Shown here one piece after another: positions 1 to 64,000 of a DNA stretch of 64,000 nt. A program made the translations under genes and the position numbers. Source of the stretch: Rhizophagus irregularis (Eukaryota); the NCBI RefSeq assembly GCF_026210795.1, contig NC_089429.1, positions 5,270,001-5,334,000 of the forward strand, read 5' to 3'. Under the pieces are notes generated by a model. It did not search any database. It was not told the DNA's origin and saw only the letters and a list, made by a program, of their open reading frames with translations. Each line of letters opens with the position of its first letter. Position 1 is the first letter of the stretch.

Positions 1-1797
1 TTTGGTGGTAGATTAAACCTTGGACATCCCTTCCGCAATGATAATGGTACCGAAGAAGATTATTATGATAATGACGAGTAGGTTTGTTATTAATATGTTG
101 TTAAAATTTAAACAATTTTATTTAACCGAAATTTGCTTTTTTTTTAGTGATTCACCATCCGAAAATGACGACCCAATATATGATCCGCGTTATGTTGGAA
201 GTAATGACTCTGAAAGTTCCGATGATTCAGATGAATCCGATGATGACCACGAGTATGATCATGATTCTAACATTGGCTTCCGTTCACAACGTAATTCATA
301 TTATAGCAGCTCAAATGAAGCACTATCGTCATCGGCAAGACGAACAAATCCAAGACTCTCAATGGGTAATTATCGTGTTGATATAAAACGTTTCATTATA
401 GAAACCTGATATTCCCAATTTTTGATATTCATAATAATTTTCGATATTTTTTTGATATTCACATATTCACATATTCACACATTCACATATTCACAATAAT
501 TTTTCTTTATATCCATTTCACAAGATTCTACAATAAGGACACGATCAATATCACGCAATCGGCCTCGTCCTGATTCAATGAGGTGTGTTTTTTTTTTCTT
601 CTTCAAATATTTAAAATATTTATCAACTTTTAACTCGTTAAATAGTTGATATGATAATAAATAGTAATAATCTTGGTCTATAATTTCATTATATTCCATT
701 ATTATAGTAGTTCAGCATTTCGAAGGTTCGATAATGGAAATGAAATTCTTTCGTCATTTATCTCAAACTTTATAAACTTTATATGAACGAAATCCTAATT
801 ATTTTGAACATTCTCAATTTGTACTTAGTCGTCCTAGTCGTCCTTCAAGTTTCGTTCCAGATACTACGCCAAGATCTGAAGTTAACGAAATGTCTAGGTA
901 TCGAAATGATGATTATTATCCACAAAGACCTGATTTCATTAATATGCCAAGATTTCGTGGTCAAGATATCTATAGAAATGATATCTCAAATAATGAGCGT
1001 ATAGTGTATCATGGGCAATTAAATAATTCACCAACTAATAATCAAAGCAACGAACAAACATATAATAATGCGAATAATGGTCATTTTTTTAATACGCTTC
1101 CGCAAACTATAATTAATGCATCACAACAGTCAACAATGTCATCAAATTATCATAACTCAAGTCTTTATAGAACCCCAACAGATTCTGAATTCGAATTTTC
1201 AAATGCCTTATACAGACACGCTTCGACATCATCCCGATTAAGAAATATGTACCAAGATGGTTCCACAACAGACGATTTGATGGACGGCGAATCTGATTCA
1301 AGCAATTCATCTTCAGAGGATTCAGATGATGATGACGAAGTGATGTTCACCGGTTCGTTCAATTGGGGTGAGAAAATCTGTGTGATTTTATTATTTTATA
1401 GATATTATAGTAATTAAAGAAATTTTTCTTTTTCTTTTTATTTATTTTTTCTTTATTGATAATTATAAAAGATGCAAGTAATGATATGGATACTTCTGAT
1501 GATGATGATGATTCTGAAAGCGAAAATGAAAGCTACCGTAGAAATTTCTCACATCGTTCTTCCTTATCTTCTATTTCTCCCGTATCCTCGGATGATGAAG
1601 AAGAAAATGAGAATGATAACGAATCAATTGTTACCACATCAACGAACAATTCTAGGCCTGATCAACAATGGTATAAACCATGGTCTTGGTACAATAATGA
1701 TACATCAACCTTGAACCAAACTACTACTAGAACCTCAAATATATCAGCATCTGATACTGATGCTACAATTAGCAGTGGCGATGATGATTTTGAGTAA
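1..1797 (+). CDS. 3' part of a putative spliced gene for a Ser/Asp/Asn-rich low-complexity protein; exon structure uncertain
   Basis: Same-strand acidic, Ser-rich ORF pieces (20-409, 890-1417, 1456-1797) are separated by AT-rich intron-like gaps with GT/AG ends. No recognisable domain. Confidence 0.5.
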
Positions 1798-3349
1798 ATT
1801 TTTCGCAAGATGGTAAGTGATGGGAGGTCGTGTTGTAATTAATATGATGATATATACTATGAAAGATGCTTTTGATTTATAATCAAAAATATTCAAAATC
1901 CGCTATAAAGCATTTGATATTCGCTATAAATAATTTCTTTTTCTAGTTAGATTATATACCTAAAATAATGGACTATTAAAGAAGAAAGAAAGAAAAAGTG
2001 AATATATTATTTCTAAGTAAGACAACACATATATATATAGTTAAATAATTGGATATGAACAAAAAGGAGGATAATATTAATAATTACATTTGGTATGTTT
2101 ATATAATATATAAAAATATAGAAATTTCTTTATAAAATTTCATTCCTTGGAGATTATTGAGTATTTTTTTGTAATCTTTTTTTTTTATATTATAATTATT
2201 ATTTGATTTTATTCTTTCCTTATTACTCTCAGTTCTCTCCGTTTAATTAATACATCAATTATATATATATATATAGTATTTTAATATTTTATTATTGTAA
2301 AAAAAAGTACATATAATAATAACCAATTTTTTTTTTTAAATAAAAAAAAAATATATAAAATTGATTTGAATAATTGATAATTTGATAATTGATAATTTTG
2401 ATTATTGAATTTGTAAATTTGTCCAATTCGTCCGTAATTCGTCGGTAATTCGTCGGTAATTCGTCCGTATAAAATTATTCAGGTACAGTACATACGACTG
2501 GTCGGCTGGTACACATTTGATCGAAGAATGATTTTGTATCATTAAATAACGTGACTTATATGTGCTGTTATTGCTAAGCCACAATAATCAAATTTAACAC
2601 AAAATTCATTTTGTTATAAAACACATTAGTTATTGTTTACAATAACTCTTTTTTAAAAAATTTACTCTAATAAAGAGAAATGGGCGTATCAAAGTCAATT
2701 GTTAATGAAACGAATGTTCCACTTAATATAGCTTTGAAACAAATAACTCAACTGGTGAAACAATGTATAAAGATACTGGTGCTAATATCGATTTTGGCGA
2801 ACATTAGTCAATAATTCTAATTGGAAAAATATTGTTAATAATCCTAGTATCTTCTCCTGGTTAGTATGTTGGATATAATCATAAATTAGCGATTCGAGGT
2901 GGATCTGAAGTTTTAATTGTTAATGGAAAAGAGGCTCTTCAATTAGATAACCTCAAAATTGTTGAAATTTAATTTTTTTTTTACACTAACAGCTAAAACA
3001 TGAATTTCTATAAATTTAATTTTCTATTTTATTTATTTTTTTTTATATTTTAATAGTAATTGAACGAAATTTATAAGAAAAAAAAAACTGCAAGATCATA
3101 TTGTAGAATACGGCAACATGATCTATTTAATTATGTATACTTGCTTTTAAAAAATATATATATATATATTTTTTTATTATTAAAGACAACGAAATCGTTA
3201 TACGTGATTGATAATTCACACTTGATATAATATAGCAACCTAATCTAAAAAACATATATCTGTCCAAAATTTATGCTTAAAATTTTAAACACCGTTATAA
3301 TACTAGTTTAAAACTTGCTAATCACCTTAGTAATCTTCAATTTAATTGT

Positions 3350-4190
3350 TTAATTGTTGCCATTATTTTTCATTTTCTTTGACCCTCTATATACTCCTCC
3401 AAAAAATTTCTCACTCTTTTCCTTTAAACTATCTTTACATTGATAATCTTTGGCTGAATCGTTATCTAAATCTTCTTTATATATATCGACTTGATCTTGA
3501 AATATCGCTATTCGTGTCGTCGAACGCTTTTTTAGCTGCTTCGTCAAATGATGTTTGTTTGTTTCAATCGTCTTACTCCTCATACCATTGATTACATTTA
3601 CCACTTACTCAGTTGACGCGTAATCTTTTATTGGATTGCCGGTTCTGTTTCGTGTAATAATCTTTTCCTGAATTTAATTAACCGTATCAATAACCATTGC
3701 TTGCGTTTCCCGTATATATTCATTTATACAGTAACTTCAACTTCTCTTTTTTTCCCTTTACACCCCTTTTACCATGACCTTACATATGATTGACACATGA
3801 AACAACTGATACATGTATATTTTTTTCATACCCTTAACTAGTGATAAGTAACATTTACCCCTTTCAATAGTCACAGAAATGTAATTTCTCAGTTGATTCG
3901 TTCTTGCTTGAAGATAAATAGATATAATTGGTTCACTGTCGGAAACTAATGAATTATTAGTTAACAATCCTTGCAGAGGATACAAATATCGTTAAAACTT
4001 TAGCAAACCCATTTTCACGGATTTCTTTTATATCTAAATTTATCAAATGGTACTTAACTACCCATTTAAGAAATTTACCAACAACTAATGTATCAAACAT
4101 TGTATCTTTTATAAACTTAACAATATCAGTCATCAGGATTTCCATCGATCCATCCTTCCATTATTCCATAATCCATATAGGTCTCATAAT
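3350..4190 (-). pseudogene. Possible fragmented or spliced gene of unknown function
   Basis: Three adjacent minus-strand ORF pieces (3957-4145, 3758-3985, 3350-3604) with protein-like composition in different frames. Confidence 0.3.
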
Positions 4191-5927
4191 TCAATGGTTT
4201 TATTATAATACAAACAATTTTCATGATTTTGATTTACTTTTTTTTTTATCGGAATATTTTTCATGATCGTAGAATTTATTTTTTTTACCGAAAAAAAATA
4301 TTAAATGAAACATGTATTAATAATGTATATATAACACGAAACATTAATAAATAAATAATCGTTTCTAGTTAATTTAATTTCATTAAATTCATTCAAAATT
4401 TTAAAAAAGTACGACCGTAATTTATAATCGAATTTTTTTTTAATTATTCCTTCATGCTTTATATTTATCTATTATTAATCTATTATTAAATCAATGTGTA
4501 TTATCAAAAAATGATTTTAAAGATTCTAATCTATAACTAAAATTTGAGAGAAACTACTTGTGTGATTTTACATGGTTAATATAAATAATTCAAACAAAAT
4601 CACGTTTGTTAATTTTTTTCCTAATTCTAAAAATATTACAATTTCTAGAAAAATACGATTATGATTTGGAATAATTCTTGATAAATAATCTGAATTAATA
4701 TTTTTATTATTAATCTTATATCTCATATCAACAATTCCATGAATTAAAAATTATCATTCAACGTTCTTAAATTAACAAAAGATGAAAGTATTTTCGTGAA
4801 GACTAGTCCACGTGTACTGAGTGTATTAACGTACAGAATTTTATAGGATTACGAAAAAAATATTTTCATGTAAGGAATTGAAGGTATTTTGATCAATTGC
4901 AAAGGTATATTTACAATAATCCAAATCTTCATTCAGAACAAAACGAATTGGAACTTCTTTTAAATACAATTAAATAAAATATTAATATTAATAAAAAATA
5001 AAAATAAAAATAAATAAAATAAAATAAAATAAAATATGTCTTAAAATAAAATAATGACTCTGGAATCATTTTGACATTTTTGTTTTTTTGGATAGTCGTC
5101 TTAACCTTGACGAGGTATCTCTCTCGTATAAAGAGAGTTTGTTTTGCAGTTTTATTAGTAAACATATCAATATTTTATGGAAAAGCAAGCGCTGCGATTT
5201 GAATCATGGGTCAATTGAGTCATGGTTACTGAGTTACTGAGTTATCAAAAATCAGGAAAAAAAGGTGTCTCAGTTCATCATGTGCGCCTTATGAATCATG
5301 TTCACATGTTTATCAACTGTGTTTAGCTCATTCGCTGGATTCTTGTTGAATCATTTGTTGGAATTTGATAACAATTTGACTTGATATATGTATTAACTAG
5401 TATATTTGCTATACGTTAAACGGTTCGCTTCTTATAAAGAATCAGAACTATAATCTAATCTATAGGATAGTAAAAAAATAATCTACGAATTGAGAAACTT
5501 TTTTTTGTTTTAAAAAAAATATAATGCCTGAAACAGTTTGATTGCGTTTACATCGGTTTATAAAGTGAAAAAAATAAAAAATTACTCATTTACGATGACT
5601 CATACTTGATTATCACATGATCAAATTATTTCATTTTATTAGATATTTATTCAACATCAGTTAAAGAGCTTAAATTGATTTACTGATGGGTTTTCGCGTT
5701 TTTCACGTGTATTACATTATTCATTTCAAAGCCATGATAAATGAGTCATTCAAGTAAATCATGAGTCATATCTATTTTTTTGTTATACAAACTTTGCGTA
5801 ATAATTTGATTTACTACCTATATCGTAAAGGTATATACAGTATATATACCCTCAAATTTTCTCAAACTTCTTTTTTTTTAAAAATACATTATACTTCTTT
5901 TTTTTTAAAAAAAAAATACACGTAATA

Positions 5928-6076
5928 ATATGGGAGGTGGTCAGTAGAAAAGGGGGAAATCCAAATTTTGGTCAAAATTTTTTTTATCAGTTTACTTTGC
6001 CAATCATGGTCATGAGAACAACCAAAAATCTTAAAATTTTTGAATTTCTCCCTTTTCTACTGACTGCCTCCCATAT
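5928..6076. mobile_element. MITE of about 150 bp with long terminal inverted repeats
   Basis: Left end atatgggaggtggtcagtagaaaagggggaaat matches the reverse complement of the right end, atatgggaggcagtcagtagaaaagggagaaat. It sits inside a short tacttc(t)n(a)n tandem repeat. Confidence 0.8.
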
Positions 6077-8133
6077 GTGTACTTCTTTTTTTTAAAAAAA
6101 CACGTACCTCTTTTCTTAAAAAATACACATACTTCTTTTTTAAAAAATATACATTATATTACTTTATGGAAAAATATATTCAATATAAATTTTCTTTAAT
6201 TGCTTACTACTGGGCGAGACTTCCTGGCAGTCCGAAACTTTGGAGAGTTGACGTTATAAAAGTTGAAAAATAAATAAAATAATCTTCAAGAAATTTCTAC
6301 CAAGGATTCGTGGCCAAAGAAGATTTACAGTAAACCATCATTATTTATTAAGGTAAGCTTGCGCTCCCTGCTTAGCATAGTTTTAATGATACTGGTTTAC
6401 GGATAAAAAAAGCCGAAGGAGTAAGAATATAAGAGAAACTGGCTTTCCTTGAGGAAGGATAGCCTATGTACCTGGCTCTTATGGTTGGTTTCATGAATTA
6501 TCAGTAGTTTATCAAAGGACTACACAGTGGGATTTAAAAATAAAAAAAAATACAACAAAAAATAAAAAAAAATGATAAAAAAAACAAAAAAAAAATGATG
6601 AAAATATGAAAAATCAAGACAAAAATACAAAAAATATGAAAAATAAAAAAAAGTAACAAAAATATGAAAATGAAAAATAAAAAATAAAAATAAAAAATAA
6701 AATAAAATAAAAAATAAAAATAAAAAAAAAGATAATCTTTATTGTGCAAGTTCTAGGTGGATCACTTGGTAGCATGATACCAACACTTTTCTGAGGCTTT
6801 TTTTTATGGAGTATGGTTCTACCTGGTATCAACCATACTAACGTTTTTTTTTATCTTTCTTAGATATTTTACGGACTTTATCCTTTATCCTATTGTTCAG
6901 AAAACACGGCTATTACTATTTTTTTTAGTACAACATTTATTTCCCTTTTTTTCTTTTAAATAAATCTATTTTATTAATTCGGGTAAAATAAAATTTATAT
7001 TATATTTATAATTTTATCATCTTACAAATATTTTTAATCCGACTTTTGTTTATTAGTATTATTCTTATTAAGATTATAATATGCTTTAATTCATTATTAT
7101 TAATTTGCATCTTGAGTATTAATGTATTAAATCAGTACATTTCTTTTCTTACAAAGTCTACAAACGCGCAACTATTTATTTAAACTTATTACCAATAATT
7201 TTCCTCTAGAATATATCACTAATTTTTGTATTTTATTGAAAATTCTTTTTTATAATGTAAGTAATTTTAATTATGTAAAAAAAAAAATACAGATAGTAAA
7301 ATAAAAAAGTGATACAAGAAATAATTACAATTCTAACTTTTTTCTTTCTAACGTCGCGGTATTTATCAGATTTAATCAAAGAATTTATGAAGTTTCAATA
7401 AATGTATAACCAACGTAAAATTTTGATTCACTACATACAGTACCCATGAATCTATTCAAATAATTTATTATTTAATAATAAGCAGTAATCCTAAATAATA
7501 ATAAAATTGGTTATTGCAAAAAAAAAGTATTAAATTTGATATATACGAAGAACCAAGAATTTTTATATTCATGTTTGCTACGTTTATACATTACTATCAG
7601 AATAATGAGTTTATATTGTACTGTAGCATTATTATACATGTGATTACAAATCACGTTAACGTGGAATTTTACCTTTGAAACATAATAATAATTTTTTAAA
7701 AATTAACGCTATAAATAAAAATCAGAAAGAGAATTTATTTATTTTATTTCTAAGAGTAACCAACGACAAATACAGTAATAGATGAAAAAAGAAAGAGAAA
7801 TTATTTTTTGTCCGATATGATTTGTGATCAGTTATCAGGTGATTTGTCGATCAATTAAAATTAAAAAACGATTCGATAGTAAACTTTTCATTAAAAAATG
7901 AACCCTAGTCCCTTTTTATTTTATTCAAAATTCTAGACTGCTTTATTATGACGAAAAAAAGTGTCTTTTTCTCTCTTTTTTATTCGTTAGATACCCAAAC
8001 ATTTTTTAGGATAGCTTAGAACTTAAGAATGCTTCTATTATAAAGTGTAGAACTTACTACCTATACTTCCGCTTTTGCCACTTATGCTATAAAAATATTA
8101 ACTGGAAATACATTAAATACTAGAGGTCATTCA

Positions 8134-8650
8134 ATGAGACAACATTATGGTTACGATGATATTGATGATGATGAAAATGTCTATGATCATAAGAAAAAAG
8201 ATGTTTCTACTTGGGATGAAAATGTAGAAACTGTTGAAGATGAAGAACCTCCTCCACCTTACGATAATTCTACTGAAACTAAATCTTCATTTACCAGTTA
8301 CAATTTCTACACCACCCTCACAACAAGATTATCCAACTACTCAGATTGAAACTAAACCTTCATTTACAATTTCTACATCACCTTCGCAACAAGATTATCC
8401 AACTACTCAGACTGAAACTAAACCTTCACTTACAATTTCTACAATCACCTTCGCAATAAGATTATCCAACATAACTACTCAATCAACACCAACACATTCA
8501 CCAACAAATTCAACTTCACGACGAAGACAATTCCGTGTTCATCGTGGCCGTACAGTATTCAATTGGGTCAATATTTGCTCCAATTCATGTAATTTTTTCC
8601 TTTCTGTTTCATTCAATCATTGTATATTAGTTCTTATTCAATTGTCATAA
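8134..8650 (+). pseudogene. Possible gene or pseudogene with a short internal tandem duplication (TETKPSFTIST..SQQDYPTTQ)
   Basis: Overlapping ORFs 8134-8349 and 8234-8650 are in different frames. A unit of about 63 bp occurs 2-3 times at 8270-8470. Confidence 0.3.
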
Positions 8651-9715
8651 TGCATCTTCTTTTTTCTTTTCTTTTCTAGGAGTCTTGATGCTCCCAATTC
8701 ATAATCAAATCTCACTTGATGTTATATTAGCAAAATGTTGTCGATGGTGCTCGATCTGCCAATAGTGGGACTTCTTGTATTTGTACAAATCCCACTCATT
8801 AATTCTGTAAGCTTTTAGTTACTCCTCTTCTTGCACTTCATAAAAAAGGTTCATAAAAAGTTCATAAAAAGTTTATAAAAAAAATCTTAAAAAATGAGTC
8901 TTAAATATAAAAAAATAATCTACAGATAGTATGACTTAAACTTTGTTGTTTTAAAATACATAATGCATAATTATGCAACAATGCACGTATACTAAAAAAC
9001 ATATTATTTTTTTTTTACTTTATAAGAATAATTAAAGATAATATTTGTCATACTATATTTCAATTGATTAATAATGAGAAATTAGTGTTTCTTGTGCCAA
9101 TATAATGTATATAAGCAGAGTAATGATATGTCAAATAATTTGTGTTATATATCAATTAATTTACTAAAAAAAATAATATACAAAATTAGTTTGTTAGTAG
9201 AAAATTGGAATCATTTTACATCAAATGTGAAATTTGATTACTAAGTAAATATAAACACATATTGTATACTTCTTATTTTGGCTAACTTTTTATATTAATG
9301 TCAGTCCATGTCAATACTTGCATAATTATGTATTGCTATTTGTAGATTATTTCTTATATTTAAGAATTATTTTTTTAATTACAACATGAAAAAGTACAGT
9401 AGTTTAAGTTTTACTTTTTTATTGAACTTTTTTTTTTTATATAAAAGCTTCTTTATTAACTAATCATTAATTAATTATGAGTTCATTCAAACATATTGAT
9501 TTTATTGATACAAATAATCAAAATACCCAGGATATGATGGTAAATCTAGAATTTTCCATTTCATTTTAAACAACTGACATCATGATGGTAAATTGTCTCA
9601 TTTTGGGTAATGACATTGACAAAAGATTCATAGTTGATATTGATTTTGAAATATGGGGGAAAGCTAATAATCAAAGAATTAGTTTTTTATGCAACATTTA
9701 TATATATTAATATCC

Positions 9716-10023
9716 ATGCTTATATAAAAATGGAAAAAAGATACAAAGAAATTGATAGAGCAAGAGCAATTTGTGAGAGGTTCATTAATGTACATCCAGA
9801 ACCAAAGAATTGGCTGAAATAGGGGAGCAGAATAATTTGGGTGAATATCTCTTTTTTATCCTATAGTAATTTAAAGAATAATTTACTTAAATAAGTATCT
9901 ATTGTTTTATGCATAGAGAAGTGTTGAAAGATTCTTAGTCAAGCCATTGAAGTACTAGGTGAAGATCATATGGATCAAAAAATATTCATAACATTTGCAA
10001 AATTTGAAACTAGGTTGAAAGAG
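9716..10023 (+). pseudogene. CLF1: Fragment of crooked-neck/Clf1 HAT-repeat splicing factor
   Basis: [34 protein letters not shown] and, after an intron-like gap, EVLGEDHMDQKIFITFAKFETRLKE resemble Crn/Clf1 HAT repeats. There is an in-frame stop and no rest of the gene. Confidence 0.75.
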
Positions 10024-10845
10024 GTGCGTAGTTGTAGTTGCATATAGTCGCAGAAAATTGGTATTCTTTTTTTTTTCTTTTGACTTTATTACAAATTTTT
10101 GATTTCAAATTCATTAATCTCTTTAATAAAACATAAAATAAACTCATAATTTTTAACACCACTATAAAGTATAAATGCGTTACATTAAATAAATTACTTT
10201 ATTATTGGATGATTACAATCTCATATTTCTAATGTTAATAATTCTAATTTTCTATCTTTTTTTTTTTTTTTGACAAATCTTACTTATGAATGAACGAAGT
10301 CCTCTTATTTAGTTATCACTATTCACCAAAAAAGATTATCTTATTGATTGATTATATTTTAGAATTATATTATTTGCTTGATCTTTTACTAATTCGTTAC
10401 AATATTGTCTTTCTTTGCATTTTTACCGAATTGAGTTCGATACATAATAGAGTAATTTACCGCACTCATTTCATAAATTACACATACAAACTAACTTATA
10501 TTGATTTGTATCGGTATCGGTTCTGCAGACGGGGCATCGAATAGGAAGCAAAGATTGATTGTAAAGCGCAGGAAAATGAGCGGCCATAATGTCGCCACAG
10601 GGTAAAATGTGATTTAAACCTTTCATTTTAAAAGCCATTTTTTTGTTTTTCAGAGCTATACATTTATTTAGCACGATCGTATCATTCTTGACATCTAACT
10701 TTTGGATCAATACAATAGTCCCCGTAAAGCCTATGTAATTTCAAATTGTTTGACCACATATCGAAATATTAAACGTGTGATGTAGGTTATATTTTGTTGT
10801 ATAATATACCGTCTCATCATAATAAATTTTACAGTAAACCAAATA

Positions 10846-10989
10846 CACAATGTGAAATTCGATATACCGGATATAACGGATCATAAGTAAAATCGGAATT
10901 GAGGTTTGGAACGGATTATCATAACGTACAATTAATTTACCCTCGGTATAAATGGAACGGATGGTTCCATTATATCGAATTTCGCTGTG
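10846..10989. mobile_element. MITE, shorter copy of the 18886-19072 family
   Basis: Ends ..gtgaaattcgatata and tatatcgaatttcgctgtg. Shares the internal ataacgtacaattaatttacc with the 18.9 kb copy. Confidence 0.75.
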
Positions 10990-13900
10990 TACTAATGCGT
11001 ATAATTAACAAAAAAATTTTATTACACCAAATTTATTAATTAAGTTAATACTGTATAAAAAGAGAAAAGTTATTCATAACCGGAGTGAATTATTCACCCG
11101 CTCTCGTTTGAGATAATTCATATAACTGACGCATTTGTGAAGGTGGAACTAAGCCCAGATAATAATATTATCAGATGGCCGAACTTGGTGGCTAAATATT
11201 TCTCCCAATCACGTGAAAATTCAAATTACGTTAAAACGCACCCTTTGAGATTTCTTTAGCGACATTTCTTTTAACTCTTTATTGTTCTTTATGGAATGGT
11301 TTTTCATCCTTTTACTGTATTTTTTTATCTCCCTTTTTTATTTTTATTCTTCTTGATTCCTTTCTATTTCGTTCTCTTTATCTCACTTTATTTTCGTTCT
11401 TTATTTTCTTAATTTTTTCATCATATATTTTCCTTTGGTATATATTTTTTCTTTTTTCTCGTTATTTTATTTGGTATTAATTTTAATTTCCTTTTTCCTT
11501 ATTTTTCGGAGAAAATAATACTTGGTTAAAGGTACATTTTTCTTTTTTTATTCCTTATTTTGCGAGGGGTTTTGTTCCTTGATAACTTTAACTTTGTGGC
11601 TTCATCCAACTTTTTCATTAATTCTTTTGTCATTATCAGATTTCTCCTTTTTTTGTATTATTACGAATTCCGGTAAAAATAAATAATATAAATAATTGAA
11701 AAATGTTATAACTGTTTTAAAAATCATATATTTTGAAGTTTATTTATTAAAATAAGTGTATGTATCGAATACATTTCATTTATTTTTTTAATTATTTTTT
11801 ATTAAAAAAAAAAGTGTTATTGCTGCAGAATTTTTTTTTTTTAAAAAAAACGAAAAAAAATTTGTCCAATCGGAGAAAAATTAAAGTGGGTAATATCAAA
11901 TCTCGCCTTGGATTAACAATTTATATAAAATGATGCTATATAGTGAATTTTTGCTATACCGAAATTTATATTTTATATAACCGCTGATTTTGAATTCAAA
12001 ACATTAATAATTAAAAATGATCAAAATGATCAGAAAATCAAAGAAGCGTTTAAGCAGCGGTTTTTTTTTTTATGAAAAATTTAACATGAAAAATGATACT
12101 CTTATTAATCAGCTAATTTGTTTTTTACGTTGTACACAGTAATAGGAAGACATTAGCATAATAAAATGATTTTTTTTTTTGAAGTAACACAAAAATAAAA
12201 AAGTTTTTAAAATTTTTTTTCGATATAATATAGTATTCAAAACTCGATACTATTGAATATTTTCGTATAATTTTAACGAATTTTCTTAAAACAAAGGGCT
12301 CATTTTCTAAGTTCGTTAACAGCCGATCGTATTTATTATTATTTTTTAAAACACCTATGCGTAATGAATTGTATAACGTCTAGCAATCACAGTACCTCCT
12401 GATACGGCAATATCTGCCGATAAGCCACATTAATAGTTAACCACTAGTATTTTATGAAAATTTTAATGTTTATTTTTATTTTTTTAATACGAATCCATAT
12501 TTAAATAATAATTAAATAATAAATTAATAATGACCAATCCTCTTGTAAGTGTAATATTTACTTAAAAAAGAAAAGCTCGTTATTTTCTATTTCTCGATAG
12601 GTTTAAAAAATGCCCAATCCTCATGAGGTTCAAAAAGTTAACCTAATTATCTCCACATGGTATAACAATGCAATAATTATGATTTTATGCTTAATAATTA
12701 ATATTTTTTTTATGTGACAACTTTGACAGCTCGTCTATGCAGAGAATCTTCTTTATTTATAATTGGCGCTTTTGTTTGTTAAACAATCAACATGTCATTT
12801 TTGACAGGGACATTCCTAAATTCTTAAATTCTTAATATGAATTTGATTGGTCATATTTATGTCGGCCGAGTTGGACCGAGTGTTGACATTTTTTGACAGT
12901 ATAATTCTAAGGGGTAAATAGTTTTTTTTTGAGAATCAATAAAGTTTGATTGAAAGAATGACTAATGTCAATAAATTTCCGATTTTTTCCTACCTTTTCC
13001 TTTTTATGGTAACTAAAGATTAATAATTTTTAGTTTTCACTTAGAACTTAGAAGTTCCAGACTTAAAATCCTTGATATTAATTTAATTTTGGTAAAAATA
13101 GAATTCATTGTTATTTGTTTATATAAAATTTTACTGTGGCTATGGAATATACAATTTACCTCTTTTAATAAATAAAAAAAAAGAATACAAAAAAGTTACA
13201 CATAAAACAGAAGCTTGATCAATAGAAGCGATATATATACATTATTTATTATTAATATTAATATTTGTGGTATATAAATCATTTTCTTTTTTTTATTTTA
13301 TTTCATTTCATTTTATTTTTTTTTAATAAAAACACTATCTTATCAGTTATGTATAAGTTTATTATTTATTTATTTTTGTAACTAAAGGTTCAATTAGTAT
13401 GTCATATGTTTGTCGTTTACCGTTATGTTTGTAATATAAAATATTTTTTATTTATTTTTTTTTTTTAAGAATACAAACAAAGGAAGGAATATGGTAATTC
13501 TTAGAATTTATTTCGTTATTTTTATCTTATTATAAATACGCATATAATTCTTCCTTATTTTTTCACCCTTTTTTCCAAATTTTTCAAACTACATTTTTTT
13601 GTAAAAAAATAAAAAAAAATTTAAAAATTAAAAAAAAAAACTAAAAAAATACATACATTATTACATTTTAAATATAAATCTAAGACTTTTTGTAAGGTTC
13701 TCATAATATTTCGTCGACGATTTTTATAGTCTTATTTAGACTTTAAGGCTTCCATGGTTTCTTTACGACAAAGGAGGTTAAGAAGGTACCAACGTATCAG
13801 GATGCGTTTGAACCAGATTCCAAATTGGAATAATGTCCAATTAGTCCAATTACGTAATCCAGTTTTGATTAGAGCTGTACCACAGAGCCAATTACCATTA

Positions 13901-14123
13901 GCAAAACAATTGTTTACCGGTTCTTCATTCCCATAAATTTTCGTTTTTTGGGAGATTAAAATATTAGTAACCTTGAATATTATTTTGACCTTTTTCATGA
14001 CCTTTCATAATTTCTTCTTTAAAACCTTAAGTTTCTTTTAAGTTCCGGTTCCCTTTCTTATGTTTCCCCTTTCGTTATTATTTTTTATACTTCAATCTTA
14101 AGTTTATGAGGTTATGATTATAT

Positions 14124-14154
<31 letters not shown>

Positions 14155-14895
14155 GACTCAATAAATTATCAGTATTATTATTATTTAAAACTGCTTGTAA
14201 TTTTTAAAAATGTATAATAAATCGCATTTCGAACTTTCAAATTTAATGACGCATTATGTCTAGTTTATTATATTCTTGTGCATTGTATAATTACAAATAC
14301 TTTTTTGCGAAATAAAATTTCGATAAAACTTCTAACGCAATTCTTCTATAGCCAAAATATTTAAAAATCTTTCTATAGTTGACCATAAAAATTAATAGTA
14401 TCTATTTGCAGTCGGAATTTAAATAATTCATTTAATTTTTTGTTTTCATATAAAAAATTTTTTCAAAGAATTCATCGGTCTAACAATTTTTCGTAATTTT
14501 TTAACGATTTTTCCCATATGATTTTTTTTTTTCATTTTTATTAACTACCTGTAAAATGTTGATCCGTATTATGGTTTTAGCAATCTACAAATAACACTTT
14601 AAAAGATATATGTAATTCCGTTGTTTTTTTTAAACAAAACTATTTTAGTCTTCATTTAAGTGTTTCATTTCTGGTTTATCAAATAAAAAATTTTCTAATA
14701 AGATGCCTTGTCAATTTGATTTTGATTAGGTTGTCTGGAAATTTTTTTCTCAAATTGCTGAAGATGTATGTATATCAAAAAAAAAAAAATCTGAAAATCC
14801 AAATAGCTAAAAATGACATTTAATCGCAAATCATCAAAGAAAATAATTGTCAATAATGATGGGATATAATAAAACATAACTTTGATTTACAGTAT

Positions 14896-14991
14896 ATGGC
14901 GATATGGATCATCTACTCATCCATCCGGATAAACGGATCCTAAAATCCGGATCGGATTGATCCAGATAGATCACGGATAACCTATCGCCAT
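14896..14991. mobile_element. Small inverted-repeat element, MITE-like
   Basis: atggcgata...tatcgccat termini with internal atccg/cggat repeats. Confidence 0.45.
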
Positions 14992-16042
14992 TTAAAAAAA
15001 TTTTATTCTTGTAAACGTTCGCTTATTCTAGGAACGGACTGACCTTTCTTGGAACGAAGGTTGGCTTGAACTTGGAAGATAAATCGGAGTTTATTAAATT
15101 ATAAATAACATATTTATTATAAAACGACTGTACATGCTGGAAAGATACTTTTCAGGAATAGGCTTACTTGCCCTATAAAAAAAATTCTGGAATAAACTCC
15201 GATAAATGATCATTTTTCTTTATATTCCGAAGAAACCAAAGAAACTCAGACACGTGATCATTTTTCTGAAAAATTTTTTATAGATTTCAACCCAATGTTT
15301 TTTTTAAAAATTACATTATAGAAATGTTAGTAGCAATTCTTCTATTGTTTATTTTAGGAATAGGTATTCTTGGAACGAGATTTTGACTTGGAAGATAAGG
15401 TAGTTCTTTTTTTTAAATTACTTGATTGAACCATTATTAACTTCTTTGAAATATAATAATTTATTATTCTTATGTAAAGAATCTAAGAATCTATTATTAT
15501 ATTCAATGCCCTAAAAATATAATGCTAGAGGAGAAAAGGCAACAAATTAATGGAAATAAGTCATTAACATTAACAAACTCATAATAATCCAATAATTTAT
15601 AATTTATAAATAAATGGATTATGCAAGATTATAAAGTTTAAATTTAAGTAAATAGACCAGCTCTTTTCTAAAGGCCTGAGTCTTTAAATTTTTTATAATC
15701 ACGTAACATTTATTTCAAATAGTAATATAGAAATGGTACTAATAGTAAATATATATCTTAAAATTAAATTTACAAAATATTTCAACAGATTTTATTGAAG
15801 TACTTTAACATAGTTCTTATTAGTAGGTAATAAATGCAATAATTTAATTAAATATTATTATACATCCTATAACTTATTGTAAATTAATTAAAAACTTCAT
15901 ATTTTTCAGATTTCTACATTGAAAGATTGACACTTTCCAAGATTATTATAATCTCTTTCAACTGCTTCTTTGTATAATTCAAATGCCCTAACTTTATTTC
16001 ATTCAGTTTCTATACTATTTTGATAAAAACTTCCACAGCTGT

Positions 16043-18080
16043 CTATTGAATAATACCAAATGCTTCCTCACATAATTTGTATAATTCACTTGCTTTAATT
16101 TCATTTTTTTCAGTTCCTATTCCATACTGATAACAACATGCAAGTTTATTCATTGCAACAATATCATCTTTTTCAGCTGCTTCTTTATATAATTCAAATG
16201 CTTTAATTTTATTTTCTTCAGTTCCTATTCCATTCATATAACATGTTCCAAGATGATTTATTGAAGAAATATTTCCTTTTTCAGCTGCTTTTTTATATAA
16301 TTCAAATGCTTTAATTCTATTTTCTTTAGTTCCTATTCCATCTTGATAACATATTCCAAGTTGATTTATTGAAGAAATACTTCCTTTTTCAGCTGCTTTT
16401 TCATATAATTCAAATGCTTTAATTTTATTTTCTTTAGTTCCTATTCCATACTGATAACAAAGTCCAAGCTGTTGTATTGAATCAATGTTTCCTTTTATAG
16501 CTGCTTCTTTATATAAATCAAATGCTTCGATTTCATTTTTATTAGTTCCTATTCCATAATGAAAAAAAATTGCTAAAAGAAAAATATTCTGCAGTACATC
16601 CATATTATCTAATAAATAATTGAATATTTCTTCTTCATCTTTGTTTTCTGATGCTATATAACTTTTGGCTAATTGAATATAGTAAGATTCTTCACACTTT
16701 CTTATTTGAATAAACTTATCATGAAGTAATAACAATTCATTAATAATATTAATAATAACTTTATTGTTATTTGGATCTTCATCAAGTTCCATTGCATTGT
16801 CTTCTATTATATTCAAATTAATTAATTTTAATTCAGAGAATACCTGTTCCATATCTGACCTATCATCTGGATTATCTTTCCAGCATTCTAGAAAAAATTA
16901 TAAAATTAAAAAAAATCATAATTAATGGTTACATTAATGAATACATTAAAAAAATACAATAAATAAATAATCATACTTGTATAAATATTAATATAATCAC
17001 TTGGTGTATCATAAATTGGAGTTTCTCTTTTTCCATTTAAAATTTCTGATATTAGCGCTATTCGTTGAAAATCATCATTATAAGATTCAAACGGTTTTCG
17101 TCCAGACGATATTTCCCATAAAAGTACGCCAACACTATACACGTCTGATTTCTTATAATTATAATTACTATTTGATTGGTTTTTAAAAAGTTGTGGATCA
17201 ATATATGAGATTAATCCAACAAGTTTATTTTGGGTATTTGTTACTTCAACTAGCCTACGTGAAAGTCCGAAATCTATTAATTTGATCATATTCTGATGAA
17301 CCAAAATATTATTCGAATGCTATTTTATAATAAATTATAACAAGTCCAATTAACATATTTTAATTAAAAATAAATTAATCAAAAAAATAAATAAAATAAA
17401 ATAGAAATAAAACATAAACCTACTAGATCACGATGAACAATATTTTTTTTATGCATAGACGAAACTGCATCAGCAATTTGAATAGCAAATTTTAATTTAA
17501 TATTCCAATCCAATTTATGGAAATTAACTTTCAAATAATTTCTCAATGTACCACTATCAGCGTATTCAAGAACAAGTAAAAAATTTGAATCTATATAATT
17601 TTCATTATCTAAATTACCTATATAAAATGAATAAATTAATTTATCAAATATAATTATAATTTATTCTTTAAAAAAATCATTTTTAATAAATAATACTTAC
17701 TTTGTCTTTTAGTGATACCAAAAAATTGAATAATATTCATATGAAAATTAACTTTATGCAATAATTTTATCTGAAATGAAAAAAGAAAAATTTTTTATTA
17801 TATTATTCACAATAAAATATTGCTAATAATTAATTGTATACTTTTCTACCTCATTAACAACTTCTTTCATAATACAATTATCAATTTCAAAAGATTTTAA
17901 TGCGACAACGGTATCAGAACTCTCCCAAGCAGCACGATAAACATTACCAAATGCACCAAAACCAATACGTTGAACATTTTTAAATTCATTATAATTATGG
18001 TAATTAATATATTCTTCAGCAATTCCGTTCTCAATCCATTTAATCCATTTATTCGTATCTGTATTTGAAGTGCTTGTCAT
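16043..18080 (-). CDS. Protein kinase (TKL-like) with C-terminal Sel1-like repeats; 5 exons (approx. 18080-17850, 17771-17701, 17617-17444, 17319-16978, 16887-16043)
   Basis: GFGAFGNV, VALK, HRDL|HSNNIL, DFG and SDVYSVGVLLWEI kinase motifs, then about 5 repeats of LGxCYxxGIGT..KAFELYxxAA. Introns are GT-AG. Confidence 0.9.
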
Positions 18081-18885
18081 TTTTCTTTATTTATTCAAAA
18101 GGGATAATTTGAAACTTTTTTTTTTTTATTCATAATACTATACGCAGTGTAACTTTTCACAAAATTCAAATGATGATCTGGCGTAAATTTTTGCGGCACG
18201 ATAGTTGTGATGGGCAAAATAGCATCTCACATAAAATTTTGTTTATATTAGCGTTAACTAAATAGTTAAATTTCTAAACCTTTATATTTTTTCAAATATT
18301 TTTGTGTTATGAAAATATTGGGGCGGACAGTCAACTTCAAAACCATGTTTTATTATATAAAGATTTTTTATCGGATAATAATTTATCTGCGCACGTCTTA
18401 GGGTTCTTTTCCAAGCTCTTTCTTTTCCCTGTAAAAAATCTGATCCGTGTTTTATCTTTCCATGTTTTTTCCGTGAATGTATCATTTTCACGGAATTTTT
18501 ACGAAAGACATGGAGAAATAATGGAAATATTCGGATAAAAATTTTTTATATGGTTTTATTCATCGCTCCTCATTTTAAAATTCCATATTCCTTTTTGTGA
18601 CATTGAATTTTTTTTTTCGTATAACGAAAATGCCAACATAAAAATGGGTGTTTCCGATTTAATTTCTTCTTTTTGTCGCATTCTCTCTTTAATTCATCTA
18701 AAAATAATTTTCTGGCGTCTTTTTATGTTTCTCAAAACGTATTATTTTAACCGGCGTTTGATTTATATACCCATGTTGGTAAATTAGATGTACAGCTTTA
18801 CTATTTTGCATTTTTAGAAATAAATTATATAAAATTCATTAATACGACTTTATAAACAAAGTTACGAAGCTATTCGTTATATATC

Positions 18886-19072
18886 CACAGTGAAATTCGA
18901 TATACTGGGACCTTGATATAACGGATTATGAGTAAAATCTTGATATATCGGAACGGGATTATTATAACGTACAATTAATTTACCTTCAATATATCGGAAT
19001 TCTTGATATAACGGATTTTTGACAAATTTTACTAATGGAACGGATGGTTCCATTATATCGAATTTCACTGTG
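18886..19072. mobile_element. MITE with Tc1/pogo-like CAGTG...CACTG ends
   Basis: cacagtgaaattcgatata at the left is the reverse complement of tatatcgaatttcactgtg at the right. Confidence 0.8.
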
Positions 19073-19341
19073 TATATGTCAGTATATATATAATACACGC
19101 CGATTAATAGTAAAATCAATATATAGATGAGATTTTAATTGTAAAATACTAGAAAATTACTAGTTAATGCTTCGTAACTTTGTAGGAATAGTTCATAAAG
19201 ACTAATTATTACCAAAATAATTGGGAAGAGAGTTGTTGTTCAATTTTGGACATTCAAACAAATATGGACTATCTTCATGTATGAATATTAATTTTGATAA
19301 AAAAAAAAAATTTAACTAATCTAATGGTTAGATAACCTATA

Positions 19342-19517
19342 CCCTATAAAATATTTTATCCGTTATTTCTGTAAAAACTCCGTAAAAATGAGCCTTTTTA
19401 CGGATCCATTCACGGAAAATGTAAATAATTTGATAAATTCCGTATTAATTCCGGAAATATGATCCTTTTATGGAAAAAAGACGGAATATAAAAAGCGGAT
19501 CAACTTTTTTTACAGGG
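19342..19517. mobile_element. MITE-like element; related copy near 18427-18555
   Basis: ccct...aggg inverted ends. The right end cggatcaac(t)nacaggg is complementary to ccctgtaaaaaatctgatccg near 18427. Confidence 0.5.
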
Positions 19518-19534
19518 ATATAGTTTTGTTGGTA

Positions 19535-19822
19535 CGGTACGCTTCACCGAAGTACATTTCGCCATATCCTTTTCCCCGAATCGTCCATTTCTTCGAAGAA
19601 CATTTCGTCAAAAATGTTAGTGATTAACATATTTCCTTAATCATTAACAATTTCGATACAAAGAAAATAAAAAATGCTCGAAAAATTGATGAATATGTGA
19701 TTTTTTTTTATCTTATTTTATGTATAAATAATAATTCGTTTTCTTAAAAAAAAAAAGTAAAAAAATTATATATCTTCTGCGAAATGTCCCTTCGGCGAAA
19801 TGAACTTTGGCGAAAAGTCCGA
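19535..19822. mobile_element. Degenerate MITE with ttcgcc/ggcgaa subterminal repeats
   Basis: cttcaccgaagtacatttcgcc at the left and ggcgaaatgaactttggcgaaaag at the right are inverted relatives. Confidence 0.5.
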
Positions 19823-20872
19823 ATACATGAAATTTTCACGTTTGTTTCTTATATTGTATTATATATGCAATAAAAATTTTGCTTAAATTACAATAAAATG
19901 CCATATAATGAATTTCCCTTAATTAAACAAGAATTTGAAATTCACATCACGTTATTTTACGTTATTTTACGTACTGTAATATCGAAACAATTTATCATTC
20001 TTAGGGGTCTGGCTCATTTCACCGACAGTTTTGTCCTAATTCATTTATCCTAACCCTAATCCTAACACTAATTTCCTAATTTCCTTACCTAACCCTAAAT
20101 CTAATCCTAAATTCCCTTGTCTACCTTTGAAAATTGGTGTATAGTTTTTTGAATTTCATTCTATTAAACACTTAGTACATGTGCTCAGCAGATTATTAAA
20201 TTAATGATCGAATTTGGTCGATCTCAATGAAGTATAATTTATATAAAAAGGGATGAGGCGGATTGAGGCGCTGCTCCCGATCGAAATTTATTTGTCCCAT
20301 TTACATCACGTGATAACTATGTGTTATTCGGCAAGATACATGTGCGCGCGACCATAACGGGACAAGTTTCGGGACTTTTCGGGAATTTCTTCATACCCTC
20401 ACATAGCTCACTTTTTTCGGGCTTTTCTCCCGTCTACCTTGTAATTTAATAATTTCTACATTATAACTTCCCGTATAATTTCTCATGATTAAACTGAAAA
20501 TCATTACTTTTAAAAATTCTTTATAAATATTAATAAGGGAAGAGAATAATGAAATTAAAAATGCATTTAAAAGCTTAAAATGGACACAAATTTAAATTGA
20601 AAGCTAAGATGATGGTCAGAAATGAAGTTAATTCCCCTCTCTAGGTCAATTGTAACATACTTGTCGGCATTTAAGCCTTTACTGATTTCCAAAAAGGAAA
20701 TGTGTAACGTCAGCTATGGACTAACCCCTTACATTATGGCATATCAAATTAGGAAAGTCCGGTGGGCAGTCAAACAATATAAAATATGAGATTTAGCCTC
20801 ATAACAAGTTCATATCAAAAAAAAAAAAAGAAAAGAAACTATTATTTTTTATAAAAGAAACAAAATTATCTA

Positions 20873-21745
20873 ATGATGAAATTATTTTTAACTTTCGTTA
20901 TTTTCTTTTCACTTATTCAAATATCAACAATTTTTGCAGCTGATTTTAGTTACAGCGGGACTACAGGACCAGCATTTTGGGGTAATTTCAACGAAACGTG
21001 TCTTAAGGGAAAAAATCAATCACCAATTGATATTCCTTACAATGAATTTATAAAATTTAGTAAACCTGATGATGTAGAATTTCATGATGCTCATGATGTT
21101 GTCATTGAAAATAAGGGTCATACTATTGAAATTTCAAAAAATTTGGACGCCAAATTGAAAATTAAAGATAATGAATATAATTTATTACAATTTCATTTTC
21201 ATACCCCTTCTGAACATCGTGTTAATGGAAAATATTATGACGTTGAAGCTCATTTTGTTTTCACTGATACAAAAGACAACCTTTCTGTTATCGGAGTCTT
21301 TTATGATGTTTCCGATCGACGAAATAGATTTTTTGATCCAATTATTTACAATGTAAGCGAATATTTTCCTTACATTTCACGTGATTAGTTCAATTATTTA
21401 ATATTTATTGTTATTTTCACATATAGATTCCTGATGAAAATGCTAAAAAAACGATCGATTTTATTAAACTTTCTTCAGTAATAGAAGATATTAATTGGAT
21501 GAACTCGGTAAGAATTAATAATTTATTTTTATTACAAAAATTGAATTATCATTTACAATATCTCTTATGAAAAATTACGTTAGACTTATAACTATTTTGG
21601 AAGTCTTACCACGCCTCCATGCTCAGAAGGCGTCAACTGGTGGGTCGCTTATCCCGTTCAGCCAATCGGAAAAAATCAATATTTAAAACTTCGGGATGCT
21701 ATGGGTTTTAATTCACGTTATACTCAAGTGAGAAACGGGGAATAG
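20873..21745 (+). CDS. Secreted alpha-class carbonic anhydrase; exons approx. 20873-21352, 21427-21507, 21584-21745
   Basis: Signal peptide, QSPIDI, NKGHT, zinc-ligand motifs QFHFHTPSEH and EAHFV, and GSLTTPPCSEGVNW in the last exon. Introns are GT-AG. Confidence 0.93.
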
Positions 21746-22812
21746 TGAATTATGATAACCTGTAATATTATGATAATATGATGATGATATTTTTATGTAA
21801 TAGATCACAAATAATTATTTATAAAGTAATAAAGGGCCATTTGTAAATCACGTGATTTTAATAACTACAATTTGAGGAAATATTTCAATGATATTAATAC
21901 AGTATAAGGATCGTCCGGAACAAAAGAAAAAAATTAAATATATCTACAAAATTTTCAATTCGATAGAAAACAAATTTTGCAAAAGTATATTTATTTGTCC
22001 GGTACGAATACAGAATATCGGACCATATTAAAAATAAAAAAATTCAAATCGTGGATTACGTATTCTTATGCATACTGTATTGCCCGATATTGCTTTGTAT
22101 GAAACAATTTACTAATATAAATGTAATAATCATATGATTATGATCATCAGGAATTTTGCATCGATTTTCGATTTAGACCGGTTATTTTGACACCTAATTT
22201 TTCCAGAAATATTTTTAACCTATCATCATTATCAGATCTACAAACCTTTTTTTTTTGTTTTTTTACTCTATTCGGTAATACTTTCATTTTTTTCCATTTA
22301 GGCGACAAATTAGAAAATTCTTTTATAACCATATGGTGTTCATTTATCATGGTTGGATTATTTCTTTTCTTTATTAATTATATAAAACCGAAGCTCTTTA
22401 TAATTTGTCTCCTATTCTTCATTATCTAAATTATCTAAACATCGGATTATATCTTAAATTTTTTACCCAAACGCTAAGTCAACAATGAATAATAAAATTT
22501 AAAATAAATTAAACTTTTTATCGTCTATTCCGAATTGATAAATCTTTAATTCTTTTTAATTTGAAAAGGTCGTTTGTTATTATAATTTACCGTTAAAAAT
22601 TGGTTTTCTTTAACAAGAAAGTATGGGAATTTTTTGTACGACCTTGCGTTCAGCCCCCTGTAGTTTGACAATCTATTTTTTGTTTTTGTTAGAAACAAGT
22701 TTAAAAACTTGAATTTTGTATAAATTATAAATATAAAAAATATAAATTATAAACTTTAAAATATAAAAAAATAAAAAATTAATTTTTTTTTTTTCGTTAC
22801 GAAAAAAAAAAC

Positions 22813-23820
22813 ATGTCTAAATTAGAACTTGTCGCTTCTGCAATTTCTTCTATGATTAATGTTCCTGTAAAAACTTATGATGAATGCTTAGCTAAAGGTT
22901 GGAAAAAAATTCCTCCTGAACAATTTTTAGACATTGGACGCATTCATGAAAGTTCTTTAAATAGATACGGGGATAACCTTTCTTCTAAATTCCCTAATAA
23001 TAATAATGATGATGATGATTTATATTTCCCAATTATTGTAAACAATAATAATTCACCAAGCAGAATTATAGTACGTCGAATTAGTCAACCTTTTCAAATT
23101 TTTGTCAACCCTCTTTCTGGAGGAAGTCATACAATGCTCGTATATCCACATACTACTGTCCTTGAATTAAAATATGCTATTAAAAGGGAGCTCGGTTATG
23201 ATATCAGACCGTTACGTCTTGTATTTGCTGATAAACAATTGGATGATAATAAAACTCTTTCATCTTACAATATTCGAAAAGGTAATACTGTACAAATTTT
23301 ATTTCGTGCTTATGGAGGTTTTAATTTTTATGTTATCAAGAAAGATTTTTTAAGCCCTAAATATGATTATGATTTCTCAAATTTAATTGATGATGGAAAA
23401 ATTCACACTCGTGGAAAAGAGTTATACAAAAGACCTTATGGATGGAATAGAATTGCACTTAACGTTGGTAAATATGGTTATGATGAGAAATGGTTGGGTA
23501 GTTCCGGTAAATCTGATGAATGGCCAGTTTCTTATCATGGTACTAGGAAAGATTTTGTTGATTCTATCGCTGATAAAGGTTATTTGCTTAAGAAAGGAAA
23601 AAGATTCAAATATGGAAAAGGAATTTATTCAACTCCTGATATTGATATAGCTGAAGAATATGCTACTGAATTTAAATCTACTTCTGGTGTTGTTTATAAG
23701 GTAGTTTTTCAAAATAGAGTTAACCCTAAAGGAATGGTAAAGATTGAAGATTGTGATTATTGGGTCGTACCTGATGAAAGGGATATTAGACCGTATGGAT
23801 TGTGCATAAAAAAAGTTTAA
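22813..23820 (+). CDS. Ubiquitin-like domain fused to a PARP-like ADP-ribosyltransferase fold domain
   Basis: The UBL reads FQIFV...TTVLELKYAI...LRLVFADKQLDDNKTLSSYNIRKGNTVQILFRAYGG. The C-terminus has YHGT, YGKGIYSTP..IAEEYA and DIRPYGLC motifs. Confidence 0.8.
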   Translation: MSKLELVASAISSMINVPVKTYDECLAKGWKKIPPEQFLDIGRIHESSLNRYGDNLSSKFPNNNNDDDDLYFPIIVNNNNSPSRIIVRRISQPFQIFVNPLSGGSHTMLVYPHTTVLELKYAIKRELGYDIRPLRLVFADKQLDDNKTLSSYNIRKGNTVQILFRAYGGFNFYVIKKDFLSPKYDYDFSNLIDDGKIHTRGKELYKRPYGWNRIALNVGKYGYDEKWLGSSGKSDEWPVSYHGTRKDFVDSIADKGYLLKKGKRFKYGKGIYSTPDIDIAEEYATEFKSTSGVVYKVVFQNRVNPKGMVKIEDCDYWVVPDERDIRPYGLCIKKV

Positions 23821-24804
23821 TTAGAGAAACTAATAAGTTATTATTTATCCTATTTAGTATTATTTTGAGAGTAATATTTAAAAAGGAATTTCTTTATCTG
23901 TAATGTAAATTAGATTCGTAATGTAAATTACGTTAGAAGAATATATAGTTATTATCGAACATTTTGTAACATCACCCTTATGTATTATTTATTAGATATT
24001 AATCTGGGGTATACATAGTATATATTATTCTGGGGTATACATAGTATTAGATATTAAATTTTGTAGGAATAAAATTAAATTTAAAATCATTTTCTTATAA
24101 TTTCAAATATTCTTTATTTCTTTTAAATTACGCTATATAGGATTATAACGGTTAATCAATAAATATTCATGGGGATATTATTCAATAAAAAAATTTAGGT
24201 CCTTAATTATTTTTCATAAACTAGCACGTTTGTTACTTGTTTCTCTTTGCCGACAACCTGGAAACCTGACAACTCTACAAGTTATCGGCATCAATTATAC
24301 CGAGCGTCCCGGCAGAAACTTTAAACCATATTTTATTTGAAACGTTATTACTATTATTAAGAAGCAACAATATCTTTTTATCTTGTTTTAAAAAATTAAT
24401 ATATTTATAGCCTCTTTTGTTTCAAAAAAATTAAAAATTTCTGAAATTACGCGGACCATCTCGATAAATTTAATTTATAAGAAGGAATATTGATACTTAA
24501 TATGAAGAGACAGAAACTATACCATTTTTAGTTATCCTGTTGATACAGATTGTATATAAAAACAATCCCTGTATTTTAATAACTAGTATTGCGGCAAGCA
24601 TTCGTTAACGACCTTTGCAGAATATTCGCCAAAATTTTAAACATAATTTGCTTAAAGCCTCTTATAGACTTTTCTGGTTCATACGCAAAAATGTACTATT
24701 TTCATAAAGAAAAGATAAGCTCTTTGTCCAGTATGAGGCGCAGCTTTATTCTATACATTGGTTCGGAATTTTTTTTGTTGCCTAAATTCAAAAATTCTTT
24801 TAGG

Positions 24805-25385
24805 AAAATGGCAATTGAGAATGGCGTTGCTGATGATTATATAAATTGTGAATTTAAAAAAATATTGAATATATAAAGTTATGGAGGATTTGGTAAACTA
24901 CTTGGGAGAAAAATTTGAATAATGTCGTTGCATTAAATCGGGTTAAAAACAATGTTTATTATAAAAAAAATTGTTAATGAGGTAAATAAAGCTGTATTCT
25001 ATTACGAATGGTACTTTTTTATTTTATAGATAAAATTGTATAAAGTTAATTTTCATAAAAATATTATCCAAATTTATGGTATCTAATATTTTGTATCGAT
25101 CTTGATATACTAATTTGTTCATTTTGTTTATACAATAATATGAATTCAAAATATTCCCTCATTCTTGGGAAATTATTATTAATAATAAATGATAATTTCA
25201 ATAAATTATATTGGTACAATTTTGCTATTCAAATTGTTTCTGATGTTTGCGCTTCGCGCCACATCATACCATTTATTTAGCACGCCCGTACAATAACATA
25301 CAATTATGACCTAGTGTTGGTGTGTTTCTATATATGGGAGATATCATCCAAGACCATTTTAAATCATATACTTCTCATCAAAAAT
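24805..25385 (+). pseudogene. Decayed kinase exons, the 5' part of a kinase-Sel1 paralogue
   Basis: IENGVADDYIN, ggaggatttggtaaa (GGFGK), aaaattgttaatgag|gtaaat and SVGVFLYWEISS-like remnants parallel the intact genes at 16-18 kb and 42-47 kb. Many stops and frameshifts. Confidence 0.7.
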
Positions 25386-26199
25386 TCAATTATTTAACAT
25401 TTATATTTTATTTTAATAAATACTACCGCTAATATAGTAATATTGTAAATTAATTTTTATGAATTAATTTTTAGACTACAAGGATTACACTATCTAAATT
25501 AATTAATCTGCAACAAAACATAAAAATGTAAGATATTGAATTAAATACAGATACTATCTATGGAAATTGAATCAAACAAAATATAACATAAATCAAAACG
25601 TATAGTAAAAGAGGACCGCTGTTATATTATATGTAGTAAGTATAGAGTTGTTAATAAAGTTGGGAAATATAAATCTTGAATTGTGTAAATTAATTGACCC
25701 ATTTTCGTGAAAATCAAGGTAAAAAGAAGATAACTGAATTTTTTTTTTTAAGTCTTAATCTCTTAAAATTCAATAGTTCACAAGAAGAGAATCAAACGTT
25801 ATTAATGATCAATAACGAATTCGGTCGTGAAAATGACCAACTTTACGAAAGCCTTGAACGATATCGGTCAGTCAAACTTTTGAGAAGCTTACAAACGGCC
25901 GTCCGAGAAGATCGTAAACTTGAGTCGGATTTATAACCTATTATTTGTTTTAATTATAATTAAAAAAAAAAAGGCTTTACAAGGACTTGTTAAAGGGAAA
26001 ATTAATTGGTTTTTAGATGAATTAGTTTATGAAGTAGCTTAAAGAACTGGAAAAATTGTACCAATACCAGCTTAATGGAGATCTTTAGAATCAAAGAAAA
26101 AAAGTACTAAGAACTTATTTTTATATAATAAATTTAAATGGTTCTATAATACAAAAATAATTATGACTACAGAAGGCTGCAGCAAAAAAAGGTGAATTT

Positions 26200-29100
26200 C
26201 TTAGAAGTGATCTCATATTAACAATAAGTGATTTTAATCCCGAACAATCGATTTTACATGAAATAGATCGTAATCATGGACGAGAGAGCGTAAGATTGAT
26301 TTGATGAATGGAGAAAATGGAGTAAAGAATATGAACCGAGAGATGATATAAATACGGGAATTTGATACATTGATGGAGGAAATACAATATGAAGAATTTA
26401 AGGAAATATTAGAAACAACTAATAACTGGAAAGCGCCAGGCAATTCGTATGATTTTATTAAACATAGTGGAAAAATTATGAAAGAAGTATTACTAGTTAA
26501 GTTGATGAACATGTGTTTAAAGAAAAGAGAATTAGCGAAGGACTGGTTGAATGATAGCTACTAGTATATATCCAATTCCAAAGAAAGAAGATTGGGTAGT
26601 GACATTACTTTAACCAGACCAATTACTGTACATTTAATAGAATGTACAAGGAAATTAATTTTATGATTATCACAAAAAGATTGACAAGGATAATGAAAAA
26701 TCATAATATATAATTTATTTGCAGCTTTAGAAGGAGAGAGTTGTTTCGAGACGTTTAAAATAATTCAATCTTTATTAGAAGATGCTAGGTTGAAAAAGTA
26801 AAGAATGTTGGATGCTTTTAATGGATATATCTAAAGCATATGATGATTAAGGCGTAAGAATATCAGAAGAATTTATTGAGTTAGTTAAGTTAGTTTTTTA
26901 TAATAGGAAAAATAAGGTGATTGTCAGTGTCATTATACTGAGTTGATGACGGATTGGATCAAGGGGAGGTATGGTCTCCAATTTTGTGGCGTATCTTCTT
27001 TGATCCTTTATTATACAAGTTAATGAAGATACAACGGCGTGAAATATGGAAGCATATGAAATAGTGAATATCAATACGGGTTGTATGATCAAAGTTTTGG
27101 AAAAAATTAATCATTTAGAATTCATGGATGACGCTAATTTAATTAGCAGGAGCAAAGAAGGGTTAATTGAACTTTATGGTATATGTAGTAGTTTTTATTT
27201 TAAGCTATGACGCTAAGTGATATCAAAGCTAATCCAAAAAAATACGAGTTGCTAGCAGTAGGGAAAAAGAGCGAAGCAAACGAAGAAGATCACATTCTAG
27301 ATGACGTAACAATAAAGATTAATTGTAGTAGTATAAGAGAGTAAGCTTTTTAGGAGTTTGGCTTAATAATTCAGCTTCATTTAGATTTCATAATATAACT
27401 ATAGAGGATTTAGTCAAGAAAATATTAAATATTATGCGTGGAAAAAGTTAACGACAAAGGAATATATATTTTTATGGAATACAGTTGTAATTCCAATAAT
27501 TGAATACCAACTTCAGTGCACGGTGCTGTCTGGAACTTTAATAGATAGATTAGACAGCAAAATCAGAAATCTCATTAATAACATAAATGTAATTAATCAC
27601 GCATACAAATAATAGCATTATTCACGATAAGGATTTTTTTGGTTGTAAAGTATTAAGGCACTTCAGAAAGGATTTTTATCGAAAACAATTTTATATTGCA
27701 TATATTGCGTTAATATTAATGATAATTTGTTGGGAAGAATTATGAAAGTTAAGATAGCGTTAATGGCTGTATTTTTAATGATATTGGGCATGTGTAAATA
27801 AATAGAAAGCAAATTTGGCCACTTTTCTTTAGATCATAAGAAATCGCGCCGTGAATTTGTAGCGCTGCTCACCAACTCCCCGCCAACACCAAAGATATAG
27901 ATTTGGCGCCACTTGCACTGTCAATGTACCATTGTCTCTTCATTCCTATAAGCCTAAGAGATGGGCTTATGTTACTTTTATGATCCCAGGAACTTCTGGA
28001 TGCTGCGATGGAACAAATTATCGCTCTCCAAGGTCGCAATTTAAAGTGGGATCTCCCAGCCAATACTACTAAACTTTGTCACCGATGTGGCAAATTGGGA
28101 TGTAACCCACAATCTTGCCCTCTTCGTGGTGGATGAGGACGTTCGCGTACTCGCGATCCTGTTGCCAAACCCTGTGATCGGATCAAACTTTTATTTTATG
28201 TGGTGATCGGATCAAACTTAATCAACCCACTAATAAATCCAATAGTTCTCGGTCTCGGTCACGTTCTAAATCCTGTGATCGATCCCGCTTCGAGGCTTCC
28301 CGCTCTGGACCTGCGAATCCTAATTCTGATCAGCGTAATCAGAAATCTTCAAGTCATAAGCAAACTCCACAATCTGGCTTGGTTAGTAGAATGATTTTGT
28401 CTACATTATCACGTGACGAAAAGTGGACACGATAGATTAAAAAAATTTTTCCAAATAGTATGCAAAGTTTAGATATTTTATCAATTAACATAATATATAG
28501 CATTATAAAAATTTCTTGCAAAATACAAGCTTAAATACCAGTAATAGCCTAAATCGGTGAATATAATGTATGTATTGATGAAGATAATAGAATGAAAACG
28601 TGGAAATTATAACAGCGGAATGGTTTCAGATTTTAGAAGAAAAGCTTATTAAAGATTTCGTTACGAAAGAAGTTTATTTATAGTAGTTATGAATTAGTTA
28701 AGGATGTATATGAAGCGTATGGAAATTTAAGGGTAGTTAAGAATTATTGGAATGAGCTTGAAAAAGAATTTCTTGATAAAGATTTAGACTCGTTATTAAA
28801 TATAGATTGTCGGTTAAATATTATAGAAAAGATTTTAGAGGGTATAAGGGTTATCAAATGTTGGAAGAGAATTTTATTAAAGGATATAGTAATTTAGAAA
28901 AAGAAGAAATTTATATATACAGGTGCAAGTAAAAAAGGTGACGTTTGTGGTATAGGTTGGGTGATATTTAATAGTATAAATAATATTATAAGTGAGGAAC
29001 ATTTACGAATCATTGATAATTTTGAAGTTTTAGAATTAGAAATATTAGCAATAATAACAGCGTTAATGACGGTTAAAGAGGAGAGTAAAATTCAGATTTA

Positions 29101-30230
29101 TACAGATAGTTTAGGTTTTATTAAAGTCTTATTTATTAAAAGATGGAATGAATTATTTACAAAAGGAAATTCTATGGTCAACTAGACGAATATTGAATGT
29201 TAATTATGTATCATTATGGAAGAACGTTCATAAGTTCATAGAGGATAATAAATTTGAGATTAGGATAAATAAAGTTAAGAGTCATTCAGGGTAAAGGAAA
29301 TGAAATGGCAGATAAGTTAAGTAAGATGGCTGTAATGAAAAATATGGAAAATAATACTCAATTTATGAGCGAGATTGATATACTGTGTAGTATAACATGG
29401 GAATATAATATGCTTTGGCGAGATTTTATGATTAAACAATGTCCGAGAGGAGATATTAATCAAATAGAATACAAAGCTGAGTGGTTAGCATTAGACATTA
29501 ATGGAACTTATCGTATGAATATTAATGAAGCGGAAATTGATTGGTTAAATTCTCTGCAAATTATTATGAAAGAATTTAAATCGGAGATATCTTCATATAA
29601 TATTAAAAATTTTTTAGAAATAATGCCTACAATGATCCTTAATAAAAGAAATCCTGAAATTTACAAAGAGAGCAGATGTGTTAGATGTAAATTTACCCAT
29701 GAAAACTGGACGCATATTTGGATTTGTAAAGAAAACGATACGACTATCGATCAGATTACAAATTTTGCGTTTGAACGTTTAAAGGAGAAATTAGACAACA
29801 TGGATTTCAGGTTTGGATTTAATTATCACGCTAAACTTCATCAAATTTTGAATGAAAGATTTTTATGCCTTTAATTGCTTCATGAAAAATCCTGCCATTA
29901 AATATATATAATCAATCGTCGTTTATATTTAGGTATTTCTGATAAAAGATTTAGAGATATGATAAGGGAATTTATTTGTGATATTAAAGAATTTGCGAGA
30001 CAATTTATCTGGCCAAGATGTCAAGAGGTAAACAATTGGGAAAAAAACAAAGGTATTGATCGAAATATGAAAAGAGGGGGTGAGACTAATCAAAGTCGGA
30101 TTTCACATGATTTTATTATTGATAGAGTTAGATTAGTATTAGATAGATACTTTATTGAAATGATGTATTTTACGTCTATATTATGATAAATTATGGTGTA
30201 ATAATTATTATAATACTAATAAAGTTTTAA
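26200..30230 (+). mobile_element. Decayed non-LTR (LINE-like) retrotransposon ORF2: RT, RNase H and C-terminal zinc finger
   Basis: KAPG, RPIT, DISKAYD, QGEVWSPILWRIFFDPL and HLEFMDDANL RT motifs. RNase H motifs ELEILAIITAL, IYTDS and KVKSHSG..NEMADKL, then CVRCKFTHENWTHIWIC. Many frameshifts. Confidence 0.85.
27820..28385 (+). mobile_element. GC-richer fragment resembling a LINE ORF1 (RRM-like region plus Cys knuckle)
   Basis: Reads YKPKRWAYVTF..SQELLDAAMEQIIALQGRNLKWDLP..LCHRCGKLGCNPQSC followed by an RS-rich tail. Composition changes abruptly inside the ORF2 remnant. Confidence 0.6.
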
Positions 30231-31239
30231 GAAAATAAGATCCGGTATGACGATGATGTAATCCGTAAAAGAACGCGACTTGGATTGCCGTGTAATCTCT
30301 TATGTCTGAAGATTCACGATTACTTTAACTGAGGAGCGGTGTATAGTAGGTTTTCTAACGAAGAACCTTTAAAACGGAAGATAGATATATATATTAAATC
30401 ACTCGAAACAATTATGAATAGTGAGCAAGAATCTAAGAGGCGTGACAAGGCAAAGTCACTCCATGACAATTATAAGAAGGAAAGTAAAAAACTTTTTTTA
30501 CTGAAAATAAGTTGGGAATGGTGGCGTGGCGAAAATCTGCTAGATGGTTCGTCATTCAAAACTGTTAGTTGAGCCACAAACTAGTAATGGAGCACAAATG
30601 ACCTGCTAGCTTGTTTGATGTTAAAAGACTGTTAGTCGATCCAGCACTAGACCTGTCAGGGCACAGATGACCTGCTAGCTTGTCTGATGTTCTGGCGGGA
30701 TCGGAAATAAAGTGGTACCGGAGACGTGTCGATTGTGTTGATTGGAGTATAATACTAATTTTCAAATTCTTCATGCCAGGAACCTAAACCGGATAAAAGT
30801 AAAGCAAAAACTTGGGAAATGTAACGTTCTCATAAGCAAGTCCATATCCATCAACCAATCATTACAGAAGATTTGACCGGAACTATTGCTACTGGAACTG
30901 TCAAACCACTAGAAAAAAAGAATTTCATTCACGTGTATTTTCAAAGCATTTGTTTGTATATCTGCCCATATCGGTTTTATTATAAATTTATAATTATATA
31001 TTAGGAAATTAGCAAAAATTTACTTTTAGCTCTACGCATTTTTTCAGGGCCGGAATTATGATAATGTCAGTCAGCTACTAAAATAAGTAATAAAATTCTG
31101 ACCAACATTATCGAAAATTACCTAAAAAAGGGAAGACTTTCATACGCGTTTATTTCTTGTTACCTATTCAGTATTGCTTGGGTCCTGATGTTGTAATCAA
31201 AATGGAATATAAACTGAAAAAAATGAAAATAAAGCAATT

Positions 31240-31505
31240 GAATTATATAAGAAAGCATCTGACGAAGGAGACATTGATTCAACATATCATCTTGGATATT
31301 ACTATCAACACGGAATAGGAACTGAAAAAATGAAATTAAAGCTTTTAAATTGTATGAGGAAGCAGCTGAAGGTGGTCATATTATTTCAATAAATAGATCT
31401 GCAAGTTGTTACGAAAATGGGATAGGAACGGAAAAAAATGAAATTAAGACACATGAATTATACAATGAATTAACTGTAATTGGTTATATTTCCATGAACA
31501 ATAAA
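31240..31505 (+). pseudogene. 3' Sel1-repeat end of a kinase-Sel1 paralogue
   Basis: Closely matches 46918-47182 (gaattatataagaaagcatctga..ggagacattgattca..tatcatcttggatattactatcaacacgg). The downstream flank is also similar. Confidence 0.8.
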
Positions 31506-33018
31506 ATTTGAACATTACAGTACTTATAAAAATTAATAATATGTAATGTTAAATATGATGATTCTTCTCAAAGAAAGTAAAAAATAAATCATCATGATAA
31601 TTTTTTTATTATGTCACAGCTCATAGTTTGAAAGGAATTATTAAAATATATGCCAATAAAATTAGTAGTTATTAAGTTTCGATATTAACAAATTTTGCTA
31701 GTGATTTGATTATTCCGTTCGAACTTGTAATTATAAATTCTTGCATCATCACTATGAATTTCTAATACCTCAATAATTTTAATCATTAAAAATTTTAAAT
31801 TTTTGCCCGGAATTTGTATGCAATATCCGGATAATGTTTCGGCATATTTTCCGGATATTTTACCACATTTTCTATCCTAGATACATTCGGACGAATTCTG
31901 TATTGTTTCCTCAATATTTTTCATGCTCAAATTGCATTACCGCTTAAACTTCGGACTTGTGAGACTTATAGGTACCATAACTTAATAATTTGTTGGGAAA
32001 GAATTTTATATTACAACGCGAAATCTTAACTTTTCTTACTATTGAAGCTATAAAAATGTGATTATTCGGTAAATTCCGTTTTTTATTAAAGATATCTTAT
32101 TTGCGAGGCAATAAAACAAAATTTATTTTATTATTATATTTAAATTTGAAATAAAATATTGCTTTTGCTACATACAGTATTTATGTCAAATTATCAATAG
32201 TTTTTTTAACGTTATAATAGAAACTGATGCTAATACTAGTACCAGCAGTATTCCGACTGATATTTGGAAAAATATTTTAATTGATGTGACCATGAAATAA
32301 AATTATGAATTTGAAAAAAATATTTTAACTAGCGATGTCTTGACATACGTTTACTCCAAATTGAAATACGATAAAGTTTATCGTAAATATTTTGTTCAGT
32401 AAAAAATTTTTAGAGATTGACGTATTGCACGTTAAAGTTTTGAAAAGAATTTCATTATTAGAATCCTTATTGAAGAAATTATACTGGATTAAAATATTTA
32501 GAAATTATAAAATGTAATCAATTTACTTAGAGAATTAAATATGTTGAAAACCTCGCATCGGGTATTGGTAAAAACTTGTTATTATTGATCCAACTTACCT
32601 GAGTAGTTTTATTAAATAAGTTTTTTTTTTATTATAGCAAAAAAATACATACAATCTATAATTATTAAAATTGGGATATAACCCAACACATCACGGGATC
32701 GCCTCTTTACTTACTCTCCCTTGCAAAGTGATCTTTTCTACGTTGCTAAATCTTAGACCGCCGTATTTTTATCAAGTTCCGACACCTGAATAATAATAAT
32801 CCCGTTTTTGATGTATCCCGGATTTCTTTTGTGGATTATTGTCGGGACGAAATTATAATTAATAATGAATGATCCCTATAATTTTTTTAGAATATAAATT
32901 TTATTGGTTTATAATTTCAAATAATACATACGTACATATACTGTATATAGAATATATAAAATAAATATAAAAAGAAAAAAGAAAAAAAAATCAACAAACT
33001 TTAAAATGAAAAATCTAT

Positions 33019-35614
33019 CTAAATATATCTATCAATCTTAACGCTATTTAAAAATTGTATAGCCCTTGGTTGGTTTTTTAAAGCTGCCATCTTTAAATAT
33101 TGTAAACCTTTCTCCTTATCCCTATTTAAACCAACCATACCAGCATAATACATTCTACCTAAATTAAATTGTGCTGTAGCATTACCATTTTCCGCTGCTA
33201 AAGTTAAATATTGTAAGAAAGCATCAGTATCTTGAATAATTTGATCATGATAAAGTGAAAAGGCGTAACGTAATTGTGAATCAGCAACTTCTTCATCAGC
33301 AGCTTCTTTAAAAAATTTCGTTCCTTGTTTAATATCTTTTTGAATATGATAACCTTCCGTTAAATAATGTGCTTTCCAATATTTCGCATAATGATTACCT
33401 AATTTTGCATGTGATTGAAAACATTCCCATGCCGGTTTACGCTCTCCTGATTTATGTAATTTTATACCTTCTTCTATCAATAATATTGGTTGAATCATTG
33501 GTAAAAAATCAATCTTATAATCCGTGACTTCTGGTATAGGATCATCATTATCTCCATCTATAATAATGTTATTGTTGTTATTATTATCTAAATTACTACT
33601 ACTTGGTTTTTTGTCCAAATCTGTCATAACATTCTTTCTGGTTGGAGGTGTGAATTCTTTTAAAGGATATTTTTGCGTTAAATCGTATAATTGATTAAAC
33701 AATTCATGGAGTCCCGGTCGAAGTGTTGGATCATCTTGCCACGCTATTTAAGTTCAAAAAATAAAAATTATTAATACTGCAGAAAATTGACAAGTTAAGA
33801 AAGACTTAATTTGCGTTAATAAAATTTCACCGGCTCGAATTATCTTTGCAAAATCTTTTTGGACTTCAGATGGATTCGGACCAAAATCAATACTTTCACG
33901 TTTACCAGCCTTAACATGATCAATAATGTTCGTATAACTCCAATCTCTATATGGAATTACATCAAAAGCTATCTCCCACAAAAGCATACCAAAACTAAAC
34001 ATAAAAAAAAAGTATTACGTAAGATTAACGTGGCCATTTTGATCGAATACACTTAATTTTTAGGAACGAACCTGAAAATATCACATTTTGATGAAAACTT
34101 CACTTTTGTTCCTTGCCTTAGTTTTTCAGGCGCTAACCAATGAACCACTGCCGTTATATTTTCAACAAAATATCTACTATATTTAGCGGGTCTTCCAAAA
34201 TTAAAATTCGCTACCTTTGGTTCAAGTCTTTCATTAATCTAAGAAAAAAAAAATAGAATTTAATTTAAAAATATTCGTTAAAACAAAAAAAAAATCCACT
34301 TTGATTTTTACTTACCATAATATTTTGACATCTAATCTCTCTATGAAGAATTTGACAACCATGTAAAAATGATAACCCACGACAAATTCCTAAAGCAATA
34401 TTTAATTTTACAGGCCAATCAAGAGTATACTTTTCATATAAAGATTGTAAATCCCCATATTCAGCCCAATCAAAAATTAATACTTGACCTTCATCTAAAT
34501 CTGATAATCCTAAAAATCTTATAATATTATCTGAATTATTTAATAATTGTAACATCGCTAATTCATTATCAAACCTTGGTGATTGTTCACTATCATAATA
34601 TTTACACGCCACAAATTTTGATTCATAAGACATTTTATGAATATTCCCCCCTCTATTATTATTATTATTTAAAGTATTATTACTATCATAATTTTTTGTA
34701 TCGAGTTTTGTTATCTTTTTCGTTTGAAATTTGACTTTTTTTGAATCCGATATTTGTGATCTTTTGATAATTATTTCATCAAATATAGGATTAATCTTCT
34801 TATTCGATGTCGTAATCCCACCATCAACATTTTCTAAAAACTAGAGAAACGAGGAAGTTAAAATATTTCTTTCGTCAAATTATTTATTAAGAATAAACTA
34901 TAAGGATAAATAAATTTATTAAAAATTTCATACCTTAGTCAACGCGGCACCATCATATTCAGCAGCTTCATCATCCCTTACGCCTTGATCTTTTTTAGAA
35001 TAAGTAACTTTTAAACGTAAATTAATTACAAGATCATCAAATTCTCTAGTAATATTTCTAAAATGTTCTTTTAATTTTTCAACACTTTTAAATTTTCTTA
35101 AACCATGAAGTTGCGAAATATCAGTAATAAAATGACGTATCCTCTCCAATAAATCAATAAATTTATGATAACCATAATAAATATTTTGTTGTAAAAAATA
35201 CCCAACATTTTCTTCTTTATGCCTTTTTAAAGATTTAATAGACATTTCAGTACTTTCAATTCTATCAATTAAACAATCACAAATTTTTTTGTTAAATTGA
35301 ATAGTTTCATATAATTCTAAAATATTTTTAATTAAATCAAGAATATCTGAAATCAAAACATCAAAATGTTTTGATGATTCACCGATAACAGCAATATTTC
35401 CAATTAATTGATTTGATATTTTTAATTGATTTAATAATTCTTCATTAGACTCATTAGATTCTCCAATTTCATATAAACCCCCATGAATTATAATTTCTTC
35501 GTGTATATTTATCTGTCTTGATGGAAAAAGTCGCCTTTCTGCAAAAGGTTCCCTCGTAGGTGGAGCAAATCTCAAAACAAAATCCATATCCCCCTTCCTA
35601 GAACGTCGTTCCAT
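33019..35614 (-). CDS. MLKL-N-terminal-like helical domain + pseudokinase + Sel1-like repeats; about 5 exons
   Basis: N-terminal LISDILDLIKNILELYETIQFNKKICDCLIDRI. Kinase fold with VACK, HREIRCQNIM (HRD to HRE), VANFNF (no DFG), WLAPE and FSFGMLLWEI. C-terminal AAENGNATAQFNLGRMY Sel1 repeats. Confidence 0.85.
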
Positions 35615-37433
35615 TATTATTGATATAATACTTTAATTCTAAAGGTGACCTGAAAATAAGAAATAAAATATTAATCGAATTAATTTAAAAATGAAAAAAA
35701 AACAATAAGAAAAAATGAACGTTTTTGCGAATTTACGTATAAGTAGTCTATAGAAAATAATGTCGAAAGTAAAAAATAGTACTGTATAATGATAACAAAA
35801 GACAAAAAGAAAATAAGTGAACGTAAATGTGCAAATGTAGAAGACAAAACGTTTAAAAAAAAAATTTTTTTTCGAAACTTTACCTCGAATATATTTTAAT
35901 ATTTTATACAATAACTTATATATATATATACACCTATATAGATAAAAGCGTAAAAAGTAATTTCCATAAATATCTTTTTACAAGCCACAAAGTGTTACGA
36001 CATCAAAAAAAAAAAAATATTTTATCATTTTTTTTTAAAAAAAAATAACTTTACCTAAGTGTCTTAATCTCCTGCCGATCCTAATTCTTATTCTCGGCTA
36101 TATATAAAAAATTACTTTTTTATTAAGTAAATTTATTTATACTATTTATATTATTATAATATTAATTCTTAATAGACTTATCCCATTATTGGTTATGGTA
36201 TTGATATGCATCGTATGATAATTCTTATTTTGGATCATCAGAACATGATAAATATGTAGCAGCAGCACTGGGTAACATCGCTGATTTGTTGATTTACTAC
36301 ATAAACATAATATGGATAATGTTATAATGTCGGAATTTATAACTTTATAACTCCGGAAATCAATGGAATAATTAACCGCAGCAAATTATAAGAAAATTAT
36401 ATAATAAATTCAGCCCATTAACAAACAAATTAGATCATCACAAAAAAAAAAATAAAATTATAAACTGAAAAAATTGAATAGAGATATTTAAGAAATTTTA
36501 CTATCGTTAATCATATACCAAGCTTTAAAATAGATCCAGATTTGAAACGCATGAATTTACAAAAATTATGAAAAACACTTAATTCTCGACTTTAAATATT
36601 TTTCATAGGAGTTTGAGAAAAAATCTTCCAGAATTTTCGGAAACAATTAGAGGCGGTAAAATCTATAAAATCTATTACAATAATAATTAGGAATAAAAAC
36701 ATTTGTATAACACAAAGGGATTTATTTAGATATCAAAGACCAAAAATTTGTTTAGTTAAAAAGCCGCAAAATTACGCTATTATAAATCTAGAACAGACGA
36801 TGACGTAAGTATAAATCTAAATAATTACTTAATGCTTACAGAGTAATTTGCTAATCATTCAATCATTTTTTAAAGTACGAAGATCAAGTTCTTTAATGCC
36901 CCCTCAGATATTACTATTTAATACCGTTACTTATTTTATACGACTTAAAATCGATAAATACATTAGTAATACATTTAAATCAACAATATGAATAATTTTG
37001 TGATTTGTGTTCATACTTCACAGTTTACACATTCGTAACCTTTAACTTTTAATATGAGGAAACTTTCAGATTGTAAGAATTTTTTTCCAAGGATATGCTT
37101 ACAATATATTTTTCAATTAAATTCTTGAAAATGAAAAACCTGATGTAAGATAGTTTCTACTTTTTGTAATAACCGTATATTAAACCGTATTTTATATAAT
37201 AAAAGATATGCATACAATTAGTTTAACATGCTTTTTTGTATTTGTTTAGATAACGATTTACAAAAAAAAAAATTAGTTAGATCTCACAATTCAGTCAAAG
37301 CCATAAACGGATGTGCTAAGCCACAAATATTTAGCCACAAGCTAAAAATTTCGCCGTATCATGTATTTCTTGTAGTATATATAAATAAAAGGTTAAATGG
37401 AAATATGATTTCTTATTGAAATAATATTTTATA

Positions 37434-39260
37434 ATGAGAATTCAAATTATTGTTATTTTATTATCTTCATTGATATTTTCTTCGATTTTATTAACAGTTG
37501 CACACGAAGATAGATATGAAATCGATGTAAATACAAAGGTGTTACATAAGGGACATACAAATAAGGAAAAAACAAAACACGACGACGACGACAACGACGA
37601 CCACGATCACGATCACGATCACGATCACGACGACGACAACGACCACGACGACTGCGACAATGATGACGATGATGATGGTCCAAAAGAATCGGATAAAAAC
37701 AAAGATGATCATGATCATGATCATGATGAAGAGTCACAAAACCAGGATTCACCAGGACAATCACAGTAAATAATTAAGCAATTTTTTTTTCTTATGTAAT
37801 TATTCAATTATTTAACCAATATTCATTTCAAATTTGATATTGATATTTTAGTGAACATAATTCTGGTGATGCAAATACGTAAGTACACACTTCTGATATT
37901 AGTTAATTATCGGTCATTCCCATTCCTTAACTGATTTTTAATTTTTCGTAGAAGTGAAACGCATTCATCTCCTAAAACTTCGAAATCTCCTATTGAATCT
38001 TCACCACCTACAGCACATGAACCTTCACCTCTGAAACATTCACCCAAATCTTCACCACCTTCAGATTCTTCATCTGATTCTTCACCTTCAGATTCTTCAC
38101 CCAAATCTTCGCCCCCAGACGATTCTTCACCTTCAGGTCCTCCACCCAAATCTTCACCCCCAGACGATTCTTCACCTTCAGGTCCTCCGCCCAAATCTTC
38201 ACCTCCAGACGATTCTCCACATTCTTCACCTTCAGATTCTTCACCCAAATCTTCGCCCCCAAACGGTTCATCACCTTCAGGTTCTCCACCTAAATCACCG
38301 CCTCCAGACGATTCTTCACCTTCAGGTTCTCCACCTAAATCTTCGCCTCCAGACGATTCTTCACCTTCAGAATCTCCACCCAAATCTCCACCTCCCTCTG
38401 ATTCTTCACCTGATTCTTCACCTTCAGATTCTTCATCACCTAAGTCTTCACCTCCATCCGATTCATCACCAGATTCATCACCTTCAGATTCATCACCTAA
38501 ATCTTCACCCAAATCTTCGCCTCCAAATGACTCTTCACCTTCAGGTTCTCCACCCAAATCTTCACCTCCAGATGATTCTTCGCCTTCAGATTCATCACCC
38601 AAATCTTCGCCTCCAAATGATTCTTCACCCTCAGGTCCACCCAAATCTTCACCTCCAAATGATTCTTCGCCTTCAGGTTCTCCACCCAAATCTTCACCTC
38701 CAGACGGTTCATCACCTTCAGATTCATCACCCAAATCTTCTCCTCCAGACGATTCATCACCTTCAGATTCTCCACCCAAATCTTCACCTCCAGATGATTC
38801 ATCACCTAAATCTTCACCCAAAACTTCACCTTCAGACGATTCATCACCTTCAGATTCATCACCCAAATCTTCACCACCTTCAGATTCTTCACCTAAATCT
38901 TCACCACCAAATTCTTCACCTAAATCATCGCTTCCAGGTTCCTCAACTCCAGGTTCTTCACCCAAATCTCCACCTTCATTACCTGCTTCACCTCCAACTG
39001 GTTTACCACCCACAATAGATCCTATTCCTCCTAAAGGTGCACTACCATCAGAAGCACCTGGACATGAACTACCACCAGAACCTACTTTTACAGTTACTGT
39101 TGGAGTTCCTAAAACTCCAGTATCACCAAATTTTAGTTCACCAAGTCCAAGTCTGTTGGCAGGTAGTGATGCTAATAAGCCAATAATTTTAGAACCTAAA
39201 TCTATGATCTTAGCCGGTATAATTTTCGGATTAGTTGGTGTATTCTTTACTTTACTTTAG
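37434..39260 (+). CDS. Secreted His/Asp-rich, Ser/Pro-repeat, probably GPI-anchored cell-surface protein; exons 37434-37765, 37852-37878, 37952-39260
   Basis: Signal peptide MRIQIIVILLSSLIFSSILLTVA and a (DH)n tract. Two GT-AG introns keep the frame into SPKSSPPDDSSPSG repeats. Ends GSDANKP..MILAGIIFGLVGVFFTLL*. Confidence 0.85.
38040..38930 (+). repeat. Coding minisatellite of mostly 45 bp units encoding SPKSSPPDDSSPSGS variants
   Basis: Recurrent cacccaaatcttcacctccagacgattcttcaccttcag units. Confidence 0.9.
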
Positions 39261-40889
39261 ATATTTATTATTATTTTTTTTTTTTAATCGATTTATAATT
39301 ATAATGTAAACTATAAAAGAAGGAGAAAAAAAGGATTTTTATGTATAATAATAATAATAATAATAATTAGCATACTCTTAATTACTCCTTGTATATCTCC
39401 ACTTTTATATAAAAATATAATAACTGATAATTAAAAATTTATAATACAATAGATATTTTTATTCGCCAACTTGGCCTCACGATTACGCGTAATTTAATTC
39501 TATTTTATTTACTAAGAAAGAAATATTTTATAAATTATTGTTAAAGAAAACCTGTTTCTTTTTCTTTTCTTTTTTTTTTTATCATATTAAACAGTAATTT
39601 AAACTATTTAAGTGAATGAGTGATCAAATTATTAACCGGATCATTATGAATTGACCGGATCATTTCCATTTTCATTATTTTTTACACGTTTTCGTCTACA
39701 AACACAACACGCTGACATTAAAAAAACGACGACAAAAATAATGGCCCATTTAAGTATTGTAAGAACAAATTTATCGTCGAGGATATTTCTCTTTCTTAAA
39801 TGATTTGACGTTATATCACTAAGAATAATAAATATAATTTAATTTAGTTTAATTTAATTTGAATTTTGAATTCTGAATTTTATCAAATAATATAATAAAC
39901 TCACATTGGAAATGCTGTCGTCGCTATTATATTGAGAAGGAATAAAGTAAATAATCGCATTTTATAAATCATAATATAATATACTGTATGATTTTAAAGG
40001 AATGTTGAATTTGGTGGATTATGTAAATTAAAATGAAATTTTTTTTTTTCTCGTAATTTTTTTGAAGAAAAATATAAAAAAAGAATAAAATTATTTTTTT
40101 TTATCTCAAGCATGATTATATGTGATATTTATTAAATTATGAATCTCGAAATATTAGATACAGATTTTTTTTTAACTTGTTAAATTGTTAAATTACAATA
40201 ACCAATTAAAGTAAATAAAGAGTAGCGGATCAACAAAAGAAATTAATAATGAAACAAATAATAAATTTGAGCATCAATAAATATTTAATTCTTATTGGAT
40301 AATTTCAAACTGTATATAACGATTACATGAAATTTTTTAAATCGTACATAAAATTTTTAACCTAATTTAGTAAAAGAATGGTATAAAATTCTTTGAACGA
40401 TTTTTGATTGATCAACTTAAATTTAAAGAAGCTGGTTTTTTTGTTGTTTAATTCAAAATCGTACAATTATTCAAAAATTTCTTTTTGTGTATACTAATAC
40501 AAAAATAAAATAAGAATAAAAATGTCAATTATCAATCTTTGTAAGATAACCCAAAGAGAGAAATTAAAATAGAATCTTTATTAACCGGAAATTTCTCTAC
40601 CCTAAAAAATAATTGTAATTTGCAAACTAATAAATTAACAAATAATTTATAGTTTGAATTCTTTAAAATATTCTACTAAACATTTATACGGCTTAATGAT
40701 TCAGCAGATTAAACTTCTCAGTGTATCATTCTAAACTTTAATGCTTTAATAGCAAATTTTAATTCGATTATATAGTATAACCAAGTATAAAGCGTTAGTC
40801 AGGTATAGTCAGAAAACTAACAAATAAAGAAAAACAAATATTTTAAAATTTTAATAAGTAACTAATGATACGTTAATAGGAGGATTGTT

Positions 40890-41230
40890 GACGGCCCGGC
40901 CGTACTGCGGTCCTGTTATAGGACTGATTTTTTTTTTTTTGTTACAGCTGATTTCATAATATACGGGACACTTAGCAAATTTTAAAGAACTCGGTAAAGC
41001 TTGATAGTTGATATAAAATAAAAATAAAAATTATACGCTAATTTTGGAGTACTATTCCGAGAATGGTGGTATAATTTTATCTTATTTTGAGTTTTACCAA
41101 ATGTTTCCGAGTTCTTTAAAATTTGCGTGCATTATGAAATCAGCTGTAACCGCAGTCTTATAGGACCGAACGGTCCCAGTCCTAGGGTCCGGTGACCGAT
41201 GAAGACCCGGACCAAGATGGGCCAGACCAG
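40890..41230. mobile_element. Degenerate relative of the ggaccg-rich element at 49172-50092
   Basis: ggaccg/cggtcc motif clusters at both ends and an internal inverted pair (aaattttaaagaactcggta / ccgagttctttaaaatttg). Confidence 0.45.
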
Positions 41231-41913
41231 TATATCGTTTACTGTTCAACTTATCGATCATAGACCCATAATTACATAGGACAGTTAACATCCCCCGACA
41301 TCGTAATATTCTCTTTTTTTAATAACTATCGTGTTAACACTATGATCCGATCGAAATTGTATTTAATTTGGCATTTCTGCATAATTCGTATCTTTTCAAG
41401 ACAGTTTACCTCTACAAAAACATCTTTCCATAGAGATTACCGCTATTTCCTTTTTGTATAATTTTCACAATCGTGTCATTTCCTTTTGATAATCATTTTT
41501 TTTCTTTTTTTTTAAAAAAAAGAGATTTTTTTATAAACTATAGTTTTCATCTCAGTTAGTTTTTTTTCTTATTATAGTTCTTGTATTCTTTTACAATTCT
41601 TTATATCAATATTTTTTTTTTACAATTTATACATAAAAATTTGTCAAATTTTTAGTTGAACGTAGTATCGATTGCGATGTGTGAATATCTAATCAGATGA
41701 CAGTATATGCAATTGAATAATACTCACATGATTAATCTAATAATACAATAAATAATTGAGCGATTGGCAGACTTTATGGGTTTATACTTAAAATATACTA
41801 AATTTATTTGTAGATCATGCGTTTTGTAACTTGTGAAACGTTTGTAAGTACATAAATACCATTTAATCGTTTGGTTTTTTTTATTACTTAAAGAATCTGA
41901 ATTCTATAGAAAA

Positions 41914-44900
41914 ATGGCAAGCAATTCCGGTATTAATGAAGATAAACAGATTCAGTGGCTTGAAAATGGCATCGTTGAAAATTATATTAATTACTATGAT
42001 TACAATGAATTTAAGGATTTTCAATGTATAGGTTCTGGAGGATTTAGTAAAGTTTATCGAGCTACTTTGAAGAATTCAGATACTGTCATTGCATTAAAAT
42101 GTATTAAAAATAATAATCTTTTTATAAAAGAAATTGTTAATGAGGTATGTTCACATATTGATATTTAATTTAAGAGACTTTATAGATCGCACGGAATGCA
42201 ATCGGGAGAGGTAAATAGATAAACTGTACTGTACGAAAATATTTTGGCCAATCATAACTCATTGTATACTTTTCAGATTTTTTTTATTTATCGTACAATA
42301 AAATCTGATTGGTGAGTTTTCACTTCGTACAGTACAGTTTATATATATACCCATTGTACCAAATGGGCTCATCCATATATAATTGGCTCTAGATTGGCTT
42401 AAATTTGGATTATTTAATTTGAGCTAATTTCGAGCCAATGAGCCCGTTTGGTATAAATTTATACAAAAACTATTTACTGGGATACTCAATTGGGAGGATA
42501 TTATTTATTGCAATATGTTACATCCTTTTATATTTTAACTTTATTTTTATGTTAGAAATTTAGATCTTTTTTTTCACCATTTATTATCATATAATAATCA
42601 AAAACCCAATAATTAAAGTACGTTTTTCTATTTAGATAAAATTATTGCAAAAAGTCAATCTTCATGTTAACATTATTAAATTTTTTGGTATTACTAAAAA
42701 AAAAAGTAGGTATTATTTTTTCAATGATTTTTTAAAGGAATAAATATATTAATAAAATTTTTATATATTATATTTTAGATAATGAAGATACAAATTATTT
42801 ACTCATTCTTGAATATGCAGATAGTGGTACATTGGGAGAATTTTTAAAAAATAATTTCAGTAGATTAGATTGGAATATGAAGTTACAGTTTGCTATCCAA
42901 ATTGCTGATGCAGTATCATGTTTACATGAAAATGATATTATTCATTGTGACCTAGTAAGTACTAGTATTTTATAATTTATCTATATCTTTACGCGTAGTA
43001 ATATCCTAATTTACTTTATAAAAAAATAGCATTCAGACAATATATTGGTTCATCAAAATATGCTCAAATTAGCAGATTTCGGACATTCACATAGATTGGC
43101 TGAAGTGTCAACTCAAAAAGACATTGTTGGAGTATTACCTTATATTGACCCACAATTTTTTCAAACACAAACAAGTAATAATAAAAGTTATTGTTATAAG
43201 CCAAATAAAAAATCGGATATATACAGTATCGGCGTACTTTTGTGGGAGATATCATCTGGATATAAACCATTTAAATCTTATAATTCTTACCAAAGGAATA
43301 AATTATTATTGGAAATATTAGATGGAAAAAGAGAAACTCCAATTCCTAATACACCAATTGATTATATTAATATTTATACAAGTATTAATGTTTAATATAT
43401 GTTTAATTTATATTTGTTATTTATTAATAATAATACTAATTCTTTTTTATTTTCAATGTATTTTTAGAATGCTGGGAAATCAATCCAAACAATAGACTGG
43501 ATATACAGCAAGTATTATCTCTCCTAAAATTAATTAATATCGATTTAAATGAGATTATTATCAATGAAATAATATCACAATACGAACATTCTATTCAAAA
43601 TAAAGTTGATAAAAAAGATATTGCACAATTAATAAAAATACATTTAATAATTAAAAATACAAATGAACATGAAATATTTAAATACCTATTAGATAATAAT
43701 GATAAGCAGCAAAACATTCAAGTTTTAGCAATTTTTTATTGTTATGGAATAGGAACTGAAAAAAATGAAAACAAAGCATTTGAATTATATAAAGAAGCAG
43801 CTGAAAAGGGTCAAATTAATGCGATTAATTATCTTGGATATTACTATCAACATGGAATAGGAACGGAAAAAAATGAAAATATAGCATTTGAACTATTTAA
43901 AAAAGCAGCTGAAAAAGGTGTTATTAATGCAATTTATAACCTTGGATATTGTTTTCAATATGGAATAGGAACTAAAAAAAATGAAAACAAAGCATTTAAA
44001 TCATATAAAGTAGCTGCTGAAAAAGAAGACATTGATGCAATAAATAATTTTGGAGAATGCTATTATTATGGAATAGGAACCGAAAAAGATAAAATTAAAG
44101 CATTTGAATTATATAAAAGAGCAGCTGAAAAAGGTCAAATAAAGGCAATCAGTAATCTTGGATATTGTTATCAAAATGGAATAGGAACTGAAAAAGATAA
44201 AATTAAAGCATTTGAATTATATAAAGAAGCAGCTGAAAGGGGGGATATTGATGCAATACATAATCTTGCAAACTGTTATGAAAATGGAATAGGAACTGAA
44301 AAAAACAAAATTAGAGCATTTGAATTATATAAAGAAGTAGTATCTAAAAAAGGAGATATTGATGCAATATATAATCTTGCAAACTGTTATGAAAATGGAA
44401 TAGGAACTGAAAAAAACAAAATTAGAGCATTTGAATTATATAAAGAAGTAGCTAAAAAAGGTGATATTAATGCAATAAATAAACTTGGAAAATACTATTA
44501 TTATGGAATAGGAACCGAAAAAAATAAAATTAAAGCATTTGAACTATATAAAGAAGCAGCTGAAAAAGAAAATATTGATGCAATATATAATATTGCCAAC
44601 TGTTATGAAATGGAATAGGAACTGAAAAAGATGAAATTAAAGCATTTGATATGTATAAGAAAGCAGCTGGAGAAGGTCAAATAAAGGCAATCAATGATCT
44701 TGGAAAATGCTATTATTGTGGAATAGGAACTGAAAAAGATGAAATTAAAGCATTCAAACTGTATGAAAAGGCAGCTGAAAAAGGTCAAATAAGTGCAATT
44801 AACAATCTTGGATATTGTTATGAAAATGGAATAGGAACTGATAAAGATGAAATTAAAGCATTTGAATTATATAAAGAAGCAGCTGAAAAGGAAGACATTT

Positions 44901-47182
44901 ATGCAATATACAATCTTGCAAACTGTTATGAAAATGGAATAGGAACTGAAAAAAATAAAATTAAGGCATTTGAATTATGTAAAGCAGCAGCTGAAAAAGG
45001 AGATATTGATGCAATAAATAAACTTGGAGAATGCTATTATTATGGAATAGGAACGGAAAAAGATAAAATTGAAGCATTTGAATTATACAAAAAAGCAGCT
45101 GAAAAAGGTCAAATAAAGGCAACCAGTAATCTTGGATATTGTTATCAAAATGGAATAGGAACTGAAAAAAATGAAATTAAAGCATTTGAATTATATAAAG
45201 AAGCAGCTGAAAGGGGGGATATTGATGCAATATGTAATCTTGCAAACTGTTATGAAAATAGAATAGGAACTGAAAAAAATAAAATTAGAGCATTTGAATT
45301 ATATAAAGAAGTAGTATCTAAAGAAGGAGATATTGATGCAATATATAATCTTGCAAACTGTTATAAAAATGGAATAGGAACTGAAAAAGATGAAATTAAA
45401 GCATTTAAACTGTATGAAGAAGCAGCTGAAAAAGGCCAAATAAAGGCAATCAATAATCTTGGATATTGTTATCAAAATGGAATAGGAACTGAAAAAAATA
45501 AAATTAGAGCCTTTGAACTGTATAAAAAAGCAGCTAGAAAAGGTCAAATGAGTGCAATTAACAATCCTGGATATTGTTATGAAAATGGAATAGGAATTCA
45601 AAAAGATAAAATTATAGCATTTAAATTATATAATGAAGCAGCTAAAAAAGGAGATATTGATGCAATAAATAATCTTGGAGAATGCTATTCTTATGGAATA
45701 GGAACTGAAAATGATGAAATTAGAGCATTTAAATTATTCGAAAGAGCAGCTAAAAAAGGTCAAATAAAGGCGATTAACAATCTTGGAGAATGCTATTATT
45801 ATGGAATGGGAATTGAAAAAGATGAGATTAAAGCATTTGAACTGTATGGGAAAGCTGTTGAAAAAGGTCAAATAAAAGCAATCAGTAATCTTGGATATTG
45901 TTATCAATATGGAATAGGAACTAAAAAAGATAAAATTAAAGCATTTAGATTATATAAAGAAGCAGCTGAAAAAGGAGATATTGATGCAATATATAATCTT
46001 GCAGACTGTTATGAAAATGGAATAGGAGCTGAAAAAGATGAAATTAAAGCATTTGGACTATATAAAGAAGCAGCTGAAAAAGGAGACAATGATGCAATAA
46101 ATAATCTTGGATATTGCTATCAAAATGGAATAGGAACTAAAAAAAACATTGTTAAAGCATTTAAATTATATAATGAAGCGGCTGAGAAAGAAGATATAGA
46201 TGTAATATATAATATTGCAGATTGTTATGAAAATGGAATAGGAACTCAAAAAGATAAAATCAAGGCATTTGAATTATATAAAGAAGCAGCTGAAAAAGAA
46301 GATATTGATGCAATAAATAATCTTGGAGAATGCTATTATTATGGAATAGGAACTGAAAATAATGAAATTAGAGCATTTGAATTGTATGAAAAAGCAGCTG
46401 AAAAAGGTCAAATAAGAGCAATCAATAATCTTGGGTATTGTTATCAAAATGGAATAGGAACTGAAAAAGATAAAATTAAAGCATTTGAATTATATAAAGA
46501 AGCAGCAGAAAAAGGAGATATTGCTGCAATAAATAATCTTGCAAACTGTTATGAAAATGGAATAGGAACTGAAAAGGATAAAATTAGAGCATTTAAATTA
46601 TATAAAGAAGCAGCAGAAAAAGGAGATATTGCTGCAATAAATAATCTTGCAAACTGTTATGAAAATGGAATAGGAACTGAAAAGGATAAAATTAGAGCAT
46701 TTAAATTATATAAAGAAGCAGCTGATAAAGGAGATATTAATGCAATATATAATATTGCAAACTGTTATGAAAATGGAGTAGGAACTGAAAAAAGTGAAAT
46801 TAAAGCATTTGGATTATATAAAAAAGCAGAAATAGAAGGTGATATTATTTCAATAAATAAACTTGCAAGTTATTATAAAAATGGAATTGGAACTGAAAAA
46901 GATGAATATAAAGCATTTGAATTATATAAGAAAGCATCTGATAAAGGAGACATTGATTCAATATATCATCTTGGATATTACTATCAACACGGAATAGGAA
47001 CTGAGAAGAATGAAATTAAGGCATTTAGGTTGTATGAGGAAGCAGCTGGAGAAGGTCATATTAATTCAATGCACAAGCTTATATATTGCTATTCTAATGG
47101 AATAGGAACTGAAAAAAATGAAATTAAAGCACAAGAATTATACAATGAATTAAATGTAATTGGTTACATATTCTATGAATAA
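41914..47182 (+). CDS. Protein kinase + very long Sel1-like repeat array (about 30 repeats); 5 exons; 1-bp frameshift near 44608
   Basis: [25 protein letters not shown] and [13 protein letters not shown]. The last exon starts near 43469 and has 108-bp repeats. One unit reads tgttatgaaatgg where the others read tgttatgaaaatgg. Confidence 0.88.
42221..42340. mobile_element. MITE in intron 1 of the kinase-Sel1 gene; a second small element follows at about 42356-42454
   Basis: aaactgtactgtacgaa...ttcgtacagtacagttt TIRs. The second element has taccaaatgggctcat...atgagcccgtttggta. Confidence 0.75.
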
Positions 47183-48224
47183 TAATAAAATTTGGATATT
47201 ACAGTACCTATATAAGTTAGTAAGACGTAATGTTGAATATGATGATTCTTCTCAAACAAAATTAAAATAATAGAAAGAAAAAAGTGGAACTTAGATAGAA
47301 AATTATTCTATACAAGTGTTGTTTAAGGTTACTCAATTTTAAATGTATTAACATGCTTTTATAATTAATTTTATTCTTAAAGATCATGTGAAATTAGAAG
47401 TTACTAGGGTTCGATATAAACATAATAAAGTGCATTTTCCCAAATTTTTTAGTGATTTTAATACGAGCATTTATTATTCGATTTTAAATTATAATTTTAA
47501 ATTCTGCAAATTTATAATATTATAAACTTCAATAATTTAAACATTAAAAACATTAGTCGTTATGGAAAAGAAATTTTTTATTTTGTTCAAAAATTTACAT
47601 AATATTCGGATAATGTTCGGATAATGTCTTGTTTCAGTATATTTTCCGGATATTTTACTACATTATCGAAATTATATATGGTGGCTGTCACCTATAAACA
47701 ACAATAGTCCGAAATTTTGAAATTTATTTATTTATATTGTGTAACTTATGTTTTAAAGTACTTTGTCAAAATATTAATTGCCGCGTGAGCGGCAAAATTT
47801 TTTTTTTGCCATATTACATGGAATTCTTGTAGATTTCCATGGAATTTTTGTAAAATCCATAAAAATTACATGAAAACTAGTCCGAAATTTTATATTTTTA
47901 TTATTGCTACTTCATCAGGAAGTCACGGGAAAAATGTTCATCAAATGTACATCAATCACTTGATGTACATCATAAAGAAACGCTGAACATCGGACCCTGC
48001 AATGTACTACCGATGTCACAATATTTGATGTGCATCACCTAATTTTAATGTCCATTAACGATGTACATTATTTAAAGATAATAAACATCATATTAAATTT
48101 ATAATATTATTGAATTTATTTTATTAAATACACTATAACAATCTATATACATTAAATTACACTATAACAACTAATCTACTGTATATACTAAAGTCTATTA
48201 AATTAACTCAATACTCTGGGACAA

Positions 48225-50604
48225 AGAAAAGTTTCGAAGTTATTCTTCGAAACTTACCAATCTTCATGTCCAGGAAATACAACCTACAATAAAAAGATAA
48301 AAGTATTAATAAAAAAAAATTAATTTAATTAAAAAGTTTCGAAGTGAAACTTCAAAACTTACCAATCTGTTAAGATTCGTATATACTTACGAATCTTGGC
48401 CTTCTTTTTCCATTCTTCAGAAACCCACCCGAGACCTAAAAAAAAGAAAAAGAACGGTTAGTAACCGTTCATAATAATAATAAAATAATAATAATAAAAA
48501 CCAAGATTCGTATATACTTATGAATCTTGGTTCCTTCTTTCGGTTCTTTGGAAACCCACCCAAATCTATGAAAAAAAGAAAAGGAACGGTTAGTAACCGT
48601 TCATAATATTAAAAAAAAGAAAAAAAAAACTAAGATTCGGAATAATACTTACGAATCTTAGTTCTTTTACATTATTCAGAAGCCCACCCGAGATCTATAT
48701 AAAAAGTAAAAGAACAGTTAGTAACCGTTCCATAACATTAAAAAAAAATCTAAGATTCATAAGATAGAATACTTACGAATCTTAATAAAGGTTCTCCTTT
48801 TTCCATTCTTTGGAAATCCATCTGAGACCTGGTACATTTACCTCTTCATAGTCATCGCTAACCCAAAGAGGAATCGGAGTACCCATTTTAAGCCAAAAGA
48901 ATGGTACTTTACTTGAAAAAAAAAGAAAAAGAATGGTTAGAAACCGTCCATAATAACAAAAAAAAAAATAATAAAAATTTAAAGATTCGTACCGTCTTTA
49001 CGAATTTTTGAGTTTTCTGTTCTTTGGAAGCCCACCTGAAACCTAAAAAATAAAAGAAAAGAACGGTTAGAAACCGTTCATAATAATAAAATAAAAATAA
49101 AAATAAACCAAAATTCGTACTACTGATTCTTGGTTTTTTCCGTTCTTCGGAAGATACTTGAGACACCCAAGTAAAGATGGTCATCGGTCCTAAAAGACCG
49201 CGGTCCTACGGTCCTACACCATAAAAAGACGGACCGGTCCGTCTTAGTGTAGGACCGTGGTCTTTCGGTCCTGTATCACATATAATAAGACCGTCGGTCT
49301 TTTTAAGAACCGCAGTCTTTTTAAGACCGATCAGTCTTTTTTCTTTTTTTTTTACAAATAAAAAAATTTTTTTCCTTAACTTTATTAGGAATAGCCTTGT
49401 TTTATAAATATTGAACACTAATCGGGATGTTTTTAAATATACAAATTTTTTTTTACAAATGATCATCACATGCGTCATGCACTTACTATTATTGTATTGG
49501 TGATAATAATCGTGATATCTCGCCATCCAGTGATTATAAAAATATGAAACTACCACCATTCGAATCGTCTCAATGAGGCGCGTCGAATGGTATCAAAATC
49601 ATTATTTTATAATCAATAGAAAAAAATTTACATCGGCAAAACTATTTTATAACAAATTCAATAATTTCCAGCTATCTATCGATCCTGGAAATATGATTTA
49701 GCCACCATTCGACGCATCTCGTTGAGACGATTCGAATGGTAGTGGTTTCATCGTTTTATGATCACTGGATGACGAGATATTCCGCTTAAACGCTTTTTTT
49801 GGAGTTAGCGTTTTGACAGGCAACTCTACAAGTGGGGAGAAGTGATTGTCATTGTTTATTGGTTTAGAATTGGTCGGTCTTTATATTATTTTATAAAGAC
49901 CTTCATCAGATTAATAGATTTATTCAATATAAAAATCATTTATTATATGAAGACCGATATGAGGACTGGTCGGTCCTCGGGACCGGTCCTACTGCGCCAC
50001 AAAAAAATGCAAGACCGCGGTCTGGTCCTACAAGTCCCGGGACCGACCGGTCCAGGACCGAGTAGGACCGGTAGGACCGATGACCATCCTTACACTCAAG
50101 ACCTAAAAAAAAGAAAAAGAATGGTTAGTAAACCGTTCATAATATTAAAAAAAATCTAAGGTTCGTAATATAATACTTACAAACCTTAGTTCTCCTTTTT
50201 CCGATCTTCGGAAGTCCACTCGATCCTATAAAAAAAAGAAAGAACGGTTAGTAAACCGTTCCATAAAATAAAAGAAAAAATAAATAAACCAAGATAAGAA
50301 TCTTGGTTCTAACAAAATCACCTTCCTCCATCCCCCTTTCTACGCGTCAGTCCTACAAAATAAAATAATTAAAGAAACGTTAGTTCATTTCTCATATTTA
50401 AAATAAAAAAATTCCCTTTCCCCATTTTTTACTTTAAAGTCTGGTTTCATATTCAAGCTGGCGTCCTATTACGCGTCCTACAAAAAAAAATTATGAAAAG
50501 AAACGTTAGTTCGTTTCTTAAATTTAAAATAACAAAAAACTCTCCCCCTTTTTCCTGTTCTTACTACCTTAAAGTCCAGTTTCGTAGTATTCAAGCCGGT
50601 CGTC
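48225..50604 (-). repeat. Tandem array of about 125-130 bp units, each a micro-exon plus intron on the minus strand, with two hairpins per unit
   Basis: Recurrent aagattcgtatatacttacgaatctt and gaacggttagtaaccgttc palindromes. The minus strand reads GTAAGT...ACTAAC...(T)nAG. Confidence 0.75.
49172..50092. mobile_element. Non-autonomous hAT-like DNA transposon (921 bp) with an 8-bp target-site duplication
   Basis: TIR taaagatggtcatcggtcct vs taaggatggtcatcggtcct (reverse complement of right end). TSD cacccaag (49164-49171) vs cactcaag (50093-50100). Subterminal ggaccg repeats. Confidence 0.88.
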
Positions 50605-51101
50605 AGGCTGGATGTGAGTGGTGCTAGCACCACCCACCTCCGGGTCTACGACCCGTCGCAGTACCTATATGGCCCCTACGGGGCTCAGGAATCCCCCATA
50701 GATCCTCCACAATCTGGGACAACATATGGAACAAATATATATACCAAATAACTAGAAAACAATAGAAAAGAAAGGAATAACGGATATAATGAGAGGGTTG
50801 TCCCAGATGTGGCAGATGTGGCAGATGTTTCAGAAAAAATATGAGAGGACATCCCCCCAGAAAAAGTTTTATTTTTATCCCCCAGATCCACCACATCCGG
50901 AACGTCTGGAACAAGTCAGGATTCCGTCTATTCATCTGTTGGAAGCAGTGAGACAGCAAACCATGTAAGTTAGCAGGTAAGCCCCTAGAAGGTCTATAGA
51001 GCCAGTAAGACCAACCCCGTCCCATCCCCGTCAGAAAAAATAAGTAATTGAACAATGGGTATTGAGAATAGAGCATATCCAGATAAGTTTAGAAGACAGT
51101 A

Positions 51102-51422
51102 CTAATCCGTCTTCCTCTTTTTTGCCTCTTTAAGGCATTTATCAATACACTGTTTACAAGCGTCATCAGAATCTAAGATTTTCTGTCCAAGTTTTTTGCA
51201 TTGCCGATTGTAAGCCGTCTGCTGTCTCTTAGCAGCGGTTTCTTTCTTTTTCTCCTTAGTCTTCTTCTTGATCACCCAGTCTATTCCAGTAAAAGTATTC
51301 TTATGCATACCACAAATTGTGCAGTCACCATGCAGTCGGTAACGCCCATTTGTAGTCATATCTTGTATTTCACTAGCTGTCTCAGTTTCCTTCTTGCACT
51401 TTAGGCAGTAAAAACGTGTCAT
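51102..51422 (-). CDS. Small zinc-ribbon protein, DUF5679-like
   Basis: FYCLKCKKETET...TTNGRYRLHGDCTICGMHKNTF has a CxxC...CxxCG pattern seen in Polinton-type and large DNA virus proteins. Confidence 0.7.
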   Translation of the reverse strand: MTRFYCLKCKKETETASEIQDMTTNGRYRLHGDCTICGMHKNTFTGIDWVIKKKTKEKKKETAAKRQQTAYNRQCKKLGQKILDSDDACKQCIDKCLKEAKKRKTD

Positions 51423-51466
51423 TTTAATATTTGAAGTCTAAAACCATTCCTTTAATTTGTCGTAAT

Positions 51467-52557
51467 ATGTCACACTTAGAAAATTACTATAAATACTACA
51501 ATCTCTCTGGAGTATCAGCACGAATTCTAAAAGGTGAAGAGCACTACAACCTATACAAAAAGCCCCTAAAGGAAAAGTCAACAGAACGCCCAAAGGTAAT
51601 TGTATGGAAACCAAATGCAACACATCAGGCAAATCTTGCAGAGATGCCAGTTGACCCAAAGGATTCCACTATTTCCTCGTAGTGGTAGAAGTCGCGGGTA
51701 AACGAGTCGACGCAGAACCCCTAAAGGATAAAACTGCAAATAGGATTCTCAATGGATTTGTTAAAATCTACAGAAGAAATCGCATTAAGCCACCAACACA
51801 TCGAATGGAGACAGACTCCGGATCAGAATTCACCAATGATCAGGTACGTGATTTTTTCTTGAACAGCCTAGGGGTGATGATGAGGTTCGGAGAACCAGAA
51901 AGACACAAACAGCAATCATACGCTGAACGAGCTATCCAAGCAATCCAGGAACCTCTCCTAAAACGAATGGTAGCACAGTAGTTGAAAACCGGGGTGACAT
52001 CCGTGGAATGGTCAGAAGATTTCCATAATATAGTGAGTAAAGTAAATGAACTCTGGCAGAGAAATCCCCCAGACATTCTGACAGGGTCACCCAAAGTGTC
52101 AAAAAAGACGGATCTCCTCTCTGAAGGAGCACGTGTCAGAGTCAAGTTAGATGAACCTATTTCTGTACTTGGTAACAAACTTCACGGAAAATTCCGTACA
52201 GGAGATATAAGATGGAACCCAAACATTCGTGTAATCAAAAAAATGATACTCTCACCCGAACAGCCTCCTATATATCTCCTTAATGGACCACATGGTCGAT
52301 TAGGTGTATCCAGATGTGCATATACCCGAAAGGAATTGCAAGTAGTTCCTATTAATGAAAAGCCTCCACCTGACTCTGTGATAAGAGGACAACCTGAAAG
52401 ATTTGTTCCTGAGCAGATACTTCGGCATCGCATTAGAAAAGGTCAAGACCAGTATTTGGTTAAGTGGGAGTGCTATCCAGACACTGAGGCTACTTGGGAA
52501 CCTGCTGACCGGTTGAAGGAGGATGTCCCTGACTTAATTCGCAAATTTTGGGAATAA
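51467..52557 (+). pseudogene. Retroviral-type (rve) DDE integrase with a C-terminal chromodomain; frameshift near 51660, stop at 51979-51981
   Basis: HQANL (expected QADL), then after the shift YFLVVVE, ETDSGSEF and YAERAI. The chromodomain is FVPEQILRHR..QYLVKWECYPDTEATWEP. Confidence 0.9.
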
Positions 52558-52581
52558 AAAAAATAGAAGAATTAAAGGGTC

Positions 52582-53472
52582 TTATTTTTTATCACCTCGA
52601 TTAGCATCAGGAACTATCGGGATAAAAACATTCTTCCCGTCACAGGTAAAGGCTATATGTTCACGTGATTCATGGACATCATAATTATAACGTTTCAGAC
52701 ACGTTCGGCTTAACCCAACCTCCCTATGCTTGTATCCATCTAAAACTGCAAGATCCTCAGTGATAGCATAATCAGGGGTAAGTTTGATTGACACTCCCTT
52801 TACCATGCCGAATGTCCTACCTGTTCCTGAAGCACCAGATATGTTGTATGGGGTCTGGTACAAAATCCCGAATGTCAAAATCCTGAAAATCCCAAACCGG
52901 GCAGCATTATGCTTAATGTTGGCCAATATTTCGGGATTTCGTACCATTCGGGATTTTGACATTCGGGATTTTGTACGGATCCCGTTGTATGTAATACTCT
53001 TGTCGATATCCAACCCTAATTCCTCAGCAGCTTCTCTCTGAATAAAAGACGCATTAGCACAAGTGTCTGCTAAACACTGAATTGCTATTCCATTAACCTC
53101 CCCATCCAGTGCTAAAAGATCTTTAGTATTCTCTAAACGAGCTATGTCAATATCCATAGGATCGTCTACCCTGATATCCTCTTCTTGTTCCTCCTCAACT
53201 AGGTCCTCCGGAATCTCTGTGACTTTTCTAGCAGACAATAACTCCTCCTGAAGAATCTCACGGAGTAATTTCCTAAAGTCTGCAGACCTTAACAGGCTTA
53301 ATAAGTCATTCTTAGTAACAGCTTTTGCAGGTATATACTTACTACCAGTAACTTTCACAGGAATCTTAACAGGGGTTGCTTTACCTTTCAATGGCACACT
53401 AGAAGAGCTAACTGCTGTCTTATTTGGGGACGACTTAAGAAGTTTTGAGATACTCGAACCTACTTTTTTTTT
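52582..53472 (-). CDS. Retropepsin-type aspartic protease in the -1 frame relative to gag; interrupted in frame by a MITE
   Basis: GEVNGIAIQCLADTCANASFIQREAAEELGL (DTG-like active site), ISGASG flap and EVGLSRTCL. The frame is open back to the A9 run at 53464-53472. Confidence 0.8.
   Translation of the reverse strand, partial: KKKVGSSISKLLKSSPNKTAVSSSSVPLKGKATPVKIPVKVTGSKYIPAKAVTKNDLLSLLRSADFRKLLREILQEELLSARKVTEIPEDLVEEEQEEDIRVDDPMDIDIARLENTKDLLALDGEVNGIAIQCLADTCANASFIQREAAEELGLDIDKSITYNGIRTKSRMSKSRMVRNPEILANIKHNAARFGIFRILTFGILYQTPYNISGASGTGRTFGMVKGVSIKLTPDYAITEDLAVLDGYKHREVGLSRTCLKRYNYDVHESREHIAFTCDGKNVFIPIVPDANRGDKK
52851..52983. mobile_element. 133-bp MITE with about 37-bp TIRs and an 8-bp TSD inside the protease gene
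   Basis: TSD gttgtatg at 52843-52850 and 52984-52991. TIR gggtctggtacaaaatcccgaatgtcaaaatcc vs gggatccgtacaaaatcccgaatgtcaaaatcc. Confidence 0.92.
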
Positions 53473-54890
53473 GACCCAACACGAACCATATAGACATCAC
53501 CATCTTTTTCTCTCAATTCTACCTTTTCACCAAAACTCACAGTATCAATGTCCATAGCATCATCATTAAGATCGAGGTTTCTCATTGCTCGGGCCAAATC
53601 CAGATCATCACGTCTATCTTTAGCCTTCTGAAGTTATTTTGTAAGTATTTTAGACGTCCCATGTTTATATCCCATAATAAGATCAATAGCATTTTGATGA
53701 TCATCCAAAGTCCACTCAGGAGCATCAGGATCATCACCAACATCAGGTTCTACATAACCATCATCCCAATCAGGATCCTGATGATCCTGAACAACACGTC
53801 TCTGTGGTTTTAGTCGAACAGGTTTAATCTGCTGTCTATAGACTGGTGGATTACGAACTGGCCGAGCCTGTAATTGTTTAAATTGCACCTGAAAATTCTT
53901 GGTAAGTTCCTCAGCTTGAGCCTTAAGTAACTCTTGTAATTGTTCTTGAGTAACCCCAGATGACTTTGATGTCAGTACGACAGGTTCCTGTTTTCCTAAC
54001 GGAGGTTGAGTTACATCACTGTAATCTGCTTGAAGTCGTCGATTTCTATCTTGTAACCCCAAGCGCATTTCAGCCCTTCTCCGTTCTAAATTTCTCAGAT
54101 GTTTAACCAAGTCATCAGGATTAAGATTACTAAACCTTTCTGCTTCAAAAATATTATCAGCCGAAAGACCTCTAAAGAACTGGTCGATAATAAGATCATC
54201 AGTTAGTTTTAGTAATTTTCCAGCCCTCTTTACAGTTCTATAAAATGCATCAACTGGCTCATTTTCCTGATAAAGACTGTTAAAACGGATACGTTTCTTT
54301 TCATCTAAAATAGTTGGAAATTGTGTTCTAAGCCAATAAAGCGCCTGGTTAGGTTTAATACCTGGAAAAACTATAGGATGATTATTAGCAGCAGCAACAC
54401 CAGCATCTGCAGTAGCTGGAGCAACTCTATCTGTCGGACGAGCACCAGCTCTTCCCCAAGTTTTATCTCCACCTATTAAATCATGGGTAGGAATAAATGC
54501 TGCTCTAATAGTTACTAATGCATTAGCTGCATCTGTAGCATAAACATGTGCTTCAGACCCATTTACATAGGTACCTGCATTTGGTCCTCCTGCACCTTCT
54601 GGTATTACTAATGCTACAAAAGCAGCTAAATTAGCTCCACCTCTTGAAGTGATACCAGAAAGTTCCCAATTTTTTCCTGTAATTTCTCGATCAAACCATT
54701 CAGCCGCTTCACCAGCCATGCAGCTTCTAAGTATACCCATAGCTCTTTTCCAAGACTCTGGTGGCCCTCCAGCAGCGTATGGGTTAAGATTAATAGTATC
54801 AAGATAACCCATATAAAGCCTAACAAATGTATCAATATCATCAGTAGCTTTACCCTCAAAAATCGGCAATTCTATCGCAGTGGTAGCCAT
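53460..54890 (-). CDS. gag: Ty3/gypsy-like Gag (capsid) protein; TAA at 53634-53636 is probably premature, and the frame continues to TAG at 53460-53462
   Basis: LPIFEGKATDDIDTF, LRSCMAGEAAEWF and MHR-like FNSLYQENEPVDAFY..LIIDQFFRGL. The read-through tail is LQKAKDRRDDLDLARAMRNLDLNDDAMDID...GSKKK*. Confidence 0.78.
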
Positions 54891-54943
54891 ATCGTCTCTA
54901 GTGGATTGTTTAAAAGAGGTGGAGGAGGGTTCAATTGTCTAAT

Positions 54944-55669
54944 TCAAAACCATTGTACCTGAATTCTAAGAGCAGCTATCTGTTGGAAAAGTCTATTCCT
55001 AAGTCTCCCTAATGTCTGAATCCCAAAACGCACCCTATTATTAGCATGTGCTAGCTGTGCATTAACCTGTCCAAGTTGCGCATTAACCAATACAAGTTGT
55101 CCTCCAGTCCGAGTAGCCCTCAGCCGCCAATGATTTAAAAGGATATTACCACGATTCACAGCATTTTGAGCTTCATTATGATTCCTTACTGCTTGAGTAT
55201 AATCTGCTTGTAATACATTACGTTCATGTCGTGCCTGATTACGTTCACCTATAGCCCGTCGACGAAGCTCTACCATAGTATCATAATCTCTTTGCAGGTT
55301 ATAGTTTTCTTCTATGAAATTATCATTGGCAGCACGTATAATAACTAATTGACGTTCTAAATTAGTAAACGTTTCATCAAATGCATTTATCTTACCTTGT
55401 GCAAAAACTAACAAATCTTTTGTAATACCAAGTTCTTCATGTTTTGCTTTACAGCGATACATTAATATATTAATAATATGTTTGATTTGATTATTTGCCT
55501 CCTGTATCTCTGAATCAACAGTTAAACGACCCCTGGTAGTTAATAAATTTGCATGAGCCTTTAGTATTCTAACTAATTCATCATCGACTTTTTCATTGAC
55601 CAAGTGTGCAGGAGGCAGTCCAGTAGGTTCTGAAGGAGTATAAACTGAAATTGGTGTTGATGTCAACAT
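54944..55669 (-). CDS. Coiled-coil protein directly upstream of gag, possibly its original N-terminal extension
   Basis: 241-aa heptad-rich ORF. Past the TGA it reads IRQLNPPPPLLNNP up to the gag ATG, which is one base out of frame. Confidence 0.65.
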   Translation of the reverse strand: MLTSTPISVYTPSEPTGLPPAHLVNEKVDDELVRILKAHANLLTTRGRLTVDSEIQEANNQIKHIINILMYRCKAKHEELGITKDLLVFAQGKINAFDETFTNLERQLVIIRAANDNFIEENYNLQRDYDTMVELRRRAIGERNQARHERNVLQADYTQAVRNHNEAQNAVNRGNILLNHWRLRATRTGGQLVLVNAQLGQVNAQLAHANNRVRFGIQTLGRLRNRLFQQIAALRIQVQWF

Positions 55670-55700
55670 AGTATTTAAACTAAGTTAGAATAAAATTCAA

Positions 55701-56924
55701 ATGGATCTTTATGTATACAATTTGGACGAGTACACGACCGACTCAAGACAAGGCAATGAGTTTGCTCCATCATGGCCCTTTCGATTAGCCGTAGCAGGTA
55801 GCTCAGACTCAGGTAAGACAACTATGATCATTAATTTGTTAATGGGTGACAAGAAAGCAAAGGAGGATGGTAATCGGTATGTACTATGTGATGCAGTACT
55901 TTTAGTTGGCAGATATCTTGACGAGCCGAAGTGGGCAGTTGTACATGATTTTTTTGAAGAGGAGAAGATCCCATTCACTGCAATAACTCATAGTGAGATT
56001 CCAGAGATTGACTCTTTCGACCCTACTCAAGCTACTGTGGTAATCTTCGAGGATCTGATGGATGCACCTAAAAAAATCCAGGATCTCATCACTGGTTACT
56101 TTATACATAGACGACACAAAAATATTTCATGTATTTATGTAGCCCAAAGATTCTTTGCCATTCCTAAGGCTATTCGAGAAAATGTTAACTACATCTCACT
56201 ACATGGAGGTCATGGGAGCCTTACAGATACTAAGAGAATCATCCGCCTATATACAGAAGAATCAGAATCATTAGCACCAGTAATTGATGATCTTACTCTG
56301 CAACGTGAATTTGTAGTGTTTGATCTTAGATGGTCCAAGAGTGATCTACTGTCCATTCGAGTAAGATGGGATACTAGTCTCAGTTCTATCACAGAGCAAT
56401 TTCAGTTCGATCCTAGTTCAATCTCAGTTCAATCTCAGTTTGATCCAAGTTTGAACCCAGTTCGATCTCAGTCTGAACCCAGTTCAATCACAGTTCGATC
56501 CAAGTTTAGTCCCTATGGTCAGAAAGCTGTATTTGAAGCAAAAAAAGGTGGACACTTGATTGAATTTGCTCGGGTATTTCCATCCCCTAAAGAACGTCAA
56601 CATTTACTTGTACCTGGTGTCTTAGCCAAGAATGCAGATACCTGGATTAAATATGTCTTTTGGGAAGCTTATGGACTCTCTGGTAAGACCATAGGAGCTG
56701 ACTTTCAGGATTTCTTAGCAAAAGTACAGGGTAGGACTGCAAAGACTGAAACTCTGAAAACTGAGAATGTGAAGGAGTTATTCTCCCGATATGAAGCCCT
56801 GAAGTCTAGTCGCCCTCTGGATAATAAACAAATAATAGAAGGTATTGAAGTCCTTCTACAAATCTTTTCTAAGAGTCACATGGACCGTCGAGCATTACAA
56901 GTAGGGATTAATAGTATCTTGTAA
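55701..56924 (+). CDS. A32-like (FtsK/HerA superfamily) genome-packaging ATPase with a C-terminal extension
   Basis: Walker A AVAGSSDSGKTT, Walker B VVIFEDL, and signature RRHKNISCIYVAQRFFAIPKAIRENVNY (GRH..IS....Q....IP..IR.N type). Confidence 0.88.
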   Translation: MDLYVYNLDEYTTDSRQGNEFAPSWPFRLAVAGSSDSGKTTMIINLLMGDKKAKEDGNRYVLCDAVLLVGRYLDEPKWAVVHDFFEEEKIPFTAITHSEIPEIDSFDPTQATVVIFEDLMDAPKKIQDLITGYFIHRRHKNISCIYVAQRFFAIPKAIRENVNYISLHGGHGSLTDTKRIIRLYTEESESLAPVIDDLTLQREFVVFDLRWSKSDLLSIRVRWDTSLSSITEQFQFDPSSISVQSQFDPSLNPVRSQSEPSSITVRSKFSPYGQKAVFEAKKGGHLIEFARVFPSPKERQHLLVPGVLAKNADTWIKYVFWEAYGLSGKTIGADFQDFLAKVQGRTAKTETLKTENVKELFSRYEALKSSRPLDNKQIIEGIEVLLQIFSKSHMDRRALQVGINSIL

Positions 56925-57468
56925 GAATATCAAGTAATTCGTCTGCAGAAGCTCTAAGAATCATAGCACTTTTTTTACGGCCTTCAAAGTCAATCCTTAA
57001 CATCCTAGCTTTTAACCCAATAGCTCCTAAGGCTCGAGAAGCAAAGTTCTTAGTCATCGGATTTCTTACATGACTTACATAGTTCTCATAGAATATAGTA
57101 AAGGGTTCATCAATACCATCCGGGTATGTATTCCGTAAGAACTGATATAAGGCAATTTCCCCACTGTCACATCCAATGGCTATAAGCTGTTCAAGAAGCC
57201 ACTTCCTAATATCTTCATATGGCTCTCCATCCATAATTTTCATATCCAGTCTTTGTGTAAACAATTGTGTAAAGTCCACATTACTTCCCCGATGAATGAT
57301 CTGAACTAACTTATCCCTAGCAAGTCCCAAGGCTTGTAGAGGGTCATTCTCATCACTAATCTTCTTTATAATCTGTCTGTATAATACACTGGATAATCCT
57401 CTATATGCTGTTTTTGGAGTGATTACTCTACAGTTTTGGCACTGGTTTATTACGATTGATGTTGACAT
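56908..57468 (-). CDS. Hypothetical protein with a C-terminal winged-helix-like segment resembling that of the element's helicase
   Basis: FTIFYENYVSHVRNPMTKNFASRALGAIGLKARMLRI aligns by eye with helicase VQEFYRVYTSYC..TPLSKINASRILSNELGINSRKIRV. Confidence 0.6.
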   Translation of the reverse strand: MSTSIVINQCQNCRVITPKTAYRGLSSVLYRQIIKKISDENDPLQALGLARDKLVQIIHRGSNVDFTQLFTQRLDMKIMDGEPYEDIRKWLLEQLIAIGCDSGEIALYQFLRNTYPDGIDEPFTIFYENYVSHVRNPMTKNFASRALGAIGLKARMLRIDFEGRKKSAMILRASADELLDILTRYY

Positions 57469-57513
57469 GGCTATCTTTCTTTATGTAAAAAAGAATTATT
57501 CAAAATTAAGTAA

Positions 57514-58092
57514 CTATTCGGAGCAGTCCTTGCACAACTTGTCCGTTAAGTCACTTGGGCTTACAGGCATGAGACATTCCCTACACAACTCAATATTAAG
57601 CTCTGCAAGTCTCGGGGTATGGTCCTCCAAAGTTCGTGGACGACCGGAAGGACCGATAGTTGTCATATCAGTCATATCCTGCTGTAAGATAAAATCATCA
57701 TATTCATCTTGGTCAGCCTGAATAGCAGTCCTGATTTGTTGTATATCATTGAAAGTTAACCGCTGCCCATCAAGATTTTCCTCATTATAGCGTGTTTCAT
57801 TGATGATTTCCTCTATAAGCGCCTCTTCTTCATAATGGACAAGGTAGTAATCCTCAACTACCTCATAGTCACTCTCAATCAGTCTATGATATGTTCTAGT
57901 ACCACGTCGAACATAACGTCCTGTATCTGTATTTAAATATACAGGTTGCTCTTCAGGTGGAGGTGCAGTTTGTCTACAGACAAGCCTTCCATCAATATAA
58001 TCATGGGATTCCATAACTATTCGATTAAAGGTATCTCCACCGATAATAATTGGACGTCCAGTTATAGGGTTAGCTATATAAGGGTAAGACAT
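57514..58092 (-). CDS. Protein with two 2-cysteine-adaptor-like (NPxTGR) motifs and a C-terminal Cys4 zinc finger
   Basis: NPITGRPIIIGGDTFNRI and NTDTGRYVRRGTRTYHRL; CRECLMP...LCKDC. Confidence 0.62.
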   Translation of the reverse strand: MSYPYIANPITGRPIIIGGDTFNRIVMESHDYIDGRLVCRQTAPPPEEQPVYLNTDTGRYVRRGTRTYHRLIESDYEVVEDYYLVHYEEEALIEEIINETRYNEENLDGQRLTFNDIQQIRTAIQADQDEYDDFILQQDMTDMTTIGPSGRPRTLEDHTPRLAELNIELCRECLMPVSPSDLTDKLCKDCSE

Positions 58093-58153
58093 GTCTTTTT
58101 TCTGTACGTGTCTACATACCTAATAGTTTTCTTCAATTTACAATAACCAAGTG

Positions 58154-58410
58154 ACACGGTCATCAGTCCTTATCAAAAAATACGAGAATACCTGATAACG
58201 AGATTACATGGTCATCAATCCTTATCGAAAAATACAAGAATACCTAATGACGAGGTTACATGGTCATCAATTCTTGTCGAAAAATACAAGAATATCTGAT
58301 GATAATGTTACATGATCATCAGTCATTGTTGCGAAACACGAGGATACCTGATAATAAGATTACATGGTCATCAGTCCTTGTCGCGAAACATGAGGATACC
58401 TGATGAATAA
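58154..58410. repeat. Five tandem 52-bp repeats in the element's main intergenic gap
   Basis: Units starting acatggtcatc(a)-like at 58154, 58206, 58258, 58310 and 58362. Confidence 0.92.
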
Positions 58411-58776
58411 GTTATTGGATTATTGGCCTAAAATGCATTCATGGAAAAACCGTGGAATTTTTTACAGTACAGTGTATAAAAAAAGTGCTAAACTTTGAGA
58501 TCGGGACACGATGTCTCGATCTAATAATTTCGATGTCATGTGACTTCATGCGGTACGTAGATCATTTCCTTTTTGGGCGATACCCGTTCCACAAAAATCG
58601 ATTTTGGTAAAAATGCGTTTGGAATCTTGTGTAACATAAATTTCCTTTTTAGGTAATTCGGGATTACGCGGTAATGCCGGCCGGATCTAAAAAATATGAC
58701 TCTGCAGGGTAATTCCTACAAAAGTCAAGTACAAAATGCTTATTCCTGTTGAGTCCATTCATTCCACTCCCAGTCC

Positions 58777-59151
58777 CTAAGGATTGCCTCCCCATCTATG
58801 TTCACTTAATGCATGCTCTATGGTTTCCCTCTCTTGGGGGTCCACGACCATCCCATTCCTAAGCATTTTCTCCATAATATAAAGCTGATCCTCGGTGAGG
58901 CGGTCTATCCATCTTTTATAGAAGTCGTTTACATCTTCAAATGTTATCCAGTTAACATTCCCTTTTTCGAATGGCTTTCCAAGAGCTCGGACATACCCGA
59001 TCGTAGTGGCATAATTTTTCCACCTCTTATATGCCTCTTGACGAACTTCCTGCCACCACACTCTATCTACCTTACTCGCTGCAATAAGGTCAGTATCCGG
59101 GATCTTTGCGACAATGCGTTTGACTATTTCTACTGGTAATCAGTCCAACAT
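58777..59151 (-). pseudogene. F-box protein with a stop at codon 4
   Basis: From the ATG at 59151: MLD*LPVEIVKRIVAKIPDTDLIAASKVDRVWWQEV, in frame with ORF 58777-59061. It fits the F-box pattern LP.EI...I......DL...S.V.R.W. Confidence 0.72.
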
Positions 59152-59260
59152 GATGTTATGTTACTCATACTATAGCTATCTTCAATTACTGTATGCCTAT
59201 TACACATGGATAAAAAATATAAACTAAATTCGTACAGGATCGTAGGACCACAGGAGCCGC

Positions 59261-59731
59261 TTATGCAAGAAGTTCTGTTAAGGTTTTCTCAGCCTCGTTT
59301 TTAGTAATAGCTCGCTTTGGGGGACCGGTTGATGAGTCCTTAGTCGCATTATAATACAATTCGAAGAGGGCCTCAAGCTTATCTAGGAGAGCTTGTTTAT
59401 TCTTGTATGATTCACGGATTTTTGCTATCTTAGCAGTATATGCCGCATTATCTGGGAAGAGTTTTCTGGCCACGAACTTCACATATGATACAGGAGACCT
59501 TGCCGTCTGGATTCTCTTGATATACTTCACATGATCCTGGACAAGGTAGCTGGTTTTGCTAAACCCAGATACTAATGCGACTACTATAGTGTCCTTCAAT
59601 GCACGGATAATCTTGAGGACAGTTTCATCAGAGATAATGGTGAACTGATTGCGTGATGCCTCATAGATAACTTCCTCACTAGTACTGTCAGTGCTATTAA
59701 CAATGCTTGCTAATTCAGTATATGTTGACAT
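59261..59731 (-). CDS. Hypothetical 156-aa helical protein of the element
   Basis: Intact ATG-started ORF with element-like composition, co-oriented with polB. No motif recognised. Confidence 0.65.
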   Translation of the reverse strand: MSTYTELASIVNSTDSTSEEVIYEASRNQFTIISDETVLKIIRALKDTIVVALVSGFSKTSYLVQDHVKYIKRIQTARSPVSYVKFVARKLFPDNAAYTAKIAKIRESYKNKQALLDKLEALFELYYNATKDSSTGPPKRAITKNEAEKTLTELLA

Positions 59732-59844
59732 GATTCCTTATACTTTTTTGTACTTTGTAATAAATAGGAATCTTCAAATTGACTTTACATTCAAGCAAGA
59801 AAAAATATATATACCTACTGTAAACCCAACCGCATTCTTGGCAA

Positions 59845-61728
59845 TCATGTCCAGATAACCTTGTTTGCATTTTTCACATGGCAGTATCCTGCGGTTTCAA
59901 ACTTGAGAGCTTTCAATGCTTTGGATGCATTTTCTGGACAAGTGATAAGTGTAGGACTACTCGGCTGTTCCTCTAGAATAAATCCATCTGTATGGATGCG
60001 TCGTACTTTATCCTTATATGGTTCTAATAACTCTAAAGTCGTCTTCCGTCCATGTGCTAATAAGAATGGAGCGATCCTAGGATACTCACCCTTGAAGGGA
60101 CTACCTGGATTTGTGAACTGGAATCGCCACTGGTCAGATCCTACTGGTATGATGGAGTCAAGTGTGTGGCCTTCCAGAAACTTGAATAGATCTGTTTGAT
60201 CTGTGGTGAGTGTCTTGTAATTGCGTTTCCTCTGGCAGAGTGCTCCCCATAATGTATTAAGAACTCTCTTTGCAACACGACCAGCCACGCCACCCTGGTT
60301 CTTTATATTGAAGAGAAAGTGAACATACTCACCAAATATTACAGTCCCAGGAATTCTTGCTTCTCTGTCATATATCAAGGCATTTGGCTTTCCATCCTGG
60401 ATTAACTGTATATCGAGACCAAGTTTCTTTGCTCGTTGTAAGTCAATGAATGTATAGACTCCCCTCTTATTCTGTCGGAAGAGAATGTCATTACCACTTA
60501 CCTTGCCCCTTTGGGGCGCTCTCTGGGAGCTAGCACGAAATAATCCATACAAGGCATAACCTCTGTGGTCTACAAAGTCTTTGAGTATTTGAAACTTACC
60601 TTGTCGGATTGGAAAGTTTGCATTTGATTGCTGGATACTTGGATACAAACTTGTCACATCGTATTGCCTTCCATAGCCCTTCCATTCATTGTCTGCCCAG
60701 ATAAGACCTCCCATCATTGCATCATTTATCCACTCTGCTTCGACTGGATCAAGAGGATCATTAGCTGGAACTCCTACACTAAACCGTTCGAAAAGCCAGA
60801 GAGCAGTTCTCTTATATGACCAGTTGTGGTAAGATAAGTCGATTCTTAGACCGAACTTCTTTGTAGCCTGTAGAAAGGAATCCCGCTCTTCATGGATCCT
60901 CTGGTATATTTCCTCAAGTGTTTCATATATTCCAGTTTTACGATTCTTCTCAATAGGGATGAAGGAGTAACTATCAGAGTTCTTACCTTTCTGAAACTGT
61001 CTAACTGTAAGAGACTTAACTGTTTTACCATTGTATATTGTTACTACATTATTAACCCCATCTTCACGATAAACAAAGAGAGACTTTTGTTTTCTATCTA
61101 ATTTACTAGGGTGGAGTCTTCCGGGATTCAGTGCAAGAGAGTAGTGGCCTTCAGACAGGATGAGAGTTGCACGTCTGTCAGATTTGCTCTTGGAAATTCG
61201 AGTAGAATCCCCTACAATATTAAGTGCAAGGCTTCCTGCAAGTTGTTCAACCTTATCCATATATGAGACTGGAACTGGAGCATCACGATTGAGATCTAAT
61301 GCCTTTTTGATATATTCGGGCTTCTTTATAGTCTCGGGTATTTTAGAGAATATACCATAGATATGCTTCAGGCATTCATACAGGCAATCATTTAGCTTCC
61401 CGTTGCAACCTCCTGCAACCGGTGGGGCATCTCTCATATAAATTATGAATCGTTCAAAATAATCAGGGTCTGCGTCATCCGGTAGTTGTGCTTCGTCGTA
61501 GTGGTCCAAGAGTGAGAAGAGGCTGGCTGGTTGGTTTCCTGATGTCCATCCACCGGGTTTCCAGTTTTCATAGGGGAGCAGGATCTGAAATTTATGTGTC
61601 GGATACCGGGATTGGAGTCGCTGTCCAAGTCTTGCTATTGCTCCTCTGGAAAATCTTGCGCCTGAATACTGTAATTCTTTGATATCCGGTCTTGTAGGTA
61701 AAGCACAGACAATCTCTGAATAAACCAT
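59845..61728 (-). CDS. polB: Divergent family B DNA polymerase (Polinton/protein-primed type likely)
   Basis: MMGGL, motif A QYDVTSLYPS, motif B KRVLNTLWGAL and motif C RIHTDGF. The N-terminal NDCLYECL...GHYSL is a possible OTU-like Cys/His pair. Confidence 0.85.
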   Translation of the reverse strand: MVYSEIVCALPTRPDIKELQYSGARFSRGAIARLGQRLQSRYPTHKFQILLPYENWKPGGWTSGNQPASLFSLLDHYDEAQLPDDADPDYFERFIIYMRDAPPVAGGCNGKLNDCLYECLKHIYGIFSKIPETIKKPEYIKKALDLNRDAPVPVSYMDKVEQLAGSLALNIVGDSTRISKSKSDRRATLILSEGHYSLALNPGRLHPSKLDRKQKSLFVYREDGVNNVVTIYNGKTVKSLTVRQFQKGKNSDSYSFIPIEKNRKTGIYETLEEIYQRIHEERDSFLQATKKFGLRIDLSYHNWSYKRTALWLFERFSVGVPANDPLDPVEAEWINDAMMGGLIWADNEWKGYGRQYDVTSLYPSIQQSNANFPIRQGKFQILKDFVDHRGYALYGLFRASSQRAPQRGKVSGNDILFRQNKRGVYTFIDLQRAKKLGLDIQLIQDGKPNALIYDREARIPGTVIFGEYVHFLFNIKNQGGVAGRVAKRVLNTLWGALCQRKRNYKTLTTDQTDLFKFLEGHTLDSIIPVGSDQWRFQFTNPGSPFKGEYPRIAPFLLAHGRKTTLELLEPYKDKVRRIHTDGFILEEQPSSPTLITCPENASKALKALKFETAGYCHVKNANKVIWT

Positions 61729-61811
61729 TTGATGTATTTATGAATTGTGTTCAGTTGTAATATAGGTTTTTTATACAAAAAATATAAGATAACTAAGAGG
61801 TGCTTATCTTA

Positions 61812-64000
61812 TTAAAAGGAGTCAATCTTGCTACATACACGATCAAGATCCTCTTCATCCCAGTCATCGACGATTCCATTGGCGGCTTCCCATTCACGTT
61901 CCATATTAGTCTTTGGACGTTCCTCGGGGATCTCTCGCGCTTTTCCTTTATCTGCCCTCATAGTTTCATAACCAGAGGTGGTAGGGATAATCTCGGCATC
62001 AGTATCCTCCTTATATGCTCTTATTAGATCTGCAAGCTCTTTACGACTGGGTGTTTTAGGTAAGTACCCATTATATTCTATCCAGTCCTTGAAGCGGTCT
62101 ACTACTTCCCTAAGGTAGTACTGGTACTCGTCCTCAATACGTGTTGTGGGACATTCCTCTACTTTAAACACAAGTATTTCCCAGTCATAGTCGTCTGACG
62201 CGTCTTGGTACTTAGCCCATAAATCCTTACCTGTATTGTAGAGATCATTGAAGACCTGGTCCTTTGAATTCTTGACCCATGGATTACGATCCCATCGGTG
62301 TCTTTCATGCCAAGCCCAGTGTGCTTGAGTACCTTCCTTTGGTTTAGGGTCCCGGTCAACTTCTAGTTCTGTGTCAGGTTCTGGGATAGGTTGCTCTTCA
62401 GGAGCCGGTTCTGGGTCAGGCTTAGTGACAGATGCAGAAGATTCTGCAGGAGACTCAGGTTGTTGCTTAGGAACTTGGTCTGCAGTTGTAGGATCTGAGT
62501 CAGATAGCAAGTCATCTAAAACGTCATAGTCATTATCAGCTTTAAGTGCAGGTTCCTCATCAGATAGATAACAGTCTGAGAAGCTATCTATAGTTTCATC
62601 AGTATCTGACTCTATAGGAGCTGGAGATTCCTCAGGAATAGGATCCTCATTGATGACAGGTGCGGGTTTTACCTTCAAGCAATCAGGCTTAAGTGGTACT
62701 GGTGGTGGAGTCTTTTTGGAAACTGGTTGCTTTTCAGTAGGTTTTTCTTCAACAGGTTTCTCAACAACTAGCTCCACTTTCTCTTGATCTACTTGCGATT
62801 TACTAGCTGGATTATATATATTTGCCAAGAACTTCACCAAGGCATTTGGATCAGATGCGGGCTTCTCAGGAGTTTCTACATCTATTCCTTCTATGTCTAT
62901 CTCGTCTGTTTCGTGGATCCATTTTTTAGTGAGAAACTTCTTGTAAAGGTCCTCCCTGGATATACTGTAAACTCGTGGTGTTGCCTTACCTACACGTATT
63001 TTTCTGCTATTTATACCCAACTCATTTGATAGGATTCTAGAAGCGTTTATCTTTGATAGGGGTGTAATGCAATGAGTTTCACAATATGAAGTATATACCC
63101 TATAAAATTCTTGAACAGGTAGGTCAGTTATATAAGTGTCCTTTATGAATTGAAATAGGGGTGGGAGAGTTGATATCATGTGATCCTGCTTAGATGTTGT
63201 CATAGGTGGTGGATTTCCATTGAAGTCCGGGTAAGCGTCTGCAATGGCTCTCAAGTAAGCATAGAATGCCTCACTGGCGCCTGGGTATTTCATAGCGTCA
63301 CTGAGTTTCTTAAAGTAGTTGAGGTCTCCCTTGCGGGATGGTGACACATCCAAGAATACTGTGCGCCTATCGTCATTCTCCACTCTGAGAGCATTTTCAT
63401 TGGTGAGTACAATGGTGGATATAAAGTTTTTGTAATGTGTTGGCATCTTGTATTTTTCATGGATTTCCATTATGTCGCCTGTTACCTTATCCTTCAACGA
63501 TCGATACAGATTATTCCACTGGCTTTTTTCTGTAGGCATTTCCTCGAGGAGAAAAAGAACCTTACCCTGTAATTGCCCATTGAAACTTCCAAGAATCGTT
63601 TGAGGATCGCTGGTCTTATAAACAAGTTGAGTACCTAAGACACTACGTTGAATGAAATCTGTTATAATACTCTTACCCCAACCCTGTCCAGATTTCAGGT
63701 AGAGAATCGAATACATTTTCCTTCCAGCTGCCACACCGGCCAACCACTTTATGATATACTCAGTAAGATTCCAATCGCCTGAACACCAGATATCCTGAAT
63801 GTGGGAGAAGATAAATTTAACTGCGAGGTGGGTTGTAGATTCAAAAGTGGATATCGGACGCAGGATATGGAGAAATCCTAGGAAGATATTGAGATAAAGT
63901 TGGCCACCTAGTTTAAAGATACGGGATTTTTGAGGGTCACAGGTAGCTACACATACAGTACTATATTCGATCATAAACCATTTGTTGATATTGAATTCAA
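61812..64000 (-). CDS. Superfamily 3 helicase (D5/DUF5906-like) with a wHTH and an acidic Pro-rich tail; 5' end beyond the window
   Basis: Walker A SGQGWGKS, Walker B FLLEEM, motif C VLTNEN and arginine finger DDRRT. The frame stays open to the window edge (EFNINKWFMIEY). Confidence 0.88.
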   Translation of the reverse strand, partial: EFNINKWFMIEYSTVCVATCDPQKSRIFKLGGQLYLNIFLGFLHILRPISTFESTTHLAVKFIFSHIQDIWCSGDWNLTEYIIKWLAGVAAGRKMYSILYLKSGQGWGKSIITDFIQRSVLGTQLVYKTSDPQTILGSFNGQLQGKVLFLLEEMPTEKSQWNNLYRSLKDKVTGDIMEIHEKYKMPTHYKNFISTIVLTNENALRVENDDRRTVFLDVSPSRKGDLNYFKKLSDAMKYPGASEAFYAYLRAIADAYPDFNGNPPPMTTSKQDHMISTLPPLFQFIKDTYITDLPVQEFYRVYTSYCETHCITPLSKINASRILSNELGINSRKIRVGKATPRVYSISREDLYKKFLTKKWIHETDEIDIEGIDVETPEKPASDPNALVKFLANIYNPASKSQVDQEKVELVVEKPVEEKPTEKQPVSKKTPPPVPLKPDCLKVKPAPVINEDPIPEESPAPIESDTDETIDSFSDCYLSDEEPALKADNDYDVLDDLLSDSDPTTADQVPKQQPESPAESSASVTKPDPEPAPEEQPIPEPDTELEVDRDPKPKEGTQAHWAWHERHRWDRNPWVKNSKDQVFNDLYNTGKDLWAKYQDASDDYDWEILVFKVEECPTTRIEDEYQYYLREVVDRFKDWIEYNGYLPKTPSRKELADLIRAYKEDTDAEIIPTTSGYETMRADKGKAREIPEERPKTNMEREWEAANGIVDDWDEEDLDRVCSKIDSF

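Follow-up and report, generated by a model that had tools for sequence, protein, structure and literature searches.

How does an element with a DNA polymerase of its own express a protease whose reading frame lies one base out of register with the gag-like frame ahead of it? The question is raised by a stretch of 64,000 nucleotides of Rhizophagus irregularis (the window; contig NC_089429.1 of assembly GCF_026210795.1, positions 5,270,001 to 5,334,000), whose best protein matches were to R. irregularis, at 92%. A preliminary description had placed a programmed -1 ribosomal frameshift here, at a run of nine A's (A9) followed by a weak hairpin. Judged by sequence comparison, A9 at the gag–protease junction is a real, conserved and programmed recoding site; what slips there, polymerase or ribosome, is weighed below.

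The junction and the element around it

The minus strand was said to read GGG TCA AAA AAA AAG TAG at the end of the gag frame, and it does (Table 1). A -1 slip gives KKKVGSSISKLLKSSPNK..., continuous with the protease ORF as described, and the -1 frame stays open for 296 codons, through the catalytic DTC. From 53496 to 52582 this frame translates as KKKVGSSISKLLKSS... and leads into an aspartic protease (ORF and domain reading). Its first ATG, at 53157, lies 105 codons beyond the A run, in agreement with the claim that no ATG is near the start of the protease ORF. The junction A9 is the single A/T tract of at least nine in 51100–64000, compared with 71 in the AT-rich host part (1–48300). The hairpin fared differently: the proposed weak stem 3' of the slippery site folded no better than shuffled sequences, and longer downstream windows gave z values of +0.6 to +1.3. 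It is also shifted or disrupted in the nearest relatives (L001–L003), and it was rejected.

Table 1. Features of the element and of the gag–protease junction (window coordinates)
Feature	Position	Strand	Basis or remark
DUF5679 small Cys-rich ORF	51102..51437	-	domain search
rve integrase with chromodomain, convergent on protease	51428..52557	+	rve E 9e-6, below gathering score
-1 frame ORF: ~100-codon Lys/Pro/Ser linker plus retropepsin (Ddi1/A2-like)	52582..53496	-	DTC 53067-53065
MITE-like insert inside protease ORF	52843..52991		30-nt inverted arms, 8-bp target duplication
Hairpin of the preliminary description, unsupported	53441..53461	-	folding -1.9 kcal/mol, z +0.22
A9 run, recoding site (gag frame TCA AAA AAA AAG TAG)	53464..53472	-	read from sequence
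gag-like ORF, ATG 54890 to TAG 53462-53460	53460..54890	-	predicted retroviral-type CA fold, coiled coil, basic KKK tail
Coiled-coil ORF, overlaps gag start by 19 nt	54872..55684	-	ORF reading
A32-like DNA packaging ATPase	55689..56924	+	Pox_A32 E 9e-8
Protein-primed-type family B DNA polymerase (PolB)	59845..61737	-	DNA_pol_B_2 (PF03175) E 1.3e-8
D5-like SF3 helicase, runs beyond window	61812..63998	-	DUF5906 E 1e-16, Pox_D5 weak

The element extends from ~51 kb to the end of the window, at ~40% GC, with one of its ends inside the window. It comprises the D5-like helicase, PolB, the A32 ATPase, the coiled-coil ORF, gag, the protease and the convergent integrase. Three hallmarks of Polintons are present, namely the protein-primed PolB, the retroviral-type integrase and the A32-like packaging ATPase. 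No Pfam or PHROG match to a jelly-roll capsid, a penton or a cysteine protease was obtained with the ORFs of the window part and of L036 (the element exceeds the window), and PHROG matches of the small element ORFs were uninformative. None of the scanned ORFs matched a reverse transcriptase (RT); the protease ORF ends and the convergent integrase comes next. Being without RT, the element is not an LTR retrotransposon. Gene order was kept in distant loci of at most 11 kb: of 58, the integrase lies opposite the protease in 44, and the ATPase is upstream in 12. One of these, L036, spans PolB through DUF5679 on one 11-kb contig and has an ORF 57% identical to the window PolB; the integrase is intact (366–389 aa) in L036, L029, L027 and L014. 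This conserved order argues that the gag–protease pair belongs to the element itself and is no transient insertion.

Several further features were observed along the element and the window. F-box ORFs occur in the element at positions that differ by lineage (window 58777–59139, L036 4229–4753, L047 2213–2656). Past the DUF5679 end, L047 has a degraded D5-like piece (5464–6285) and L057 long nested inverted repeats (2395–5971). Imperfect dispersed repeats (48360–50340), interrupted by nested inverted-repeat inserts (49189–50090, arms 49507–49620 and 49675–49788), occupy what is presumed to be the left end of the element. Two Sel1 repeat arrays of the host, each of 108-nt period, lie at 43440–47182 (+) and 16043–17319 (-), the larger with a one-base shift near 44550–44618; these repeats dominated a repeat scan of the window. 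Elsewhere in the window there are a ubiquitin-like plus weak PARP/ART ORF (22783–23820, +), an MLKL N-terminal-like ORF (34928–35632, -) and a strongly skewed segment (37907–39260) in which both strands are open for ~440 codons, with no Pfam match on the minus frame. The Sel1 arrays and the MLKL-like domain are host genes which, like the best protein matches, indicate a fungus of Rhizophagus type.

The Gag is predicted to have a retroviral-type CA fold, by single scores that are modest but concordant. The Retrotrans_gag domain matched 17 of 35 aligned Gag homologs (best E 4e-5), and the Gag profile matched the CA C-terminal domain of PEG10 (E 8e-5). With the predicted model (pLDDT 69), Foldseek returned at the top almost only retroviral or retrotransposon capsid chains (best E 0.008), VIA placed capsid chains at ranks 1–29 (Z 9.2–5.7), and the Atlas neighbours were retrotransposon Gags. 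The fold matches are mostly to the C-terminal CA domain; the N-terminal lobe aligned only at high rmsd. No zinc knuckle was visible in Gag. The protease model (pLDDT 82) matched Ddi1 retropepsin domains at E 3e-8 in the fold search, whereas the protease alignment, searched by sequence against solved structures, gave no match. Between 14 close pairs (L003 used three times), linker differences at codon positions 1, 2 and 3 of the -1 frame numbered 116, 109 and 198, with 134 synonymous to 123 non-synonymous changes; this substitution pattern is a signature of coding in the -1 frame of the linker.

Three observations concern the architecture of Gag. In P0011, a Gly/Ala/Asn/Pro-rich insertion with short strands (residues 74–175) divides the predicted CA N-terminal lobe. 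Most homologs contain the motif M-D-[IVT]-[DS] twice, once in the gag tail ~25–30 residues ahead of the A run (window 53560–53540) and once at the protease start just ahead of the protease domain (window 53157); it is a candidate cleavage or interaction motif. Gag itself lies in the -1 frame of the coiled-coil ORF. In a set of 17 loci (window 54872–54890, L006, L008, L018, L020, L026–L029, L031, L032, L036–L039, L048 and L050), the end of the coiled-coil frame lies beyond the A of the gag ATG by 19 nt in 13 and by 16 nt in 4, and the frame is open for more than 200 codons upstream in 12. No slippery run is present at this overlap, which is possibly a termination–reinitiation site, a second non-standard step for Gag.

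The window copy is a decayed member of its element family. Its gag frame holds a TAA at 53636–53634, 57 codons ahead of the TAG, which the first reading had missed; because of this stop, the copy cannot make the Gag–protease fusion. The TAA is private to the window copy. Other copies have CAA, at 146,112 of 147,698 summed depth in sequencing run X1, 4,956 of 5,334 in X4, 3,121 of 3,327 in X17 and 215 of 307 in X15, where the remainder is another variant. The coiled-coil ORF carries a premature stop (54946–54944), the integrase is broken by one frameshift and one stop, and the MITE-like insert, with its duplicated target at 52991–52984 and 52850–52843, adds 141 nt in frame to the protease ORF.

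Conservation of the A run among relatives

Alignment of the protease recovered 58 metagenome loci, the range covered being Rhizophagus and metagenomes of soil or roots; two scans of viral contigs for relatives found none. Thirteen loci without a scorable gag end were excluded from junction scoring, and the other 45 together with the window gave 46 junctions. At 85% protease identity these form 26 clusters, with identity between members down to 33%. The window is a separate cluster only through its insert, so the 26 clusters correspond to ~25 lineages; for the same reason it was omitted from the protease tree. Folding and the counts of stops, codons and donors were done on 26 representatives, in which L009 stands in for L008 (A8, broken).

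The run was A9 in 38 of the 46 junctions, A10 in 4, A11 in 3 and A8 in 1, that is, at least nine A's in 45. The protease was offset from gag by -1 in 42 junctions, by 0 in 3 and by +1 in 1; in the four exceptions, stops or additional indels separate the ORFs, or the run is the A8 one. A continuous in-frame gag–protease fusion was found in none of the 46. From the run, the -1 frame was open for at least 190 codons in 40 of 46 (a stricter motif count gave 29, an undercount due to its pattern, and the length criterion was used); upstream, it closes within 0–12 codons. Run length and frame offset are thus conserved across copies, and, rare variants apart, neither copies in a single frame nor a sequencing error, which the preliminary description had named as grounds against it, account for the junction.

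Three codon phases of the run are found (xxA AAA AAA AAG; CAA AAA AAA AGR; ACT AAA AAA AAA), and on the protease tree the phase changes in four places or more. All intact junctions, whatever the phase, have an A AAA AAA heptamer in frame at the run; among the 46 there was neither another heptamer class nor an A7 version. A stop follows the run directly in 21 of 26 lineages and lies 2–5 codons off in the other 5. The codon preceding the run ends in A in 24 of 26, against a background of 35 of 137. The sequence 3' of the run is A-rich and cannot be aligned across lineages. RNA folding 3' of the run in the 26 representatives gave a mean z of +0.12, with 1 of 26 below -2, equal to control windows; a conserved 5' or 3' fold at the junction was rejected by folding across these representatives.

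Elsewhere in the coding sequence of the element (53,241 nt), runs of at least nine numbered 1 versus 3.4 expected (P 0.098) and runs of at least eight 7 versus 13.1 expected (P 0.024), a modest depletion. None of the 7 other KKK in this sequence was encoded AAA AAA AAR. Indels in the run were rare among genomic copies. The deepest sequencing run, X1, had a 1-base deletion at 0.5%; X4 had a 2-base deletion at 4% of summed depth, and X17 had 1-, 2- and 3-base deletions at 4.6, 5.0 and 1.0%, along with deletions of 1–2 bases at four sites elsewhere, a pattern that error or decay would produce. A programmed -1 site for Gag and Gag–protease, as originally proposed, is therefore strongly supported by conservation, and its hairpin stimulator is not.

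Slippage at the run and its alternatives

We consider it very probable that a slip at the run, by polymerase or by ribosome, makes the Gag–protease fusion, and unlikely that any of the explanations that dispense with a slip is correct. Public gene models join gag to protease by an intron: 80 of the 81 NCBI models with both parts skip the junction, and one join string recurs 30 times. The same 81 models nevertheless use 33 distinct join strings. A donor lay near the run in 11 of 26 representatives compared with 14 of 26 for a control window, without positional conservation, and a conserved splice donor was rejected on that comparison. The GT after the run arises simply where AAG meets the stop, and position +5 is G in 2 of 26; no GT..AG joint occurred in the sequencing-run contigs (none proven RNA), and a run that is spliced out would not be conserved. 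Splicing is thus very unlikely, and the public models that bridge the junction by introns are probably wrong. One of the 81 models (P0019) is in frame through the junction, and the 2-base deletion, which accounts for 4–5% of summed depth in a single contig of X4 and another of X17, would fuse the frames. Such sequences suggest that rare fused copies may exist, and replication slippage could in this way generate rare genome copies with the frames joined (A10 or A7), from which protease would be provided in trans. Against this, X1 lists only its 1-base deletion, the X17 deletions at other places look like error or decay, and no scored junction is continuously fused, which makes the explanation highly improbable.

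The protease could also be made separately, either by starting at the conserved Met of its MDID motif or from a transcript of its own; the overlap would then be incidental. Gene callers do begin ORFs of ~141 aa at this Met, ahead of the protease domain. The 61–119-codon linker upstream of it is, however, open and coding in the -1 frame, and that frame closes just upstream of the run; we regard separate initiation as a distant prospect. As the window copy has decayed at other sites, a homopolymer sequencing error or the decay of a once-fused ORF might be suspected. This reading is largely refuted by comparison among loci, since the same offset occurs in ~25 lineages with identity down to 33%, and of 22 full-length gag ORFs to which gene callers gave no intron, 20 stop at KK[KR] or just past it; its probability is close to nil.

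The two kinds of slip yield an identical S-K-K-K-V product, and protein data therefore cannot separate them. Either way, a single transcript would give mostly Gag and a minority of Gag–protease fusion via A9. In the first case, the host RNA polymerase would insert one extra A and ribosomes would enter the -1 frame by normal decoding. We put the chance that this is the slip at A9 at a little under even, and hold polymerase slippage to be at least as likely as ribosomal -1 frameshifting. It is favoured by the retention of nine A's in three codon phases, meaning that length and not phase is conserved; by the lack of any shorter run, other heptamer class or predicted 3' structure at the junctions; and by the rarity of such runs elsewhere in the element. 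The run is a homopolymer of about the length of the RNA–DNA hybrid, conserved independently of codon phase, as in transcriptional slippage, and the frame-independence of a run is used as an argument for such slippage in the accessible text of Olspert 2015 (PMC4552492). In the available parts of the respective papers, bacterial RNA polymerase slips efficiently on 9 A/T (Atkins 2016, PMC5009743), ~10% added-A transcripts are cited for A8 and A9 in mammalian genes (PMC3520932), yeast Pol II insertions rise exponentially with tract length (Gout 2017, PMC5650487), and ribosomes slide little on A9/A10 in an E. coli system (Koutmou 2015, PMC4363877). A passage of PMC3520932 counts against polymerase slippage, as frequent slippage of yeast Pol II is given there for tracts above 11, not 9. 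No transcript with an added A turned up, insertions staying below 1% in X1, X17 and X18, these being contigs, which drop rare variants, and none proven RNA. Further points against it are that the depletion of long runs elsewhere is only modest, that the A ending the preceding codon is explained because the in-frame A AAA AAA heptamer alone suffices, and that the stop adjoining the run in most lineages suits a ribosomal pause.

These last two points favour a ribosomal -1 frameshift without RNA structure, in which the overlapping heptamers A AAA AAA and A AAA AAG, together with slow termination, would lead to Gag-KKKV-protease. The X XXY YYZ heptamers are there, as the preliminary description held, and they lie in the upstream frame like that of a canonical -1 signal, but its 3' stem-loop stimulator was not found. 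A -1 heptamer offset is common between gag and pol, according to the sections available of Atkins 2016 (PMC5009743). On the other side, a 3' stem-loop stimulator was found neither in the window nor in the 26 lineages, neither heptamer alone needs nine A's, the 46 junctions include no A7 or other heptamer class, and the stop is 2–5 codons distant in 5 of 26. In the same review, as far as its text is available, A AAA AAG is strong in E. coli, but A AAA AAC is among the strongest heptamers with mammalian ribosomes. The three codon phases fit RNA-polymerase slippage at least as well as the ribosomal slip originally proposed, which we consider a credible mechanism, though one with a less than even chance of being the right one.

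Related systems and biological meaning

In retroelements, a minority of fusion protein lets the protease dimerise within the assembling Gag shell. By analogy, the protease of the window element would dimerise in, and then mature, a Gag shell that replaces the missing jelly-roll capsid, and the element may thus assemble particles. CA-fold Gag, a retropepsin in the -1 frame and an expected minority fusion are shared with Ty3/Gypsy, retroviral gag-pro(-pol) and PEG10. Unlike Ty3/Gypsy and retroviruses, the window element has no RT/RNase H after the protease, its gag ends at the site, and it has its own DNA polymerase. PEG10 uses a pseudoknot (accessible text of PMC5009743), whereas no 3' stem-loop stimulator was found at the window junction. 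Transcriptional slippage is exemplified, in the literature as far as accessible, by Thermus thermophilus dnaX (A9 in the mRNA), potyvirus PIPO (GA6) and Ebola GP. With these the junction shares a run whose length is conserved whatever the phase, which appears rare in other coding sequence and in which one added A would open the -1 frame. They differ in that dnaX, PIPO and GP depend on bacterial or viral polymerases, and the window element would depend on nuclear Pol II.

The Polinton/Maverick of Glomus intraradices (Rhizophagus irregularis) has pPolB, rve integrase, A32 ATPase and host group in common with the window element. It has no detectable major capsid protein according to the available text of Bellas and Sommaruga 2021 (PMC7805220), and Mavericks have recently expanded in R. 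irregularis according to that of PMC8647823. A 2026 preprint (10.64898/2026.06.19.733378) groups Glomus and Rhizophagus ATPases with Maverick-Polintons, and its accessible part yielded no mention of 'gag'. Compared with the Glomus Polinton as described, the window element has an integral predicted CA-fold Gag and retropepsin with an A9 -1 junction. A MELD-related element with 'Matrix/Capsid/NC/Pro' genes appears in the legend to Fig. 5 of Starrett et al. 2021 (PMC8502044). As this legend lists Gag- and retropepsin-like genes, the gene content was probably already noted. The accessible text of that paper names no host for the element and does not discuss protease expression, its sole 'frameshift' concerning a human relic; its maps or GenBank files may annotate the junction. 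In the mostly open-access literature on Polinton/Maverick gag, retropepsin, frameshift and slippage, as far as its text was available, the junction is not reported.

In its widest form, the interpretation is that a fungal Polinton lineage swapped its jelly-roll capsid and cysteine protease for a retrotransposon Gag and retropepsin, so that dsDNA made by the polymerase of the element would be enclosed in a retrovirus-type shell whose Gag:Gag–protease ratio is set by Pol II slippage on A9. We regard this as speculative and, taken as a whole, rather doubtful; if true, it would be a DNA virus whose capsid is of retro type, and a case in which Pol II slippage is put to productive use. The Gag is a candidate capsid protein for the Glomus/Rhizophagus Polinton, which is reported to have none that is detectable. 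A Gag–protease module with ratio control appears to be kept under selection in a DNA-polymerase element without reverse transcriptase, and its junction would be a natural, structure-free recoding signal of nine bases in a eukaryote. Together, these features suggest that particles are formed by a mobile element which has recently expanded in the main fungal symbionts of plants.
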